The notes below the pieces were generated by a model. It saw nothing but the letters and a program-made list of their open reading frames with translations. It was not told the DNA's origin and ran no database searches. Positions 1-64,000 of a stretch of 64,000 nucleotides of DNA are shown one piece after another. Position numbers and translations under genes: made by a program. Position 1 is the stretch's first letter. The number at the start of each line of letters is the position of its first letter. The stretch covers positions 15,439 through 79,438 of the forward strand of contig CAJUNE010000001.1 of the NCBI GenBank assembly GCA_910587745.1, given 5' to 3'. This DNA comes from an uncultured Bacilli bacterium (GTDB lineage: Bacteria; Bacillota_I; Bacilli_A; RF39; UBA660).

Positions 1-1
1 C

Positions 2-1132
2 AAAGACAATGCAAAAGTATTAAATAGTATTAAAGAAACAACTCATAAAATAATGGAAAAATGGGTTAAAAACTTTAATACAGAGTATAAAGATAAAGAA
101 GAGTTATTAGAGGCATATAATAAAGTATCAAATGCTTTAAAAGATATATATGAATTTTATAACGGCTTAGAATATATGTTAGATAAAGATTTATACAGTA
201 GTTATAATAATGAACTAAAAGAATTAAATAGTTCCAAGCACCATTACTTAACTGGAAAAGAATATGAAAACAAAAAAGATGAAGGATATAATATCTATTA
301 TCATTATGGCAGAGTAATAGAAATTGATTGCTATTATAAAGAGGCATCAACATATGTAAATAATTATGTTAAAGATGAAATAAACAAATTAAAAGAAGAA
401 GCGGAGAAATTTATCAAAATAAATGATAATTCTACAAATATTGAAATTTACAATTGTTATGTAGAAGAATTAAAATATTTAAAAGAAAACAAAACAAAAA
501 ATAATATTGATTTAAGTAGTACTGAGGAGTACAAGAAGATATATGAAAATGTCGTATCAAAGATTATTGAGTATACTAAAAAAATCGCCGAAGAAAAAGA
601 AAAGAATAATGAACTTAATGAAGCTATAAAAATAATAGATGATACTCTAAAATTCTTTAAAGCTAACACAGATGAATATAAAGAACTAGAAGAGTTAAAG
701 AAAGAATATGAAGATAAAAAACCTGAGAAATTAACGAATAAATATCGTATATCTAAAAGTTCATCAGTAAGTACATCTTTATGGGGTAAAGAAATAAATG
801 GTATAGATTATGAATTTTATATTAGTTATGCTTTTACAGGCAAAAATGGTGATATAACCTATCGTTTAAATAAAGAGTATAATCGATTAAAAACCAAAAT
901 AATTAGAGAAGAAGATTGGGGAGTAGATTTAGAAGGATATTTTGTTATCACAGGCGATGGAAAAGAGCTTTATAAATCAAGTATTATAACTAAAGATAGT
1001 GAATTTAACCCTGACATTGATATAGATGTTAGTGGAATAGAAGATTTAAAAATTGAGTTTATAACTGAAAGTAAGAAAACAGGACTTAACAATTTTTATA
1101 TTTACTTAGTTGAGCCATATTTATATAAATAG
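2..1132 (+). CDS. hypothetical protein, 5'-partial (frame is open to the window edge); C-terminal NPCBM-like beta-sandwich region
   Basis: No stop upstream of Met at 53 in frame. C-terminal ~100 aa (GIDYEFYISYAFTGKNGDITY...DGKELYKSS...DIDVSGIEDLKIEF) resembles the NPCBM domain pattern, and a similar domain sits at the N-terminus of the 34414 protein. Confidence 0.45.
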   Translation, partial: KDNAKVLNSIKETTHKIMEKWVKNFNTEYKDKEELLEAYNKVSNALKDIYEFYNGLEYMLDKDLYSSYNNELKELNSSKHHYLTGKEYENKKDEGYNIYYHYGRVIEIDCYYKEASTYVNNYVKDEINKLKEEAEKFIKINDNSTNIEIYNCYVEELKYLKENKTKNNIDLSSTEEYKKIYENVVSKIIEYTKKIAEEKEKNNELNEAIKIIDDTLKFFKANTDEYKELEELKKEYEDKKPEKLTNKYRISKSSSVSTSLWGKEINGIDYEFYISYAFTGKNGDITYRLNKEYNRLKTKIIREEDWGVDLEGYFVITGDGKELYKSSIITKDSEFNPDIDIDVSGIEDLKIEFITESKKTGLNNFYIYLVEPYLYK

Positions 1133-1152
1133 GAAAAAGGAGTGTGAGTAAA

Positions 1153-2001
1153 ATGGCCGAAGAAAAAGAAACAAAGAAGACTACTTCTAAGAAAAGTGAG
1201 GAAGTAAAAGTCGAAAAAAGATTTTGCACTAAGTGCGGAAAAGAATTAAAAGGAGAAGAAAAGTGTAGTTGTGAAAATACTACTACAAGTGCAGGTGTAA
1301 CTATCAATTCTGATGCACTATTAAATACTGCTAAGAATAGTTTTAATACTATTACAAATGTATTTAAAAAACCAGACACCACAATTACTGAAGAAATAAA
1401 TAAGAAAGATAATACAATTAGTATAATTTTATTAATTAGTTTAGCAATCAGTTTTGCTTTCTATTTAATGGCAATAGTATCATCCTCTGTAAAAGCAGTA
1501 GCAGATGCAACATACGGATTAACTACGATTGTAACAAATGATATATCATATTTTAAAATATTTATTTATGGAATATTAATATATGCTATTATGGCAGTAA
1601 TTCCAATGTTCGCAGCATTCTTGATTGCCAAAATCACCAAGAATAACAATTTTACATTTAAAAAAGCATTTAAATTATACACAACAAGTAATGCCCCATT
1701 AATATTTGGCTTTTTAGGTTTAGCTATAATAATGTTATTAAATATAAGTTTATTAAATATATTAGGTTTATTAGCGGGTGCTATCATATATGTATTTTGT
1801 TTCTTCAATTTCCTTTTAGGATTTAATAAAGAAACCAATATAAGAGAAGACAGAAGAAGCTGGGCTTTAACAAGTTTAATAGCTGTATGGATAATAATTG
1901 AAATAATTGCTTTATTAGTAATAATTGGTTCTGCTGGCTTAGATGCATATGATAAAGTAAATAATAATCTTCCAAACTACAATGATAATTGGAACTGGTA
2001 A
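1153..2001 (+). CDS. membrane protein with N-terminal Cys-rich zinc-ribbon-like segment
   Basis: CTKCGKELKGEEKCSC, then several hydrophobic helices. RBS AGGAG 11 nt before ATG 1153; the listed GTG 1144 sits too close to the RBS. Confidence 0.4.
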   Translation: MAEEKETKKTTSKKSEEVKVEKRFCTKCGKELKGEEKCSCENTTTSAGVTINSDALLNTAKNSFNTITNVFKKPDTTITEEINKKDNTISIILLISLAISFAFYLMAIVSSSVKAVADATYGLTTIVTNDISYFKIFIYGILIYAIMAVIPMFAAFLIAKITKNNNFTFKKAFKLYTTSNAPLIFGFLGLAIIMLLNISLLNILGLLAGAIIYVFCFFNFLLGFNKETNIREDRRSWALTSLIAVWIIIEIIALLVIIGSAGLDAYDKVNNNLPNYNDNWNW

Positions 2002-2007
2002 CAAACT

Positions 2008-2586
2008 ATGAAGTTATATTTAGCAACATCATCTAAGTTCAGAATTAACATATATAAAAGAATGGGTTTTGAAATAGAAGCAATACCAAGTGATGAAAAA
2101 GAATACTATGAAGATAGAAGCAACCCAATAAAATATGTAGAAGAGTTATCGAAAATAAAAGCACAATCTGTAGCTAAAAAATTAAATTCAGGAATTGTAG
2201 TAGGGACTGACACTATAGTGGTTTTAGATGATGTTATTTTAGAAAAACCAAAAAATATAGAAGCAGCAAAGAATAATATGAGGATTTTGCAAGGAAGAGA
2301 TAACTCGGTTATTTCTGGTATCACAATTATTGATGTAGAAAAAGGTATAACAAAAACAGTTTATGAAATAACAAAAGTAAGTATTGCTAAAATGACTGAA
2401 GAAGAAATAGAATGGTATGCTAATAATGTTTCAAATGTCTTACAATGTGCAGGTTACTCAACTTCTACAGAAGGAGGAAGATTTGTCACTAAAATGGAAG
2501 GAGACTATAACAATGTTCTTGGAGCTCCTGTCCCAAGAGTCTATCAAGAATTAAAACAATTACAATTAATTAATAAAAAATATTAA
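2008..2586 (+). CDS. maf: Maf-like nucleoside triphosphate pyrophosphatase (septum formation protein)
   Basis: LATSSKFR...GTDTIVVLDD...ILEKP; family-typical motifs and length. Confidence 0.8.
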   Translation: MKLYLATSSKFRINIYKRMGFEIEAIPSDEKEYYEDRSNPIKYVEELSKIKAQSVAKKLNSGIVVGTDTIVVLDDVILEKPKNIEAAKNNMRILQGRDNSVISGITIIDVEKGITKTVYEITKVSIAKMTEEEIEWYANNVSNVLQCAGYSTSTEGGRFVTKMEGDYNNVLGAPVPRVYQELKQLQLINKKY

Positions 2587-2663
2587 TCAAGTATATTGTA
2601 TATTTTAAAATTATATGATAAAATAATCAAGTAGATATAAAATATATATCTACTTTCCATACC

Positions 2664-2696
2664 AAGGCTATGTTTATTAAAGTAAACATAGTTTTT
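2664..2696 (+). terminator. Rho-independent terminator after maf
   Basis: Perfect 9-bp stem ctatgttta/taaacatag, 6-nt loop, then TTTTT. A second hairpin (agtagatata...tatatctact) lies just upstream. Confidence 0.55.
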
Positions 2697-2758
2697 ATTT
2701 GCGTTTCTTTAGAAATAAAGGTATAATTATAATGAAAAGGAATAGGTGAATATTCTAA

Positions 2759-3511
2759 ATGAATAAATTATATAGTGTTATCTTAACATTAATAGCGGGG
2801 TTATTTTTCTTATTAGGCGGTTTAATATCTAAAAAATTTAAAAACAAAGAAGTTTTAAATCATTTTAGTATAGCCTTAGCATTTATAATAATGCTTAATT
2901 TAATCTTTACGGACTTAATCCCTGAGACTCTAGAGTTGTTAGAAAAGTATAAAACAAGTAGTAGAATATTTATGATAATATCCTTTATTATTTTAGGAAT
3001 ATTAATTTTAAAAATTTTAGACTTTTTTATTCCCGACCATCATCACGAACATCACGCCGAAGAAAAAAATATTAAAGAACATATTTCTCATGAAAAACAT
3101 ATTGGAACATTAACTGTTATTAGTTTAATATTACATAATGTCTTAGAAGGATTTGCCGTATTTGGATTGTCTCTAAATGATTTTAAATTAGGAATAATGA
3201 TATGTATATCAGTAGCACTCCATAATATACCTCTTGGAACACACATATTTAGTTCATTAAGTTTAAATAAAAACAAAGGATTAATAAGTATACTTACATT
3301 ATCAAGTTTAATAGGTGGAATAATATTCTTAATCGTAGGAGAAATAAGTAATTTATTATTAGCAATCATAACATGTATAACATTAGGAATGTTAATATAT
3401 ATTGAAATATTTGAATTATTACCTGAAATGTTTCATAGTATCAAAAAGAAAGAAACAATCATTGGATTAATAATAGGTTTAATAATTTTAGGCATATCAT
3501 TATTAATATAG
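2759..3511 (+). CDS. ZIP family metal (zinc) transporter, ZupT-like
   Basis: Multi-TM protein with His-rich loop HHHEHHAEE, and HNVLEGFAVFGLS / ALHNIPLG metal-binding helix motifs. Confidence 0.7.
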   Translation: MNKLYSVILTLIAGLFFLLGGLISKKFKNKEVLNHFSIALAFIIMLNLIFTDLIPETLELLEKYKTSSRIFMIISFIILGILILKILDFFIPDHHHEHHAEEKNIKEHISHEKHIGTLTVISLILHNVLEGFAVFGLSLNDFKLGIMICISVALHNIPLGTHIFSSLSLNKNKGLISILTLSSLIGGIIFLIVGEISNLLLAIITCITLGMLIYIEIFELLPEMFHSIKKKETIIGLIIGLIILGISLLI

Positions 3512-3528
3512 CAAAAGGAAGTGAAAAA

Positions 3529-4464
3529 ATGAAAAGAGTTTTAGTCACTGGCGCCGCAGGTGTTATAGGTATCAAAACTATTAAATACCTTTTAAGTGAA
3601 GGAAAATATGAAATAACAGCGCTTGATTTAAGAAACAAAAGTAACTATAAAAAGCTAAAAAAATATCGTCGTCGAATAAATATTATATATGGAGATATTA
3701 ATGATAAAGTTTTAATTGAAGCTTTAGTTAAAGACCAAGATTATATTATTCATTTAGCAAGTGTCTTACCTCCAATCGCTGACATAAAAAAAGGCTTAAG
3801 TGATAACATTGAATATTTAGGCACAGAGAATATAATTAAAGCAATTAATTTTTACAATCCTGAATGCTTTTTAGTATATGCTTCTTCTAGTACTATATAT
3901 GGTGAAAAAGAAAAAGTAAGTATTAAAACCAAAGCTAATTTAACAGAAAATGATTATTATAGTAATACAAAATTAAAAACAGAAGAATTAATTGAAAAAA
4001 GAATAAAAAACTTTACCATTATCCGTTTACCATTAATTTTATGTAATCCCGCGTCTGGAGCTTTTATGTATAATATTAAGAAAAATTTAATAGTGGAAGC
4101 TATAACAGACAATGATGCAGCTTATCTTTTTGCTAATTCTTTAAATAATACAGAAGAGTTAAACAAAAAAGTATGGAATGCTGGAGGTGGCAAACAACTC
4201 ACTGCCAGTTATCGTGAAATTTTAGCAAATGTATTAGAGATATATGGTTTTAGTTTCAAATATTTATTAACCAGAATATTTATTGATAAAAATTTTTATG
4301 TAGGTATATATGAAGATAGTGATAAATTAAATGAAATCATCGATTATCGAAGTGATTCTTTATCGTCATATTATATGCGTTTAAAAAGAACATCTAAAAA
4401 TAGAGTTTTAGCAAGAGTATTTGCTAAACCATTTATATTCTTTTTAAGGAGCAAAGAAAAATGA
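3529..4464 (+). CDS. NAD-dependent epimerase/dehydratase family protein
   Basis: N-terminal Rossmann motif VLVTGAAGVIG, YASSSTIYG; ~310 aa. Confidence 0.65.
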   Translation: MKRVLVTGAAGVIGIKTIKYLLSEGKYEITALDLRNKSNYKKLKKYRRRINIIYGDINDKVLIEALVKDQDYIIHLASVLPPIADIKKGLSDNIEYLGTENIIKAINFYNPECFLVYASSSTIYGEKEKVSIKTKANLTENDYYSNTKLKTEELIEKRIKNFTIIRLPLILCNPASGAFMYNIKKNLIVEAITDNDAAYLFANSLNNTEELNKKVWNAGGGKQLTASYREILANVLEIYGFSFKYLLTRIFIDKNFYVGIYEDSDKLNEIIDYRSDSLSSYYMRLKRTSKNRVLARVFAKPFIFFLRSKEK

Positions 4465-5510
4465 TTGGACTAGCGCTTGAAGGCGGGGGAGTAAGAGGTT
4501 CTTATCAAGCGGGAGTTTATGCAGCAATGCATGAATGTGGCATAAAAATAAATGGTGTATGTGGAACAAGTATAGGTTCATTAAATGCTTCACTTATAGC
4601 AACTGGAAAAGGCGAAACTCTAGCATCTATCTGGCGAAGTCTTAATATGGGTGAAGTCTTTGGCTTTTCTAAACCATTTATAGATGCATCAGTAAATAAA
4701 AAAATAAAGTTAAGTAATGCTGAAGTATTTGCTAAAGAAGCATTTCGGATAATGTTACAAAAAGGAATAGAATTAGAAGGATTAAAACAAGTAATAGATA
4801 AATATTTAGATGTTGATGCATTATTTAATAGTGATATTGATTTTGGACTTGTAACGGTTAGACTTAAAGATTTTAAACCAATATACTTATGGAAAAGTGA
4901 TATGGACAAAGAAAAAATCAAAGATTATGTTATCGCTAGTTCCAGCTTACCATTATTTAAAATGGAACCATTAATTGATAATCATTATTATTTAGATGGT
5001 GGTTTTAGAGATTTAGGCCCAGTTAATATGATGTTAGAAAAAGGTTATGATACAGTTTATTTAGTTAAAATCCATGGTATAGGAATAACTAGAAAATATG
5101 ATAAAACAAAAAATGTTATTGTTATAGAATCTAAAAGAGGATTAGGTGGAGTACTCGATTTAGATCATAATCGTATTGAAGAAAACATTAAAATGGGTTA
5201 TTATGATGCGATAAGAGTAATAAAACATTTAGATGGCGAAAAATATGTCTTTAAAGTTAAAAGTGAAAAGTATTATGAATTTTTAAATCGTAAAGTACCT
5301 AAGAAATTACAAAGAAGAATTAAGAGCTTTTTTAAAGCAAAAAATATTAAAGAAACAACCATAAGAGCTTTCGAATATGTAATGGAACATGAACATATAA
5401 ATTATTATGAAATATATAAGCCAACTAAAATGCTACAAAAGTTAAGAAAGATAAAACACAAAAATCATTTTATATATGATTATATAAGTAAATTAAAGTA
5501 TTTTATTTAA
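4461..5510 (+). CDS. patatin-like phospholipase
   Basis: GGGVRGSYQAGV oxyanion motif and GTSIGS (GxSxG) nucleophile elbow; DGG motif present later. Confidence 0.75.
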   Translation: MIGLALEGGGVRGSYQAGVYAAMHECGIKINGVCGTSIGSLNASLIATGKGETLASIWRSLNMGEVFGFSKPFIDASVNKKIKLSNAEVFAKEAFRIMLQKGIELEGLKQVIDKYLDVDALFNSDIDFGLVTVRLKDFKPIYLWKSDMDKEKIKDYVIASSSLPLFKMEPLIDNHYYLDGGFRDLGPVNMMLEKGYDTVYLVKIHGIGITRKYDKTKNVIVIESKRGLGGVLDLDHNRIEENIKMGYYDAIRVIKHLDGEKYVFKVKSEKYYEFLNRKVPKKLQRRIKSFFKAKNIKETTIRAFEYVMEHEHINYYEIYKPTKMLQKLRKIKHKNHFIYDYISKLKYFI

Positions 5511-5515
5511 AAAGC

Positions 5516-5544
5516 TAGACAAAAATACATTTAAGGAATATAAT
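5516..5544 (+). promoter_or_regulatory. sigma-A-like promoter upstream of yebC
   Basis: TAGACA, 17-nt spacer, TATAAT; about 30 nt upstream of the RBS AAGGAG. Confidence 0.45.
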
Positions 5545-5577
5545 TTAAAAGATAAAAAAACAAAGGAGTGATTTCAG

Positions 5578-6300
5578 ATGGGAAGAGCCTATGAAGTTCG
5601 AAAAGCGAGTATTCAAAAAACAGGAGCTATAAAAGCTAAAACATATTCAACATTTGCGAAAGAAATATATTTAGCAGCCAAAAAAGGTGTACCAGAAATA
5701 GAAAGTAATGTTATATTAAAAAGAATGGTAGAAAAAGCAAAAAAAGCCCAAGTGCCAAGTGACATAATAAATCGTGCTATTGATAAAGCTAAAGGTGTAG
5801 GTGGCGAAGACTATCATGAAGTAGTATACGAAGGTTTTGGTCCAGGTGCATCTACTTTAATAATTAAGACTTTAACAGACAATGTTAATCGTACAGTGGG
5901 AATGGTACGTGCAGCTTTCAATAAAGTAAATAAAAGTTTAGGTGTAAATAATTCAGTATCATATAATTATGATTATTTAGCTATAATAACTTTTAAAACA
6001 GATAAAGAAGAAGAAATATTTGGATGTTTATTAGATGCTGGTATTGAACCAACTGAATTCGAGAATATAGAAGGAGAATTAACTATTAGTTTACATCCTA
6101 ATGATTCTAATAAAGCCAAAGATATTATTGAAAGTATTAATGGGCCCACTGAATATGAATTAGATGAAGTAGGAATGTATGCTAAAGATGAAGTTGAATT
6201 AAATGCTGAAGATTTAGAAGTATTTGATAAATTATATAAACTATTAGATGAAATAGAAGATGTAACAGAAATATACCACAATGTTAAAGGAAGAGATTAG
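5578..6300 (+). CDS. yebC: YebC/PmpR family DNA-binding transcriptional regulator
   Basis: MGRAYEVRKASIQKTGAIKAKTYS... is the canonical YebC N-terminus; ~240 aa. Confidence 0.85.
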   Translation: MGRAYEVRKASIQKTGAIKAKTYSTFAKEIYLAAKKGVPEIESNVILKRMVEKAKKAQVPSDIINRAIDKAKGVGGEDYHEVVYEGFGPGASTLIIKTLTDNVNRTVGMVRAAFNKVNKSLGVNNSVSYNYDYLAIITFKTDKEEEIFGCLLDAGIEPTEFENIEGELTISLHPNDSNKAKDIIESINGPTEYELDEVGMYAKDEVELNAEDLEVFDKLYKLLDEIEDVTEIYHNVKGRD

Positions 6301-6342
6301 TTCTTCTTTTTTCTTTTGTATGTAATTTGAAAACAAAACTAT

Positions 6343-6371
6343 ATGACAATAGCATATATCCGTGTTATAAT
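6343..6371 (+). promoter_or_regulatory. promoter of the PFOR gene (extended -10)
   Basis: aTGACA, 17-nt spacer, TGtTATAAT (TGn extended -10); RBS AGGTGA 7 nt before ATG 6390. Confidence 0.5.
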
Positions 6372-6389
6372 TTTATTAGGTGATAAAAA

Positions 6390-9300
6390 ATGTTAAAAAT
6401 ATGTGATGGTAATAAAGCTTGTAGTGATATAGCTTATTACTTTAGTGAAATATCTTCTATATATCCGATAACTCCTTCTAGTCCCATGGCTTCCAATATA
6501 GATTCATTAAGCAAAGGTAAATTAAATTTATATGGCGATAGTGTTAAAGTAATTGAAATGCAAAGTGAAGCTGGAGCCTCTGGAGCTCTTCATGGTGCTT
6601 TGATAAGTGGATCTTTAACTTCTACTTATACAGCGAGTCAAGGTTTACTATTAATGCTTCCTAATATGTATAAAATTGCAGGGGAAATGTTACCTGGAGT
6701 TATTCATGTTGCTGCAAGAACAATAGCGACCAATGCTTTATCAATTTTTGGTGATCATAGTGATATATATGCTGCTAGACCTACTGGTTTTGCTATGCTT
6801 GCCTCATCAAATGTAGAAGAAGCTCAAAATCTTGCCGCTGTTGCTCATTTATCAGCAATTAAATCAAGTTTACCATTTTTACACTTCTTTGATGGATTTA
6901 GAACAAGTCATGAAGTAAGTAGCATTGAAGAATTAGATGTAACAAAATTAGAAAAACTTATTCCATGGGAAGAATTAGAAAAATTTAAAAATAGAAGCTT
7001 AAACCTTGAAAGTGGCATTCAAAAGGGAATGGCTATGAACGAAGATATTTTCTTCCAAACCCAAGAAGCGCGAAATAAAAATTATAATGAACTACCAGAT
7101 ATAGTAGCAGAGTTTATGAATGAAATAAATAAAATAATGGGAACTACTTATAAACCATTTGAATATTATGGAGCCAAAGATGCTCAAGATATAATTATAG
7201 CTATGGGTAGTGTAACAGATACGATAAAATTAGTAATTGATAAAGAATTAAAACAAAATAAAAAAATAGGTTTAATAATAGTTCATTTATATCGACCATT
7301 TAGTACTAAATATTTATTAGAAGTTTTACCAAAGACAGTTAAAAATATTGCAGTTTTAGATCGTACTAAAGAAGCAGGTTCAAATGGTGAACCATTATAT
7401 TTAGATATCGTAAATGCCTTAAAAGATAAAAATATTAATATTGTCGGAGGAAGATTTGGGTTATCTAGCAAAAATACTACTCCAAGTGATATAAAAAGTG
7501 TTTATACAATGTTAGAAAAAGAATTAAAAAATAATTTTACAATTGGTATTATTGATGATGTAACAAATACCAGTTTACCAAAAGAAGAATATAATATCGA
7601 ATTAGATGCTGATGAATTTTTAGTATATGGCTTTGGTTCAGATGGATGTGTAAGTGCATCTAAGGATGTTTTAAAAATTGCTGGTAAAGAAGGGTACTAT
7701 GTAAATGGGTATTACAGTTATGATTCTAAAAAAAGCGGAGGAGTAACAATTAGTAATTTACGTTTAAGTAAAAGTAAAATTAATGCTCCATACTATGTAA
7801 CTAATCCTAAGTTAATTGTTGTTACAAAAGAAGAATACTTTAAAAAGTTTGAAATGTTAAATAATATTAAAGAACAAGGTATTTTAATTATAAATACAAG
7901 TAAGAATGAAAAAGAATTAAATGAATTTTTAACTAATAAAGACAAAAAAATATTAAAGAATAGAAATATTCAAGTTTATACAATTGATGCAGGAGAAATA
8001 GCAAGTAGTACAGGAATTAAAGGTAAAATTAGCAAAATAATTGAAATGCTAATATTAGATAAATTAAATATAAATAATGCTGAAGAAATATTAATTGAAA
8101 GCATCAAAAAAGCTTTTAAAACCAAAGGTGAAAACATAATCAAAAGTAATATAGAAGCTGTAAAACTTGCTAAAAGTAATCTCAAGCTTGTAAATATAGA
8201 TAGCGATATTGATAGAGCAACAGAAGAAAATTTAGATGTTATAAGTATGATAAACAAAAGATTAGGAGATAATTTGACGGTTAAGGAAGTAAGTACATTT
8301 AAAGATGGAACATTCCCAAATGGTTTAAGTAAATATGAAAAAAGACATGCTAATATGGTTGCACCTAAATGGATTCCTGAAAATTGTACTGAATGTGGTA
8401 AATGTAGTTTTGTGTGTCCTCATGCTGTTATAAGAGCCTTTTTAAACAAAGAAAATCGAGGAATACCTTATTTAATAAATAAAGAATATAATTATGAGAT
8501 ATTAGTAAGTGAAGTAGATTGTACAGAGTGTGGATTATGTATTAATGAATGTCCTGGAAAAAATGGCAAGAAAGCTTTAGAATTTGGTCCAGTTTCAGAA
8601 GAAAAACAACAAGAAGCAACAAAATATTTTGATAAATATGAAAATCCCGAAAACTTTAATAAATTTACTATCCCAGGTGCTAGTTTATGCAAACCAAGAT
8701 TTGAATTTAGTGGAGCATGTGCTGGATGTGGAGAAACACCATATATCAATTTAATTACTAGACTTTATGGTGATGAATTAGTTATAGCAAACGCTACAGG
8801 TTGTTCGAGTATTTATGGTGGTTCAGCTCCAAGTACCCCTTATACCATTCCATGGGCAAACTCATTATTTGAAGATAATGCTGAATTTGCTTTAGGGATG
8901 CATACGTCATATACATCAAAACGCAATTTAATTAAGAAAATAATGTTAGAAGAAATAAACAATGTAAGTGAAGAGATTAAGGACGAATTTAATTTATACA
9001 TTGGTAATATGAATAATTATGAAGTTACAAAAGAAGTAAAAGATAAACTTAGTATTATGGATATTCCAAAGAAATTAAAAAGTTTATTAAATTATATACC
9101 AGCTAGAACAGTTTTAGCTATCGGTGGCGATGGTTGGGCTTATGACATAGGTTTTGGTGGTTTAGATCATGTCTTATCAACTAATGAGAATATTAAAGTT
9201 TTAGTGTTAGATACTGAGGTGTATTCTAATACAGGAGGACAATCTAGTAAATCAAGTAAAATGGGCCAAGTATGTGAATTCGCTGATTTTGGCAAAAAAA

Positions 9301-9752
9301 CAGTTAAAAAAGACTTATTTAGAATTGCAATGTCTTATCCAAATTGTTATGTAGCAAGCATCTCATTAGGGGCTAATATGATGCATAGTCTAAAAGTAAT
9401 GAAGGAAGCTATGGAACATGAGGGACCTGCTATAATACTCGCTTATTCACCATGTATAGAGCATGGAATTAAAACTGGGATGTCTCATTCAATTGAAGAA
9501 GAGAAATTAGCCAGTGAAGTAGGATATACTTTATTAATGAGATACAATCCTAAAGAGGAAAAATTATATATGGATAACAAAGTTCCTAATTTTGATAATT
9601 ATGAAAAATTCTTAGATAATGAAACAAGATATAATGCATTGAAAATCAAAGATAAAGAACTAGCAAATGTATTATTAGAAAGTCAAATAGAGAATGCCAA
9701 GAAAAGGTATAATTACTACAAAAAACTAAGCGAAGAAAAATCAGAAAGTTAA
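6390..9752 (+). CDS. nifJ: pyruvate:ferredoxin (flavodoxin) oxidoreductase
   Basis: 1120 aa. Two 4Fe-4S ferredoxin CxxCxxCxxxCP motifs (CTECGKCSFVCP, CTECGLCINECP), a TPP-binding GDGW region, and the overall PFOR domain order. Confidence 0.9.
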   Translation: MLKICDGNKACSDIAYYFSEISSIYPITPSSPMASNIDSLSKGKLNLYGDSVKVIEMQSEAGASGALHGALISGSLTSTYTASQGLLLMLPNMYKIAGEMLPGVIHVAARTIATNALSIFGDHSDIYAARPTGFAMLASSNVEEAQNLAAVAHLSAIKSSLPFLHFFDGFRTSHEVSSIEELDVTKLEKLIPWEELEKFKNRSLNLESGIQKGMAMNEDIFFQTQEARNKNYNELPDIVAEFMNEINKIMGTTYKPFEYYGAKDAQDIIIAMGSVTDTIKLVIDKELKQNKKIGLIIVHLYRPFSTKYLLEVLPKTVKNIAVLDRTKEAGSNGEPLYLDIVNALKDKNINIVGGRFGLSSKNTTPSDIKSVYTMLEKELKNNFTIGIIDDVTNTSLPKEEYNIELDADEFLVYGFGSDGCVSASKDVLKIAGKEGYYVNGYYSYDSKKSGGVTISNLRLSKSKINAPYYVTNPKLIVVTKEEYFKKFEMLNNIKEQGILIINTSKNEKELNEFLTNKDKKILKNRNIQVYTIDAGEIASSTGIKGKISKIIEMLILDKLNINNAEEILIESIKKAFKTKGENIIKSNIEAVKLAKSNLKLVNIDSDIDRATEENLDVISMINKRLGDNLTVKEVSTFKDGTFPNGLSKYEKRHANMVAPKWIPENCTECGKCSFVCPHAVIRAFLNKENRGIPYLINKEYNYEILVSEVDCTECGLCINECPGKNGKKALEFGPVSEEKQQEATKYFDKYENPENFNKFTIPGASLCKPRFEFSGACAGCGETPYINLITRLYGDELVIANATGCSSIYGGSAPSTPYTIPWANSLFEDNAEFALGMHTSYTSKRNLIKKIMLEEINNVSEEIKDEFNLYIGNMNNYEVTKEVKDKLSIMDIPKKLKSLLNYIPARTVLAIGGDGWAYDIGFGGLDHVLSTNENIKVLVLDTEVYSNTGGQSSKSSKMGQVCEFADFGKKTVKKDLFRIAMSYPNCYVASISLGANMMHSLKVMKEAMEHEGPAIILAYSPCIEHGIKTGMSHSIEEEKLASEVGYTLLMRYNPKEEKLYMDNKVPNFDNYEKFLDNETRYNALKIKDKELANVLLESQIENAKKRYNYYKKLSEEKSES

Positions 9753-11659
9753 AAATTCTTATTTTCTTTTTTCTTTAATTTTCTAATTTTCTTTTTTAAT
9801 TTTAGATTATGTTTTTCAATCATTTTTTCTTTTTTTAATAATCTTTCTTGTTGTCTTAAAAGTTTAGACTTTAAATTATTCAAATTAATTAAATAATCTA
9901 CATCGTATTTAAGTTCAGGATATTTTTTAAAAGCTTCACTTTCCAAGTAATTTAAATAATGGATATTTTGCTGAAACATAAAAAGAGAACTTTCTAAAGC
10001 AACCGAACCGGATTTAATTTGTGAAATATCTTCAGGCTCAAAATCTACAGATTTTCTTTTTAAAATAGCATCAAAAAATTTTAAATGTCTATTTACTAAT
10101 AATCCTCCTGTAAAAAGCATAAAATATTTATTATGTATAAAAGGTAGAGAAAGTAAAGATGGTATTTCTAAAGAATGTAGAGCTTTCTTTAGCTTAATCT
10201 TTAAAAGTTCTTTTTCAATTTTTTTAGCTTTATCGATAGTTAAATTATCAAGTTCTTCAAGTGATTTTAACATATATTCTTGCAAATCTAATTTATCTTC
10301 TATATGTAGTTTTTGTAAGTGTTCTTCTAAAGAATTTAAATCATCAATTAAAATAGAATCATCTAACAAATTTTGCTCCAAAGAAATATCTTTTTGTTTT
10401 TGAATTAAGAGATTATTTCTTAATGTTAAAATTTTATTTTCTTGGATCACTAATTTTTCTTTTTGAGACTGATTTAAATTTTTAATTTTAAGCTTATTAA
10501 TTTCATTTAACAAATAATCAAGTTGTTTTTGAATCAAATCATAATTTTTATCTTCAAATTCTTGTTTTTTAACTTCTTCATTATATAAATCAATAGTATT
10601 AGAAATTAATAAATCAATTTTATAATAATCATAATCTTCTTCTTTTTCTGATTTAAGGTCAATTAAATCTTTATATTGTTGCGTTTCTTTTTTATAATCT
10701 TCGGCTTGATTTCCATTTACTTGTGTTTCACTAAAAGCGATTTCTGGAGTTTGTACAATTTCATTTAATGGCTTATTATAATTATCTTCAGAAGAGTTTG
10801 AAGGAGTCTCTTCCTCTTTATTACTAGTAAGGGGAATAGTAATATTCTTCTCATTTTTTATTTTTGGAGTCTTAGTATCTAAAAAAGCCTCATTTGATTT
10901 AACATAATTAGGAGTACTGGATTTATAACCTCTTGAAAATAGAATATCAACTTTTTCTCTATTAATCTTATCTGAAAGTTTATCATTTATATTATTTATA
11001 CTTTGATTAACTAAACAATTATTTTGACAATCAGATTTATCTGAATTTTTACTACCAGAAAGAGTCAAATTAATATTTCCAATTTGGGTTTTAGCATTAT
11101 TTCTTTTAGAAGATAAAAAAGTTTCCTCAGTATTTAATTTTGATTCAATATTATTATTTTTATCTAAAAGGGTAGTGATTATTATTTTAGAAGTAGGAAG
11201 TTCATTATTTTGTTCTAATTTAAATTGATTTTCTAATTCACAAATAACTAATTTTTTAATTTCAGCATTTAAAGTTTTTGTATTATTTATATATTGTTTA
11301 GCTATATCATGTTGAATAACAGGAATTACTTTTTCATTTAAGGACTTAATATATTCTTTTTGTGTGTTAGTTAAATCTATTTCTTTAAGTTCCAGTTCTT
11401 TACAAAAGTTAGTTAAAATTAAAATTTCTAATTCCTCATTTGAGACATTAAAACTTAAATTATCATTTATAGTTCTTGTCGCTGGTTCTTCGATATGACT
11501 GGCTGAATCTATAGCTTTATTATCATATTTTTTTTGAGATTTAATATTATTTTCTATTTTTATTTTGCCTTTATAAATACTTTTATTATTAAATAAATCA
11601 AAAAAGAAACCAAAAAAAGCAACAATTATGGCTTTTAAATATTTTAAAATAATTTTCAA
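9749..11659 (-). CDS. hypothetical N-terminally membrane-anchored, K/E-rich coiled-coil protein
   Basis: N-terminal hydrophobic segment IIVAFFGFFF, then long low-complexity coiled-coil-like sequence. No recognisable catalytic motif. Confidence 0.35.
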   Translation of the reverse strand: MKIILKYLKAIIVAFFGFFFDLFNNKSIYKGKIKIENNIKSQKKYDNKAIDSASHIEEPATRTINDNLSFNVSNEELEILILTNFCKELELKEIDLTNTQKEYIKSLNEKVIPVIQHDIAKQYINNTKTLNAEIKKLVICELENQFKLEQNNELPTSKIIITTLLDKNNNIESKLNTEETFLSSKRNNAKTQIGNINLTLSGSKNSDKSDCQNNCLVNQSINNINDKLSDKINREKVDILFSRGYKSSTPNYVKSNEAFLDTKTPKIKNEKNITIPLTSNKEEETPSNSSEDNYNKPLNEIVQTPEIAFSETQVNGNQAEDYKKETQQYKDLIDLKSEKEEDYDYYKIDLLISNTIDLYNEEVKKQEFEDKNYDLIQKQLDYLLNEINKLKIKNLNQSQKEKLVIQENKILTLRNNLLIQKQKDISLEQNLLDDSILIDDLNSLEEHLQKLHIEDKLDLQEYMLKSLEELDNLTIDKAKKIEKELLKIKLKKALHSLEIPSLLSLPFIHNKYFMLFTGGLLVNRHLKFFDAILKRKSVDFEPEDISQIKSGSVALESSLFMFQQNIHYLNYLESEAFKKYPELKYDVDYLINLNNLKSKLLRQQERLLKKEKMIEKHNLKLKKKIRKLKKKENKNF

Positions 11660-12033
11660 AAAGTTTTTTAATTTACCAAGTATATATTTTCATTAAACAT
11701 CACACACATCATTTTATCAATAAATAATGGTTTTGTATACAATAAAAATATGCTTTAGAAAACATTGAATAGATCTAAAAAACTCAAAGAAACGTCATCT
11801 TTGAGTTATATTTTTGCCAAAAAAATGAAGCTGCCCCCTGAAGACAGCTTCTTAAAAGAATAAAAAGGGGTTGACTAGTGTGATACTAGCACCAATTCGC
11901 CTTGTTTAAGTGAATTGGTGCTTGTTATATTAAATGATAAAAGGTTTTTTGTCAACACTTTTTAAGAAAAAAGTAAAAAAAAGTGATAATTAATTTACAA
12001 AGAAGTTTTAGTTTGTTAAAATTAATATGGTAG

Positions 12034-13647
12034 GTGGCTAATATGGTACTAAAAAAACCTTATGCATTTATAATAAAACACTTTAGAGCTATTCATTTAT
12101 TGCTTCTAATTCCGATATTTTATTTAATAATAAAAACTAGAGCAATAGTATACTTTTTTAATAGTTATGTAACATACGGTTATAATCTAAATTTTAGTGA
12201 AGTATTAACAAATATAAGTAGTCATTACATAAATATTTTAATGTATATATCAGTTATAATAATACTTTTAGTATTTGTGTCTATGTCAATTATATTACAG
12301 CAAAAGGAAAAACCGACTAAACTATATAATATATGTATTATTTATTATATAATGATATTTTTATTAATAACAGTATGTTTTAGTTTATTTAATGCAGTAG
12401 AAGCAGATACATTAGATGATATATTATCAAGATTTGTAAGAGATATAGGTTTTATAGTTTATATAAGTGAATATGCCTTTGCAGCTCTTACATTCATAAG
12501 AGGTATAGGCTTTAATATAAAGAAATTTAATTTTAAAAGTGATTTAGAAGATTTAGAAATTAGCAATGAAGATAGTGAAGAGTTTGAGTTCTTAGTAGGA
12601 AAAGACATTCACGAAGCCAAAAGAACAATTAGGAGATTTTTTCGTGAATTAAAATATTATTATTTAGAAAACAAGTTTATAGTTAATTTAATTATGGTAA
12701 TAACTATATTAGTTTTAGGAACATTTATGTATATGAATAGAGAAATAAAAGAGAAAGTATATAAAGAAAATGAAACTTTTTCTTTTGGCTCTTTAAATAT
12801 AAAAGTTAAGGATAGTTTTGTATCTAACTTAAGCAATAATGGAAAAGTAATAAACGAAGATAAGAGTTATGTAATTCTCCAACTTGAGCTTAAAAATCGT
12901 TATACTATTGAAAAGGAATTTAATCAAGAAAACTTAGGCTTAATAGTTAATAAAAAAAGAGTACAACCAAATCTATCAATGGGGCTTTATTTCTCAGACT
13001 ATGGTAATCCTTATATAGGAGGCAACATCAAAGGGGAATCGACAGTAAATTGTGTTTTAGTATATGAAATTGATAAATATTTAGTTAATGGTAATTTCAA
13101 ATTAGAATCATATTCAAGAATAGATACGTCAGGTGGATTAGGTATAATAAATAAAGAGATAAAAATAAAGCCAACAGTTGTAAGCAGTAAAATCAATACA
13201 AATACTATTAATAAAGGAGCTAATATTAATTTAAGCAGTGTTAATTTTAAAGAAAGCATTATAGCTATTAAAGATTATGAGCTCACAAATAGATATGAAT
13301 ACCAAGTATGCCACAACGATAATTGCATAACTGATGCAAAATCAACTTTTGATTATCCAGGAAGTGGTTATAATAAAACTTTATTAGTATTAGACTATAA
13401 TTTAGTATTAGATAAAGATAGCATGTATGCAAGTTTAAATCGTGATTATAAAAGATTTTTTAATGACTTCTTAGAAATAAAATACCGTTATAATGGTAAA
13501 GATTATGTTACAAAAGCAGAATTATTAAATCCTGAAAACTATTCTGATAAATTAATACTTATGGTTCCAAATACAATTAATTATTCTGAAAATATATATG
13601 CAGTATTAACCATAAGAAATGTTTCTTATCAAATCAAATTAAAATAG
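12034..13647 (+). CDS. hypothetical polytopic membrane protein with C-terminal beta-rich extracellular domain (DUF4352-like)
   Basis: About 5 N-terminal TM helices. C-terminal region SFGSLNIKVKDS...YVILQLELKNR resembles DUF4352-type Ig-like domains. Confidence 0.35.
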   Translation: MANMVLKKPYAFIIKHFRAIHLLLLIPIFYLIIKTRAIVYFFNSYVTYGYNLNFSEVLTNISSHYINILMYISVIIILLVFVSMSIILQQKEKPTKLYNICIIYYIMIFLLITVCFSLFNAVEADTLDDILSRFVRDIGFIVYISEYAFAALTFIRGIGFNIKKFNFKSDLEDLEISNEDSEEFEFLVGKDIHEAKRTIRRFFRELKYYYLENKFIVNLIMVITILVLGTFMYMNREIKEKVYKENETFSFGSLNIKVKDSFVSNLSNNGKVINEDKSYVILQLELKNRYTIEKEFNQENLGLIVNKKRVQPNLSMGLYFSDYGNPYIGGNIKGESTVNCVLVYEIDKYLVNGNFKLESYSRIDTSGGLGIINKEIKIKPTVVSSKINTNTINKGANINLSSVNFKESIIAIKDYELTNRYEYQVCHNDNCITDAKSTFDYPGSGYNKTLLVLDYNLVLDKDSMYASLNRDYKRFFNDFLEIKYRYNGKDYVTKAELLNPENYSDKLILMVPNTINYSENIYAVLTIRNVSYQIKLK

Positions 13648-13713
13648 ATAAAATTGACATTGATTTACTAATATGATAATATATAAAATAATTTTTTAAA
13701 AAGTGGGGGTTTT

Positions 13714-15294
13714 ATGGAGTTTAAATTAATAGAAGCCTTAGATGAGTTATCTGCATTTTACAAAGATGATCTAAATATGGTAAAAGACCTAATATTTGAA
13801 TGCAATAAACATTTTAATAACGAACAAATAGAAATGATAATTAAAGCATATAAATGCGCTAATGACTTACATCGTGGTCAAAAAAGAAAAAGTGGAGAAC
13901 CTTATATAATTCATCCTGTACGTGTCGCTTACATCCTTTTAACAGAAATGCATTTAATAGACTCCGATGCGATATGTGCTGCACTGCTTCATGATACTAT
14001 TGAAGACACAGGTATTACAGAGGAAGCACTAGCAGAAATGTTTAATAAGGATATAGCTTATTTAGTAGCTGGCGTTTCTAAAATTAAAGATTTAAATTTT
14101 ACAAGCAAAAGTGAAGAAGAGCAATACAATGATTGTATCTTACTTAGAAGTTGCGCTAAAGACATCAGAGTTATAATGATTAAAATAGCTGATAGAACTC
14201 ACAATATGCGAACCTTAATATATAAAGGAGATAAATCTTTAATTGAAAAATATGAAAACTCCACATCTCCAATCGAAGAATTAAAAATTGATTCTAATGC
14301 CAAACAAAATGCTAAAAGTATAGAAACAATTACACTTTTTGTACCACTTGCTAAACGTATAGGAGCTAATTTGATTGCTAATGAATTAGAAGATATAAGT
14401 AATATGTATTTGGAAAACAGCTTATTTAGAGAAATAAGAGGAAATATTAAAAACTTTGAACGTGATAATGCCGAAAAAGTTGAAGAAATTTTAGAAACAT
14501 TAGAAGATAGTTTATTAAGTGCCAATATTAGTCATGATATTCGAGCAAAAACAAAAACATATTCTGAAGTAAGTAAATATTTAAAAAGAAAAAAAACAAA
14601 CAGTATTTCGGAAGTACCAGGTCTTTTATCATTTGAAATAAGTGTTAATAAAAAAGAAGATTGTTATCAAGTTTTATCTGTTTTATCAAGTGTTTATAAA
14701 GATTACAAAGTTAATGTAGTTGATTTTATAAATTATCCAAAAGCTAATGGTTATAAAGCAATCCATTTAGAAGTACAAGATTTAATGGGCTATACAATAG
14801 TATTTAAAATATGTACTCACAAAATGAAACTTATTAATGACCATGGTATCGCAGCACTAACTGAACTTTACCCAAGTAAAAATATTAAAAGTATTCAAGA
14901 CTCTTTAAATGAAACCAATCCATTTGTAATGTCACTTCAAAGTATTGGTGATTTATATAAAGATAATAATAGCTATTTCAAGCATATTAAAAGAGAAATT
15001 TTATCAAAACAAATTACTATAAAAACAAAAAATGGCGATGAATTTACTTTTCCAAATGGAGCTACAGTATTAGATTTAGCTTTTAGATTACATACTGAAG
15101 TAGGGGCAAAAGCAATTGGTGCTATAGTAAATGGGGTAAATGTATCTAATAACTATGTACTGCAAGATGGAGATAATGTAAATGTCATTACAGATGAAAA
15201 TCAAGTTTTTCAATCTAAAGAAAGTATAGATTTTGCAATGACATCATATGCTAAACGAGAAATGCGAAGAGCATTAAGAAGAAATAAAAAATAA
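13714..15294 (+). CDS. short RelA/SpoT homolog: HD (ppGpp hydrolase) domain, degenerate synthetase-like region, TGS domain, no ACT/RRM
   Basis: HRGQKRKSGEPYIIHP...AALLHDTIEDT and ADRTHNMRTL are HD motifs. The central region keeps only RAKTKTYSEVSK and GYKAIHLEV, relics of the G-loop and YxSxH. There is no ExQIRT catalytic Glu. C-terminal TGS-like fold (NGDEFTFPNGATVLDLAF...GAIVNG). Confidence 0.65.
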   Translation: MEFKLIEALDELSAFYKDDLNMVKDLIFECNKHFNNEQIEMIIKAYKCANDLHRGQKRKSGEPYIIHPVRVAYILLTEMHLIDSDAICAALLHDTIEDTGITEEALAEMFNKDIAYLVAGVSKIKDLNFTSKSEEEQYNDCILLRSCAKDIRVIMIKIADRTHNMRTLIYKGDKSLIEKYENSTSPIEELKIDSNAKQNAKSIETITLFVPLAKRIGANLIANELEDISNMYLENSLFREIRGNIKNFERDNAEKVEEILETLEDSLLSANISHDIRAKTKTYSEVSKYLKRKKTNSISEVPGLLSFEISVNKKEDCYQVLSVLSSVYKDYKVNVVDFINYPKANGYKAIHLEVQDLMGYTIVFKICTHKMKLINDHGIAALTELYPSKNIKSIQDSLNETNPFVMSLQSIGDLYKDNNSYFKHIKREILSKQITIKTKNGDEFTFPNGATVLDLAFRLHTEVGAKAIGAIVNGVNVSNNYVLQDGDNVNVITDENQVFQSKESIDFAMTSYAKREMRRALRRNKK

Positions 15295-15413
15295 ATAAAA
15301 GAAGATATAATAAATTAAAATAAGTTCCAATAAAGAGGAACTTTTTTCTTTATAATCTCTTGAAATTCCTATTAATATAAAGTATAATTAACATATAAAA
15401 ATAGGAGGAAACT

Positions 15414-16655
15414 ATGAGAAAAATAATTGCTAGTCTAGACATTGGTTCAAGTTCTATAAAATTAATAGTTGGTGAATTCATAAAAAATTCTCTCAATATT
15501 CTTTGCGTTTCCGAAGTACCTAGTAAAGGAATGCGAAAAGGCTTAATATCAAGTAAAGAAGAATTAATTCCTGTATTAAAAGAGACATTTCATAAAGCTG
15601 AGGAAATATTAGGAATACGAGTAAATGAGGTCATTTTAGGAATACCAGCTTATTTTACAGAAAGTATTATAAGTGAAGGAACTAGTACAATAACTAATGA
15701 AGATGGTGTAGTAACATATCAAGATTTAATAAGAGCTATGCATTCAGCATCATACAATAAATTAGCAGAAAATACTGAGCTTATAAGTATTATTCCGACC
15801 CGATATAAAGTAGATGAAGAAATAGTCAAAAATCCTATAAACATGTTAGGTAAAAAATTAACAATTAAAGCTGTTTTAGTAACCTCTCCTAAAAATAATA
15901 TTAATAATTTTATTAAAGTTTTAGAAATGATAGGGATAAAAACTATAGATGTTGTAACCAGTTCTTTAGCAGATTTTGCAGCTAGTAAGAAAAAGGAGTT
16001 AACAAATTCTATTAGTGCTATCATAAATATTGGTGAAGAAACTACAAGTGTATCAATATTTAACAAAGGTATATTAATGAAAGCAGAAGTTATTGAACTG
16101 GGTGGAGCTAATATTGATAATGACATATCATATATATACAAAGTAACAAAAAAAGATGCTCGTGAACTAAAAGAAAATCTAGGCCTAGCTTGTGTTGATA
16201 TGGCGGACAATTTAGAAAAGAATAGCCTAACAGATCGTATGGGAGACGAAGTTTTAATAAATCAAAAAGATTTAAGTAGTATAATTGAAAGTAGACTAAC
16301 AGAAATACTTGAGTTATCCAAAAAACAAATGAATTTATTAACCCATAAGAATATAGATTATATTTTTGTAACAGGTGGAACTTCTGAATTAAGAGATTTT
16401 AACATTTTATTAGATAAAGTCTTTACTAAACCTCATATTCTTGGTAAAATAGATATCGTAGGTGCAAGAAATAATAAATTTGCTACTGGAATAGGTATTA
16501 TAAAATATTATAATGGTAGATTAAAATTAAAAAATAAAGAATATTCAGTTTTCAATTCTGAAGAATTAGAAATTCTAAGTGGCATCCATAAAAAAGTAAA
16601 TATTAATGAAAATTCCATTTTAGGAAAATTATTTGGATATTTTTTTGATAATTAA
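15414..16655 (+). CDS. ftsA: cell division protein FtsA
   Basis: [17 protein letters not shown] actin-fold N-terminus; sits immediately upstream of ftsZ. Confidence 0.9.
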
Positions 16656-16666
16656 GGAGAGTGCAT

Positions 16667-17746
16667 ATGAACGGATTACAAATGGACCAAATAGCCAAAA
16701 TTAAAGTTATCGGAGTTGGCGGCGGCGGAAATAATGCTGTTAACCGTATGATTGAAGAAGGCGTAAAAGGGGTAGAGTTTATTATTGTAAATACCGACTT
16801 ACAAGTATTAAATGCTTCAAGTTGCGAAAATAAAATTCAAATCGGTTCAACAATAACAGAAGGTTTAGGAGCAGGGGCTAATCCTGAAATAGGACGTGCA
16901 GCAGCTATTGAATCTAAAGCTGATTTAGAAGAAGTAGTAAAAGGCGCTGATATGGTTTTTGTTGCTTGTGGTATGGGTGGCGGAACTGGTACTGGTGCAG
17001 CTCCAGTAATCGCTGAAATAGCTCAAGAATCTGGAGCTCTAACAGTAGGTATTGTAACTAAACCATTCCGTTTTGAAGGTAAAAGAAGAATGGAAAATGC
17101 TTTACTAGGACTAGAAGAATTAAAGAAACATGTTGATACCTTAATCGTAATACCAAATGATAAATTAAGAGATATAATTGATCGAAACACATCATTTAAA
17201 GATGCATTTAAAGAAGTAGACAATGTTTTACATCGTGGTGTACAATCTATTTCCGATCTTATAGCTGTAACTGGAATTATCAACTTAGACTTTGCTGATG
17301 TTAAGACCGTTATGCAAAAGAGTGGAACAGCTATTATTGGTATTGGTTGTAATGCTGGCGAAAATAGAGCTATCGAGGCAGCTCGTCAAGCTGTAGCCAA
17401 CTCTTTACTTGAAGCCACAATTGAAGGAGCAACTAATGCAATTGTCAATGTAACAGGTGGTTCTAATCTTACATTATTTGAAATTGAAGATGCTGTAGAA
17501 ACAGTTAGAGCAGCTGCTAATAGTGATGTTAACATTATCTTCGGTGCTATCCAAAATGATAATTTACAAGACGAAGTTATCGTAACAGTTATTGCAACTG
17601 GTTTTGAAAATGAAGGTGAAACTGAAGAAATGTTATTCAGTAATAATGATATGCCAAGAAGAAGACCTGAAAGAGAACCAGCACCAGACTTAGATAATGA
17701 ATATGACATTCCACCTTTCTTAAGAAACAATAATGACAGATTTTAA
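16667..17746 (+). CDS. ftsZ: cell division GTPase FtsZ
   Basis: [13 protein letters not shown] and [13 protein letters not shown] tubulin signature. ATG 16667 is 6 nt after RBS AAGGAGA; the listed GTG 16661 overlaps the RBS. Confidence 0.95.
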
Positions 17747-17791
17747 GAGGTAAAGAAATTTACTTCTTTTTTATAGCTCTAAATTCTTTCA

Positions 17792-17820
17792 TTGACATCA
17801 AGTATTTTATTAGATAGAAT
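17792..17820 (+). promoter_or_regulatory. promoter for the glycosyltransferase cluster
   Basis: TTGACA, 17-nt spacer, TAGAAT; about 15 nt before ATG 17836. Confidence 0.45.
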
Positions 17821-17835
17821 TAAAGTGGTGATAAA

Positions 17836-18972
17836 ATGAATATACTTGTAATACCATCATGGTATCCCAGTGGTAAAGATAAATTAATGGGAATATATCA
17901 CAAAGAATTTTGTGAAGCTCTGGCTAAAAGAGATGATATAAATGTTAATATGTTATATATTGATAGACAGCGCTTAAGTGCCCCTTTAAAGTATTTATTT
18001 ATGAAAAAAGATATAATTGTTGAAGAAAAAGGATATAAAACATATATTAAAAAAATGTTAGATGTTCGAAAAATTAATTTTGATATCCAGTTACAAAGAT
18101 ATGTTAAAACATTAGATAAACTCTATAATGAATATTTAAAAAACAATCCTAAACCAGATGTAATTCACGCTCAAGTTATGTTTCCAGCAGGTTATGCGGC
18201 TACTAAATTAGGCGTTAAATATAATATTCCTGTTTTAATAACAGAACATGCTCATGCGAAGAGATTTTTTGAAGGGCGATATAAAAAATATAGCGATTTT
18301 ATTTATCAAAATGCTAAAATAACCACAGTAAGTAAATTTTTAGCTAAAGAATTAGAAGAAAAAAATATTAAGGCTACGGTTTTACCTAATTTAGTAAATG
18401 TTGAAATATTTATGAAAACAAGGAAAAAAATAAAAGAATTAAAACTTGTAACTTTAGTAGCTTTACGAGAAGGAAAAAATATTGATGATGTTATTGCCGC
18501 TTTAAAAATAATTATTAATAAAAATAAAAAGATTAAGGCCCAATTAACCATTATTGGTGATGGATTTTTAGAAGATTATTACAAAAAAAGATGTACAGAA
18601 TTAGACATGGACGATTATGTAGAATTTGTTGGAAGAAAAAATAAAGATGAAGCAGCAGATATATTAAATAATCACAATATTATGGTTATAGCTAGTGATT
18701 TTGAGACTTTTGGCATCCCGGGCATTGAAGCTTTTGCCAGTGGAATGCCTGTTGTATCTACTAAATGTTTAGGTCCAGAAGAATATATTGATAAAAGTTG
18801 TGGGGCATTAGTTAAAGTAAAAGATATTGAAGCATTAGCAAATGCCATATTAGAAGTATATAATAATATTGATAAATATGATGTAGAACATTTACGTAGT
18901 ATAGCCAATAAATATAGTGGTAAGTGTGTTACTGATAAAGCAATTAAAATATATAAAGAAATGCTTAAATAA
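17836..18972 (+). CDS. glycosyltransferase family 4 (GT-B)
   Basis: C-terminal ...ASDFETFGIPGIEAFASGMPVVST... is the GT4 EX7E-type region; ~380 aa. Confidence 0.75.
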   Translation: MNILVIPSWYPSGKDKLMGIYHKEFCEALAKRDDINVNMLYIDRQRLSAPLKYLFMKKDIIVEEKGYKTYIKKMLDVRKINFDIQLQRYVKTLDKLYNEYLKNNPKPDVIHAQVMFPAGYAATKLGVKYNIPVLITEHAHAKRFFEGRYKKYSDFIYQNAKITTVSKFLAKELEEKNIKATVLPNLVNVEIFMKTRKKIKELKLVTLVALREGKNIDDVIAALKIIINKNKKIKAQLTIIGDGFLEDYYKKRCTELDMDDYVEFVGRKNKDEAADILNNHNIMVIASDFETFGIPGIEAFASGMPVVSTKCLGPEEYIDKSCGALVKVKDIEALANAILEVYNNIDKYDVEHLRSIANKYSGKCVTDKAIKIYKEMLK

Positions 18973-19019
18973 TTGAACATAGAAAAGAAAATATGATATA
19001 ATTTAAAAGGTGATAATAA

Positions 19020-20027
19020 ATGAGCTTAATAAGTTACGCAATGCGCGGTAGTTTAAAGAATTTTTGGAATAAATTAGACAAAATATCCAAAGAAACAAAT
19101 AAAAGTAAAATAGTACTTTTTAATAAGTTTTTTAATTGTTTTCTAAAAATCGGTTCAGGATATAGTGATTTTTTAAACTATGAACTATACAATAAAACTG
19201 CGAAAGAAATTAAAGAGTATGTAACAATAAAAGATCAAGATAAATTTTATGAAATAGCTAGTCCCAGTGCTTACAAAACTTTTTTTACTATCAAACCCAA
19301 TTTTTTAAAGAATTTTCAAAAATATATAACTAGAGACTTTTTTTATAATGGAGATATAAAAGAATTAGAAGAGTTTTTAAAAAATAATAAAGAATTTATG
19401 ATAAAACCAATTGATGGTTTAGGCGGTTCAGGTGTTGATAAAATGCTTACAAAAAACATCAAAAATATTGAAGAATTTTATCAAAAATTAAAAGATGAAA
19501 ACTTATTTTTAGAAGGATATGTAATTCAACATAAAGATATGAACGAATTATGTAGTAGTAGTGTTAATACTATTAGAATTATGACTTATGGTTATAATAA
19601 TAAATCAGAAATATTATTCGCTGCTTTACGAGTAGGAAATGGAAAACATCCTGTAGATAATTTTCATAAAGGTGGTATGGGAATATTAATTGATTTAGAA
19701 ACTGGTAAATTAATTGGTAATGCTTATGATAAAGACTTAAATGAATTTACTAATCATCCTACTACTAAGATAAAATTCGATGGTTTTCAAATACCAAATT
19801 GGGATATTGTAAAGAAAACTGTTAAAGAAGCTGCTTTAATAAACAAGAATATTCATGTAGTTGGTTGGGATGTTGCTATAACTGAAGAAGGCTGTACTTT
19901 TATAGAAGGAAACCGCCGTCCTGGTTTTGATTTAGTTCAAGTTTTATCTAAAAGAGGACGAAAAGACATAATGCGAAATGTTATAGCTAAGATAAATGAA
20001 GAAGAAAATACAAATTATAAAATATAA
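19020..20027 (+). CDS. ATP-grasp family protein (sugar-transfer-associated type)
   Basis: IKPIDGLGGSGV ATP-grasp glycine-rich loop. Embedded between GT and flippase genes. Confidence 0.55.
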   Translation: MSLISYAMRGSLKNFWNKLDKISKETNKSKIVLFNKFFNCFLKIGSGYSDFLNYELYNKTAKEIKEYVTIKDQDKFYEIASPSAYKTFFTIKPNFLKNFQKYITRDFFYNGDIKELEEFLKNNKEFMIKPIDGLGGSGVDKMLTKNIKNIEEFYQKLKDENLFLEGYVIQHKDMNELCSSSVNTIRIMTYGYNNKSEILFAALRVGNGKHPVDNFHKGGMGILIDLETGKLIGNAYDKDLNEFTNHPTTKIKFDGFQIPNWDIVKKTVKEAALINKNIHVVGWDVAITEEGCTFIEGNRRPGFDLVQVLSKRGRKDIMRNVIAKINEEENTNYKI

Positions 20028-20052
20028 TAATTAGAGATTAAAGGAGGTAGGC

Positions 20053-21699
20053 ATGAAAAAACACACATTTATGGAAAGTACCTTAATAGCTACTATATGT
20101 TTAATTATAGTTAAATTTTTAGGCTTAGTTTATGTTATACCATTTTACGCTATTATTGGAGAAAAAGGAGCCGCTTTATATGCTTATGCTTATACGATAT
20201 ATGGAATGTTTTTAGATATCTCCACCGCTGGAATACCTAATGCTATAGGTAAGTTAATTAACGAATTTCACACATTAGGAAAAGAAGAAGCAAAAATTAG
20301 AACTTTTAAATTAGGAAAAAGAATGCTAAGTGGTATAGCAGTCATTAGTTTTTTGATTATGTTTATTTTTGCAAGACCTATCGCAACTATAATTATTGGT
20401 GATTTAACGGGCGGTAATTCTATTAGTGATGTAGCTTTTGTTATAAGATGTATTTCATTTTCTTTATTATTATTTCCATTTTTAAGTGTCACAAGAGGTT
20501 TTTTTCAAGGACATAAATACATTTATGTAAACTGTATATCCCAAGTAATAGAACAAATAGCAAGAGTATTATTTATAATCGCTGGTAGTTTTATAGCCTT
20601 AAAATGTTTAGGACTTGATATAACAAAAACGGTAGGTATCGCAGTATTTAGTGCTTTTATTGGTGGAAGTTTTGCTTTATGTTATATATATAATAAAATG
20701 CATAAAAATAAAAAAGAACTAGGATTAGATACTAAGTTTGAAAAAAGAGATGATATAAGTAATAAAGTAATTTTTAAAAGAATTCTAGTTTATGCTATAC
20801 CAACAGTGATAATCAGTATATCATTTTCAATATATAGTAGTATAGATATGGTTTTAATTTTAAGAACAATGAATCATTTAGGATTTGCAGCCTCAGAAGT
20901 TGAATTTATTTCTTCTGCTATGAGCACTTGGGCTTCAAAGATAAGTATCATAATGTTATCAGTTGGTGCTGGACTAATGGCAAGTTTAGGACCATCAGTA
21001 GTTGAATCATACACTTTAAAAAAATATGAAGATGTCAATAAACATTTTAATCGTACTATGGGAATGACTTTATTTATTACAGTACCGATGTGTGTAGGTA
21101 TATCATTATTAAGTGCACCTATTTGGTCAGTATTTTATGGTTATAATAAACTAGGAACTACGATTCTTAGTATGACAATTTTTTCTGCATTATTTACGAA
21201 TCTTTTTAATATTGGAAGTTCAACACTTCAAAGCATTAGCAAATTCAAAATGGTTTATATAAGCTCTATAACAGGTATAGTTTTAAATACATTATTAGAT
21301 GTTCCTTTAATGCTTCTATGTCATAAAATAGGATTACCACCATATTGGGGAGCAACATTTGCCACAATGATCGGCTTAAGTATATCTATGGTTTTTGTAA
21401 TAGTAACATTAAAAAAGGAATTAGGATGTAAATTTAAATACATATTAGACGTAGCAAAAAAAACATGTATTCCTCTAATAGCAATGATTATAGTAGTAAT
21501 ATTATTAAAAGCCTTAATACCTATAAATATGGCAAATAGAACTATGTGTATAATATATATTGGTATCATTTCTATAATTGGTGCACTAGTTTATTTCTTT
21601 ATATCATCAAAAATAGGGCTATTAGAAAATGTTTTAGGGAAAGATTTCTTAAATAAATTAAAAAATAAAATTAAATTAAAAATGATAAGAAAAAACTAA
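20053..21699 (+). CDS. polysaccharide biosynthesis protein / oligosaccharide flippase (MOP/Wzx-MurJ superfamily)
   Basis: 548 aa, about 14 predicted TM helices, typical MOP flippase architecture in a glycan cluster. Confidence 0.65.
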   Translation: MKKHTFMESTLIATICLIIVKFLGLVYVIPFYAIIGEKGAALYAYAYTIYGMFLDISTAGIPNAIGKLINEFHTLGKEEAKIRTFKLGKRMLSGIAVISFLIMFIFARPIATIIIGDLTGGNSISDVAFVIRCISFSLLLFPFLSVTRGFFQGHKYIYVNCISQVIEQIARVLFIIAGSFIALKCLGLDITKTVGIAVFSAFIGGSFALCYIYNKMHKNKKELGLDTKFEKRDDISNKVIFKRILVYAIPTVIISISFSIYSSIDMVLILRTMNHLGFAASEVEFISSAMSTWASKISIIMLSVGAGLMASLGPSVVESYTLKKYEDVNKHFNRTMGMTLFITVPMCVGISLLSAPIWSVFYGYNKLGTTILSMTIFSALFTNLFNIGSSTLQSISKFKMVYISSITGIVLNTLLDVPLMLLCHKIGLPPYWGATFATMIGLSISMVFVIVTLKKELGCKFKYILDVAKKTCIPLIAMIIVVILLKALIPINMANRTMCIIYIGIISIIGALVYFFISSKIGLLENVLGKDFLNKLKNKIKLKMIRKN

Positions 21700-21771
21700 A
21701 AAGAAAATCTTATCTTTTTTATTGTATAAAACTAGTTTTAGACTTATAATAAAACAAAGAAGTGATTTGAG

Positions 21772-22704
21772 TTGAACAAAGTTAGTATAATAGTTCCTAT
21801 TTATAATGAAGAAAAAAATTTAAAAAAATGTATAGAATCTCTTATTAATCAAACCTATAAAAATTTAGAAATAATATTAATAAATGATGGATCTACGGAT
21901 AATTCAAAAAAAGTTATTGATAGTTACAAAGATAAAAGAATAGTAGCAATTCACAAAAAGAACACTGGCATTGGCGATACCAGAAATACAGGTATTGCTA
22001 AATCTACAGGAGATTATATTATGTTTGTGGATAGTGATGACTACATAGAATTAAATTATGTTGAAGTATTATTAAAAAGTTTAAATGAAAATAAAGCTGA
22101 TTTAGCAATTTCTAATTATTATTTAGACACACCAAGTAAAACTTATGAAATAGATTTAAAAAATTTAAAGACAACTAGTATTAAAGAAGATGAAGATTTA
22201 CTTTGCAAAATAAATTTATCTCCTTGGAATAAACTATATAAAAAAGATTTATTAACAAATAACAATAATAAATTCCCATATAAAGTAAAATATGAAGATG
22301 TTCCTTTTGTAGTAGAGGCAGTTATAAAAGCTAGTAAAATAAGTTTTGTTCCCAATTATTTATATCATTATGTTATTAAAAAAAGTGGCGAGACCATAAC
22401 TAGAGATGAAAGAATATTTGATATAATTACAATATGTGCCATAGTTGAAAAGAAATTAAATCAAATAAATTATGTTAATAAAACGAACTTTTTTGTTAAA
22501 TTATTAAGCTATTATTTAAAAAATAGTCGTTATATACCAAATATTAATTTAAGAAATGAATTTATAGATGCAGTATATATATATTTAAAAAGAATAGATA
22601 AAGATTGGCGAAAATGTTCTTATTTAAAGCAAGAAAGTACAATAAAAAGAGTAATAATAACCCATAAATCTTTATTAAAAATAGTAAATAAGCTAAAAAA
22701 ATAG
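21772..22704 (+). CDS. glycosyltransferase family 2
   Basis: SIIVPIYNEEKNL...INDGSTDNS...FVDSDD (DxD) in the N-terminal GT-A fold. Confidence 0.8.
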   Translation: MNKVSIIVPIYNEEKNLKKCIESLINQTYKNLEIILINDGSTDNSKKVIDSYKDKRIVAIHKKNTGIGDTRNTGIAKSTGDYIMFVDSDDYIELNYVEVLLKSLNENKADLAISNYYLDTPSKTYEIDLKNLKTTSIKEDEDLLCKINLSPWNKLYKKDLLTNNNNKFPYKVKYEDVPFVVEAVIKASKISFVPNYLYHYVIKKSGETITRDERIFDIITICAIVEKKLNQINYVNKTNFFVKLLSYYLKNSRYIPNINLRNEFIDAVYIYLKRIDKDWRKCSYLKQESTIKRVIITHKSLLKIVNKLKK

Positions 22705-22782
22705 AAATAAAATTTAAAAAAGCTTAAATTATAGTAGAATAACTCTTGAATTTTTTGTATAATTAATTTAGGTGAATAATAG

Positions 22783-23913
22783 ATGATATATTTAGACTAT
22801 AGTGCAACCACTCCTATAAATTACGAAGTATTAGATACATATAATAGAACTAGCAAAGATTTTTTTGGTAATCCCAATTCTTTACATGAACTAGGCATAA
22901 AAACGAAAAACTTAATGAATAGTGCTACCAAACAGATTGCCGAAATATTAAATGTTCATGAAACTGAAATAACATATACAAGTGGTGCTACAAATTCCAA
23001 TAACATAGCTTTAATCGGCATTGCCATGTCTCACCACAAAAAAGGTAAGCATATAATTACCTCTAAATTAGAGCATCCAAGTATATATGCTATATGTGAT
23101 TATTTAGAAAGCATTGGTTTTGAGATAAGTTATGTTAAAAATGATAAAGAAGGATTAATTGATTTTGAAGATTTAAAAAGTTTAATTAGGCCAGACACTA
23201 TTTTAGTAAGTATATGTTCTGTAAATAGTGAAACTGGAGTAAGACAACCTTTAAAAATGATCCGACAGATAATCAAAAAAGAAAATGCCGATACTGTTTT
23301 GCATTCAGATATGACTCAAGGAATAGGTAAAGTAGCAGTTAATCTTCATGATGTAGATTTAGCAACTTTTACTGCTCATAAAATATATGGGCCAAAAGGT
23401 ATAGGTATATTATATAAAAATAACAATATAAATATTGCACCTATACTTTATGGTTCAGGCAAAAGTAATATGTTAAATCCAGGGACACCTGCAGTACCAC
23501 TTATTGTATCATTATCTAAGGCTTTACGTTTAGCCACTATTGATTTAGAAAAAAGAGAAAGATTTATAGAACGCTTAAATTTAAAAATAGTAGATGCTTT
23601 AACTAAATATGAAGGAGTAATGATAAATAAAACCAAGTATTCAATTCCTCATATTTTAAATATTAGTTTAAGAAACATTAAGGCAGAAACATTCTTACAT
23701 GCTCTTGAAGAATATGAAGTATATGTAAGTTCTAATACAGCCTGTGCCAGTGGTAATTTATCAACAAGTGTTTTAGCAATCTATAATGATAAAGTAAGAG
23801 CATCTTCGACCCTTAGAATTAGTTTATCTCATCTAACTACAACAGATGAAGTTAATAAATTTATCAGTTACTTTGATGAAGTATATCGTAAATTAAGTGG
23901 GTTACATGGATAG
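22783..23913 (+). CDS. cysteine desulfurase (class V aminotransferase, NifS/IscS-like)
   Basis: Aminotransferase class-V fold, HKIYGPKGIG PLP-lysine region, SSNTACASG active-site Cys loop; adjacent to thiI. Confidence 0.8.
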   Translation: MIYLDYSATTPINYEVLDTYNRTSKDFFGNPNSLHELGIKTKNLMNSATKQIAEILNVHETEITYTSGATNSNNIALIGIAMSHHKKGKHIITSKLEHPSIYAICDYLESIGFEISYVKNDKEGLIDFEDLKSLIRPDTILVSICSVNSETGVRQPLKMIRQIIKKENADTVLHSDMTQGIGKVAVNLHDVDLATFTAHKIYGPKGIGILYKNNNINIAPILYGSGKSNMLNPGTPAVPLIVSLSKALRLATIDLEKRERFIERLNLKIVDALTKYEGVMINKTKYSIPHILNISLRNIKAETFLHALEEYEVYVSSNTACASGNLSTSVLAIYNDKVRASSTLRISLSHLTTTDEVNKFISYFDEVYRKLSGLHG

Positions 23914-24397
23914 TTTTAAGATTGGTCGATATTCTTATGAGCCTTATAATCCATTAAATCCCAAACATAGAGAATTTTATCAAAAATTAGACGAAGAATT
24001 AAATGAAGAAGATAGTGAATTATTAGAACGTTTAGGCGATATATCTTATATGTTTGAACAACCATATTATGAGTTAGAAGCATTTGAGATTAATAAACCC
24101 ACAACCTATTTAGTAGAAGATAACAATAAATTTGTCGCATTTATCTATTTATATGTTAGAAATAATATATTACTAATATATTTAGGTGTATTAAAAGAAG
24201 AAAGAGGAAAGCATTATTCAACTAATATAAATATTGATATTACTGATTATATTTTAGATAATTTTGATATTGATTATATTAGAGTATGTATTGATGAAGA
24301 CAATATAGGTAGCATTAAAGCAGTTACCAATGCTGGTTTTATCAAAGAAGAAGATAACAATGTTTATTATGTTAAAAGAAAGCAAAAAGGTAGATAG
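23897..24397 (+). CDS. hypothetical small protein, possibly GNAT-like acetyltransferase
   Basis: Weak GNAT-like beta-strand/glycine pattern (VLKEERGKHYS...NAGFIKEE); overlaps the upstream gene by 17 bp. Confidence 0.3.
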   Translation: MGYMDSFKIGRYSYEPYNPLNPKHREFYQKLDEELNEEDSELLERLGDISYMFEQPYYELEAFEINKPTTYLVEDNNKFVAFIYLYVRNNILLIYLGVLKEERGKHYSTNINIDITDYILDNFDIDYIRVCIDEDNIGSIKAVTNAGFIKEEDNNVYYVKRKQKGR

Positions 24398-24440
24398 ATA
24401 GTTTCTTTACATCTTTTTGCTTTTTTAGTATAATTAATTT

Positions 24441-25634
24441 GTGATGCATATGGAAAAAGTAATATTAATTAAATACGGAGAATTATCTACTAAAAAAGAT
24501 AATATAAATTTCTTTTTAAACAAATTAAAAGTAAATATTTTAGAAAGCTTAAAAGGAATAGAAGCTAGAATAGATTATGATTTAGGAAGAATGTTTATTC
24601 ACACAAATGATATTGATAAAGCTATTGAAAGAGTAAAAAAAGTATTTGGTATCCATGAATTTAACATATGTTATATTATTGAATCCAATGATTTTGAAGA
24701 AATATCAAGTACTGCTCTAAGTTTATTAAAGGATAAAGAATTTAAAACCTTTAAAGTTGAATCTAGAAGAGCAAACAAAAAGCTACCAGAGACAAGTATT
24801 GAACTAAGTCGTAAAATGGGTGGTGTTATTTTAAAGAATATACCTGATATCAAAGTTGATGTTCACAATCCTGATATATTAATAAATATTGAATATCGTT
24901 TAAATAACACATTAATATATTTTGATAAAATAGCAGGTTTAGGTGGATATCCAGTTGGCACTTTAGGTAAAGGATTACTTATGTTAAGTGGTGGAATAGA
25001 CTCACCAGTCGCAGGATATTTAACAATGAAAAGAGGAGTTAAAATAGAGGCTATTTATTTTGAGAGTCCTCCTCATACAAGTATAGAAGCAAAAAATAAA
25101 GTCATTTCTCTAGCGAGAATACTTGCTTCATACAATCATGAGATAAATTTGCATATTATTAATTTTACTGAAATACAAGAAAGTATATACAAAAATATCC
25201 CTCATGATTATTTAATAACAATAATGCGTAGAATGATGTATCGTATAAGTGCTATAATATCTCATAACAGAAATTGTAAAATTCTAATAAATGGGGAATC
25301 TATTGGCCAAGTAGCGAGTCAAACTCTAACAAGTATGAATGCTATTAATGAGGTTGTAAGTATGCCAGTTATAAGACCACTCGCATGTTTTGACAAATTA
25401 GATATAATTGATATTGCTAAAAAAATTGATACTTATGATACTAGTATTTTACCATTTGAAGATTGCTGTACTATATTTGTGCCAAAGCATCCCGTAATAA
25501 ATCCTGATAAAAAAAGATGCGAGGAATATGAAAAATTAATACCATATGAAGATTTAATATATGGATGCATAAAAAATCATGAAGTATTAAAAATAACCAA
25601 AGAAGAAAATAAAGAATATGGAGATTTGTTATAA
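24441..25634 (+). CDS. thiI: tRNA 4-thiouridine(8) synthase ThiI
   Basis: THUMP-like N-terminus plus PP-loop LMLSGGIDSPVAGY; next to the cysteine desulfurase as sulfur donor. Confidence 0.85.
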   Translation: MMHMEKVILIKYGELSTKKDNINFFLNKLKVNILESLKGIEARIDYDLGRMFIHTNDIDKAIERVKKVFGIHEFNICYIIESNDFEEISSTALSLLKDKEFKTFKVESRRANKKLPETSIELSRKMGGVILKNIPDIKVDVHNPDILINIEYRLNNTLIYFDKIAGLGGYPVGTLGKGLLMLSGGIDSPVAGYLTMKRGVKIEAIYFESPPHTSIEAKNKVISLARILASYNHEINLHIINFTEIQESIYKNIPHDYLITIMRRMMYRISAIISHNRNCKILINGESIGQVASQTLTSMNAINEVVSMPVIRPLACFDKLDIIDIAKKIDTYDTSILPFEDCCTIFVPKHPVINPDKKRCEEYEKLIPYEDLIYGCIKNHEVLKITKEENKEYGDLL

Positions 25635-26095
25635 TGAATAAAAATGAAGAAACTAAAAAAGTAGGAATAGGCATTGGAATACTAGTTTTAAATGACCTTA
25701 ATGAAGTTTTATTGCTTTTAAGAAATGAAGATAGATTTTTAGCTGACAGTGATATGCGATTAGAAGGAACGTACACACTTCCAAGTGGTAAAGTAAAATT
25801 TGGTGAAACTTTTGAAGTTGCAGGTCAAAGAAAATTAAAAGAAGAAGCAGGATTAGATGTTGAAATAGAAGATTTAGAAGTTATTTCTCTAGCAAGTGAT
25901 ATTAATGAATTTGCTCATTTTGCAACCATTGGTTTAAAAGCTAACAACTATTCAGGCGATTTTAAATTAAAAGATTCAGGCGAATTCACAGATTATGGTT
26001 GGTATAGTTTAAATAATTTACCAAGTAATTTATGTGAACCAAGTAAGAAAATAATTGACAATTATCTAAATAAAAAAATATATTGTAAGTACTGA
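25634..26095 (+). CDS. NUDIX hydrolase
   Basis: Nudix box GKVKFGETFEVAGQRKLKEEAGLDV (GX5EX7REUXEEXGU). Confidence 0.7.
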   Translation: MNKNEETKKVGIGIGILVLNDLNEVLLLLRNEDRFLADSDMRLEGTYTLPSGKVKFGETFEVAGQRKLKEEAGLDVEIEDLEVISLASDINEFAHFATIGLKANNYSGDFKLKDSGEFTDYGWYSLNNLPSNLCEPSKKIIDNYLNKKIYCKY

Positions 26096-26103
26096 TAAAT
26101 AAT

Positions 26104-27549
26104 TTATAAATCAATAATAGTAATATATTTTTTATAATACTTAACTAACTCTTCTACAAAAATAGAAGGGTTATTTTTAGATACAAAAAGATAACAATAA
26201 TTTTTAGTTCTAGTGAGTCCTACATAAAATAATCTTCTTTCTTCTTCAAAAGGATAAATATCTTTATGTATTAAAACATATTTTAAAATAGTTTCATCTT
26301 TAATTTTAGAAGGTAAAGAATTTGTTTCATTAGTTAAATTAATAATTATTATATCATCTTCTTCCAAGCCTTTAGCTTTATGAATCGTTTTATAATAAAT
26401 ATTTTTATCTTTATAAATAATAAAGTTATTAGAAAAATCAATGTCTTTACTAATAACATTATAAATATCATTATTATTTCTTCCAAGGATCATAATATTA
26501 TCAGTATTAATGCTATCAAGTAATTTTTTAAAATCATTTATTCTATTCTTATAATAACAAATAAAAATTGGTTTAGCTATATGTTTATTAGAAACTAATT
26601 GTTTTTTTATTTGTCTGTTATTTCTCATTACAAAAGAACCAGCCACTTTAATTAACTCCTGACTATTACGATAGGTACTTGTAAGATAAAGTTTTTTAAC
26701 AGGTTTAAATCTTTCACTAAATTCTAAAAAATTATTTATATCACAGCCTGAAAAGCGATAAATAGATTGAAAATCATCGCCAACAACTGTTATATAAGCA
26801 TTAGTTTTTTTAATAATTTCTTTTACTAAGTTTTCTCTAATCCGACTTGTATCTTGATATTCATCAATAATAATATACTTATATTTAGTTTTAATGCCCT
26901 TATCGTGAACTAATTTAGTTGCCATAAAAATCATATCATCAAAATCAATTAAGTTTGAAGATTTTTTCTCTATAATATACATTTCATAAATTTTCTTTAT
27001 TATTTTTAAATAGGGTTTATCTTTTCTACGAGCCCTTTTAATTATTTTATCAAATAGATCCAATTCATAAAAATTACCAATAAAAAGTTTTATAAATCTG
27101 GCAATAGTTTTTTTATAATGTAAAAATTCTTTAGAATTTAAATAATTTTTTGTAAAAAAATATTTTTCAAAATAAGGGGAAGGAGATATAGCATAAAATA
27201 TTTCTTCAATTAAATAATCAAGCAAAGAATCATCAACTATTTTCCTTTCAATAGATTGTTCTTTCAAAATATCCAAAGCCAGTTTATGAAAAGTATATAC
27301 TTTATTTTCTAAATCAAGTTCTTTTTTTATTTTTTCTTCCAAGGATTTCGCAGCATTATTCGTAAAAGTAATGCAAAGAATTTCATTTAATTTAATATTT
27401 TCAACTTGAACTAAATATTTAATTTTACCTACCATTGTAAGGCTTTTACCAGAACCAGCACCAGCGATAATAATTGTATTTTTATTATTAACCATCGCTG
27501 CTTTGGTTTGTTGTTTATCAAGTGTATTACCTAAAACTTCAATTTTCAT
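26104..27549 (-). CDS. compact UvrD/PcrA-family DNA helicase
   Basis: Walker A AGAGSGKS, DEYQDTS (motif II), C-terminal YKTIHKAKGLEEDDIIII and VGLTRTK (motifs V/VI). Only 481 aa, short for UvrD. Confidence 0.65.
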   Translation of the reverse strand: MKIEVLGNTLDKQQTKAAMVNNKNTIIIAGAGSGKSLTMVGKIKYLVQVENIKLNEILCITFTNNAAKSLEEKIKKELDLENKVYTFHKLALDILKEQSIERKIVDDSLLDYLIEEIFYAISPSPYFEKYFFTKNYLNSKEFLHYKKTIARFIKLFIGNFYELDLFDKIIKRARRKDKPYLKIIKKIYEMYIIEKKSSNLIDFDDMIFMATKLVHDKGIKTKYKYIIIDEYQDTSRIRENLVKEIIKKTNAYITVVGDDFQSIYRFSGCDINNFLEFSERFKPVKKLYLTSTYRNSQELIKVAGSFVMRNNRQIKKQLVSNKHIAKPIFICYYKNRINDFKKLLDSINTDNIMILGRNNNDIYNVISKDIDFSNNFIIYKDKNIYYKTIHKAKGLEEDDIIIINLTNETNSLPSKIKDETILKYVLIHKDIYPFEEERRLFYVGLTRTKNYCYLFVSKNNPSIFVEELVKYYKKYITIIDL

Positions 27550-27561
27550 AATTTTCCTTTA

Positions 27562-27590
27562 TTGTATTTTCATAAAAAATATGTTAAAAT
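27562..27590 (+). promoter_or_regulatory. promoter firing into the ABC-F leader (divergent from the helicase gene)
   Basis: TTGTAT, 17-nt spacer, TAAAAT. Predicted TSS lies a few nt before the left inverted repeat at 27602. Confidence 0.4.
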
Positions 27591-27601
27591 CAACTTAGTA
27601 G

Positions 27602-27863
27602 TGCGTTAGGACATAAATGCCTACTTTGTTGAAGTGACATTAACTTTTATTTCTTTAACATCGATAACTATGTTACCTTTGTTAACTAAAATAATTGTTG
27701 ATGTCTTTTTGTTTTCTCTAAAGAGTAAACTTATGATTTCGGAAATTACTTTCTTAATCACTAATAAAGAAACACCTACTTTCCAACCAAAACCCCACTG
27801 GAGTAAGGGAGATAAATAAATGTCTTAAATTAGCAGACACCAGTCCTAACGCAAGTTTTACTT
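27602..27863 (+). other. ~262-bp element bounded by perfect 11-bp inverted repeats (TGCGTTAGGAC ... GTCCTAACGCA): candidate structured leader/ncRNA or MITE
   Basis: Terminal 11-bp perfect inverted repeats enclose 240 AT-rich nt with an internal direct repeat CCTACTTT x2. Sits between a sigma-A-like promoter and the ABC-F gene 150 bp downstream. The listed ORF 27634-27819 has no RBS and is probably spurious. Confidence 0.35.
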
Positions 27864-28010
27864 TATCTTAAAAAATAGGAATAATCAAGGAATAATAAGA
27901 TTTAGGGTAAGATTTAAGTTATCCACGACAAAATATAACAAATTACAACATAATTAAAATAGAAATAAATGATTATATATGATAAAATATTTTAGAAATG
28001 AAGTGATATA

Positions 28011-29882
28011 ATGTACTTAAAAATTACCAATGCAGGAGTATCAATAAATGAAAAAACAATATTAGAAGAAATAAATTTAGAAATAAAAGAAAAGAGTCAC
28101 ATAGCAGTTATAGGACGAAATGGCGCTGGAAAAACCACTCTTTTAAAAGCTTTAATTAATAATGATTTATTTGAATCAGGAGTAGGAGAAGAAAAATTTA
28201 ATATTTTTAGAAGTGGCAAATTTGAAATTGGTTATTTAAGTCAATTTAATAATATTAATGAGAATAAAACTCTATTAGAAGAGATATTAAGTGTATACAA
28301 AAATATTATAGATTTAGAAAAAAATATAGAAAGAACAGAAGAAAAACTAGCAAATGGTGCCAGTGAAAAAGAAATAGAAAACTATGAAGAATTATTAGAA
28401 AAATACAAATTAATAGGGGGTTATGAATACAAAAAAGAATATAGTACTGCTTTAATTAATTTTGGTTTTAAAAACCAAGAAAACAAATTAATAAGTGAAT
28501 TTTCAGGTGGTGAAAAAACCAAAATAGCATTTTTAAAAATGTTACTTAGTAAACCAGATTTACTATTATTAGATGAACCAACCAATCATTTAGATATAGA
28601 TGCTATTGAATGGTTAGAAGAATATTTAAAAAAGTATCCTAAGTCATTAATTGTAATATCACATGATCGAATGTTTATAAATAAAATAGCAAATATAATT
28701 ATTGAAATAGAATATGGAAAAAGTGAAGTATATCATGGGAATTATGACTATTATAAAGAAGAAAAAAATAGAAGATATGTGAGTTCGTTAAAAGATTATG
28801 AATATCAACAAAAAGAAATTAAAAGATTACAAAGTATTGCAGATAGATTTAGATATAAGCCATCTAAAGCAAGTATGGCGATGTCCAAGTTAAAAATGAT
28901 TGAGAGAATGACTAAGTTAAGTCCACCTGAAAAAGAGAATCTAAAAACCTTTAATATTAAGTGGACTGAATTTAAAGAAAGTGGCAAAGTAGTTTTAAAA
29001 GTTAATAATTTAAGTGTTGGTTATGACAAAGTATTAAATACAAGTAGTTTTGAATTAATAAAAAAAGAAAGATTAGGTATAATTGGTGAAAATGGCACAG
29101 GCAAATCTACGATTTTAAAAACAATAATGGGTATTATCCCAAAATTAAATGGTGATATAGAATTTGGAAGTAATGTAACAATCGGTTATTTTGATCAAGA
29201 GCAAAAAACATTAAATGAAGGATTAACAATTTATGAAGAATTTAAGAGTAAATTTCCTGAAATGAACGATTTTGAAATTAGAAAAAGTCTCGCATCTTTT
29301 CTTTTTTATAACGAAGACTTAGATAAAAAAATAGAGGTATTATCAGGTGGTGAAAAAGTAAGACTTGAGTTATGTGAAGTAATTATTAAGAAGCCAAACC
29401 TTTTGATATTAGACGAACCAACCAATCATTTAGATATTTTATCAAAAGTAAGATTAGAAGAAATTTTAAAAGATTATCCTGGAACTATTCTTTTTGTATC
29501 ACATGACCGAATGTTTATAAATAATATAGCAAATGTTTTATTGGTATTAAAAAATAAAGAAGCAAAATATTATAATTATAATTATGCTGAATACTTAGAA
29601 AGAGTAAAAGAAGAAGAAATTATTTTAGAAAATAAAATTGAAACTAAAAAAAGCAATAGCAAACCTAAAAATTTAAAAAGTAATGAAAAAAAAGAAATAA
29701 AAAAGATTGAAATAGAAATTAAAAAGAAAGAAGAAAAAATAAAAGAATTACAATCTAGCTTATATGAACCAAGTATTTATAATGACTATAATAAAGTAAA
29801 TGAAATTAATAATGAAATAAACAAATTAGAAGAAGAACTATTAGAACTTATGACTAAACTAGAAGAAATAAATAGCTATTAA
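28011..29882 (+). CDS. ABC-F family ATPase (two ABC domains, no TMD, C-terminal coiled-coil), Uup/YdiF-like translation factor type
   Basis: Two Walker A (GRNGAGKTT, GENGTGKST), two signature motifs (SGGEKTKIAFL, SGGEKVRLEL), inter-domain linker, and a K/E-rich coiled-coil tail. Confidence 0.85.
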   Translation: MYLKITNAGVSINEKTILEEINLEIKEKSHIAVIGRNGAGKTTLLKALINNDLFESGVGEEKFNIFRSGKFEIGYLSQFNNINENKTLLEEILSVYKNIIDLEKNIERTEEKLANGASEKEIENYEELLEKYKLIGGYEYKKEYSTALINFGFKNQENKLISEFSGGEKTKIAFLKMLLSKPDLLLLDEPTNHLDIDAIEWLEEYLKKYPKSLIVISHDRMFINKIANIIIEIEYGKSEVYHGNYDYYKEEKNRRYVSSLKDYEYQQKEIKRLQSIADRFRYKPSKASMAMSKLKMIERMTKLSPPEKENLKTFNIKWTEFKESGKVVLKVNNLSVGYDKVLNTSSFELIKKERLGIIGENGTGKSTILKTIMGIIPKLNGDIEFGSNVTIGYFDQEQKTLNEGLTIYEEFKSKFPEMNDFEIRKSLASFLFYNEDLDKKIEVLSGGEKVRLELCEVIIKKPNLLILDEPTNHLDILSKVRLEEILKDYPGTILFVSHDRMFINNIANVLLVLKNKEAKYYNYNYAEYLERVKEEEIILENKIETKKSNSKPKNLKSNEKKEIKKIEIEIKKKEEKIKELQSSLYEPSIYNDYNKVNEINNEINKLEEELLELMTKLEEINSY

Positions 29883-29959
29883 AAGTGCAATTAAAAAGAG
29901 CATTTGACAAACGAATTAATAAGTATTATAATAAGCCCAATTTTGAAAAGAGGGATAAT

Positions 29960-31480
29960 ATGAATGAAATTTTAAAAAGAAGAGCAGCTTTAATTTTAGC
30001 ATTAAGTATACCTTTTAATTTACTAGCGGGTTGTGCTAAAGGAAATAGTAATAATGACGAAAGTGAATCAAGTTCTATAATTGAAGAAGGATTTAGTAAT
30101 GAAGATTTGAAATCATTTTTATCTGAAATGAGTGCAATTACTCCTATTTATAATTTAGAAGAAGTTTTTTTAAGTGAAGAGGAAATAAATAGTTTAATTG
30201 AGGCTTCAAAAAATAATCAAGAATGTGATAATGAAGTATTAGATGCAACTGATATATATAATTCTATAATTGCCAATAGTTTAAACGAAGAAGGCTTAAT
30301 AGCTATTGATTATGAAATAAGTTTAGAAGAAAAAAGAAAATTAGATGCTTATATCAAAGAATGTTTACAAGAAGCATTAGAAAATATGTTAAATAAAAAT
30401 GAAATATCATTAGAAGATGCATGCGCCATGAAACAATTAAGAATAGTAATTGGTAAAAGTGAAGAAAACGTATGGACTACTTACTATCAGAAAGATAAAG
30501 TATTATTAATTGATTACGAGAAAGTACAATCATCATATATTAATTATGAAAATGAAAATTTTAGAAACAATTTAATAAGAGAAGGTTTAATAAGAGGCAT
30601 CCAATTAACATTATTCTATCCACGTTTAGAAACTTGTGCTTGCCGTTTAGAAAAAGGTCAAACAAATATAAGTATAGGAGAAGGAAATGTTTTAGATAGT
30701 TTAATAAAAAGTGGACTTTACAGTGGTGATAATAGTGATTTAGGAAATGTTAATAGAACTATTTTTGATAATTTAGATATAAATAACAAGCATAATTTAT
30801 CCGTTTTATTACTTCTAGCAACTTTTAAAGAAAATAGAAATATTGACGATTTATATGAAATAGTATTTAATAGTGATTTAGAAGGATTATACAGATATTT
30901 CAATTTAACAACTAAAGAAGAAGTTGAGAAGTTTTATCAAATTACTAGAACAATGGAAGTACTAACTACTGATAATGAGTATCAAGAAGCATTTTTTACA
31001 AATACAACTTCCACTTATTCAACAGCTTTTAGAGATTATGTTGGATATGGCTACAAAGCAGATATATTTAAACTTACTATAAAAGATTTAATGACTTCAA
31101 TCGCCAGTACCAAAGATTTAAGTAAAGAAGAAGTTATGTTTTTATATAAATATGTTAAACATATTATTTTAAATAATGCAGGATTAAACGATAACTATTA
31201 CGATTATGAACCAAATTTTGTAAATACAATTATAGCAATCGAAAATATATTCTTTAATTTTTTTGGTAAATTTTATAATATAAGTTTAGAAGAATTAGAT
31301 GAGTTATATGATGATACATGGTTATATCGATCTTGGTATTTAGAAGATGGTACAGATACTCATGATATAGAATTCTCAAAACTATTAGAAAAATATCCAC
31401 TATTACAATTTATTGAAATAAATTATAGAGCTTCAAGTTCTTATATTGATAATTTTGATGAAAGTGTAGGAAGAAGATAA
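29960..31480 (+). CDS. hypothetical lipoprotein
   Basis: Signal peptide with lipobox LLAGC after Met at 29960 (RBS AAGAGGGA upstream). The listed start 29885 adds 25 unlikely residues. Acidic Ser-rich linker follows the Cys. Confidence 0.5.
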   Translation: MNEILKRRAALILALSIPFNLLAGCAKGNSNNDESESSSIIEEGFSNEDLKSFLSEMSAITPIYNLEEVFLSEEEINSLIEASKNNQECDNEVLDATDIYNSIIANSLNEEGLIAIDYEISLEEKRKLDAYIKECLQEALENMLNKNEISLEDACAMKQLRIVIGKSEENVWTTYYQKDKVLLIDYEKVQSSYINYENENFRNNLIREGLIRGIQLTLFYPRLETCACRLEKGQTNISIGEGNVLDSLIKSGLYSGDNSDLGNVNRTIFDNLDINNKHNLSVLLLLATFKENRNIDDLYEIVFNSDLEGLYRYFNLTTKEEVEKFYQITRTMEVLTTDNEYQEAFFTNTTSTYSTAFRDYVGYGYKADIFKLTIKDLMTSIASTKDLSKEEVMFLYKYVKHIILNNAGLNDNYYDYEPNFVNTIIAIENIFFNFFGKFYNISLEELDELYDDTWLYRSWYLEDGTDTHDIEFSKLLEKYPLLQFIEINYRASSSYIDNFDESVGRR

Positions 31481-31576
31481 GAAAAAACTTATCTTTTTTA
31501 ATATTAAAGATTTATTAAAAAGGTTGATTTATCTATTAAAATACTATAAAATATATAATACAAGGAAGATGATTAA

Positions 31577-32440
31577 ATGAAAAAGCTAATAAAACTTTTT
31601 ACTTTAGTATGTTTTATGTTTTGTTTATCAGGGTGTTTTAAAGAAGATGTCTTAAGTAATGATAATGTTTACACAACTATATACCCTATAAAATATTTAA
31701 CAGATGTATTATATGGTGATACTAAAACCATTGCAAGTATTTATCCAAATGGCGCTAATGTTTCTAAATATGAACTTACCAAAAAGCAAAAAGAAGTATA
31801 TAGTTTAGGTTCATTATTTGTGTATAATGGTATTACTACCGAAAAAGAATTAGCAAGAGAATTTTTAAAGAAGAATAAAAATATATTACTTATAGATGCA
31901 TCATACAATTTAAAATATGATACTGATATTGAAGAATTATGGCTATCTCCAAACAATTATTTAATGCTTGCCAAAAACATTAAAAATAATTTAATTGAGT
32001 ACACAACCAGTAAAGTTACAAAAGAATCAATTGAAAAAAACTTTAAAGCTTTAGAAGAAAGATTATCATATATGGATGCTGATTTAAGAAGTATCGCAAC
32101 TTCTGCAGCTAATGAAGGAAGTACACTTATAGTAACATCTTCAAGTAAATTAAATTTCTTAAAGAAATATGGTTTTGAAATTTTAAATCTATCAAATAGT
32201 AGTATTAATGAGAATACTATCAAAAGTAATTTTAAAAATGAAAACTACAAAGACATATACTTATGTAGTACTGATCAAAAAACAGCTTTAATAACTGATT
32301 TAGAGACCAACTATGGAGCTAATGTTATAATGGTTAATAGTATGGAAACCTTAACTGATAATGAAGTAGCAAATAAAGAAAATTATGAAACCATAATGAA
32401 TAATTTTATAGAAAATATTCGTAATACTACCTTAAGTTAA
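31577..32440 (+). CDS. TroA/ZnuA-like (cluster A-I) solute-binding lipoprotein lacking canonical metal-ligating His
   Basis: Lipobox LSGC. VYTTIYPIKYLTDVLYGDT...NGANVSKYELT...LFVYNGITTE aligns with the ZnuA/TroA N-lobe, but 'dpHdYE' is replaced by 'anvSKYE'. Confidence 0.5.
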   Translation: MKKLIKLFTLVCFMFCLSGCFKEDVLSNDNVYTTIYPIKYLTDVLYGDTKTIASIYPNGANVSKYELTKKQKEVYSLGSLFVYNGITTEKELAREFLKKNKNILLIDASYNLKYDTDIEELWLSPNNYLMLAKNIKNNLIEYTTSKVTKESIEKNFKALEERLSYMDADLRSIATSAANEGSTLIVTSSSKLNFLKKYGFEILNLSNSSINENTIKSNFKNENYKDIYLCSTDQKTALITDLETNYGANVIMVNSMETLTDNEVANKENYETIMNNFIENIRNTTLS

Positions 32441-32494
32441 CTTGAGTTAGTATTTTTTTTATGATAAAATAATTTTACTAGGGAGATGATTACA

Positions 32495-33802
32495 ATGTTT
32501 GAATACATGGGAGATAGAATAAGTAAAGCATTAAAAAACATTAGAGGAATGGGTTCTATAACTGAAGAAAATATTAGTGAAGCTATGCGCGAAATAAGAC
32601 TTGCTTTACTAGAAGCCGATGTTAACTATCAAGTTGTAAAAGAGTTTGTAGCTAGTGTCAAAGAAAAAGCTATTGGAGAAGATGTTGGCAAAAGTTTAAA
32701 ACCAGATGAATTATTTATTAAATTAGTAAAAGATGAATTAGTTACTCTTTTAGGAGGAGACCATGTTCCTTTAAAAGTTAATAATGGTACTACAATATTA
32801 ATGTTATGTGGACTTCAAGGTTCAGGAAAAACAACAACCGCCGGTAAGCTTGCAAATTTCTTAAGAAAAAAACATCATAAAAAACCTTTATTAGTCGCTT
32901 GTGATATATATCGTCCTGCAGCTATTGACCAATTAGTAAGTGTGGGAAAAAGTATTGATATTCCAGTATTTACAAAAGGAAAAGTAAATCCTAATGAAAT
33001 TATTAAAGATGCCTTAGAATATGCTAAAGAAAATAATCTAGATTACATTATAATCGATACAGCAGGTAGATTACAAATCGATGAAAGCCTAATGCAAGAA
33101 TTAAAAGATATATCTAGTAATTTTAAGATAGATGAAACAATACTAGTAATTGATGCCATGATGGGTCAAGATGCCATAAATGTTATTAATGGTTTTAATA
33201 GTGCTCTTAATTTAACAGGAACAATTCTAACCAAACTTGATGGTAATACCAAAGGTGGAGTAGCATTATCTGTAAGGCATTTAACTAATATTCCAATTAA
33301 ATTTGTTGGTGATTCAGAAAAAATGGATGGCTTAAGAGAATTTTATCCTGAGGTTATGGCAAATAGAATATTAGACATGGGAGATATATTAGGGATCGCT
33401 GAAAAAGTTGAGAATTTAATTAGTGAAGATGACGCTAAAAATCAAATGAATAAAATGAAAAAAGGAAATTATGATTTAGAAGATTTCATGATGAATTTAC
33501 GTCAAATAAAAAAATTAGGACCATTAGAAAATATTTTAAAGATGTTACCAGGCGCTAGAAAAATGGGTTTAAATGAAATAAGTATCAATCCCAAAGATAT
33601 CGCGCATATCGAAGCAATTGTAAGTTCAATGACGCCATATGAAAGAAGACATCCTGAAGTATTAAAAGCTACTAGAAAACAAAGAATAGCCAAAGGTTCA
33701 GGCAGAAGTGTTGAAGAAGTTAATAGGTTATTAAAACAATTTGAACAAATGAAAATGATGATGAAGCAAGTATCAAATGGCAATATGAAACTCCCATTTT
33801 AA
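32495..33802 (+). CDS. ffh: signal recognition particle protein Ffh (SRP54)
   Basis: N-domain, GTPase motifs GLQGSGKTTT, DTAGR, TKLDG, and an M-domain rich in Met (MKMMMKQ). ATG 32495 follows RBS GGGAGA by 8 nt. Confidence 0.95.
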   Translation: MFEYMGDRISKALKNIRGMGSITEENISEAMREIRLALLEADVNYQVVKEFVASVKEKAIGEDVGKSLKPDELFIKLVKDELVTLLGGDHVPLKVNNGTTILMLCGLQGSGKTTTAGKLANFLRKKHHKKPLLVACDIYRPAAIDQLVSVGKSIDIPVFTKGKVNPNEIIKDALEYAKENNLDYIIIDTAGRLQIDESLMQELKDISSNFKIDETILVIDAMMGQDAINVINGFNSALNLTGTILTKLDGNTKGGVALSVRHLTNIPIKFVGDSEKMDGLREFYPEVMANRILDMGDILGIAEKVENLISEDDAKNQMNKMKKGNYDLEDFMMNLRQIKKLGPLENILKMLPGARKMGLNEISINPKDIAHIEAIVSSMTPYERRHPEVLKATRKQRIAKGSGRSVEEVNRLLKQFEQMKMMMKQVSNGNMKLPF

Positions 33803-33846
33803 TAAAAACAGGGCTAATATCCTAACAATAAAAAAAGATAAACATA

Positions 33847-33876
33847 AAATACACTAGAAAGGAAAGTGTATTTTTT
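33847..33876 (+). terminator. ffh terminator hairpin whose loop contains the RBS of the next gene
   Basis: Perfect 9-bp stem aaatacact/agtgtattt, loop agaaaggaa (the SD for the 33877 ORF), TTTTTT, then ATG. Confidence 0.5.
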
Positions 33877-34233
33877 ATGAAAATAAATAATAATCGTGAT
33901 TTTGAAACAATGCAAGCAGAAGGCTATTTTAATGCTGAAGTTACAAGCGGAGCAAATATGAATATGGGATATGGAATGAATAGTTGTCCATGTGATATGG
34001 GAATGAATATGAACATGATAGGGGAAACTATGCCAGGAGTAGTATGCCCACCAGTATATGAATGCCCACGTGAAACAGTATGCCATAGATATATTTGTCA
34101 TGAAGTACCACACATTCAACCTTGTAACACAAGAATAATTAATCATCACATATATCGTCACACTTTTACCCCAACTTATTCTTGTTGTGAAGAAAATGAA
34201 GTACAAAACGTATACGAAAGAAGATGCTGCTAA
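33877..34233 (+). CDS. Cys/His-rich small protein, CotD-like (spore coat protein D family-like)
   Basis: VCPPVYECPRETVCHRYICHEVPHIQPCNTRIINHHIYRHTFTPTYSCC matches the V.P..C...H..H..P....NHH..H.F.P CotD pattern as recalled. The antisense ORF 33814-34206 is its Trp/Tyr-rich shadow. Confidence 0.45.
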   Translation: MKINNNRDFETMQAEGYFNAEVTSGANMNMGYGMNSCPCDMGMNMNMIGETMPGVVCPPVYECPRETVCHRYICHEVPHIQPCNTRIINHHIYRHTFTPTYSCCEENEVQNVYERRCC

Positions 34234-34413
34234 TCTTCTTTTTTTTTAAATAAATTAATTAATAATCAATCTTTACTTTATTTTCTCTTAGTACAATTGT
34301 ATAAATATTAAATAAAATACAATCTAGGAATTTAGGTTTAATATATTGATTTGTAGTTAGTATTAAGATATAATAATTAATATAGAGGTATATTAAAAAG
34401 GAGTTTTGTTTTT

Positions 34414-37400
34414 ATGGAATTTATAGAAGATTTGAAAAAAAATAGAAAAATAATTAGTATTATTCTTTGTATATTTTGCATTTTCATTTTATTAATATGT
34501 TTTAGTAGTAGTTCTGGTACTAGTTTTTCGCTAGAAGATATTGCTGTTAAAGTGAATGAGAATAGAGAATTTGTTTATTTATCTGATTTAGATTTTATTA
34601 CAGAAGGCGGCTTATCATTTAATGGTTGGGCTGGTCATGAAATTCAAAAAGATAAAAATCAAGATGGTGGAAATATAAGTATAATAGTAGATGGTGAAAA
34701 AAGGGTATACAATAAAGGAGTTAGTATTCACGCTAGAGGACAAGTGGTATATGATATATCTGCATTTTCTACTGACTATACAAGATTTACAGCTAAATTA
34801 GGACTTGAATCTTCTAAAACAGCGGGTTCTATATGGTTTGAGATATTTGTTTCAAATGATAAAACTACTTGGACATCTTTATTAAAAACAGATACTTTAA
34901 CAAATACAAGTCCAGCAGTTAATGTTGATTTAAATATTGAAGGATATAAGTATTTAAAAATTTATGTTGACCCAGCAGGTTCTAATGCCTCAGACCACGG
35001 AAATGTAGCCGGAGCTAAATTAGCCACAAAAGATTATGTTGACGATGGTATTTATTATGATAAACTTCATAAAGTTGATTATTATGATGAAATATTAAAA
35101 GAGCACGATGCAGAATATAACTATAATAATAATTATAGATTAATATTAGAAAGAGAACTTGTAAATAAATTAGGTTTTTGGAATATTCAAAACAAAGCTG
35201 AATTAAGTTCTGATATGGTAGAAGTATTTGATTGGATACTTAGTGATAATAGGATTGTTGAAGAAATTATTGAAGTTGGAGAAATTTCAAATGCTACAAA
35301 ATTTTTAAACATTATCTTTGATATTTATCATAAATACAAAAATGATTTAAATTCAAGCAATGGTTATGTTTATGAAAAAATGATGATAGCCTTAGCAGCA
35401 GGTTATTCTACTGATAAAATTATATCACCACTTGAATTTAGTTTTCCAAATCCTACATATGACTATTTAGAACGTTTTGAAATAATGAAAAATTTATTTG
35501 ACAATAAAAAACTAAAAATAGTTAAAACTAATGATATGCAAGGTGAATTTGTTGATAATAATTGGTTTAAAGATTATCATGTAGAATTAATGCGTATGGT
35601 AATGCAAGATGGAACAAGCAATGGTGACCTTGTATGGCTTAATGGTTTTACATATGAAAAGAAAAGTGTAAGTTTCTATATGATTGGTTATGTATCTCCA
35701 GTATATACTCAAGATAAATATTATGCTGAAGAAAATAGAGAAAAATATGATAATCAATTTTATTTAAGTAAATACAACGTTCCTTATGGTTTAATAAATG
35801 GCACTAAAATTCCAAGATATTGGATGGTATTTGCTAATGGTGGTATTTGTTGGAATGCTTCTCGTGTTGGTCAGAGTATGTATCGTGTTAATGGTCTTCC
35901 TGCAACAGGCGCTTACCAAGTAGGTCACGAATTATATATCCAATATTATGAAGATGCAAATGGTAATGGTTATTGGTCACCAAGATATGGCAACTGGAGC
36001 GGTGCTGGAAGTACTTGGGGTGGAGGAAATCCTTTCCGTTATATGTTTAACTGGAATAATAAATATTTTACAGACAAACATATTAGTGGTTCAAAAGTAG
36101 CATCAAGTAGTGGCTATCTATATTTAGCACAAGCCAACTTAAATAGATATGAAGATTATAAAAAATCATTATATTTAAATTTAACAGCTAATTCTTTTAC
36201 TGATGATAATAAAAAATTAGAAACCTATTTTAAAGCTTTAGAAGTTAACGATATAAATTTAGATTCTTATGATTATATAATAAATCTTTATAAAAAGCTG
36301 AGTGTTAATAATGAAGGTGGAACAATAACTTCTCGTGATTGGTATGATTTAGCAAATAAAATAATTGAAGCATATACTTATCATCCAGTTGCAATGTTTG
36401 ACTTATTAAATGTTATAAGACCTTATTTAGAAGGTAGTGAGAAACTACATATAGATAGACTAGAAAAAGATGCATTAGAAAAAGCAGCCGCTGCAACATC
36501 AACTGAAACAATTCAAGTAGACGCAGTTAGAACTCATGCTAGACAACTATTAAATAGAGCTCAACCAGACCCTATGTCATTCTCTTTTGATGGTGAAAAT
36601 GCGGGCAAAATTATTAAGAATCCATTATATCAATTAGCTTGGGCATATAGTCTAGATGGTGGAGCAACATTTACTGAATTTATAAATGATGATATACATG
36701 AGCTATCAAAGGAAGAAATAGCTAAAATTACTGCCGATAATGATATAATATTTAAATTTATGGGATTAACTGATTATAGATATACCATAGATATTACAGA
36801 AGGTTCTTTAAGTAGTATTTTATATGCAAACGATTTAGAAAATAGAGTTGTTGGTGTTGATTTAACCTATGAATGGCGTAATAGTGAAAATGATTCTTGG
36901 ACATCATATAGGACAGCTTCTCCAGATAATACTGGAAATAAAACATTACATGTTAGACGAGGAGCTACTGGAACACAATTACCAACAGCTGAAGTAATTT
37001 ATACATTTACACCAGATAATCAACCTGATACTAGAAAATATGTATCCGTATCACATTTATCAATAGAAGCAGTATCTACTCAAGCAACAAATAATGGTGG
37101 TGCAGCTATCTATGCAATTGACGGAAATTATAATACTAGATGGCATAGTGCATGGGATGGAAGTGATACCCAAAGATTTATAACTATAAAATTAGATAAA
37201 CCTAGATTTATTTCAGCAGTAGAATTTGTTCCAGCAGGTGGCGGAAATGGTAGAATAAATGATGGTACTATTTGGGGCAGTATGGATGGTGAAAATTGGG
37301 ATATATTATCAAGAAGAACAGGTATAACTTATTCTTCACAAGCAAACACTAATGAACAGGCTGTCCAGCTTACTCAAAAATTTGAAGTAGATAATCCAAA

Positions 37401-39264
37401 AGAAGTACAATATATTAAAATAGTAGCAGATAGAACAAATGGAAATTGGTTTTCAGCTAGAGGGTTTAATATCTTCCAAGATATAACAAAAAATCCAAGA
37501 CCAACAGCTGGAGTAGGATATAGTACTACCGAACCAACTAATGGTGAAGTAGTAGCAAGACTTTTAAATATAAGTTCAGCTAACTTTGAAATATTAAGTG
37601 AGGGCGGAGACACCCATACATTTACCGAGAATGGTGAATTTACCTTTAGATTTGTTGATAAAGAGACAGGATTAGAAGGTTCATCAGTCGCTAAAGTAGA
37701 TTGGATTGATAAGATAGTTCCTACTGCTACATTTGAATATACTCCTAATTCGCCAACTAATGGTTCAGTAATTGCTAAATTAAAACCAAGCGAAAAAGTT
37801 ACGGTAACGAATAATGGAATTTTTACTGTCGATGAAGAAGGAAATATTTATAATAATGATGGAATTATGATTCCAGGCTTAACAGCAGATGAAAATGGTG
37901 ATGTTTGGGATACTAATGGAAATTATGTTACAAATATAAATCCATTCACATATGAATTCCTTTCAAACGGTGAGTTTACATTTGAGTTTGTAGACACAGC
38001 TGGAAATAAAAGTACAGCAACAGCAAAAGTAGATTGGATTGATACAACAGCTCCGAAAGCAACTTTATCATATAGTAAAGATACATTAACTAATGAGGAT
38101 GTAGTAGTAACAATTAATTTTAATGAGGAAGCTATTGTTACAAATAATAATAATAGTAAGACCTATACGTTTAAAGATAATGGCGAGTTTACTTTTGAAT
38201 TTAGAGATTTAGCTGGTAATACAGGTCAAATTACTGCTAAAGTTACATGGATGGATAAAATAGCTCCAACCGCAGAATTAAAATATGAAAAAATTGATGA
38301 TAAAGTAGTAGTTAAAGTAATAAATCCAAGTGAAGAAATAACTTTTAAAGAAGGCATTGGAGTATATGAATTTACTAAAAATGGTAATTATGAAATAATA
38401 TTTTACGATAAAGCAGGTAATGCTGGAAAATTAATTGCAGTTATAAAAGATTTTGAGGATGATAATGAAGAACCCGAAGAAAAGCCAACAGATCCCGATA
38501 ATCCAACAAATCCAAGTGATCCTTCAAATCCAGACAAACCAACAGACCCAGATAATCCGACAGATCCAAGTGATCCTTCAAATCCAGACAAACCAACAGA
38601 CCCGGATAATCCAACAGATCCAAGTAATCCTTCAAATCCGGACAAACCAACAAATCCGGGTAATCCAACGAATCCAGATAATTCAAATAAACCAGGCAAT
38701 TCCGGAAATACAGGAGGCAATAACAAGCCAGTTAATCCAGATAATAGCGATGTAACTGAGCCAATTAATAAGGAATATGAAAAATATAATATAAGAAATG
38801 TATTAGTTGAAATTCCTAAGAAATTGATACAAGATGGATATAAGGTTAATGCTCCTGAGTTTGAATTATCAAGTGAATTAAGAAGTAAATTTGGAGAAGA
38901 TAGTGAATTTTATGATATACATATTTTAGATAACAATTTAACAAGATTAGATTTAAATTCAAAAAGTCCTATAAAAATTACTATCAGCTTAAAGAAAGCG
39001 AAAAGATTCTTAGGTATTTATGAAATAACAGATGATAATAATATTAAGATTATAGATTATGAGCGAAATGGAGATAACATAGAGATTATAACAAATAAGT
39101 TAGGTAAATATGTATTATCATATACAGAACTAGAATTAGTACATCCAGGAATAAAAATACCAGTAGTAAAAGAAAATAATAATGTTATTTTACCGATAGT
39201 TATTACTTTAACAAGTGTAGTAATATTAGGAATAGTATTTTATAATATTAAGAAAAAAAATTAA
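34414..39264 (+). CDS. giant cell-surface protein: signal/TM, NPCBM domain, unassigned central domain, F5/8 type C (discoidin) domain, four or more Ig-like repeats, PT-rich tandem-repeat stalk, C-terminal TM anchor
   Basis: N-terminal NPCBM pattern (GGLSFNGWAGHEIQ...GSIWFEIFVSNDKTTW...YLKIYVDPAG). Discoidin pattern (AIDGNYNTRWHSAWDGSDTQRFITIKLDKPRFISAVEF). Repeated ...NGEFTFEFVD.AGN....AKVDWID..AP.A modules. Three 18-aa PTDPDNPTxPSxPSNPDK repeats. C-terminal hydrophobic helix plus KKKN. Confidence 0.7.
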   Translation: MEFIEDLKKNRKIISIILCIFCIFILLICFSSSSGTSFSLEDIAVKVNENREFVYLSDLDFITEGGLSFNGWAGHEIQKDKNQDGGNISIIVDGEKRVYNKGVSIHARGQVVYDISAFSTDYTRFTAKLGLESSKTAGSIWFEIFVSNDKTTWTSLLKTDTLTNTSPAVNVDLNIEGYKYLKIYVDPAGSNASDHGNVAGAKLATKDYVDDGIYYDKLHKVDYYDEILKEHDAEYNYNNNYRLILERELVNKLGFWNIQNKAELSSDMVEVFDWILSDNRIVEEIIEVGEISNATKFLNIIFDIYHKYKNDLNSSNGYVYEKMMIALAAGYSTDKIISPLEFSFPNPTYDYLERFEIMKNLFDNKKLKIVKTNDMQGEFVDNNWFKDYHVELMRMVMQDGTSNGDLVWLNGFTYEKKSVSFYMIGYVSPVYTQDKYYAEENREKYDNQFYLSKYNVPYGLINGTKIPRYWMVFANGGICWNASRVGQSMYRVNGLPATGAYQVGHELYIQYYEDANGNGYWSPRYGNWSGAGSTWGGGNPFRYMFNWNNKYFTDKHISGSKVASSSGYLYLAQANLNRYEDYKKSLYLNLTANSFTDDNKKLETYFKALEVNDINLDSYDYIINLYKKLSVNNEGGTITSRDWYDLANKIIEAYTYHPVAMFDLLNVIRPYLEGSEKLHIDRLEKDALEKAAAATSTETIQVDAVRTHARQLLNRAQPDPMSFSFDGENAGKIIKNPLYQLAWAYSLDGGATFTEFINDDIHELSKEEIAKITADNDIIFKFMGLTDYRYTIDITEGSLSSILYANDLENRVVGVDLTYEWRNSENDSWTSYRTASPDNTGNKTLHVRRGATGTQLPTAEVIYTFTPDNQPDTRKYVSVSHLSIEAVSTQATNNGGAAIYAIDGNYNTRWHSAWDGSDTQRFITIKLDKPRFISAVEFVPAGGGNGRINDGTIWGSMDGENWDILSRRTGITYSSQANTNEQAVQLTQKFEVDNPKEVQYIKIVADRTNGNWFSARGFNIFQDITKNPRPTAGVGYSTTEPTNGEVVARLLNISSANFEILSEGGDTHTFTENGEFTFRFVDKETGLEGSSVAKVDWIDKIVPTATFEYTPNSPTNGSVIAKLKPSEKVTVTNNGIFTVDEEGNIYNNDGIMIPGLTADENGDVWDTNGNYVTNINPFTYEFLSNGEFTFEFVDTAGNKSTATAKVDWIDTTAPKATLSYSKDTLTNEDVVVTINFNEEAIVTNNNNSKTYTFKDNGEFTFEFRDLAGNTGQITAKVTWMDKIAPTAELKYEKIDDKVVVKVINPSEEITFKEGIGVYEFTKNGNYEIIFYDKAGNAGKLIAVIKDFEDDNEEPEEKPTDPDNPTNPSDPSNPDKPTDPDNPTDPSDPSNPDKPTDPDNPTDPSNPSNPDKPTNPGNPTNPDNSNKPGNSGNTGGNNKPVNPDNSDVTEPINKEYEKYNIRNVLVEIPKKLIQDGYKVNAPEFELSSELRSKFGEDSEFYDIHILDNNLTRLDLNSKSPIKITISLKKAKRFLGIYEITDDNNIKIIDYERNGDNIEIITNKLGKYVLSYTELELVHPGIKIPVVKENNNVILPIVITLTSVVILGIVFYNIKKKN
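38485..38700 (+). repeat. three tandem 54-bp coding repeats plus a degenerate fourth (PT-rich stalk) inside the surface-protein gene
   Basis: ccaacagaYccSgataatccRacaRatccaagtRatccttcaaatccRgacaaa x3, about 90% identical. Confidence 0.8.
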
Positions 39265-39274
39265 AATAGAAAAA

Positions 39275-39305
39275 GTGGATACAATATTTTGTATTCATTT
39301 TTTTT
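39275..39305 (+). terminator. terminator after the surface-protein gene
   Basis: ggatacaa-tatt-ttgtattc hairpin followed by an 8-T run. Confidence 0.45.
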
Positions 39306-39358
39306 GAAAAAACTAGGTAAATTAATATTATATTTTCATATAATTTAGTGGTGGTTAG

Positions 39359-40135
39359 ATGAATATAAAACTAATATTAAAAGGGTTTATAGTTGGTTTA
39401 GGAAAAATTATCCCAGGAGTATCAGGGTCAATGCTTGCTATAACATTAGGGATATATGAAAACATTTTAGAAGCAGTTACCAATTTTTTTAATAATCCTA
39501 AAATGCATTCTAAGTTATTATTTAATTTTGGGATAGGAGTCTTTTTAGCAATTATCTTCTTTAGTAAATTAATTTTATTTTTATTAAATAACTATTATGA
39601 ACCAACAATGTATTTATTTTTAGGTTTAATAGTTGGTACACTCTTACCATTTACCAAAGAGTTAAAATGGAATATTAAAAGCTTTATATTATTTATAGTG
39701 TTTTTAAGTTTAACATTTATATTATCTTTTATTAGTACAACTACTAATTTTATCTTTACAGGTAGTTTATTAGATTATTTATATACCAGTTTTTTAGGTA
39801 GTATTGATGCTTTTACTTCTATTGTACCAGGCATAAGTGGAACAGCTATATTTATGCTTTTAGGTTCATATGAATATGTATTAAAAATATTATCAAATCC
39901 TTTTAGTTTATTATTTATAATATATGGAATAGGGTTAATACTCGGAATAATTATAATTTGTTATATCATGAATTATTTATTAAAGCACAAAAGAAATGAA
40001 ACCAATATTGTAGTATTTGCATTTATGATAAGTTCTGTTGGAATATTATTAATGGGAATAAAAAACTTTTTTAATGTATTTATGTTATTAATGTTTATAA
40101 TAGGAATAATTATAGGTTATCTTTTTGACAAATAG
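39359..40135 (+). CDS. DUF368 family membrane protein (putative polyprenyl-phosphate transporter-like)
   Basis: Duplicated PGVSGS / PGISGT motifs at the start of each half of a polytopic membrane protein, as recalled for DUF368. Confidence 0.55.
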   Translation: MNIKLILKGFIVGLGKIIPGVSGSMLAITLGIYENILEAVTNFFNNPKMHSKLLFNFGIGVFLAIIFFSKLILFLLNNYYEPTMYLFLGLIVGTLLPFTKELKWNIKSFILFIVFLSLTFILSFISTTTNFIFTGSLLDYLYTSFLGSIDAFTSIVPGISGTAIFMLLGSYEYVLKILSNPFSLLFIIYGIGLILGIIIICYIMNYLLKHKRNETNIVVFAFMISSVGILLMGIKNFFNVFMLLMFIIGIIIGYLFDK

Positions 40136-40874
40136 TATTTTGTATGTTAGAATAAATCCTCAAGAAAAGGGGATAATGATGATAAAATTGAGTCCAGATA
40201 TACCATATCAAGAGCCTATATGTTTTGCTTCCTTTATTTATGATAATGAAAAGTATAATATATTTTTTCATAAAGGTTATGGAGATAAAGTAGATGATAA
40301 ATTTGTTCCTAATTTAAGCAGATATTTTATTCAAATATATAAAGATAAATTAGATGGTGAGTTTCCTAGGCTTTGTGCTTATATTTATTTTTATTTAGAT
40401 TTTGAAACAAAAGAGACTAAATATATTGGAACAGGAGTAAATCCTGAATATCGAAATAGAGGGTTTGCATCATTACTAGCTTCCCTATGGACTTGGATAT
40501 GTATGGATAATAACTTCTATGAATATGTTACAAATAAAAAACAACGAAAACCTTTTTTGATTTATCTCTTAAAGCTTTATGGTTTTGAAATAAATGACAT
40601 TACGGAATATGAAACTTCAAGAAAAACTATTTTTATATGTAGAGATTCTTTATCAAAAGATAAATGTTTATATTTTAAAGATACAAACGAAGCTAAAAAC
40701 TTTAACAAAAGTAATATTGCCAAACATGATAATTATAGAATATTAAGTAGCCTAGATGACACGGCCATAGAGGTTCTTGATAGAGTTATCTTAACAACCC
40801 CATATCAATTACAAGATTTTACAAAAGCATACACTAGAAGTAGAAAGAAATTAGAAAGCCATGGAATTATTTAA
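40125..40874 (+). CDS. hypothetical protein with weak GNAT-like motif
   Basis: GVNPEYRNRGFASLL resembles the GNAT acetyl-CoA motif A (R/Q-x-x-G-x-G/A); otherwise unassigned. Confidence 0.3.
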   Translation: MTNSILYVRINPQEKGIMMIKLSPDIPYQEPICFASFIYDNEKYNIFFHKGYGDKVDDKFVPNLSRYFIQIYKDKLDGEFPRLCAYIYFYLDFETKETKYIGTGVNPEYRNRGFASLLASLWTWICMDNNFYEYVTNKKQRKPFLIYLLKLYGFEINDITEYETSRKTIFICRDSLSKDKCLYFKDTNEAKNFNKSNIAKHDNYRILSSLDDTAIEVLDRVILTTPYQLQDFTKAYTRSRKKLESHGII

Positions 40875-40987
40875 TAAAAAGGTAAAGAAATAATTAAAAA
40901 ACTTGATTTTTAAACATTTTTGTGATAAATTATAAATGTGAACACGAAAGTGTTTTTTAATTTACAAAAAAATATGAGGTGAGGCAA

Positions 40988-41290
40988 ATGGCTAAAAAAG
41001 ATATTAAAGAGACAACAAAAGAAGTTGTAGATGAAACAAAAATCCAAGAGAAAAAAGCTAAGGCAGAAAAAAAGAAAGATACTAAGAAAAAAACAAAGAA
41101 AGCAGAAAGAAAAGCGCCAAAAGAAAATTATTTTGTTGGAGTTAGAAATGAACTTTCTAAAGTAAAATGGCCAAGTAAAAAAGAAGTATTTAAATATACT
41201 ATGGCAACAATTATATTTGTTTTATTACTAGTAGGCTTCTTTATATTAATGAGTTTAGTAATGTCAGGAATTAAGGGGGCGTTTAACTAA
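40988..41290 (+). CDS. secE: preprotein translocase subunit SecE (with Lys-rich N-terminal extension)
   Basis: C-terminal ...VRNELSKVKWPSKKEVFKYTMATIIFVLLLVGFF... is the SecE TM/amphipathic signature; immediately precedes nusG. ATG 40988 follows RBS GAGGTGAGG. Confidence 0.8.
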   Translation: MAKKDIKETTKEVVDETKIQEKKAKAEKKKDTKKKTKKAERKAPKENYFVGVRNELSKVKWPSKKEVFKYTMATIIFVLLLVGFFILMSLVMSGIKGAFN

Positions 41291-41823
41291 TGGAAAAAGA
41301 GTGGTATGTAGTTAACACTTATTCAGGTCACGAAGCAAAAGTTAAAGAAAAGCTAGAAGCAAAAGTAGAATCAATGGGATTACAAGATTATATTTATCGT
41401 ATAATTATTCCTGAAACTACTGAAGTAGAAATAAAAGATGGTGTCAAAAAAGAAAAAACAAAGAAAATGTTTCCAGGCTATGTTCTAGTAGAAATGGTAA
41501 TGAGTGATGAAGCATGGTATATCGTCCGTAATACTCCAGGTGTAACAGGATTTATCGGTTCATCAGGAAAAGGAGCAAAACCAACACCATTATTACCAAG
41601 CGAAATTGATAAAATATTAGCAAGTATGGGAATGAGTCGTGTTAATATTGAATCTGAAATAGCAGTAGGAGACAAAGTAAGTATTGTTGATGGACCATTC
41701 AAAGGAATGATTGGTAAAGTTGACAATATTGATTTAGAAAATAATAGATTAAATGTTTTAATTGATTTATTTGGTCAAGAAACACCTGTTGAAGTAGAAG
41801 TATACCAAGTAAATAAAGCTTAA
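41290..41823 (+). CDS. nusG: transcription termination/antitermination factor NusG
   Basis: WYVVNTYSGHE NGN domain and C-terminal KOW (VGDKVSIVDGPFKGMIGKV); TAATG overlap with secE. Confidence 0.95.
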   Translation: MEKEWYVVNTYSGHEAKVKEKLEAKVESMGLQDYIYRIIIPETTEVEIKDGVKKEKTKKMFPGYVLVEMVMSDEAWYIVRNTPGVTGFIGSSGKGAKPTPLLPSEIDKILASMGMSRVNIESEIAVGDKVSIVDGPFKGMIGKVDNIDLENNRLNVLIDLFGQETPVEVEVYQVNKA

Positions 41824-41843
41824 TTTTTTTGGAGAAAATCAAA

Positions 41844-42218
41844 GTGAAAGAAACAGATGAGTTATTAAAAAGCTTTTATATAAATATAGCACATGATTAC
41901 AGTGAAACCCCAGGAGCCAGATACATATCTGATGGCCCATTCTCTGGTGAAGAGTTTAGAGATAAGTTATTAGAACCAAGATATTTAAATTGTTTATCTT
42001 TAGGCATAAAACTAATAATTGATTTTGATGGAGGATATGGATATCCTATAACTTTTTTAGAAGAAGCATTTGGTGGTTTAGTAAGAAAAGGATATAGTGG
42101 GATTGATTTGTTAAATAATACTATCTTTGTATCTAATGAAGAGCCTAAAATAATAGAAGATATTAAAAAATTAATACTAGAAGAAGAACAAAGACAATTT
42201 CCAAGAAGTAGAAAATAA
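41844..42218 (+). CDS. small STAS-like protein, DUF4325-like
   Basis: ...LIIDFDGGYGYPITFLEEAFGGL... resembles the DUF4325 STAS-like core from memory. Probable GTG start 41844 lies 5 nt after GGAGAAAA; the listed TTG is 41829. Confidence 0.3.
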   Translation: MKETDELLKSFYINIAHDYSETPGARYISDGPFSGEEFRDKLLEPRYLNCLSLGIKLIIDFDGGYGYPITFLEEAFGGLVRKGYSGIDLLNNTIFVSNEEPKIIEDIKKLILEEEQRQFPRSRK

Positions 42219-42331
42219 TTTAAAGATGGTTAAAAACTATCTTTTTTTTCATATTTAATTTATGATATAATATTTTGTATAAATTTAATGTAAAAAATAA
42301 ATAGTTAGATTAAATAGGGAAAGGAGAAAAT

Positions 42332-43099
42332 ATGACCATTGGTGAAAAACATATTGATAAATTAGTCCAAAAAATGCATGAATATTATAATAGTAAAGAC
42401 TCTAACACTTTAGCAACAGTTGATTTTCCTGAATATTTAGAATATAAAAGTAATGAATGGTTAATTTATATATTTTATTCTTGCTTATTAGATTATGGTA
42501 TGAGGTCCGAAAATTATCATAATAATTTAATAAAAACCCATCAGTTATATCCTAAAATATTTAACCCAAAGTATGTTATAACAACCTATACAAATAATAA
42601 AGAAGAGTTATTAAATATAATGAAAAAAAGTATTCATCCCAGGTATCCCAATGTTGCCGTAGACAAGTGGTTAAATTTATCAAAAGAATTAGCAAAATAT
42701 AATAACTTAATAGATAAAATCAAAGAATTTAATAATTTTAATGAACTAAATATATTTATCAGAAATATAAAAGGATATGGTCAAAAGACAGGAGGATTAT
42801 TACTTAGATTAATATATGAAGCTAAGGTATGTAATTTTAGTGTTAAATTAGGATATATTCCACTAGATAGACATGATATTGAAATAAGTTATTTAAATAA
42901 CATCATTGATAGTAAGAAGTTAAATAATAAAGAAATAGAAGAGTTATCAACGTTATACATAAAAAGTGGCGAAAAGCAAGGAATTGATGCAAATTTAATA
43001 GATAAATACTTATGGAATATAGGTAATGATTTTTGTAATAAAAAGAATTGTATTAATTGCCCTTTGTATGGTAATTGTAAAACAAAAGAAAATAATTAG
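42332..43099 (+). CDS. HhH-GPD-like protein with C-terminal Cys cluster (endonuclease III-like DNA glycosylase superfamily, divergent)
   Basis: IKGYGQKTGGLLLRLI resembles the EndoIII HhH (LPGVGRKTA). C-terminal CNKKNCINCPLYGNC resembles the FeS-cluster loop (C-x4-C-x2-C-x5-C here, canonical C-x6-C-x2-C-x5-C). Confidence 0.4.
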   Translation: MTIGEKHIDKLVQKMHEYYNSKDSNTLATVDFPEYLEYKSNEWLIYIFYSCLLDYGMRSENYHNNLIKTHQLYPKIFNPKYVITTYTNNKEELLNIMKKSIHPRYPNVAVDKWLNLSKELAKYNNLIDKIKEFNNFNELNIFIRNIKGYGQKTGGLLLRLIYEAKVCNFSVKLGYIPLDRHDIEISYLNNIIDSKKLNNKEIEELSTLYIKSGEKQGIDANLIDKYLWNIGNDFCNKKNCINCPLYGNCKTKENN

Positions 43100-43127
43100 T
43101 TTTAAGAAGATATTTGGTAAATGAACT

Positions 43128-43859
43128 ATGAGTTTAAAAATTAAGGTGGTGAAAAACATAAAAAATAAATTATTTAATGAATTAATAAATGATATGAGTA
43201 AATGTCAAAAATGTATATCTTTACATTCCAAAAATAATATTGATTGCTCGCTAATTAATATTTATAAAAATAAAAAATTTGCAAAAGAAATTCCATCAAT
43301 CTGGACTGATTGGTACAATAGATTAGATTCAAAAATCATGATAATAGGACAAGATTGGGGACCTTATTTGGATATGAAAAAATTAAATGCTAGATATTTA
43401 GAAAATCCTACAAAAGATAATTGGCTTAAATTAATAGAAGATGAAAAAAGTTTAACCAAAAAACAACTTACAAAATATTTAATAGAATCTTCAAATGGTA
43501 AAATTGATACCATTAATGATATTTATATTACGAATGCCATTATGTGTGCTAGACATGGAAATAATTATAGAGGAAATAACATCAATTTGAAATGTTCGAC
43601 ATTAAATTGTAAAGAATTTTTATTTAGGCAAATAGAAATAGTAAAACCAAAAATAATATTAACATTAGGCTATTATCCTCTATATTCACTTTCAAATATT
43701 TATAATTTTAAAATAGAAGAAAATTTAACCAAAACAATAGAAAAATATCCTATAATAGAAATTGATAATTTTATTATTATTCCTTTATATCATCCCGTAG
43801 CACAAATAACAAAAGAAAAACAATTAGAACAATACAAAAAGGTTTGGCAATTTATTTAA
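43128..43859 (+). CDS. uracil-DNA glycosylase superfamily protein (family 4/5-like, atypical motif A GQDWG)
   Basis: N-terminal CQKC, MIIGQDWGP in place of GEAPG, IYITNAIMC (motif like VYITNxVKC), and C-terminal PLYHP (HPS-type motif B). Confidence 0.55.
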   Translation: MSLKIKVVKNIKNKLFNELINDMSKCQKCISLHSKNNIDCSLINIYKNKKFAKEIPSIWTDWYNRLDSKIMIIGQDWGPYLDMKKLNARYLENPTKDNWLKLIEDEKSLTKKQLTKYLIESSNGKIDTINDIYITNAIMCARHGNNYRGNNINLKCSTLNCKEFLFRQIEIVKPKIILTLGYYPLYSLSNIYNFKIEENLTKTIEKYPIIEIDNFIIIPLYHPVAQITKEKQLEQYKKVWQFI

Positions 43860-43878
43860 AATGGAATATAAAAAAGAA

Positions 43879-44062
43879 AAAGCGTCTAATATTTAAGAAG
43901 CTTTTTTTCTAAGTAAGTAATAACTTTATATAAAATAAAAGAAATAAGTAATAAAATAACAATACCAGATATAACCATATTAAGATTAAATACTTGAGTA
44001 CCATATATAATGAGATAACCAAGATCAGCTTTACTAACTAAAAATTCTCCCATAATAACACC
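43879..44062. repeat. 184-bp direct repeat copy A: duplicate of the 3' end plus terminator of the ABC permease gene
   Basis: Identical to 45240-45423 except 2 mismatches (aagcGtc/aagcCtc, aagaTcag/aagaCcag). Confidence 0.85.
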
Positions 44063-44180
44063 GACTAATTCTGAATGGAGAGAATAATCTAACTATTAAA
44101 AGCATTTATTAATAGCCATTAATTTGGTATAATATAGTTACTATTTTTATTTGAAATTAAAAAGAAAGGAGATGTTTATT

Positions 44181-45191
44181 TTGAATAATTTAGAAGTTAT
44201 CAGTAGTACAGAAGAATTTTTAGTTTTTAAGACACAAGAAAAAGAAAAAGGAATTGCAGTTCGATATGAAAATGAAAATTTATGGATGACACAAAAAGCT
44301 ATGGCTGAGTTATTTGCTGTTAATGTTCCAGCGATTAATAAGCACTTAAATAATATCTATGATGAAGGAGAACTTAATAGAGATTCAACTATTTCCAAAA
44401 TGGAAACAGTTCAACAAGAAGGGAATCGTAATGTAAAAAGAAATGTTGAATTTTACAATTTAGATGCAATTATTTCTGTAGGATATAGAGTTAATTCAAG
44501 GCGTGCTACACAATTTAGAAGATGGGCTACACAAGTTTTAAAAAAATATACTATAGAAGGCTATGCACTAGATAAAAAAAGAATGGAAAACGGAGCATTC
44601 TTAGATAAAGATTATTTTGAAAAACTTTTAGAAGAGATTCGAGAAATTCGCTTGAGTGAGAGAAGATTCTATCAAAAAATCACTGATATATATGCAACCA
44701 GCATCGATTATGATGCAGCATCTCCAACAACTATTGAATTTTTTAAAAAAGTTCAAAACAAAATGCACTATGCCATCACTCATCAAACAGCTGCAGAAAT
44801 TATCTATAATAGAGTAGACCATACAAAAGAAAATATGAATTTAACTTCTTGGAAGAATTCTCCAAATGGAAAAATCATGGAATCTGATGTAGTGATTGCT
44901 AAAAATTATTTAACTAAAGAAGAGATTAAAGATTTAGAAAGAATAGTAAATGCCTTTTTAGAACTTGCTGAGCGTAGAGCTGAGAGGCATATTCCTATGA
45001 CTATGGAAGACTGGAGTACAAGAATAGATAAATATTTACTAGCAGATGATTTAGATGTTTTAAAAGATGCCGGAAAGATATCACATGAAATAGCAGTTGA
45101 TAAAGCTTTAAGTGAATTTGAAAAATATAGAATTACACAAGATAAATTGTTTGAATCTGATTTTGATAAATTTATATTAGAAACAAAATAG
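44181..45191 (+). CDS. rhuM: RhuM family virulence/island-associated protein
   Basis: ENENLWMTQKAMAELFAVNVPAINKHLNNIYDEGEL...FYNLDAIISVGYRVNSRRATQFRRWATQVLKKY matches the conserved RhuM core. Probable TTG start 44181 lies 9 nt after GGAG; the listed start 44151 is in frame upstream. Confidence 0.8.
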   Translation: MNNLEVISSTEEFLVFKTQEKEKGIAVRYENENLWMTQKAMAELFAVNVPAINKHLNNIYDEGELNRDSTISKMETVQQEGNRNVKRNVEFYNLDAIISVGYRVNSRRATQFRRWATQVLKKYTIEGYALDKKRMENGAFLDKDYFEKLLEEIREIRLSERRFYQKITDIYATSIDYDAASPTTIEFFKKVQNKMHYAITHQTAAEIIYNRVDHTKENMNLTSWKNSPNGKIMESDVVIAKNYLTKEEIKDLERIVNAFLELAERRAERHIPMTMEDWSTRIDKYLLADDLDVLKDAGKISHEIAVDKALSEFEKYRITQDKLFESDFDKFILETK

Positions 45192-45239
45192 TAATCCATA
45201 TACATAGAAATTATATAAAGATATTCTCAAAAATGTAAA

Positions 45240-45423
45240 AAAGCCTCTAATATTTAAGAAGCTTTTTTTCTAAGTAAGTAATAACTTTATATAAAATAAA
45301 AGAAATAAGTAATAAAATAACAATACCAGATATAACCATATTAAGATTAAATACTTGAGTACCATATATAATGAGATAACCAAGACCAGCTTTACTAACT
45401 AAAAATTCTCCCATAATAACACC
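45240..45423. repeat. 184-bp direct repeat copy B (native 3' end of the permease gene plus terminator)
   Basis: See copy A. Includes the stop codon of the 45247-46059 gene and the stem aaaaagc...gcttttt. Confidence 0.85.
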
Positions 45424-46059
45424 TATTAGAGTCATAGAAATATTAAGTTTTAAACTAGAAATAATAGTTTTATAAGTTGCAGGAATTGTAAGTTTAAATA
45501 GAGTATCAAGTTTAGAAGCTTTAAAAGTTTTAAAAAGTTTTATTAAATCCGAATCTATATTATTAAAACCATTATAAATAGAAATAATACCTACAATCAA
45601 ATTAATAAGAAGAGCCATAACAATAATAGATTTTGTATTAGCACCTACAATAATAATTATTAAAGGACCAAGAGCTACTTTAGGTAAACTATTAATTAAA
45701 GTAAGGTAGGGATCAATTACTTTATTTAAGATTCTAAATTCATAAAGTAGAATAGCAATAATAAAACTAAGAGTAATTCCGATGGTAAAAGCAATTAAAG
45801 TTTCATAAATAGTGGTAAAAATATGATGAATTAGATTATAATTCAGAAATAGATTTTTAATCGTAACAAGTACTTTAGAAGGAGAAGAAAAGATAAAGGG
45901 ATTAATAATTTTTAAATTGCTAAGAACTTCCCAAGCAATAAGAAAAGCTACTAGAATAAAGACTTGTAAGAATAAAACCAAGATTTTTTCTAATTTAATT
46001 TTTTTCAAATAAGTTTTATGTTCTTTACTCATATTGTAAGTCCTTCCAAATAAGATCAT
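45247..46059 (-). CDS. ABC transporter permease (NitT/TauT family, SsuC-like)
   Basis: 6-TM BPD-type permease with EAA-like loop; translationally coupled to the upstream ATPase. Confidence 0.8.
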   Translation of the reverse strand: MILFGRTYNMSKEHKTYLKKIKLEKILVLFLQVFILVAFLIAWEVLSNLKIINPFIFSSPSKVLVTIKNLFLNYNLIHHIFTTIYETLIAFTIGITLSFIIAILLYEFRILNKVIDPYLTLINSLPKVALGPLIIIIVGANTKSIIVMALLINLIVGIISIYNGFNNIDSDLIKLFKTFKASKLDTLFKLTIPATYKTIISSLKLNISMTLIGVIMGEFLVSKAGLGYLIIYGTQVFNLNMVISGIVILLLISFILYKVITYLEKKLLKY

Positions 46060-46774
46060 AATACTTACTAAAATTTTTATCTTTTCTATTTTCGATTGGA
46101 GTTAAATCTATTTCTCTTTTAATTGGATAAATATTTTTGATATGCGAAGGTCTAGAAGATAAGACAATAACTCTAGTACTAATACTTATAGCTTCTGCCA
46201 AATCATGAGTTACCATAATAGCAGTTTTGCCTTCATTTTTAAGAATTTTATAAACATCATCACTAACACTAAGACGAGATTGATAATCAAGTTTACTAAA
46301 AGGTTCATCAAGAATTAAGATATCGGGTTTTAAAGCCAGAGTACGAATTAAGGCAACTCGTTGTCTCATACCACCAGATAGTTCATCAGGATATTTATCT
46401 TTAAAATCTCCAAGACCATAAGTATCAAGTAAATTATTTACATAATCCATATTATCTTTAGTTTTAGTATGAGTTATTTCAAGAGCGATACAAGCATTAT
46501 CAAATACAGTTCGCCATGAAAGAAGTGAATCACTTTGAAGCATATATCCAAGTTTTAGATTACTTTTAAGAAATTTAATATCACCAGTAGTTTTAGTATC
46601 CATATTAGTAAGGATATTAAGTAGGGTAGATTTACCACAACCACTAGGTCCTACGATTGAAATAAATTCTCCTTGAAATAAATCAAAGGTTATATCACTT
46701 ATAGCATTTACTTCCTTTTTACCTGAATAATAAACTTTAGAAATATTTTTAACACTAAGAAGTTTATTTTTCAT
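46025..46774 (-). CDS. ABC transporter ATP-binding protein (SsuB/TauB-like)
   Basis: Walker A GPSGCGKST, signature LSGGMRQRVAL, Walker B ILILDEPFSKLD. Confidence 0.85.
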   Translation of the reverse strand: MKNKLLSVKNISKVYYSGKKEVNAISDITFDLFQGEFISIVGPSGCGKSTLLNILTNMDTKTTGDIKFLKSNLKLGYMLQSDSLLSWRTVFDNACIALEITHTKTKDNMDYVNNLLDTYGLGDFKDKYPDELSGGMRQRVALIRTLALKPDILILDEPFSKLDYQSRLSVSDDVYKILKNEGKTAIMVTHDLAEAISISTRVIVLSSRPSHIKNIYPIKREIDLTPIENRKDKNFSKYYDLIWKDLQYE

Positions 46775-47312
46775 ATAAATTATTAATTAGTTTACTATAA
46801 GGCATACGTTTATCAATTAACTTATTATCTTCTAAAATATCTTGTAAGTTATTAAAACTTTGTTCATTAATAAAAGGATCACTAAGCCAAGAATCATATT
46901 TCTTATAATTATCAACGATTACAGTTAAATCTTCCAAACTAATATCTGGAAACTCTGGTAATATAACTTTAGCAATAGTTTTAGCATCATTATTTTTAAC
47001 AAATTCTAGTCCTTTATTTATAGCATTAGTAAAATCTTTTAAAGTTTCATTATTTTTATTTAAGTAACTTTTACGAGCATAAAAAGCAGTATAAGGCATT
47101 TCACCAGATAATTTACCAATTGATTCAACAATACAAGCCTTACTATTTTTTACAACACTAGTAGCAGTAGGTTCAAATAAATCAACGAAGTCTCCCATAC
47201 CACCAATAAATGAACCTGATAAAGAAGCAAAATCAACAGCATAATTAACGTTTATTTTACTTAAATCAATATTACTATTCTTAATAGCATTTAAGAAGTT
47301 TAACGCTGGCAT
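46764..47312 (-). pseudogene. C-terminal half of an NMT1/SsuA-like substrate-binding-protein gene, severed by element insertion
   Basis: SBP C-lobe-like sequence. Joins in frame with the 61245-61718 fragment once the intervening element is removed in silico (...VGRQGG|MPALNF...). Confidence 0.7.
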
Positions 47313-47683
47313 TCCTCCTGTTCTTGTACAAAACTTATAACCAATTTAATTCCCCATAAAATAAGGGGTTAATAAAATCATTAGACAAGAAATAGTCTTC
47401 TTTTTTTAATGATTTTATCTCCGTGGGTAAAAACACTCGTATTATATTAGTAGAAGATAAGGAGTGTTGATTTTATGACTATATTTAAGTTGAATTTCAA
47501 TGAAATTATTCCACCGTGATATCTATATTATTATTTATTAAGAATATATAATAGGAGAAAAATATATCCCCTTTTATATATTAAGTTAAGTCATAGTAGT
47601 TATAGATTAAAAGGAGAAGAATTTGAAAGATTTAACTATTTATGTTAATAACGATTTAATTATAGCCAATAAAGGTTATAATT

Positions 47684-48676
47684 ATGAAGACTGAAGTTAA
47701 AAAATTAAGAGATTATGATATCGATTTAGAAGATGAAGTAACATTAATAACTTATAATTGTCATCATCACGAGATACTATATGTTAAGAATAAGAATAGT
47801 AAACCTAGAATTAAGTTATTACCTAATCATATGTATCAGGATCTTACTACTGGAGAAATAAAACCTTGTAAGAAACAAATTAGTAATAGGTCTGAGGGAA
47901 AGATTTCATTAAGGAAAACCTTTAAAAGTATAAGAGAAGCCATTAATGTTAATTGTGAAGATGTTAGAAAATGTAAAATGGTGACATTAACTTATGATGA
48001 AGTTATGAGAGATACAAAGAAATTTGATAGTGATATCAATAAATTTGTTAAGAAGTTTAATTATAGGTATGGAAAGTCAGAGAATATAAAGGTATGTGAG
48101 GCTCAATCAAGTGGTTCTCTACACGCTCATATTATCTTTATATGGGAAGATATCGCTCCATATATTGATTATAAAGATTTAATAAAAGTATGGGGTAAGG
48201 GTTATGTAAAAGTAACTCCTCTATATGGAAATGTCGATGATTTAGGAGCATATTTTACTGCTTGTCTAAGTGATTTACCTATTGAAGAATGTAATATGAC
48301 GTATGAAGAAGTAAGAGAAAAGAACTTGTTAATAAAAGAAGTATATGTAGATGTTAAAACTGGAGAACAATTAAAATGTCCTAAGTATTTTATAAAAGGT
48401 GGTAGATTACAATTTTATCCCCCTAACTTTAGAATATTTAGACCTTCAAGAGGTTTAAAGAAACCACTTAAGGAAAAAATGGAGAATAAAGAAGCATTGG
48501 AAAAGGTTGATTCGAATGAACCAACCTACGAGTCTTATCTCCAAGTATTAGATGAAAACGGTAATGAATTGAATGTAATTGTTCGAAAATGTTATAATTC
48601 GATGAGATTTCCAAGAGAAGATGATAAAGAACCAGAACTAGTTTTCAATATACTAGATGATTTATCTTCTTCATAA
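47684..48676 (+). CDS. HUH-type replication initiator-like protein (rolling-circle Rep-like)
   Basis: MVTLTY (motif I-like) and SGSLHAHIIF (HUH motif II); a candidate Tyr region GAYFTAC. Confidence 0.45.
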   Translation: MKTEVKKLRDYDIDLEDEVTLITYNCHHHEILYVKNKNSKPRIKLLPNHMYQDLTTGEIKPCKKQISNRSEGKISLRKTFKSIREAINVNCEDVRKCKMVTLTYDEVMRDTKKFDSDINKFVKKFNYRYGKSENIKVCEAQSSGSLHAHIIFIWEDIAPYIDYKDLIKVWGKGYVKVTPLYGNVDDLGAYFTACLSDLPIEECNMTYEEVREKNLLIKEVYVDVKTGEQLKCPKYFIKGGRLQFYPPNFRIFRPSRGLKKPLKEKMENKEALEKVDSNEPTYESYLQVLDENGNELNVIVRKCYNSMRFPREDDKEPELVFNILDDLSSS

Positions 48677-48951
48677 TAATATATACGAACCGTAGATATT
48701 AAGAGTGTAATAGTAAAATATTATGCTCTTTTATTTATGATTAAATTGTATCATCGTGAATTACTATGTTTATTTAAGTTTTAACACGATATAAATATCA
48801 AACTAGTGTAATTGATGTAGAAAGTATCAAATTCGTTAATTTGATGTGTTTAACGAAGTATTTTAAAAATTTATGATTTTCATATCTAACAAAAAAGATA
48901 TTTGGTTGTTTTGTGTCAAATATTTATATAGTATAATGTTTTTATTTAGGA

Positions 48952-49524
48952 GTGGTAGAAATGGAAATATATTTAATTGAGAAAGATTTTAATAAGTTTA
49001 AGTATTTACAACTATACTTTAAAGATGAGAATGTTATATTAGTAAATGAAAGTTTTGAGAAGTTTATAAAAAATACAAGGGTTCAATGTGTAGTTTCCCC
49101 GGCTAATTCATTTGGTTTAATGGATGGTGGATATGATTTAGCATTGACTAAGTGGTATGGTAAAGAGTTACAAGAAAGAGTTCAAAAATATATAATTGAA
49201 AATTATTATGGAGAACAGCCAGTCGGTTCTAGTTTCATTATAGAAACTAGAAAAGATAATCAGTATTTAATTCATACACCAACTATGAGAACACCTGAAA
49301 AGATAGTAGATACAAGAGTTATATATCAGTGTATGAGAACTACATTAATGGTAGCAAAAGAAAATGATATAAAAAGTGTTTTGATACCTATGTTTGGTGG
49401 TCTAACTGGTTGTGTAAGACCTCAAGTAGTCGCAGAAATGATGTGTCTAGGATATCGCCAAATAATGGGAAATCATAAAGAAATAAGTTGGGATATAATA
49501 GAAGAATTGAAATTAAAAGAATAG
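48952..49524 (+). CDS. macro domain protein (ADP-ribose binding/processing)
   Basis: VQCVVSPANSFGLMDGGYDLAL matches the macro-domain N-x6-GGGV-like Gly-rich ADP-ribose pocket; 190 aa. Confidence 0.65.
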   Translation: MVEMEIYLIEKDFNKFKYLQLYFKDENVILVNESFEKFIKNTRVQCVVSPANSFGLMDGGYDLALTKWYGKELQERVQKYIIENYYGEQPVGSSFIIETRKDNQYLIHTPTMRTPEKIVDTRVIYQCMRTTLMVAKENDIKSVLIPMFGGLTGCVRPQVVAEMMCLGYRQIMGNHKEISWDIIEELKLKE

Positions 49525-49559
49525 TATCGTTTAACGAAGTGTTTTAAATTGTTATTATT

Positions 49560-49593
49560 CTTACACATTTGAAAAATGTGTAAGAACGTTTTT
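49560..49593 (+). terminator. palindrome/terminator after the macro gene
   Basis: cttacacattt-gaaa-aatgtgtaag is a perfect 11-bp stem followed by aacgttttt. A half-site repeat caaatgtgtaag occurs again just downstream, so this may double as an operator. Confidence 0.45.
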
Positions 49594-49661
49594 CAAATGT
49601 GTAAGTGATAATTAAAAGATTTTTATATATTAATATGAAAGATGTATTACTAGGGAGTCAA

Positions 49662-50099
49662 ATGGAAGATAAAATTAGAAAGTTAGAACAAGAAAGAGAT
49701 TATATACTATCTACTACGGAAGATAAAAGATTAAGTAAGAATAGCACTACTCATTCTAGAATTAAATGTTTTTATAATAGAAGAATTAGTATGTTAAAGA
49801 AATACGGTGTTGAATATGCTCTACAATTAAAACAAGTAAGAGATAAGATAAACGAAACTAATCAAAAGAAGTATGGGTCTAATTCAATTCTAGGTAATAA
49901 GGAATTCCGTGAGAAATATGATATTAATACCAACTTTCAAAAACTAGAAGTAAGAAGAAAGACAAAACAGACTAGTATTATGAGGTATCGAGTATCACAT
50001 CCTCAAAAGAGTCCTATTATTAAAATGAAGATAAGGAAAACTAATTTACTACGATATGGGACACCTAATGGTAAAGGTAAAAGGAAATGTTATGAATAA
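49662..50099 (+). CDS. basic hypothetical protein with three KYG-containing modules
   Basis: Repeated ...KKYG... modules, Lys/Arg-rich (nucleic-acid-binding-like). ATG 49662 lies after RBS AGGGAG; the listed start 49605 is in frame upstream. Confidence 0.3.
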   Translation: MEDKIRKLEQERDYILSTTEDKRLSKNSTTHSRIKCFYNRRISMLKKYGVEYALQLKQVRDKINETNQKKYGSNSILGNKEFREKYDINTNFQKLEVRRKTKQTSIMRYRVSHPQKSPIIKMKIRKTNLLRYGTPNGKGKRKCYE

Positions 50100-50490
50100 T
50101 AAGTTATTTGAGATGTTAGACAAATTAGATAGTTTTGTTACAACTGAAGAAATTGGTATAGATTTTATAGAAGTTTATAATAGTAAAAATGAACTACAAA
50201 TTGATATATTTTCAGTTCCAAACAATTCATTTAAGTTATTTTCAGTTCCTGATATTGTTGTTGGTTATTTATATTTTGATAAAGATAAAAATTGTGTTTG
50301 GAGTTATCGTGATGAAGAATTTGGAAATGATAATAGAAAGAATAAGATTAACAAAATATCCGTACAATATGAAAATGGAGATTTCATAGATGTACGAGTT
50401 AATTGGAATTCGTTATTTTATGAGTTAGATAGTGGAAATAGTATCCTATTATTTATGGGAGAAAAAATTATAGATGATAAAAGGAATTGA
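50092..50490 (+). CDS. hypothetical protein
   Basis: ORF with RBS AAAGGAAA before ATG 50092, overlapping the upstream stop. No recognisable motif. Confidence 0.3.
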   Translation: MNNKLFEMLDKLDSFVTTEEIGIDFIEVYNSKNELQIDIFSVPNNSFKLFSVPDIVVGYLYFDKDKNCVWSYRDEEFGNDNRKNKINKISVQYENGDFIDVRVNWNSLFYELDSGNSILLFMGEKIIDDKRN

Positions 50491-51014
50491 TTATGTTATT
50501 GTATAACGGAAGTAAGTTTGTAAAAGGAAATGTGTTTGAGGATCCTAGAGGTAATAAATTCACATTTTATAAAAATACTAAAAATGGTAAGTTATTTACA
50601 ATGGAAAATGGTGTTAGAGTTGGTTTAACAGAGGGTCAAGTAAATAAATTGAAATTATTAAATGAAGATACTATTACAAAGAAAATTGAAGCACCTAAAA
50701 TAATTGGAATAGATATTAAATTTGATTTTTGTGAAGAAAAATTTCGTATATTAGAGAATTCCTTAAAGAGTTTTAATGTCTATATAGATAGTGATAATCA
50801 AAATCACTTTATTGGATATGTTTGTTTTGATATGAAGAATGTTACATTAGGTAGTTTTACTTTAGAATTCCTAAAAGAGTATCAAAAAAGTGGTTTAGTT
50901 GATGTAATGTTTGAAGATATGACTGGAGAACAATATAAAACAGTATGGATTTATGGAATTCAAAATATACAAGATGATATTTATCTATTCTTGTTTGAAA
51001 GTAAAAAAGAATAG
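50487..51014 (+). CDS. hypothetical protein
   Basis: ORF translationally coupled to the upstream gene; no recognisable motif. Confidence 0.3.
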   Translation: MIMLLYNGSKFVKGNVFEDPRGNKFTFYKNTKNGKLFTMENGVRVGLTEGQVNKLKLLNEDTITKKIEAPKIIGIDIKFDFCEEKFRILENSLKSFNVYIDSDNQNHFIGYVCFDMKNVTLGSFTLEFLKEYQKSGLVDVMFEDMTGEQYKTVWIYGIQNIQDDIYLFLFESKKE

Positions 51015-51075
51015 TCTTTGTATGTTGTTATTCTCTTGTTTCTAGTAGATAATTACACTAGGTGGTGTTTTATAT

Positions 51076-51372
51076 ATGAGAAAAGATTTAAGAAAAAAAT
51101 ATGATGATTATTATAAAGAATATGACTTGTATATAAGAGATATAATGGTTAAAACATATGCTAGACAACTTTCTAAATACTATGATTATGGGTTATTGAT
51201 TAATCGAGATACTAGTTTAAATCAATATGTGAATTCAATAGGAGATTTATTTAATGTAACCTATTTATTTTCTGAATTGAGAAACGAGGTAGAACAACTA
51301 TTAAGAGAGAAATATCATTTAGTTATCGTAAATGATGAACCTTTACAAATTGAAACAATTAAAAATGACTAG
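51076..51372 (+). CDS. hypothetical small protein
   Basis: ORF with RBS TAGGTGG; no recognisable motif. Confidence 0.3.
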   Translation: MRKDLRKKYDDYYKEYDLYIRDIMVKTYARQLSKYYDYGLLINRDTSLNQYVNSIGDLFNVTYLFSELRNEVEQLLREKYHLVIVNDEPLQIETIKND

Positions 51373-51390
51373 TTCATGAACTGAATTTAG

Positions 51391-51684
51391 TCATTTTTGT
51401 TTTTTGATTAAATCATCAAGTTTAACTCCTAGAGCAACTGATATTTTATAAAATGTGTCAACACTAAAATTATATGCTGTTTTTTCACTCTCTATTTGTC
51501 TTATAAAGTCGTGTGATAAGTCTACCATTTCCGATAATTCCATAGCAGTAATACCTTTTAATTTTCTATATTTCTTAATGTTTTTACGAATTGTATTATA
51601 GATGTCGGTATCAAATTTTAACGTTTCTTTCCTCTTCATAATAACTTCATATCTCCTAAATATAATTGTAGAGTAATACCTCAC
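51391..51684 (-). CDS. XRE-family helix-turn-helix transcriptional regulator
   Basis: LKGITAMELSEMVDLSHDFIRQIESEK is a Cro/CI-type HTH; divergently oriented to the downstream operon. Confidence 0.75.
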   Translation of the reverse strand: MRYYSTIIFRRYEVIMKRKETLKFDTDIYNTIRKNIKKYRKLKGITAMELSEMVDLSHDFIRQIESEKTAYNFSVDTFYKISVALGVKLDDLIKKQK

Positions 51685-51716
51685 AAAAATATGTTAGGTA
51701 ACTTCTAACATTATTG

Positions 51717-51746
51717 TTGACAAATATTGTAGAAATATGATATTAT
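51717..51746 (+). promoter_or_regulatory. promoter in the divergent control region of the element
   Basis: TTGACA, 18-nt spacer, TATTAT(AAT). Followed by a nested hairpin (ttccgacaaaa...ttttt-cggaa enclosing ctgttgg...caacag) and a terminator-like ggaacact...agtgttcc+T6 before ATG 51907. Confidence 0.4.
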
Positions 51747-51906
51747 AATGATGTCGGTAAGAAGTACTTAATTCCGACAAAACGTAGTACTGTTGGTTTG
51801 AAGTAATAGAAGTCAACAGATGAAGTTTTTCGGAACACTAAGTAGTTTTTAAAGTGTTCCTTTTTTGTTGTTTAAGGAATACTATGTAGAAAGAGAGAGT
51901 GTTTAT

Positions 51907-52869
51907 ATGAGTAAGAAAGAAACAAATTCAACCGAAAAAAAGAAAGGAAAATTAAAGAAAATTCTATTGATTATTTTATTAATAATTGTAGTTCCTATTA
52001 TTGTGTTCTTTGGTTATAGGTTCATTAGTACTAAAATTAGTAAATCTAATTCAGAAAAATTTAATAATAATTTGAATGAACTCGCTAAGGAACGAATTGA
52101 TTATGTATTTATCGAGATTAACCCATCACTTGTATTAACTGTTAAAGATAATAAAGTAGAAGATATAAGTTGTTTAAATGATGACTGTATGACTATGTAT
52201 AATGAATTAAATGTCAAAGGAAAAAATATTAATGATAGTATTGATACTATTTATAATAAGTCTAAAGAAAAAGGTTTTGATGTTTCAAATGGAGTTAAGA
52301 TTAAAACTTCTAATAATGTAAATATTGAAGTTAAGGACCATATTATTATCGAACATATAGATAGTATTAAAGAACAAGAATTGTTAAAAGAAGTAAAGAA
52401 CAATGAAGATATTAAAAATGTAAGTAATGATAATTATTACACTAATTTATGGGAAGAATTAAAGAAAGACAAAGATTATGATAATTTTTATACTTGTAAA
52501 ATGGTGGATAAAGAACTTAAATGTTATTTCGCAGAGAAGTTTTTAACTATGTCAAACGAAAATAACGGTAATGGTTTAAATCCTAGGGATTTATCAAGAG
52601 TTTTAGATAAGTTTGGAATTAAGTACGAAAGTTGGAACTGGGGAGTAGATTTTGGAGATCATCCATATGGTTTATATATAAATGGTAAACTTTATTATAT
52701 GGTTAACGATAGTTTAGAATATTACGGAGATATACCTGATTGTGAGAGTGAAAAATCTGGTATGCCAACAGGTTATGTTTCTTGTGCTATGGCATATGGA
52801 AACCCTGAAAATATAATACAATATCCAAAAAGTAAATTAAATCTATTAACTTCACAATTTGATAGTTAG
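51907..52869 (+). CDS. hypothetical N-terminally membrane-anchored protein
   Basis: Lys-rich N-terminus, then TM helix ILLIILLIIVVPIIVFFGY and a hydrophilic ~280-aa domain. ATG 51907 follows RBS AGAGAGAG. Confidence 0.35.
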   Translation: MSKKETNSTEKKKGKLKKILLIILLIIVVPIIVFFGYRFISTKISKSNSEKFNNNLNELAKERIDYVFIEINPSLVLTVKDNKVEDISCLNDDCMTMYNELNVKGKNINDSIDTIYNKSKEKGFDVSNGVKIKTSNNVNIEVKDHIIIEHIDSIKEQELLKEVKNNEDIKNVSNDNYYTNLWEELKKDKDYDNFYTCKMVDKELKCYFAEKFLTMSNENNGNGLNPRDLSRVLDKFGIKYESWNWGVDFGDHPYGLYINGKLYYMVNDSLEYYGDIPDCESEKSGMPTGYVSCAMAYGNPENIIQYPKSKLNLLTSQFDS

Positions 52870-52871
52870 GA

Positions 52872-54260
52872 GTGGTCTATGTGGCATTAATTAAATGTAG
52901 TGAGTGTGGAAAAGAAATGAGTGACCATGCTAAAATATGTCCTAATTGTGGTTGTATTATTGATTCTATCAAAAATACCAATAATGCTAGTAAAAAAAGA
53001 AACTCTTTTTTAAAAAACAAAAAAGTATGGATAGTTTTAAGTGTAATAATAATAATTATGGGAATAGTTATTATTAGTTTTTTTAACCTATCTGATAGTA
53101 ATATCATAAGGGAATTGAATATTGAAGAAGGTTGCTATGCGAGAGAAGATGATAAAGAGAATCTGATTTGTTTTACTAAGGGTGTGAAATTTCATAATGT
53201 TTTATATAAATATGACACTTACTGGAATGATAAATATGCAAATATACCACCAAAGGATGATCCATCATATGGTACAACAGAGTTTTCGTTTAATTATGAT
53301 AAAAAAACTATTACTACTAATGTTAAAAGTAAAGGCCCCACTGGCACGGCTAGGCTGGAAAGAAAATGTTCAGTTGTTAATTCAACAACAATTGAGTGTT
53401 ATGAAAATCAATATGAAAATCATGGAGATGGAGAAAAAATTGTTGAAGATTTAGCAGTAAAACGTATATATATTAAAGTTAATAAGGATTTTAATGAAGA
53501 AATTATTAATGAATTTCCTATATTTGAACGGATAAAACCCTTTAAAATTAATTTTGATGGTGAAGAAATAACTTGTAATTTAACTTGGAAATATTCTCAA
53601 ATAAGGATTTCTGGACCAGTGGCCATAAAAGACTGTTTAGAGAATAAATATAATACCAACTATACTGTTAGTAATGTCAGTGAAGATGATAATAGATGGT
53701 TAATATTTTCATCAGAACAAAGCGAAGCTGCTGAAAAGATATTTCCTAAAGTATATGGAACTATGGGTTTAACAACTAATCCCGATGCTATAAAATATAT
53801 TAAAGCAAATTATAGTTATTATGTCAAAGTAGATGATAGAGAATTTCGTGCTTTTGAGGATTTTCCAATTGATCCATATAATCAAGATGAGTTAATGACA
53901 GTTAGTATTACTACAACAAAAGAAGATAAAAATAAGGAATATGGATTGTATGAATTACAAAAAAAGTATATAGACACTACTATAAATTACTGGGGAAGTT
54001 CATATGAGTTTACAGGTTCAAAAAATGGTGTTTTTGCTACATTAATTAATGGTAAACTAGCTGAAATACAAAATAATCCAGTAGGTTTTACTTATGAACA
54101 TTTTGGAAATACTATAAGTATAGATGGTGGAGATGTTATTTGTAAGCTATATAGTGATTCAAGAATGGAGTGTAAAGCAAAAAATTCCTCTTCTATTAGT
54201 TATTATGTTGCTAAAAATGATCCTTTGTATAGTAAAGAAAATTATAGACATGCAGATTAG
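52872..54260 (+). CDS. hypothetical protein: N-terminal double-CxxC zinc ribbon, single TM, large C-terminal domain
   Basis: CSECGKEMSDHAKICPNCGC, then VWIVLSVIIIIMGIVIISFF, then a ~380-aa domain; coupled to the upstream gene by a 2-nt gap. Confidence 0.35.
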   Translation: MVYVALIKCSECGKEMSDHAKICPNCGCIIDSIKNTNNASKKRNSFLKNKKVWIVLSVIIIIMGIVIISFFNLSDSNIIRELNIEEGCYAREDDKENLICFTKGVKFHNVLYKYDTYWNDKYANIPPKDDPSYGTTEFSFNYDKKTITTNVKSKGPTGTARLERKCSVVNSTTIECYENQYENHGDGEKIVEDLAVKRIYIKVNKDFNEEIINEFPIFERIKPFKINFDGEEITCNLTWKYSQIRISGPVAIKDCLENKYNTNYTVSNVSEDDNRWLIFSSEQSEAAEKIFPKVYGTMGLTTNPDAIKYIKANYSYYVKVDDREFRAFEDFPIDPYNQDELMTVSITTTKEDKNKEYGLYELQKKYIDTTINYWGSSYEFTGSKNGVFATLINGKLAEIQNNPVGFTYEHFGNTISIDGGDVICKLYSDSRMECKAKNSSSISYYVAKNDPLYSKENYRHAD

Positions 54261-54315
54261 ATTCATTTCAAAGTGAGTATGATATCAATTAATTGTAGGT
54301 ACGAGAAAAGACAGT

Positions 54316-55509
54316 TTAGTTGCTGTCTTCTTTTTTGTTTCTATAATAGTATTCGTTAGATTTTTTATTCTTCCTATATCTTTGACATTCTTTAGTTTTG
54401 CAGTATTCTTGTCTTCCATTTTGCTGAAAGTATCTTTTACAATTAGGGTTAGCACACTTTATCATTTTAACTCCCCCATACTCGTAGTTAGTTGTTAAAT
54501 TAAGCAATAATTTATAGTATGAGACTCCTATTAAAGAATAACCCATAATAAAGTTTTTGTATATACGAATATCTTTGTCAAATACTATTTGTTCGTAATC
54601 AATATTAAAACTTTGATAATAAGTATCACTTATTCCAAACGGATAATAGAATTCTTGACCTTTTACATAATGTTTTAGTTTGTAGGTATATAGTAATGAT
54701 AAACCATTTATAACTCCTATCACATCTTCAAAATTAGACATATCTATTCTAGTATTTAATAAGGATATATCAAGTAAATAGTTATCTTCATTTTCTTTCA
54801 TTTCGGTTATTACAGGCATTAGAAATTCAAGGTTAATCTTGTATTTATCTTTTTCTTCAAATATTAAGTCCATTTCTTTTAACCACTCTTTAAAGGTAGA
54901 TATAGCACTTGTTGTGTGAATCGTTTTAAGAATAAGAACTCCGTAAATTAAATACCAATAAATATATTCGTTTAGTTCATCAAGTAAATCATTAATTACA
55001 TTGTCATATTTGTTTTCGTAGTCAGGATTTCTAGAACTTAAAGACTCTATTTCGTGTATGATTTCGTGTGTTCTAGAAAGTATATAGAGATTTACTACAT
55101 CTTTACTGAATAAACCTATATTCAAATCAAGTTTATTAGTTCTATTCTTACCGTAATATTCAAAACCTCTAAAATATGGATAACCATTTTTTTGAACCCA
55201 ATAGTCAATACCAAACTTTATTCCCTCTATGTGTTCCAATTCACTTACTTTATAAAATAGATATTCTATATCAAAATGTTCATCATTTTTCATATATTCG
55301 TAAAGTTCTTCTCCAAGGGAGTAAATACTTTCGTAGATATCTTCTATCTTAGTAGCAACTATTTTTTCTTTTATAAAGGGAATTTCATTATAGGAGTAAT
55401 CACTATCGTTATTATTAGTATTATGATGGAAGTATTCATATAACAAGATATAACAGTTATCATATACCTCATCTATCTCAATGTGTTTAAAATCTAACAT
55501 AAAGACCAC
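54316..55509 (-). CDS. hypothetical protein with HExxH(E) motif and C-terminal Cys4 zinc-finger-like tail
   Basis: SRTHEIIHEIESL (HExxH plus Glu) at about residue 150. C-terminal CANPNCKRYF...YCKTKECQRYRKNKK (C-x4-C-x13-C-x4-C). Possible ImmA/IrrE-like metallopeptidase, unverified. Confidence 0.3.
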   Translation of the reverse strand: MVFMLDFKHIEIDEVYDNCYILLYEYFHHNTNNNDSDYSYNEIPFIKEKIVATKIEDIYESIYSLGEELYEYMKNDEHFDIEYLFYKVSELEHIEGIKFGIDYWVQKNGYPYFRGFEYYGKNRTNKLDLNIGLFSKDVVNLYILSRTHEIIHEIESLSSRNPDYENKYDNVINDLLDELNEYIYWYLIYGVLILKTIHTTSAISTFKEWLKEMDLIFEEKDKYKINLEFLMPVITEMKENEDNYLLDISLLNTRIDMSNFEDVIGVINGLSLLYTYKLKHYVKGQEFYYPFGISDTYYQSFNIDYEQIVFDKDIRIYKNFIMGYSLIGVSYYKLLLNLTTNYEYGGVKMIKCANPNCKRYFQQNGRQEYCKTKECQRYRKNKKSNEYYYRNKKEDSN

Positions 55510-55600
55510 CTCTTTATTAATCTTACCATATTCTTACCGATTAAGAAATGTCTTTTGGTAAGATTTTTTAATAAGATATTAATGGAAAGGAGAAAAAGAA

Positions 55601-56050
55601 ATGAATGAGTATGTTGATACTAGTTTTGGTAGTATCGATGAAGAAACTAAAACTTCTGAATTAAATTACATTCAAAAGGCTTTTCTAACTTGTGATATAG
55701 AGTTAGAAGATGGTGTTCTTTATGATGGTGAACTATTAGAAGTTAAAGATGGGGAAACTGGACCTGATACGCCAATTGTAAGTTATGTTTATGGGGTAAA
55801 TGGTATTGAAGTTAAAGATACTTACTTCTTAAGTCAAAATGCCATTAAATTAAACATTTCAAGACTAAAGGAAACTTTACAAAAGTTTGGTTACTCTTTA
55901 GGAATTGAAGATTTGGTTGATGGAGCGAAGTCTATAGCAAAATCTACTAAATGTTTAGTGGGTACTAAAGTTACACTTAAACAAACAAGTAGAATAACCA
56001 AAGATAGAACTTTCAAGAATATTGAAGTTGTATCTGTAATCGGAAAATAA
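55601..56050 (+). CDS. hypothetical protein
   Basis: ORF with RBS GGAGAAAAAG; no motif recognised. Confidence 0.3.
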   Translation: MNEYVDTSFGSIDEETKTSELNYIQKAFLTCDIELEDGVLYDGELLEVKDGETGPDTPIVSYVYGVNGIEVKDTYFLSQNAIKLNISRLKETLQKFGYSLGIEDLVDGAKSIAKSTKCLVGTKVTLKQTSRITKDRTFKNIEVVSVIGK

Positions 56051-56157
56051 TTAATAAAAATTAGGTAGTTGGGGTTGATGATTTCATATATCTACCCCTA
56101 ACCTAATTATATGATTATTTTGTTTGTTACATTTAGAAAAATGAAAGGAGATTAAAA

Positions 56158-56523
56158 ATGTATAAACAATTTATTGAATTATCTCTTTATGTATATGGAG
56201 AAAAAGGTATGAAGAGGTATGACTTTCTCGATAATGAGGTTTGTCAATTTAAAATGGATAAAATTACTTCTTGTGTGGAGTGTTTAGATAATTGGGTAAG
56301 AAAAACCTATCAATGTGAAAGTTTTTCTATAAAGTTATTGAAAAAGGGAGAAATAATTAGAGAGTGTGATTTGGAAGAGTTTTTGAAAACCTTACCTCTA
56401 GTGGGGACAATTGTATTTGTGTATGATGATGGTACTGAAGAACATTATAGTTTTCCTCGTGAATTAGATATTCAATATGACATACAAGATGATTATGTAT
56501 CTTTAAAGTTAGGAAATGTGTAG
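56158..56523 (+). CDS. hypothetical protein
   Basis: ORF with RBS AAAGGAGA; Cys pairs (CVECLDNW...CESF). Confidence 0.3.
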   Translation: MYKQFIELSLYVYGEKGMKRYDFLDNEVCQFKMDKITSCVECLDNWVRKTYQCESFSIKLLKKGEIIRECDLEEFLKTLPLVGTIVFVYDDGTEEHYSFPRELDIQYDIQDDYVSLKLGNV

Positions 56524-56552
56524 AAATGAGTAAGGAAAGGAAAGGAAAATAT

Positions 56553-57869
56553 ATGAATAAGATGTCAATAGTTTTTAGTGAAGAACAACAAACTACTTTA
56601 AAAATAATGGAAACAAGTAATCAAAATATGGGTATAACAGGAAAACCTGGAACTGGTAAGTCAGAAGTTTTAAAACAATTTGTGATAAACACTAAAAAGA
56701 AAGTCGTTGTACTTGCTCCTACTGGAGTGGCTGCTTTAAATGTAGGGGGTCAAACAATACATTCTTTCTTTAGACTGGATCCAAAGATTAATTTTGTTGA
56801 GGAATTACAACTTGATAAAATGAGACCATATTTAAAGGATTTATTAAAAAAGATTGATACCATCATCATCGATGAAATATCAATGGTTTCACCAAACTTA
56901 TTAGATATTATAGATACCATGTGTAAGTATGCCACTGGTGTTTCAAGTTCTTTTGGTGGAATACAATTAATATGTTTCGGAGATTTATATCAGTTGTTAC
57001 CAATTGTAACAGATGATTATGTAAAATCTAGATTAAAAAAGGAATACGGTGAAGTGCTGTTTTATAAAGCACACGCTTTTGAAAATAACAACTTCATCGA
57101 TGACAATAGTTTAAAAGTTTATGAGTTAAATAAGGTTTTTAGACAAAGTGATGAAAATTTTAAGAGTATTCTAAATGAGATAAGACTTGGAACTGTTTCT
57201 CAAGAAACTCTTGATATTCTTAATAAACGAGTAATTACTGGAGATGTAAAAGAAGATATTATTACTTTAGCAACAAATAATGAAATTGTTAATAGTATTA
57301 ACAAATCTAAACTTGATGAATTACGAAGTAAAGAATTTATTTATAAGGCTAAAGTTGAGGGAAATATATCAAGTAAACAATACCCTAATGATGAGGAACT
57401 TCATTTAAAAGTTGGTTCCCAAATAATGATGCTTATTAATGACAAACTTGGAAGATGGGTTAATGGAACTATTGGTGTTGTTTCAAGTCTTAAACCTAAC
57501 GAAATTAAAGTTAGAATTAATGATGAAGAGTACACCATAGAAAAATATACTTGGGAAAATAGTAAGTATGTATTAAATAATGGAGAATTCTCACAAGAGA
57601 TTATTGGAAAGTTTGAACAATATCCATTAAAACTTGCTTGGGCTATAACTATTCATAAAGGACAAGGTCAAACTTATAAATCGGTATTAATCGATTTAGG
57701 TACTGGTGCTTTTGCTACTGGGCAAACCTATGTAGCATTAAGTAGATGTACTACCCTTGAAACTTTGTATTTAAGAAGACCGATAAAGTTTTCGGATATA
57801 ACAGTTAATCAAGAAGTAGTTGACTTTATGAAAAAAGTTGAAATAGTAAAATTAGGAGGAGAAAAGTAA
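56553..57869 (+). CDS. Pif1/RecD-like superfamily-1 DNA helicase
   Basis: Walker A GKPGTGKS, VLAPTGVAALNVGGQTIHSFF, DEISMVS (motif II), C-terminal ITIHKGQGQTY (motif V-like). ATG 56553 follows AAGGAAAGGAAA. Confidence 0.7.
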   Translation: MNKMSIVFSEEQQTTLKIMETSNQNMGITGKPGTGKSEVLKQFVINTKKKVVVLAPTGVAALNVGGQTIHSFFRLDPKINFVEELQLDKMRPYLKDLLKKIDTIIIDEISMVSPNLLDIIDTMCKYATGVSSSFGGIQLICFGDLYQLLPIVTDDYVKSRLKKEYGEVLFYKAHAFENNNFIDDNSLKVYELNKVFRQSDENFKSILNEIRLGTVSQETLDILNKRVITGDVKEDIITLATNNEIVNSINKSKLDELRSKEFIYKAKVEGNISSKQYPNDEELHLKVGSQIMMLINDKLGRWVNGTIGVVSSLKPNEIKVRINDEEYTIEKYTWENSKYVLNNGEFSQEIIGKFEQYPLKLAWAITIHKGQGQTYKSVLIDLGTGAFATGQTYVALSRCTTLETLYLRRPIKFSDITVNQEVVDFMKKVEIVKLGGEK

Positions 57870-57870
57870 A

Positions 57871-58497
57871 ATGGATAAAAATAATCAGAACACAGAAACA
57901 CTGGATATGGTAAACAGAAAATCATATCCAGCAGTTTTATTAGATGTCGTAACGGAGCATGACCCTATTAGAAAAGTGTATGTCGTGAAATTTATTTATA
58001 AAGTTTATTTTAGTGCTACACAAACTAAGGAAGTTGTTGATAATTTCTATTTGTGGGACCGTTCTAAGTATAGAAGAGTTGCTTTGGAAAGATTACATAA
58101 GGTATTAGATGTCTATAATCTTAAACTTCTTTATAAAGATTATAGAAATGAAACATCAATTGCTAATGCTTGTAAGTGGCTAGTTGATACTAAGGTGGAA
58201 ATACAACAATATAGTTACAAGGGAAACAGGTATAAAGTATTGTCTTCTGAAAGAAATGATTCTAGAAGAATAGACTGTTTATGGGAATGTATGTTGAAAA
58301 ATGATTTAGATAGTTTTCCAGAATGTTTAAAAAGCACTGATGAACTTACTGATGAACTTACTGATGAACTTCTTAATGAATTTGTATCAGCCTGTTTAAA
58401 AAGTGAGGAGTCTAACAAAAATTTAAATGAAGATTTTTGTATTACTCCTGAAATGTATTACGAACTAGAATTTAACACGAAAAAGAAACGCCGTTGA
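57871..58497 (+). CDS. hypothetical protein with 3x TDEL tandem repeat
   Basis: 12-bp unit actgatgaactt x3 at about 58340-58375; otherwise no motif. Confidence 0.3.
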   Translation: MDKNNQNTETLDMVNRKSYPAVLLDVVTEHDPIRKVYVVKFIYKVYFSATQTKEVVDNFYLWDRSKYRRVALERLHKVLDVYNLKLLYKDYRNETSIANACKWLVDTKVEIQQYSYKGNRYKVLSSERNDSRRIDCLWECMLKNDLDSFPECLKSTDELTDELTDELLNEFVSACLKSEESNKNLNEDFCITPEMYYELEFNTKKKRR

Positions 58498-58639
58498 AAA
58501 ATCATAGATTTACAAAGACTAAGAAATGCTATGTTTTTAGTCTTTGTAATATACCCTAATTAAATTTTTAAAGGGTTGTAAATAACGGTGGACTTTTACA
58601 AAGGAATATTGGATAGTATCTTCGAAAGGAGATGGACCA

Positions 58640-59236
58640 ATGAATAGAACCTATGGATATTGTAGGGTGTCGTCAAAAAATCAAAATTTAGAAAAACAAT
58701 TGTTCGTAATGAAAGAAGCAGGGGTTGATGAAAGGTTTTTATTTACGGAAAAAGAGAGTGGAAAATCTTTTTCTGACCGACCTCAATATCAAATTTTAAA
58801 AAATGCTTTAAGAAGTGGCGATACATTATATGTAACTTCACTTGATAGGTTTGGTAGAAATTATTCCCAAATCGTTGAAGAGTATTCATATATGGTAAAC
58901 AATGGTATAAATATTGTAATTCTTGATATGCCAATGCTAAGTGCCAAGCAAGATGATGATCTAATGCAAAGGTTTACACAAAATTTAGTACTTCAAATTT
59001 TAAGTTTTGTTGCTGAAACTGAACGTTTACACATTAAAGAACGTCAAAAAGATGGAATAATGGTAGCGAAGTCAAAAGGCGTAAAGTTTGGAAGAAAACG
59101 AATTGAGAAACCTAGTAACTGGAATGAAATCATTTCTAAATGGAAAAATGGAGAGATGACTGGAGTAAGAGCATACACGGAGTTAGGACTTAAAGAAACA
59201 ACATTTTATAAACTACTTCGTGAAGAAAAGGCTTAA
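58640..59236 (+). CDS. small serine recombinase (resolvase/invertase family) with C-terminal HTH
   Basis: YGYCRVSSKNQNLEKQ catalytic-Ser motif, ~200 aa, C-terminal HTH. Confidence 0.8.
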   Translation: MNRTYGYCRVSSKNQNLEKQLFVMKEAGVDERFLFTEKESGKSFSDRPQYQILKNALRSGDTLYVTSLDRFGRNYSQIVEEYSYMVNNGINIVILDMPMLSAKQDDDLMQRFTQNLVLQILSFVAETERLHIKERQKDGIMVAKSKGVKFGRKRIEKPSNWNEIISKWKNGEMTGVRAYTELGLKETTFYKLLREEKA

Positions 59237-59489
59237 AAAGTGAATAATAATTGTGGTAAAAATATTAATTAAATTCATTAAAATATCCTAATTGTTTTCT
59301 AAAAATACTTATAACTTCGTATTATTTAACGAGGTGTAAGAAATGAAAATAGTAAATATTTTTAATGAAGATGGAAAGACTCTACAAGAAATTATAGAAT
59401 TTCATTTAATCGAGTATTGTTTAAATGCTAAAAATAATTAAATATTTATAGTTGTACTTGTAGTTTAAAATTGAGAGGAGTGATTTTAT

Positions 59490-64000: not shown

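Follow-up and report, generated by a model that had tools for sequence, protein, structure and literature searches.

A rhuM cassette flanked by copies of a host permease gene end is a probable relic of serine-recombinase integration

In the 64,000-nucleotide stretch of DNA analysed here (the window), from contig CAJUNE010000001.1 of an uncultured Bacilli bacterium, a single rhuM gene lies between two nearly identical copies of the 3' end of an ABC permease gene. The 1361-bp unit so formed is probably an integrase-less remnant, or mini-cassette, of the integration of an island with a large serine recombinase (LSR) at an attB site in the permease gene, the crossover falling at the GG of codon 204. 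Serine-recombinase elements are expected to split their target, leaving 2-bp repeats. Here the target appears to have been restored repeatedly by a host-derived duplication of approximately 190-210 bp between the recombinase cut and the terminator, the outcome being that one cargo gene is left behind and the site is reusable.

The direct repeat, as defined by alignment, by reading of the sequence and by BLAST, is 186 bp long (43877-44062 and 45238-45423) with two mismatches and a spacing of 1361 bp; a repeat-finding program called 191 nt (43877-44067 and 45238-45428) at 98% identity and the same spacing. A preliminary description had put the repeat at 184 bp, some 176 bp of it coding, within 43879-45423, which is right to within a few bases. 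A 57-nt core of the repeat occurs exactly twice in the window, with none expected from 100 shuffles. Copy B (45238..45423, minus strand; found, as was copy A, by repeat search, alignment and BLAST) is the 3' end of the intact permease gene (BPD_transp_1, 261 amino acids, 45247..46032, minus strand, assigned by profile search and protein matches) together with a bidirectional terminator (45237-45268). The gene of the ABC ATPase of the same operon is at 46025..46774 (minus strand, profile search). Copy A (43877..44062, minus strand) is an orphan comprising the last 58 permease codons, the stop codon and the terminator, and forms the B' side of an attR. The first mismatch (43884 G versus 45245 C) is inside the terminator and the second (44025 T versus 45386 C) changes glycine to aspartate in the orphan copy, which gene callers report as a 55-residue open reading frame in 21 contigs. 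A UDG gene adjoins copy A in the window. The 1175 bp between the copies contain rhuM as the sole gene, as had been stated. A target-site duplication of the transposon type, short, of fixed length and made by staggered cuts, does not match, the repeats being 186-208 bp with a length that follows the host gene and its terminator. The layout was found in every assembly of the source species long enough to reveal it and in the sister lineage L015, and the orphan-copy SNP is polymorphic between strains (L116), which makes doubtful the suggestion that the event was recent.

Comparison of junctions places the inner limit of repeat identity at the crossover dinucleotide (44061..44062), CC on the plus strand and GG, in codon 204, on the permease strand. 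The adjoining 23 nt (44063..44085, plus strand), GACTAATTCTGAATGGAGAGAAT, are recognisable from homologous arms and from their match to bona fide P/P' arms as an LSR attachment half-site, or P-arm. Since this half-site stands beside the orphan copy, the junction is shown to be an attR, with the P-arm on one side of the GG and the 3' end of the permease on the other. Homologues of the P-arm are present at the equivalent place in L139, L110, L148 and L128. The mini-cassette arms agree with bona fide arms at 13-15 of 23 positions, in fixed position and orientation (p approximately 0.007 to 4e-4); the window's own arm, at 13 of 23, is moderately similar, and bona fide arms agree among themselves at 16-18 of 23. 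The window has no other site like its P-arm: a search of the cassette and of the whole window for a second half-site (P'), older orphans or other P-arms gave none above background. Downstream of the arm lies a promoter block (44103..44133, plus strand), recognised by its conservation between hosts, with an extended -10, TGGTATAAT, at 44125-44133; the module of P-arm plus promoter reads GACTAAYWCTRWATGGAGAGAA...TTGGTATAAT. The block is conserved among hosts whose permeases are only 55-58% identical and is reused 5' of a Bro-N cassette in L128. A metagenome scan for it returned two loci only.

The rhuM gene (44181..45191, plus strand) has a TTG start at 44181, with alternatives at 44172 and 44151, and encodes 336 amino acids matching Pfam PF13310 over the full length (E=2e-109, 365 bits, cutoff 33.7) and PADLOC PDC-S05 (E=6e-151, 500 bits). 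The exact protein is encoded in more than 20 contigs; in exact-protein look-ups of the permease and RhuM, the longest-ORF starts gave nothing and shorter starts gave matches. By these matches rhuM is a candidate defence or toxin gene, an anti-phage or toxin role being prediction only in the literature (PMC3710099). RhuM was also considered as the recombinase and rejected, because it belongs to a predicted toxin/DNA-binding family and has no recombinase domain. In phage and plasmid collections RhuM identity did not exceed 61% and the gene contexts were uninformative. Between rhuM and copy B is a 46-nt tail (45192..45237, plus strand) in which, by comparison with other hosts, the cargo meets the regenerated permease end at a variable distance; in those hosts the join measures 0-116 nt, and the C-terminal tails of RhuM vary by host.

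Complete islands occupy the same site elsewhere. A family of permease-targeting LSRs is found with islands of 9 kb or larger at the codon-204 GG in at least six host backgrounds, some of them with rhuM, in line with the earlier view of rhuM as island cargo. In L033, where the permease is 97% identical, identity ends at the same GG and the adjoining gene encodes an intact LSR of 451 amino acids. LSRs 81-98% identical to it adjoin permeases truncated at 205-208 amino acids (L131-L138 and L149-L156). The attL junctions read ...TTGG-GA(G/C)(C/T)TAAGACA... (the hyphen marking the junction) in six loci with differing permeases (L033, L133 and L149-L152). The whole element of L133, approximately 9 kb with rhuM among its cargo, is bounded by a 57-residue orphan plus P arm at one end and by a P' arm plus the permease 5' part at the other, the two arms forming inverted repeats around the GG. 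One and the same nucleotide marks the orphan junction of the window, L053, L128/L147, L139, L148 and L110 and the attR of L133, and the attP reconstructed is CTCTCTATATGTCTTGCATC-GG-GAGCTAAGACATATGTAGAG. Sequence comparison thus shows related LSRs inserting at exactly this GG in many hosts, normally splitting the permease gene. The insertion footprint previously placed at a site-specific recombination site within the permease 3' part is upheld, its junction being the LSR crossover GG. A conserved LSR attB is hereby defined at codon 204 of the NMT1-type ABC permease gene in many uncultured gut Bacilli, entered by islands with defence-type genes (RhuM, Shedu-like and Gabija-like), and natural attB, attP, attL and attR sequences are provided for this recombinase family.

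The unit in the window is not a complete element of this kind, having no recombinase of its own, no attL with a P' arm and a repeat of 186 bp rather than 2 bp. It carries no integration or transfer genes; none of the rhuM-bearing full islands at the site has its exact right end, and no complete island ending at the right in the P-arm, promoter and rhuM (type-1) module was found, so that the precursor is one that we infer rather than see. IMG/VR, searched with the cassette promoter and the LSR, gave no close relatives, and hence no free attP was recovered. The absence of a cognate integrase from the insert had been noted before and holds: the window's sole LSR (59490-61052) is 25% identical to the permease-targeting family and belongs to a separate 13.9-kb element (47320..61263; profile search and comparison) inside the substrate-binding-protein gene of the permease operon, which also carries Rep (47684-48676) and leaves gene fragments at 46764-47319 and 61264-61718. 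The ends of this element share a 6-nt overlap only, without a long duplication, and it shows locally what a plain LSR insertion looks like, such insertions leaving no long repeat (PMC5704250, PMC3783163). Rfam and tRNA scans of the whole window found nothing, so the target is not of the tRNA type.

The same layout of LSR half-site, conserved promoter, one gene and restored permease end is present in at least five distantly related hosts, most cases having been located by RhuM-based search, with the ascertainment bias that this brings. Between hosts, DNA identity is 83-90% for rhuM, 63-76% for the repeat and 57-69% for the permease 5' part, and the RhuM proteins are 85-95% identical where the permeases are 55-58% identical. 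As the repeats diverge with the host permease while the cargo stays alike, the duplicated end is host-derived and not imported. The comparison shows a cargo module (P-arm, promoter and rhuM) that has moved horizontally between distant hosts, and flanking repeats that are in each case the host's own permease end. The claim that the insert had carried a replacement 3' end is not borne out by these values; the other option offered with it, duplicative capture, fits a host-derived end. Vertical inheritance of one ancient insertion was rejected, the rhuM phylogeny conflicting with those of the permease and the ATPase. In all five hosts the outer end of the repeat lies 5-10 nt beyond the terminator stem. 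Orphan copies decay in place, the one in L139 by a stop codon and the one in L148 by a frameshift of 2 nt. L128 also has a second and older cassette, with Bro-N as its gene, in which the promoter is shared, a remnant of the P-arm survives and the orphan terminator is degraded, and in L015 and L148 a first rhuM is followed by the remnant of a second. In L123 the same rhuM adjoins the permease without the duplication and without the P-arm, so not every occurrence fits a relic.

We propose that an LSR island would first integrate at attB within the permease gene, with crossover at the codon-204 GG. After or during integration, a second event, not catalysed by the LSR and probably involving an illegitimate join, would set a duplicate of the host's own stretch between the GG and the terminator end next to the permease 5' part. 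The recombinase end of the island would thereby be lost, and the permease and attB would be whole again, together with a terminator that serves both the permease and the convergent rhuM. As copy B joins the 5' part of the gene seamlessly, attB is regenerated; it would stay open to further islands, so that arrays can build up. With only one half-site in the cassette, an LSR cannot move it. The rhuM gene would be expressed from its own conserved, predicted promoter as a stand-alone candidate defence or toxin gene, and the 186-bp direct repeats would permit RecA-type loss as a 1361-bp circle and regain by homologous recombination within the species. Against this account, the copy-B step matches no known LSR reaction, and relic formation by rare accident would need at least five independent events, all stopping at one outer limit 5-10 nt beyond the stem of the terminator. 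Such a shared limit in at least five hosts argues for a systematic mechanism.

One such mechanism, which we consider rather unlikely, is an active cassette-insertion process in gut RF39-like Bacilli, in which single-gene modules (half-site, promoter and ORF, with rhuM or Bro-N) enter the LSR site and the broken target is repaired as part of that one event. The host segment would be copied from the cut to the transcript 3' end, from the sister chromosome or from permease mRNA, and then joined to the free end of the cassette. In all five hosts the inner end is fixed where the LSR cuts, the outer end follows the stem by 5-10 nt and the join varies from 0 to 116 nt; the outer end coincides with the place where intrinsic terminators release RNA, the repeat is host-native, and L128 has two successive cassettes with the same 5' module, which also recurs across hosts with permeases only 55-58% identical. 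However, the cassettes come with no reverse transcriptase or other dedicated enzyme, and there is no bacterial precedent. The outer limit may also reflect turnover of the variable island beside copy A (UDG in the window, the rhuM2 remnant in L015), which could have shifted the apparent limit of homology to the final conserved base of the permease unit, and the cases come mostly from RhuM searches, a biased sample. If true, this would add to integrons, CIMEs and transposons a separate insertion mechanism that regenerates its target and builds arrays. A systematic origin would offer a new route for fixing defence genes at a hotspot while sparing the target gene any cost, and possibly template-copying repair coupled to site-specific recombination; an accidental one would make the unit a clear natural example of island-relic formation, with long direct repeats that make relics polymorphic for gain and loss.

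It is unlikely that a small element instead brought its own permease 3' end and terminator and integrated site-specifically or in the Campbell manner, which is in essence the main reading of the preliminary description. The element would then have supplied copy B and displaced the host end that is now copy A, and a donor of the same species, or gene conversion at a later time, would account for how alike the two are. Islands aimed at gene 3' ends classically have such a layout (PMC5704250), and a circle of cargo plus repeat could spread thus within a species. An imported end should, however, travel with its cargo, and copy B is no closer between hosts than the rest of the permease (63-76% versus 57-69%), with the cargo at 83-90%. 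In L110 the orphan copy and promoter differ from copy B by approximately 15%, the changes being largely synonymous or conservative, as though the two copies had come from different functional alleles, and in L053 six of the seven differences between the copies are synonymous; both mosaics are explicable by post-insertion recombination. The best match to the L110 orphan among 80 species-level permeases was 87%, so its source is unsampled. Gene conversion at approximately 70% identity is inefficient, homogenising through the terminator to one end point in five hosts would be unexpected, and the orphans of L139 and L148 decay and are not homogenised. Finally, a circle with P-GG-B' carries an attR-type site, and LSRs do not recombine attR-type sites with attB (PMC3783163).

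Several contigs look like the loss and circular forms that an LSR relic with long repeats would yield. The rhuM-less, single-copy allele sought in the preliminary description is seen in L115, but another assembly of the same run (L122) breaks at the repeat, so L115 could be an assembler shortcut. Four contigs (L099, L100, L102 and L103) pass from the 5' side of rhuM through a repeat to its 3' side, and two of 1391 nt (1361+30) look cyclic (L098 and L113). These are possible products of homologous recombination. The SNP pattern of the empty-site and circle-junction contigs is exactly what a de Bruijn graph would give if it wrongly joined sequences across the identical 137-nt core, and several have 1.5-3x coverage; as both SNPs are linked to the flanks, the pattern is uninformative between a real empty site or circle and an assembler artefact. 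The other differences of L115 fall outside the region covered by a Logan contig of the same run. That the layout itself is an artefact of a collapsed or expanded repeat, or that the repeat boundary meets the LSR site by chance, is extremely improbable: although all the data are metagenome assemblies and many contigs end at the repeat, the identical arrangement, copy-specific SNPs included, recurs in ten independent MAGs or contigs, both copy-specific SNPs with both unique flanks recur in at least eight assemblies from different pipelines, five other hosts show a like architecture with different repeat sequences, and the coincidence is exact to the nucleotide in six attL, two attR and six orphan junctions.

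To our knowledge, rhuM has not been described as tied to one chromosomal target, the NMT1-type ABC permease gene end, and to an LSR half-site. Members of the RhuM family occur in defence islands and type I R-M operons (PMC3710099, PMC9881135), and here too the gene is full-length and solitary in a mobile or defence context. The LSR integrative and mobilizable elements (Tn4451-type, the rumA-targeting streptococcal IMEs, SPbeta/SprA in spsM) resemble the present system in an attB inside a protein-coding gene, a 2-bp crossover, imperfect inverted P/P' arms, a terminally placed recombinase gene and defence-type cargo, and the full islands of L033, L133 and L149 fit their description. Those elements leave a split target flanked by the 2-bp core only, whereas the unit in the window has no recombinase, one half-site, an intact target and a 186-bp flanking duplication that is host-derived. 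CIMEs and tandem accretion in the ICESt1/ICESt3 family of Streptococcus provide the likeness of a decayed, integrase-less remnant at a still-usable site, with arrays as the result, as in the two cassettes of L128 and the rhuM1 and rhuM2 remnant of L015 and L148. A CIME keeps attL and attR and is excisable in trans by the cognate integrase; in the window only attR survives, attL being replaced by a regenerated attB, so that excision would be by homologous recombination between the long repeats only, and the recombinase is of the serine and not the tyrosine type. Islands and prophages that target the 3' ends of tRNA or protein genes with tyrosine integrases likewise have an intact target beside the element, an orphan 3' fragment at the far end and flanking direct repeats of tens to hundreds of bp. 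Their repeat belongs to attP and moves together with the element, whereas the repeat described here diverges along with the host rather than following the cargo, and no tyrosine integrase is involved; a duplicated gene end that is the host's own sequence, and not borne by the cargo, is unusual.

A repeat search of the window returned a direct repeat of 98% identity with a spacing of 1361 (43877-44067 against 45238-45428). By sequence, alignment and BLAST the true identity covers 186 bp (43877-44062 and 45238-45423) with two mismatches, at 43884/45245 and 44025/45386, so that the repeat pair reported in the preliminary description does exist; a 57-nt core is present exactly two times in the window and in none of 100 shuffles. 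The right-hand copy, copy B (45238-45423), is the end of an intact ABC permease gene (BPD_transp_1; 45247-46032, minus strand) and consists of 58 codons, the stop codon and the bidirectional terminator (45237-45268). The left-hand copy, copy A (43877-44062), is an orphan, which appears in gene calls as a 55-aa ORF. The sole gene between the copies is rhuM (44181-45191; PF13310, E=2e-109), which has a conserved promoter of its own and relies on the bidirectional terminator of the permease; as first described, the insert holds no integrase. Since the structure and both copy-specific SNPs recur in numerous MAGs and metagenome contigs of independent origin (L001-L005, L095, L105, L109, L111, L112 and L114), the repeat is not an assembly artefact.

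RhuM proteins 78-100% identical to that of the window are numerous. In every context examined, rhuM is convergent with the end of an orthologous ABC permease gene, in surroundings that are otherwise unrelated (loci L123, L128, L139, L147 and L148 from other assemblies). The repeat around rhuM is 186 nt in the window (99% between copies), 201 nt in L053 (97%), 208 nt in L128 and L147 (95%), 207 nt in L139 (93%) and about 193 nt in L148 (95-96%), and in 5/5 repeat-bearing hosts the orphan starts at the same codon, G-(V/A/I)-I-M-G-E. Between hosts, a module made up of a 23-nt arm next to copy A, the promoter (with TTGGTATAAT) and rhuM is kept and the repeats are not: DNA identity is 83-90% for rhuM (type 1), 63-76% for the coding part of the repeat and 57-69% for the 5′ part of the permease gene, and RhuM proteins are 85-95% identical where the host permeases are 55-58% identical. 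The rhuM cargo has therefore moved horizontally between hosts, while the duplicated segment is each host's own sequence; an insert carrying a replacement 3′ end, as initially proposed, does not fit these values.

The orphan decays in place, with a stop codon in L139, a 2-nt frameshift in L148 and a Gly->Asp change in the window. A second, older cassette in L128 (4655-5688) contains a Bro-N-domain gene with the same promoter as the rhuM cassette, a remnant of the arm and an orphan degraded down to its terminator. The insertion process has thus acted repeatedly at one locus, and the remains in L128 indicate a cassette array. In L053, L123, L033 and L148 this site is taken by a second RhuM lineage with ~50% identity to the first, and stacked remains in L015 and L148 run from rhuM1 through the orphan to a rhuM2 remnant. 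The duplication is not obligatory, as L123 has the same rhuM beside the permease with neither duplication nor arm.

The inner end of the repeat coincides with the crossover site of a large serine recombinase (LSR). Among 80 species-level loci, L033 has a permease 97% identical to that of the window, with the match confined to residues 1-204; its junction reads ...ATGACTCTAATAGG|GAGCTAAGACATATG, breaking at the same GG at which the identity of copies A and B starts, and the gene next to the break encodes an intact 451-aa LSR. Relatives of this LSR, at 81-98% identity, are common in gut assemblies and in every context retrieved adjoin a permease cut short at 205-208 residues (L131-L138 and L149-L156, at least five host backgrounds beyond L033). 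Six of six attL junctions read ...TTGG|GA(G/C)(C/T)TAAGACA(T/C)ATGT(A/C)GAGAA despite differing permease sequences. The whole element of ~9 kb, seen in L133 and L135, comprises in order an orphan 57-aa permease end, the P arm CC|GATGCAAGACATATAGAGAGAAC, cargo including a Shedu-like SduA_C protein and RhuM, the LSR, the P′ arm and the permease 5′ part. P and P′ form inverted repeats around the GG, the layout expected of the attP of an LSR. The sites of these enzymes are two short stretches of about 40-50 bp, with exchange at a central dinucleotide (PMC12286644, PMC3783163). These full islands are otherwise ordinary site-specific LSR elements for which the permease is a newly described target.

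In the window, the 23 nt adjoining copy A (44063-44085, GACTAATTCTGAATGGAGAGAAT) and their homologues in other hosts match the island arms at 13-15/23 positions, placed and oriented as predicted; a random 23-mer from the window would match this well with a probability of 0.007 to 4e-4. On this evidence the inner junction of copy A is an attR of the permease-targeting LSR family. Neither a P′ arm nor a recombinase was found in the cassette, and there is no further half-site of this kind elsewhere in the whole window. The early interpretation is thus partly upheld: the locus is the footprint of a site-specific insertion, with rhuM as island cargo. RhuM itself matches the PADLOC candidate defence family PDC-S05 (E=6e-151), has been predicted to be a toxin domain that takes the position of Fic/DOC in R-M and defence loci (PMC3710099) and is enriched beside phase-variable type I R-M genes (PMC9881135); it is a predicted, candidate defence or toxin protein.

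The source of the window is an uncultured RF39-like Bacilli member of roughly 25% G+C (record label 'uncultured Tenericutes/Bacilli bacterium'). In relatives, secE-nusG is convergent with the SBP-ATPase-permease operon, and the gap between nusG and the permease is a hotspot, being ~30 nt in some and filled by 2-7 kb of variable genes in others. In the window it holds DUF4325, a 255-aa protein, a UDG-like gene, copy A and rhuM. The three genes left of copy A (41829-43859; the last of the UDG superfamily) are mobile cargo themselves. Close homologues of these genes adjoin rhuM where the host permeases are only ~58% identical (L123 4177-4827). In L033 a UDG gene (18980-19771) lies between the LSR junction and the locus end, ~8 kb from the junction, and in L015 a second-type rhuM remnant stands in place of the UDG gene. 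Further left, a surface-protein gene (34414-39264, 1616 aa, NPCBM/F5_F8-type-C) contains internal repeats of ~145 nt, 90% identical and offset by 54 nt (38478-38676).

The same operon has been hit a second time in the window's strain, where the SBP gene is interrupted by a 13.9-kb element (47320-61263) that leaves fragments at 46764-47319 and 61264-61718, so that the transporter is probably inactive. The element encodes an LSR (59490-61052), a Rep protein of Rep_ORF2/G2P type (47684-48676) and a Macro-domain protein. The overlap at its junctions is no more than 6 nt, and the conspecific MAGs L001, L003 and L004 lack it. The ATPase gene is a third LSR target in this three-gene operon. In several other species it is broken at about codon 138 with an LSR gene in the gap (L093, at 4836-9993, and also L057, L075, L082, L049, L060, L061 and L094). 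In L015 (2472-8248), from a sister lineage with a 99% identical permease, rhuM is interrupted at codon about 222-228 by a ~5.8 kb element with a fragmented LSR and a MobV-like relaxase. In L131 (1-2310) a second LSR gene (389 aa) and a TraG-like coupling protein directly adjoin the attR end of the permease-targeting island, suggesting tandem accretion of two LSR elements. Downstream of the attL-marking LSR of L033 (12303-16081), an OLD-family ATPase-like ORF (526 aa) and a UvrD-like helicase ORF (370 aa) form, by eye, a putative Gabija-like pair.

Recombination in and around the cassette is real, as L110 is a mosaic in which the orphan copy and promoter are ~15% diverged and the rhuM ORF, copy B and permease differ hardly at all from those of the window. 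For a rhuM-less allele with a single repeat, the 52-kb contig L115 shows the layout (UDG, one repeat copy, permease, no rhuM). Four contigs (L099, L100, L102 and L103) run from the promoter side of rhuM through the repeat to the rhuM 3′ end, and L098 and L113 are 1391 nt (1361+30) with matching ends. These are the expected products of recombination between the repeats, namely an empty site and a 1361-bp circle or tandem, but they are equally expected from a de Bruijn-graph assembler walking through the 137-nt identical core, so that such an allele is possible only. Coverage is 1.5-3x for several of the contigs, and a Logan contig of the run that gave L115 ends inside the repeat. Gain and loss polymorphism of the cassette is likely but unproven.

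LSR-type elements split their target gene (PMC5704250), and the window's own 13.9-kb element is in line with this. As LSRs exchange at a 2-bp core, an LSR alone cannot create a duplication of 186-208 bp. Across hosts the inner end of the repeat is fixed at the LSR cut, and the outer end falls shortly after the terminator stem (5 nt in the window, 5 in L128, 8 in L139, 6 in L148 and 10 in L053). Transcript release at an intrinsic terminator falls at that distance past the stem. The join to the cargo is variable, 0 to 116 nt past the rhuM stop codon, and RhuM proteins of different hosts have different C-terminal tails. Three routes are possible. An illegitimate join could have followed island integration and been selected for restoring the permease; the attR segment could have been duplicated in tandem, with normal attL x attR excision afterwards; or a break at the cut could have been repaired with the sister chromosome or the permease mRNA as template, copied as far as the 3′ end of that transcript. 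Among the loci retrieved, no full island with the rhuM cassette as its right end was found. The sequence adjoining copy A differs between close relatives (UDG in the window, a rhuM2 remnant in L015), and turnover there could have moved the point at which homology visibly ends and so produced an apparent limit at the terminator. The recurrence of the architecture, with a duplication that is host-derived and terminator-bounded, suggests a hitherto undescribed mechanism.

The cassette is similar to a CIME or an island relic, yet a CIME is defined by attL plus attR and the cassette, having one att half-site, falls outside that definition. It also resembles islands that target gene 3′ ends; their repeat, however, is element-borne and that of the cassette is not, which sets it apart from these too. 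We therefore file it as an attR-only relic with a regenerated target.

Follow-up and report, generated by a model that had tools for sequence, protein, structure and literature searches.

A probable integrative plasmid-like element of uncultured gut Bacilli with a SEAL-domain membrane protein and three attP-like sites

Several described systems resemble parts of the locus reported here. PICIs usually carry a tyrosine integrase, and replication modules of the ICEBs1/ICESt3 type unwind and replicate the excised element. Literature analogues of the replication module described below are found in PMC3542172, PMC12614216 and PMC11137577: unwinding of ICEBs1 needs HelP (PMC3542172), and the RCR-type relaxase of ICESt3 requires two OB-fold proteins as its partners in the relaxosome (PMC12614216). 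Additionally, an autocleaving protein composed of a TM, SEAL and an unknown domain, and devoid of a sigma-binding domain, has been reported (bioRxiv 10.1101/2023.06.27.546760). Here, we describe a segment of a 64,000-nucleotide stretch of DNA (the window) from an uncultured Bacilli bacterium, which we read, with a probability of about 0.55, as an active 13.95-kb integrative plasmid-like element with rolling-circle replication, surface exclusion, regulator pairs and spread by a helper phage. The family of this element in uncultured gut Bacilli/'Tenericutes' is previously uncatalogued.

The element spans positions 47319-61268 and interrupts an NMT1-type ABC substrate-binding gene; the genes of the segment make up its whole gene content. 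The halves of the host gene are located on the minus strand at its two ends, the C-terminal half at 46764-47312 and the N-terminal half at 61245-61718. The attL junction (47293-47342) consists of the host B arm, the central CC (47317-47318) and the P' arm of the element (47319-47342, TGTTCTTGTACAAAACTTATAACC), while attR (61243-61268) comprises the P arm of site 3 (61243-61266) and CC (61267-61268), after which the host B' arm follows. Comparison across six host alleles showed that only the CC is common to attL and attR, and in silico joining of the host gene halves restored the reading frame exactly, with ...GRQGG followed directly by MPALNF.... The large serine recombinase (integrase; 59490-61052, plus strand), with Resolvase, Recombinase and Zn_ribbon_recom domains, put the element into the CC dinucleotide within the Gly-Gly-Met-Pro codons of this gene. 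Every gene listed in the earlier note was found at or near its assigned position, and its view of the region as mobile DNA other than an ordinary prophage was borne out by a discrete element without virion genes, whose exact ends are given by attL and attR.

Two complete attP-like sites were identified at 61101-61150 (site 1, 24-nt arms, centre GT) and 61172-61221 (site 2, centre GC). As judged from the sequence, the circular form would hold three 50-bp attP-like sites, 71 bp apart, with the centres GT, GC and CC. Features of a large serine recombinase att system are present, including 24+2+24 sites and hybrid junctions in several host alleles. The CC site is used where the host target codon is Gly (GGx) and the GC site where it is Ala (GCx). 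Site 2 served as attP in L005/L054, as did its counterpart in L028, where attL and attR are both GC-centred and an intact CC-centred site lies 71 bp inside the left end; this arrangement is expected if the att sites are alternatives on one circle. No integrant through site 1 was observed among the host alleles compared. To our knowledge, characterised serine integrases avoid palindromic central dinucleotides such as GC; where crossover takes place within the GC site is accordingly deduced from geometry only. No natural precedent was found for tandem attP-like sites, three in number here, that differ in the central dinucleotide, and orthogonal att pairs whose dinucleotides were altered have been engineered (PMC3936721). 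Furthermore, a small serine recombinase of the resolvase/invertase type (58640-59236, plus strand) is kept at 64-67% identity even in elements with a replaced large recombinase and would probably resolve multimers.

The HUH Rep (47684-48676, plus strand; PF23343, E 2.4e-12), a rolling-circle replication initiator, is ~35% identical over ~90% of its length to the sole sizeable ORF of 1.5-2.7-kb cryptic Firmicutes plasmids, and its assignment as the initiator follows from its being the only sizeable gene of these related plasmids. Further replication-related genes were observed in a second operon, all on the plus strand. This operon begins with a predicted DNA-binding, PrgE/SSB-like OB-fold protein (55601-56050), whose AF2 model (7-sequence alignment, pLDDT 73.5) shows a five-stranded OB barrel in which a helix separates strands 3 and 4. 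Its best fold match in Foldseek was PrgE (8s4s/8s4t, E 1.9e-4, probability 1.0), with many bacterial SSBs next. A 121-aa protein with no Pfam or PHROGs match (56158-56523), an SF1B helicase of the Pif1/RecD/Dda-like type (56526-57869; PIF1 E 1.2e-27; phrog_325 E 1e-79; AAA_30 + UvrD_C_2 in Pfam) and an OB-fold paralogue of the first protein with an acidic C-terminal extension (57871-58497) complete this part. We infer that Rep, the two PrgE-like OB-fold paralogues and the Pif1/RecD helicase form a rolling-circle module, by which the excised circle would be copied in a manner parallel in function to NicK-HelP-PcrA. No circular junction of the element was detected in JGI metagenomes or IMG/VR. 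The backbone of Rep, helicase and integrase, previously likened to satellite or integrative-replicative elements, was recovered as matches to PF23343, PIF1 and the serine recombinase.

Downstream of Rep, a macro-domain protein (48961-49524, plus strand; PF01661 E 2.8e-16; phrog_2613 E 6e-47) is a putative ADP-ribose hydrolase or binder with weak DarG-like matches in PADLOC-DB v2 (DarG at 2e-5). It is followed by a DUF7487 homing-endonuclease-like protein (49662-50099, plus strand; phrog_3339, phrog_12131), likewise encoded by an accessory gene, and by three small genes (140, 173 and 98 aa; 50068-51372, plus strand). These three have no family match; sister elements keep them, also upstream of the XRE gene. 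A RhuM/PDC-S05 gene was observed in the neighbourhood, outside the element. The window further includes an undecaprenyl-phosphate translocase-like gene, and related loci contain sortase and YfhO genes.

The surface operon is preceded by a promoter and leader (51717-51906, plus strand); the TTGACA-18-TATTAT sequence there, with TG, is the element's best sigma-70-like promoter. The leader is structured, with a terminator-like hairpin and T-run at 51843-51879 (z = -3.6), and is kept in the related loci L022-L025 and, with changed stems, in L028. The first gene encodes a TM-SEAL type-II membrane protein (51907-52869, plus strand; RsgI_M/SEAL, E 2.3e-9, Pfam), in which a 17-aa basic tail is followed by the TM, the SEAL domain (RsgI_M) with an E-I-N-P-S predicted autocleavage motif, and a variable C-terminal ectodomain. 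Across four divergent homologues this motif never varies (N72-P73), and it is comparable to the cleavage site of RsgI2 between N97 and P98 (PMC10328401). The product would be located at the cell surface and autocleave at Asn-Pro, and such cleavage is proposed to leave the ectodomain held non-covalently. Among gut Bacilli/Tenericutes MAGs, 30 loci related to the SEAL gene were identified, most of them near serine recombinases. The N-terminal 210 aa of the protein are ~55-70% conserved, with the other genes of those elements unrecognisably diverged; on this sequence conservation, the SEAL gene is the hallmark of the family and not its cargo.

The second gene (52881-54260, plus strand) encodes a Zn-ribbon, a TM and a 390-aa orphan ectodomain. 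This ORF had been placed at 52872; the gene exists but truly starts at GTG 52881, and public contigs contain its exact 459-aa product. No full-length homologue was found among 5.8 billion proteins. The operon had been read as a zinc-ribbon membrane pair of anti-sigma-like architecture, a description that fits in part: the ribbon belongs to the second protein and not to the TM-SEAL protein, and the latter is RsgI-like. The anti-sigma part fails: the protein has no anti-sigma N-domain, nor does the element encode a sigma factor. The second gene is located in a hypervariable slot 3' of the SEAL gene, where near-identical elements hold another membrane protein or a lipoprotein; in the sister element L025, identity to the element stops at 52951. 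Because sister elements swap genes here, this is a true variable slot, in agreement with the earlier note, which placed these genes where such elements usually carry defence, exclusion or immunity modules. Together, the SEAL protein and the exchangeable membrane protein encoded after it would alter the host surface. The module would most likely exclude incoming phages or rival elements or mask their receptors. Conservation of the SEAL gene across elements as divergent as these may, alternatively, reflect a part in the life cycle of the element itself.

Two divergent pairs of regulator and operon would control the element. An 82-aa XRE-family HTH regulator (51391-51639, minus strand; HTH_3, E 5e-9) is divergent from the surface operon and would act on it, and a 394-aa protein (54316-55500, minus strand; hereafter 54316c) is transcribed divergently from the OB-fold/helicase/recombinase operon and is a candidate regulator of that operon. 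The latter ends in a C-terminal Cys4 zinc ribbon with a basic helix, and C349, C354, C367 and C372 are invariant across 39 relatives. Thus the Cys4 half of its first description as an HExxH/Cys4 protein is firm, while the HExxH is replaced in homologues (THAIIH in P0069, THELVF in P0071) and absent in the wider family, so that the motif lacks the conservation of a zincin metalloprotease. Of the structure predictions that the earlier note had proposed, the one for 55601 gave the OB-fold, and the one for 54316c (AF2, pLDDT 81.8) gave no fold match. Three sister loci from two lineages have an XRE-type HTH protein in place of 54316c, and other genes take this slot elsewhere.

A more speculative view, which we hold to be a long shot, places the SEAL protein as a surface tripwire in the element's life cycle. 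A phage tail or foreign cell would bind the variable ectodomain or the exchangeable partner protein, and the pull would part the autocleaved SEAL halves. Intramembrane proteolysis would then free the short, conserved Lys-rich tail, which would derepress the element by way of XRE, the 394-aa Zn-ribbon protein or both. This would explain why a membrane protein is the family's most conserved gene. If true, induction of a mobile element would here run through a mechanosensory pathway, with the hitch-hiker induced as its helper arrives.

Over 9.2 kb, the copies in L005, L002 and L055 match the element at 100% or 99.99% identity, where the adjoining host gene is 68-75% identical, and the element sits in at least six host alleles. 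Identity of 100% across hosts whose target gene has diverged to this extent indicates recent, active mobility. Pfam and PHROGs searches of the element proteins revealed no capsid, terminase or tail gene, which agrees with the earlier view that virion genes are lacking; the sole 'tail' label is the name of a PHROG family (tail protein) whose match is the macro domain. Among the 16 element proteins, no T4SS, VirB4, coupling-protein or FtsK-like ATPase was found, and PHROG/Pfam searches gave no match to terS or to cpm/ppi-like packaging or capsid-redirection genes. As neither a transfer nor a virion apparatus is encoded, the element must hitch-hike. The family keeps the regulators, the SEAL gene and the recombinases and swaps the replicon (Rep+Pif1, D5_N primase-helicase or DnaB), so transfer would not depend on Rep as a relaxase. 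Spread would most likely proceed through a helper phage, in the manner of satellites; this step is weak, as a recognisable terS, capsid-remodelling gene or pac/cos feature is lacking. Hints of conjugative elements were observed instead, namely the resemblance of the OB-fold proteins to PrgE, the PcfJ/K/M genes of a distant relative and the sortase modules that sister elements carry.

These hints lead to a possible but doubtful alternative, an integrative mobilisable element moved by conjugation, in which Rep nicks the origin of the excised element as the relaxase, with coupling protein and T4SS contributed by an ICE or plasmid in the same cell. Strand processing by the OB-fold proteins and SF1B helicase would then resemble that of TraI/TrwC or NicK-HelP-PcrA, and the SEAL protein and its partner would serve, like PrgB and PrgA, in adhesion or surface exclusion. 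In favour of this reading, ICEBs1 is able to mobilise RCR plasmids without mob genes. The AAA_30 + UvrD_C_2 helicase architecture also fits it, as do the best fold match of 55601, which is from the conjugative plasmid pCF10, the PcfJ/PcfK/PcfM genes adjoining a distant 54316c relative, the SSB genes, sortase and surface proteins of sister elements, and the parallels with relaxosome partners in ICESt3 (PMC12614216) and HelP in ICEBs1 (PMC3542172). However, no MOB-type relaxase, coupling protein or oriT was recognisable. Rep, the one HUH protein encoded, is a replication initiator of plasmid type without a matched MOB-family domain, and it groups with initiators of cryptic plasmids, 54/85 of the matching plasmids being typed non-mobilisable. 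Moreover, sister elements of the same backbone with D5_N or DnaB replicons have no HUH protein, which would leave the family as a whole without a route that uses Rep as relaxase. A capsid-less or filamentous virus or its decayed remnant, with the two membrane proteins as spike or coat in Mollicutes-related hosts, is highly improbable. The PF23343 Rep is inovirus/plectrovirus-like (G2P/ORF2 type), the hosts are labelled Bacilli/Tenericutes/Erysipelotrichaceae, and the reovirus penetration proteins mu1 and VP5 also use Asn-Pro autocleavage (PMC10328401). Yet Rep is nearer to plasmid Reps (35%) than to those of 'bajarodino virus 9' (an inovirus; 26% identity) or Spiroplasma plectrovirus SVGII3 (30%, tblastn), and no Zot/pI morphogenesis ATPase or small coat protein was found, nor any small membrane ORF in the intergenic regions of the element. 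Relatives of Rep, SEAL and 54316c were absent from 2.9 million IMG/VR contigs and 50,697 phage genomes (INPHARED), an absence that speaks neither for nor against dependence on a helper phage, and the hosts carry cell-wall-linked genes (undecaprenyl-phosphate translocase-like, sortase, YfhO). A decayed remnant is excluded by the 100% element identity across different hosts.

The earlier note had grouped 51907, 52872 and 54316c as one undescribed anti-phage, Abi or anti-sigma-like cargo system, which we consider improbable. The slot is exchanged between near-identical elements, like defence hot spots in P2/P4-type elements, and the membrane-anchored architecture with an RsgI-like domain and the other accessory genes nearby (Macro; RhuM/PDC-S05 outside the element) would suit such a function. 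In contrast, the trio is not a conserved system and co-occurs only in the element's own lineage (>=96% identical copies), 52872 is an orphan, and 54316c is absent or replaced in elements that keep the SEAL gene and also occurs without it. The HExxH is not conserved, and an anti-sigma domain and sigma factor are missing. The proposed PADLOC run likewise revealed no defence system: PADLOC-DB v2 matched no described system in the element, only generic domains (Macro-DarG, helicase-RecD-like and XRE-control proteins).

Our preferred reading, the integrative plasmid-like element, shares features with several known systems. Like PICI/SaPI, it is ~14 kb long, with a site-specific integrase at one end, divergent regulators, a variable accessory slot, an own replicon that is swapped among relatives (D5_N primase-helicase in sister elements) and no full virion set. 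It differs in its serine rather than tyrosine integrase, a regulator without a known fold, a plasmid-type RCR Rep and the absence of detectable terS, capsid-size or packaging-interference genes and of a known helper phage. With ICEBs1/ICESt3 (NicK/RelSt3, HelP or OrfL/OrfM, PcrA) it shares an HUH/RCR nickase, OB-fold protein(s) and an SF1 helicase, but it encodes its own SF1B Pif1/RecD-like helicase, whereas those elements use the host PcrA; its Rep is of the PF23343 plasmid/inovirus type instead of Rep_trans/MOBT, and T4SS and coupling protein are lacking. The SEAL protein follows the order of RsgI/SEAL proteins, in which the TM precedes SEAL with the Asn-Pro motif and the C-terminal domain, for sensing or binding, is variable (PMC10328401); unlike RsgI, it has only the 17-aa tail in place of RsgI_N, no sigI gene accompanies it, and it is the hallmark of a mobile element. 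The cryptic 1.5-2.7-kb Firmicutes RC plasmids (for example, NZ_CP085881.1 and NC_001758.1) carry the same Rep family, which is found here inside an integrating element of 14 kb that also encodes a helicase and OB-fold proteins. Finally, as in SPbeta/spsM and skin/sigK, an LSR is located at one end and the insertion lies within a coding sequence with exact in-silico frame restoration, but the target is an ABC substrate-binding gene instead of a sporulation gene, and the element carries three attP-like sites.

A gene for an NMT1/THI5-type ABC substrate-binding protein is divided in the window into a C-terminal half (46764–47312, minus strand) and an N-terminal half (61245–61718, minus strand), and in-silico joining of the two halves gives ...GRQGG|MPALNF.... 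At the left junction lies an arm of 24 nt, TGTTCTTGTACAAAACTTATAACC, and at the right junction its imperfect inverted partner, GGTTATAAGTTTAGTAGCAGACCT; because both arms were located, the inserted element can be delimited to 47319–61268 (13.95 kb). Its 16 genes and one 32-codon ORF, in a window of about 26% G+C, end with a large serine recombinase of 520 aa (59490–61052) that contains Resolvase, Recombinase and Zn_ribbon_recom domains. ORF listing combined with Pfam, PHROGs and NCBIfam scans recovered every gene that the earlier note had named, the intergenic regions of the element held no further hidden genes, and an Rfam scan of 44000–64000 returned chance matches only, all sub-threshold.

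This integrating element has moved recently between hosts. Copies at three other loci (L005, L002 and L055) are 100% or 99.99% identical to the window across 9.2 kb, and the host gene flanking them is just 68–75% identical to the window's; a decayed or dead remnant is ruled out by the 100% identity across hosts. The right-hand neighbours vary among alleles (a VTT-domain gene, a 746-aa gene or a second element), and both the exact 459-aa product of 52881–54260 and the exact 520-aa integrase are recorded in dozens of public metagenome contigs. The substrate-binding gene is an integration hot spot. At L002/L056 (contig SRR32634113_6302), it apparently carries this element in tandem with another, which has a different large serine recombinase (496 aa); on the opposite side is a third recombinase (568 aa). 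Additionally, a RhuM-family gene (44151–45191; PADLOC candidate PDC-S05, E 8e-151) sits inside a cassette of ~1.36 kb (window 43877–45423) bordered by a 186-bp direct repeat, 98.9% identical, which corresponds to the 3' end of an ABC permease gene. This cassette resembles a further insertion, lacking an integrase, into the same transporter operon. Directly outside attR, an ADP-ribosyltransferase exoenzyme-like gene (61840–62631; PF03496, E 5e-15) without an obvious signal peptide was observed; it is limited to some hosts (the window, L003, L008 and L053), and its pairing with the macro domain encoded by the element may be coincidental.

Only the dinucleotide CC is common to attL and attR across the compared host alleles, and the crossover was therefore placed at the GG, read on the coding strand, with which the first Gly codon of G-R-x-G-G-M-P begins. 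The predicted circular form would join the arms as GGTTATAAGTTTAGTAGCAGACCT-CC-TGTTCTTGTACAAAACTTATAACC. Just inside attR, two more complete palindromic sites of 50 bp were identified, 71 bp apart: one at 61101–61150, with the centre GT preceded by the arm GGCAGACCA, and one at 61172–61221, with the centre GC. The CC-centred P arm of attR itself (61243–61268; left-end counterpart 47317–47342) represents the third attP-like site. The L005/L054 copy shows 100% identity throughout the 9.2 kb compared (to 61197), yet it ends at the GC site, with the junction ...GTAGACCA-GC-ACTACGGCC (L005 13554–13600) in a host gene encoding G-R-S-A-G (Ala, GCx). A sister element with an integrase 69% identical, L028, has GC in both attL and attR and lies in a G-R-K-A-G host (att regions at L028 6378–6490 and 15941–15990). 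Its intact CC-centred site is found 71 bp inside the left end, as required for a circle of the order ...integrase-[GC]-71 bp-[CC]-Rep... that integrated through its GC site. All CC integrants occupy Gly-Gly alleles (GRQGG, GRSGG, GRKGG and GRTGG).

The three centres are conserved between 96%-diverged lineages although the adjacent bases differ, and the sites that were not used are preserved at one end of the integrated copy. Integration at the GT site was not observed in any host, and no att arrays were found beside the other recombinase types of sister elements. From these sequence comparisons we infer a putative array of alternative attP sites matched to a polymorphism of the target codon (Gly GGx or Ala GCx). 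To our knowledge, characterised serine integrases avoid a palindromic dinucleotide centre, here GC. With such an array, a single serine integrase could apparently keep pace with codon polymorphism in its target gene, a point of relevance to integrase engineering and to how wide a host range integrating elements have. Engineered orthogonal dinucleotide variants of att are known (PMC3936721); a literature search gave no description of natural arrays of this kind.

The gene at 51907 encodes a protein with a 17-aa basic tail, a single TM segment and an RsgI_M (SEAL) domain (E 2.3e-9), including E-I-N-P-S, the Asn-Pro autocleavage motif of RsgI; the cleavage site of RsgI2 is N97|P98-S (PMC10328401). 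An anti-sigma factor reading was rejected, given that neither an anti-sigma domain nor a sigma factor gene is present. The C-terminus is variable across elements, and the first ~210 residues are ~55–70% identical in elements whose 54316c homologue is 19–24% identical or absent. Among elements with a SEAL gene 96–99% identical to the window's, the slot behind it encodes a Zn-ribbon-TM protein of 459 aa in the window, two other Zn-ribbon-TM proteins (152 and 301 aa) in L025, a lipoprotein (271 aa) in L023, TM and Ig-like proteins (309 and 342 aa) in L024, and TM proteins of 525 aa in L026 and 105 aa in L022. Every occupant is an ectoprotein with a membrane or lipid anchor. At the nucleotide level, the window and L025 match at 100% as far as 52951, ~24 codons inside the gene, beyond which the identity ends.

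The SEAL operon is preceded by the element's best sigma-70-like promoter (11/12 matches) and then by a leader of 160 nt, both within window 51717–51906. The leader contains three hairpins, the last a terminator-like stem with a T-run, and its predicted fold outperforms every one of 200 shuffles (z = -3.6). It is shared by L022–L025 as a conserved segment and retained in L028 with altered stem bases, which suggests attenuation, antitermination or a small RNA. At L022 10001–10963 (CAOJEC010000001.1), a SEAL gene 98% identical to the window's has the same leader and no other gene in common with the element, and the same MAG carries a second, divergent SEAL element (L037); the leader and SEAL gene may move as a cassette. 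In the proposed surface module, the conserved SEAL protein would display an ectodomain that is held non-covalently, with an exchangeable partner beside it. The likeliest single role of this module, though at less than even probability, is surface exclusion or receptor masking, put forward because of the gene turnover and the position beside the repressor, as with prophage Sie/Ltp genes. A SEAL surface protein, predicted to cleave itself and encoded next to a surface-protein exchange slot, is a hallmark of this mobile-element family; this would take SEAL biology past signalling by anti-sigma factors and suggests a part in surface exclusion or in sensing.

The genes 51907, 52881–54260 and 54316c (minus strand, 394 aa) had been grouped in the earlier note as a trio, and they did not prove to be a conserved unit. 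The 52881–54260 protein has relatives only for its N-terminal Zn ribbon and TM segment, a search of 5.8 billion proteins gave a single partial homologue for its 390-aa ectodomain, and 54316c is replaced or absent while the SEAL gene is kept. The relatives of 54316c comprise five close clusters (48–98% identity) and about 40 distant ones, of 320–390 aa. Its HExxH motif is lost in the homologues P0069 and P0071 and absent from the wider family, so a metalloprotease was rejected. C349, C354 and C367 are invariant in a 39-sequence alignment, and C372 among the six close relatives. The 54316c model (pLDDT 81.8, pTM 0.79) gave no significant fold match in the PDB or BFVD.

In every context examined, 54316c lies on the opposite strand to its neighbours. 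On one side of it, a short divergent gene, which in the closer relatives is a 55601-like OB-fold gene, opens an operon carrying a helicase and/or recombinases. This opposite-strand slot holds the Zn-ribbon family in the window, L016 and L018–20, a 253-aa HTH_3 protein in L032 (with homologues in L044/L050), and elsewhere unrelated proteins of 328 or 445 aa, or it is empty. Based on these occupants, 54316c is read as a probable regulator of the divergent operon, and the element would carry two regulator/operon switches. The 100-bp divergent promoter region between 54316c and the OB-fold gene (55500–55600) contains CTTACC-N5-CTTACC-N20-GGTAAG, a possible operator. A widespread Zn-ribbon family of 320–390 aa, with no detectable fold relatives, sits in what is probably a regulator position; this regulator candidate without a fold match, the attP array, and the SEAL hallmark with its swappable partner are three features worth experiments.

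A scan with the SEAL alignment (one genome per GTDB species) found 30 loci, all in MAGs of uncultured gut organisms, sampled from mouse (MGBC) or from Hadza humans. The labels are in nearly all cases Bacilli, Tenericutes, Erysipelotrichaceae, Bacillales or Clostridia, and three contigs belong to Muribaculaceae-labelled MAGs. Almost nothing is known of mobile elements in such hosts, low-GC Bacilli of the gut that are uncultured and represented by mouse and human MAGs. Clustering of the neighbours of the SEAL loci revealed a recurrent gene plan: small conserved genes (Rep present or absent), an opposite-strand XRE-type gene, the operon with the SEAL gene, one opposite-strand gene, an OB-fold gene with a helicase (Pif1, D5_N primase-helicase or DnaB_C), a small serine recombinase and finally a large serine or tyrosine recombinase. 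In L032 (4352–8238) and L034 (3988–7874), the DnaB_C helicase gene is split in two, with an RVT_1 reverse-transcriptase gene (E 8e-27) and a fragment like the DNA polymerase III alpha NTPase domain between the halves, suggesting a group II intron or similar insertion within a replicative helicase gene.

PHROGs assignments in the element are limited to Rep, helicase, recombinases, XRE, macro domain and a homing-endonuclease-like protein; none is a virion gene, in agreement with the earlier note, and no conjugation genes were found. PADLOC returned generic domain matches and no known defence system; a weak Cas4b match of 50493 (7e-5) was regarded as unreliable. The whole element had no megablast match in INPHARED (phages) or PLSDB (plasmids). 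The DNA and key proteins have no relatives among 50,697 phage genomes, 2.9 million IMG/VR contigs and, with the exception of Rep, 72,556 plasmids; the negative results include scans of IMG/VR with Rep, 54316c and the SEAL alignment, and tblastn searches with 54316c (phages) and SEAL (phages and plasmids). PDB sequence searches (54316c, 55601, Rep and 52881; 55601 and SEAL profiles) returned only TM-segment noise. Catalogues built around viruses or plasmids miss this family, yet it passes from host to host where the orthologous target genes are only ~70% identical.

Since transfer genes are absent, the element must use a helper and is a hitch-hiking integrative element. We lean towards packaging by a helper phage (probability about 0.4) over conjugative mobilisation, which we consider less likely. 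The latter is kept in play by the PrgE-like fold of the 55601 protein, by PcfJ/K/M genes adjoining a distant relative of 54316c and by sortase modules in sister elements; Rep cannot be the family's relaxase, because the family swaps replicons and keeps the rest. No excised-circle junction was found in JGI metagenomes and IMG/VR, and a degenerate P-arm pattern gave only single matches in metagenomes, resembling chance. An inovirus prophage was rejected, as Zot and coat genes are missing. The earlier note's view of a satellite-like or integrative-replicative element stands, with the addition of a variable slot, and the readings of a conserved trio, a metalloprotease and an anti-sigma factor fall away.

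Rep (PF23343) shows 26% identity to inovirus Rep and 30% to plectrovirus Rep; it is read as a replication initiator because it is nearer, at ~35% identity over ~90% of its length, to the sole sizeable ORF of cryptic Firmicutes plasmids of 1.5–2.7 kb. Upstream of Rep, a block at window 47490–47580 (GATATCTATATTATTATTTATTAAGAATATATAATAGGAGAAAAATAT) is nearly identical in L028 (~6690–6760), where identity outside the block is only about 70%; it is a candidate double-strand origin or Rep promoter. The helicase (56526–57869) belongs to SF1B (PIF1, AAA_30 and UvrD_C_2; Dda-like PHROG at 1e-79), and ORFs 55601 and 57871 are paralogues. The AlphaFold model of 55601 (pLDDT 73.5; residues 30–149 well predicted) has the order beta1-3/helix/beta4-5 of an OB fold, and its top PDB fold match is PrgE of pCF10 (E 1.9e-4, probability 1.0), with SSBs of bacteria ranking next. 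Plasmid-type rolling-circle replication would thus use the element's own helicase and OB-fold factors, a step with good support. The excised form of ICEBs1 is unwound and replicated by NicK, HelP and PcrA (PMC3542172), and the ICESt3 relaxosome is assembled from RelSt3, OrfL/OrfM and PcrA (PMC12614216). The module of the element parallels both in combining an HUH nickase with OB-fold accessory proteins (one or two) and a helicase of SF1, and by this analogy it would function here as in ICEBs1 and ICESt3.
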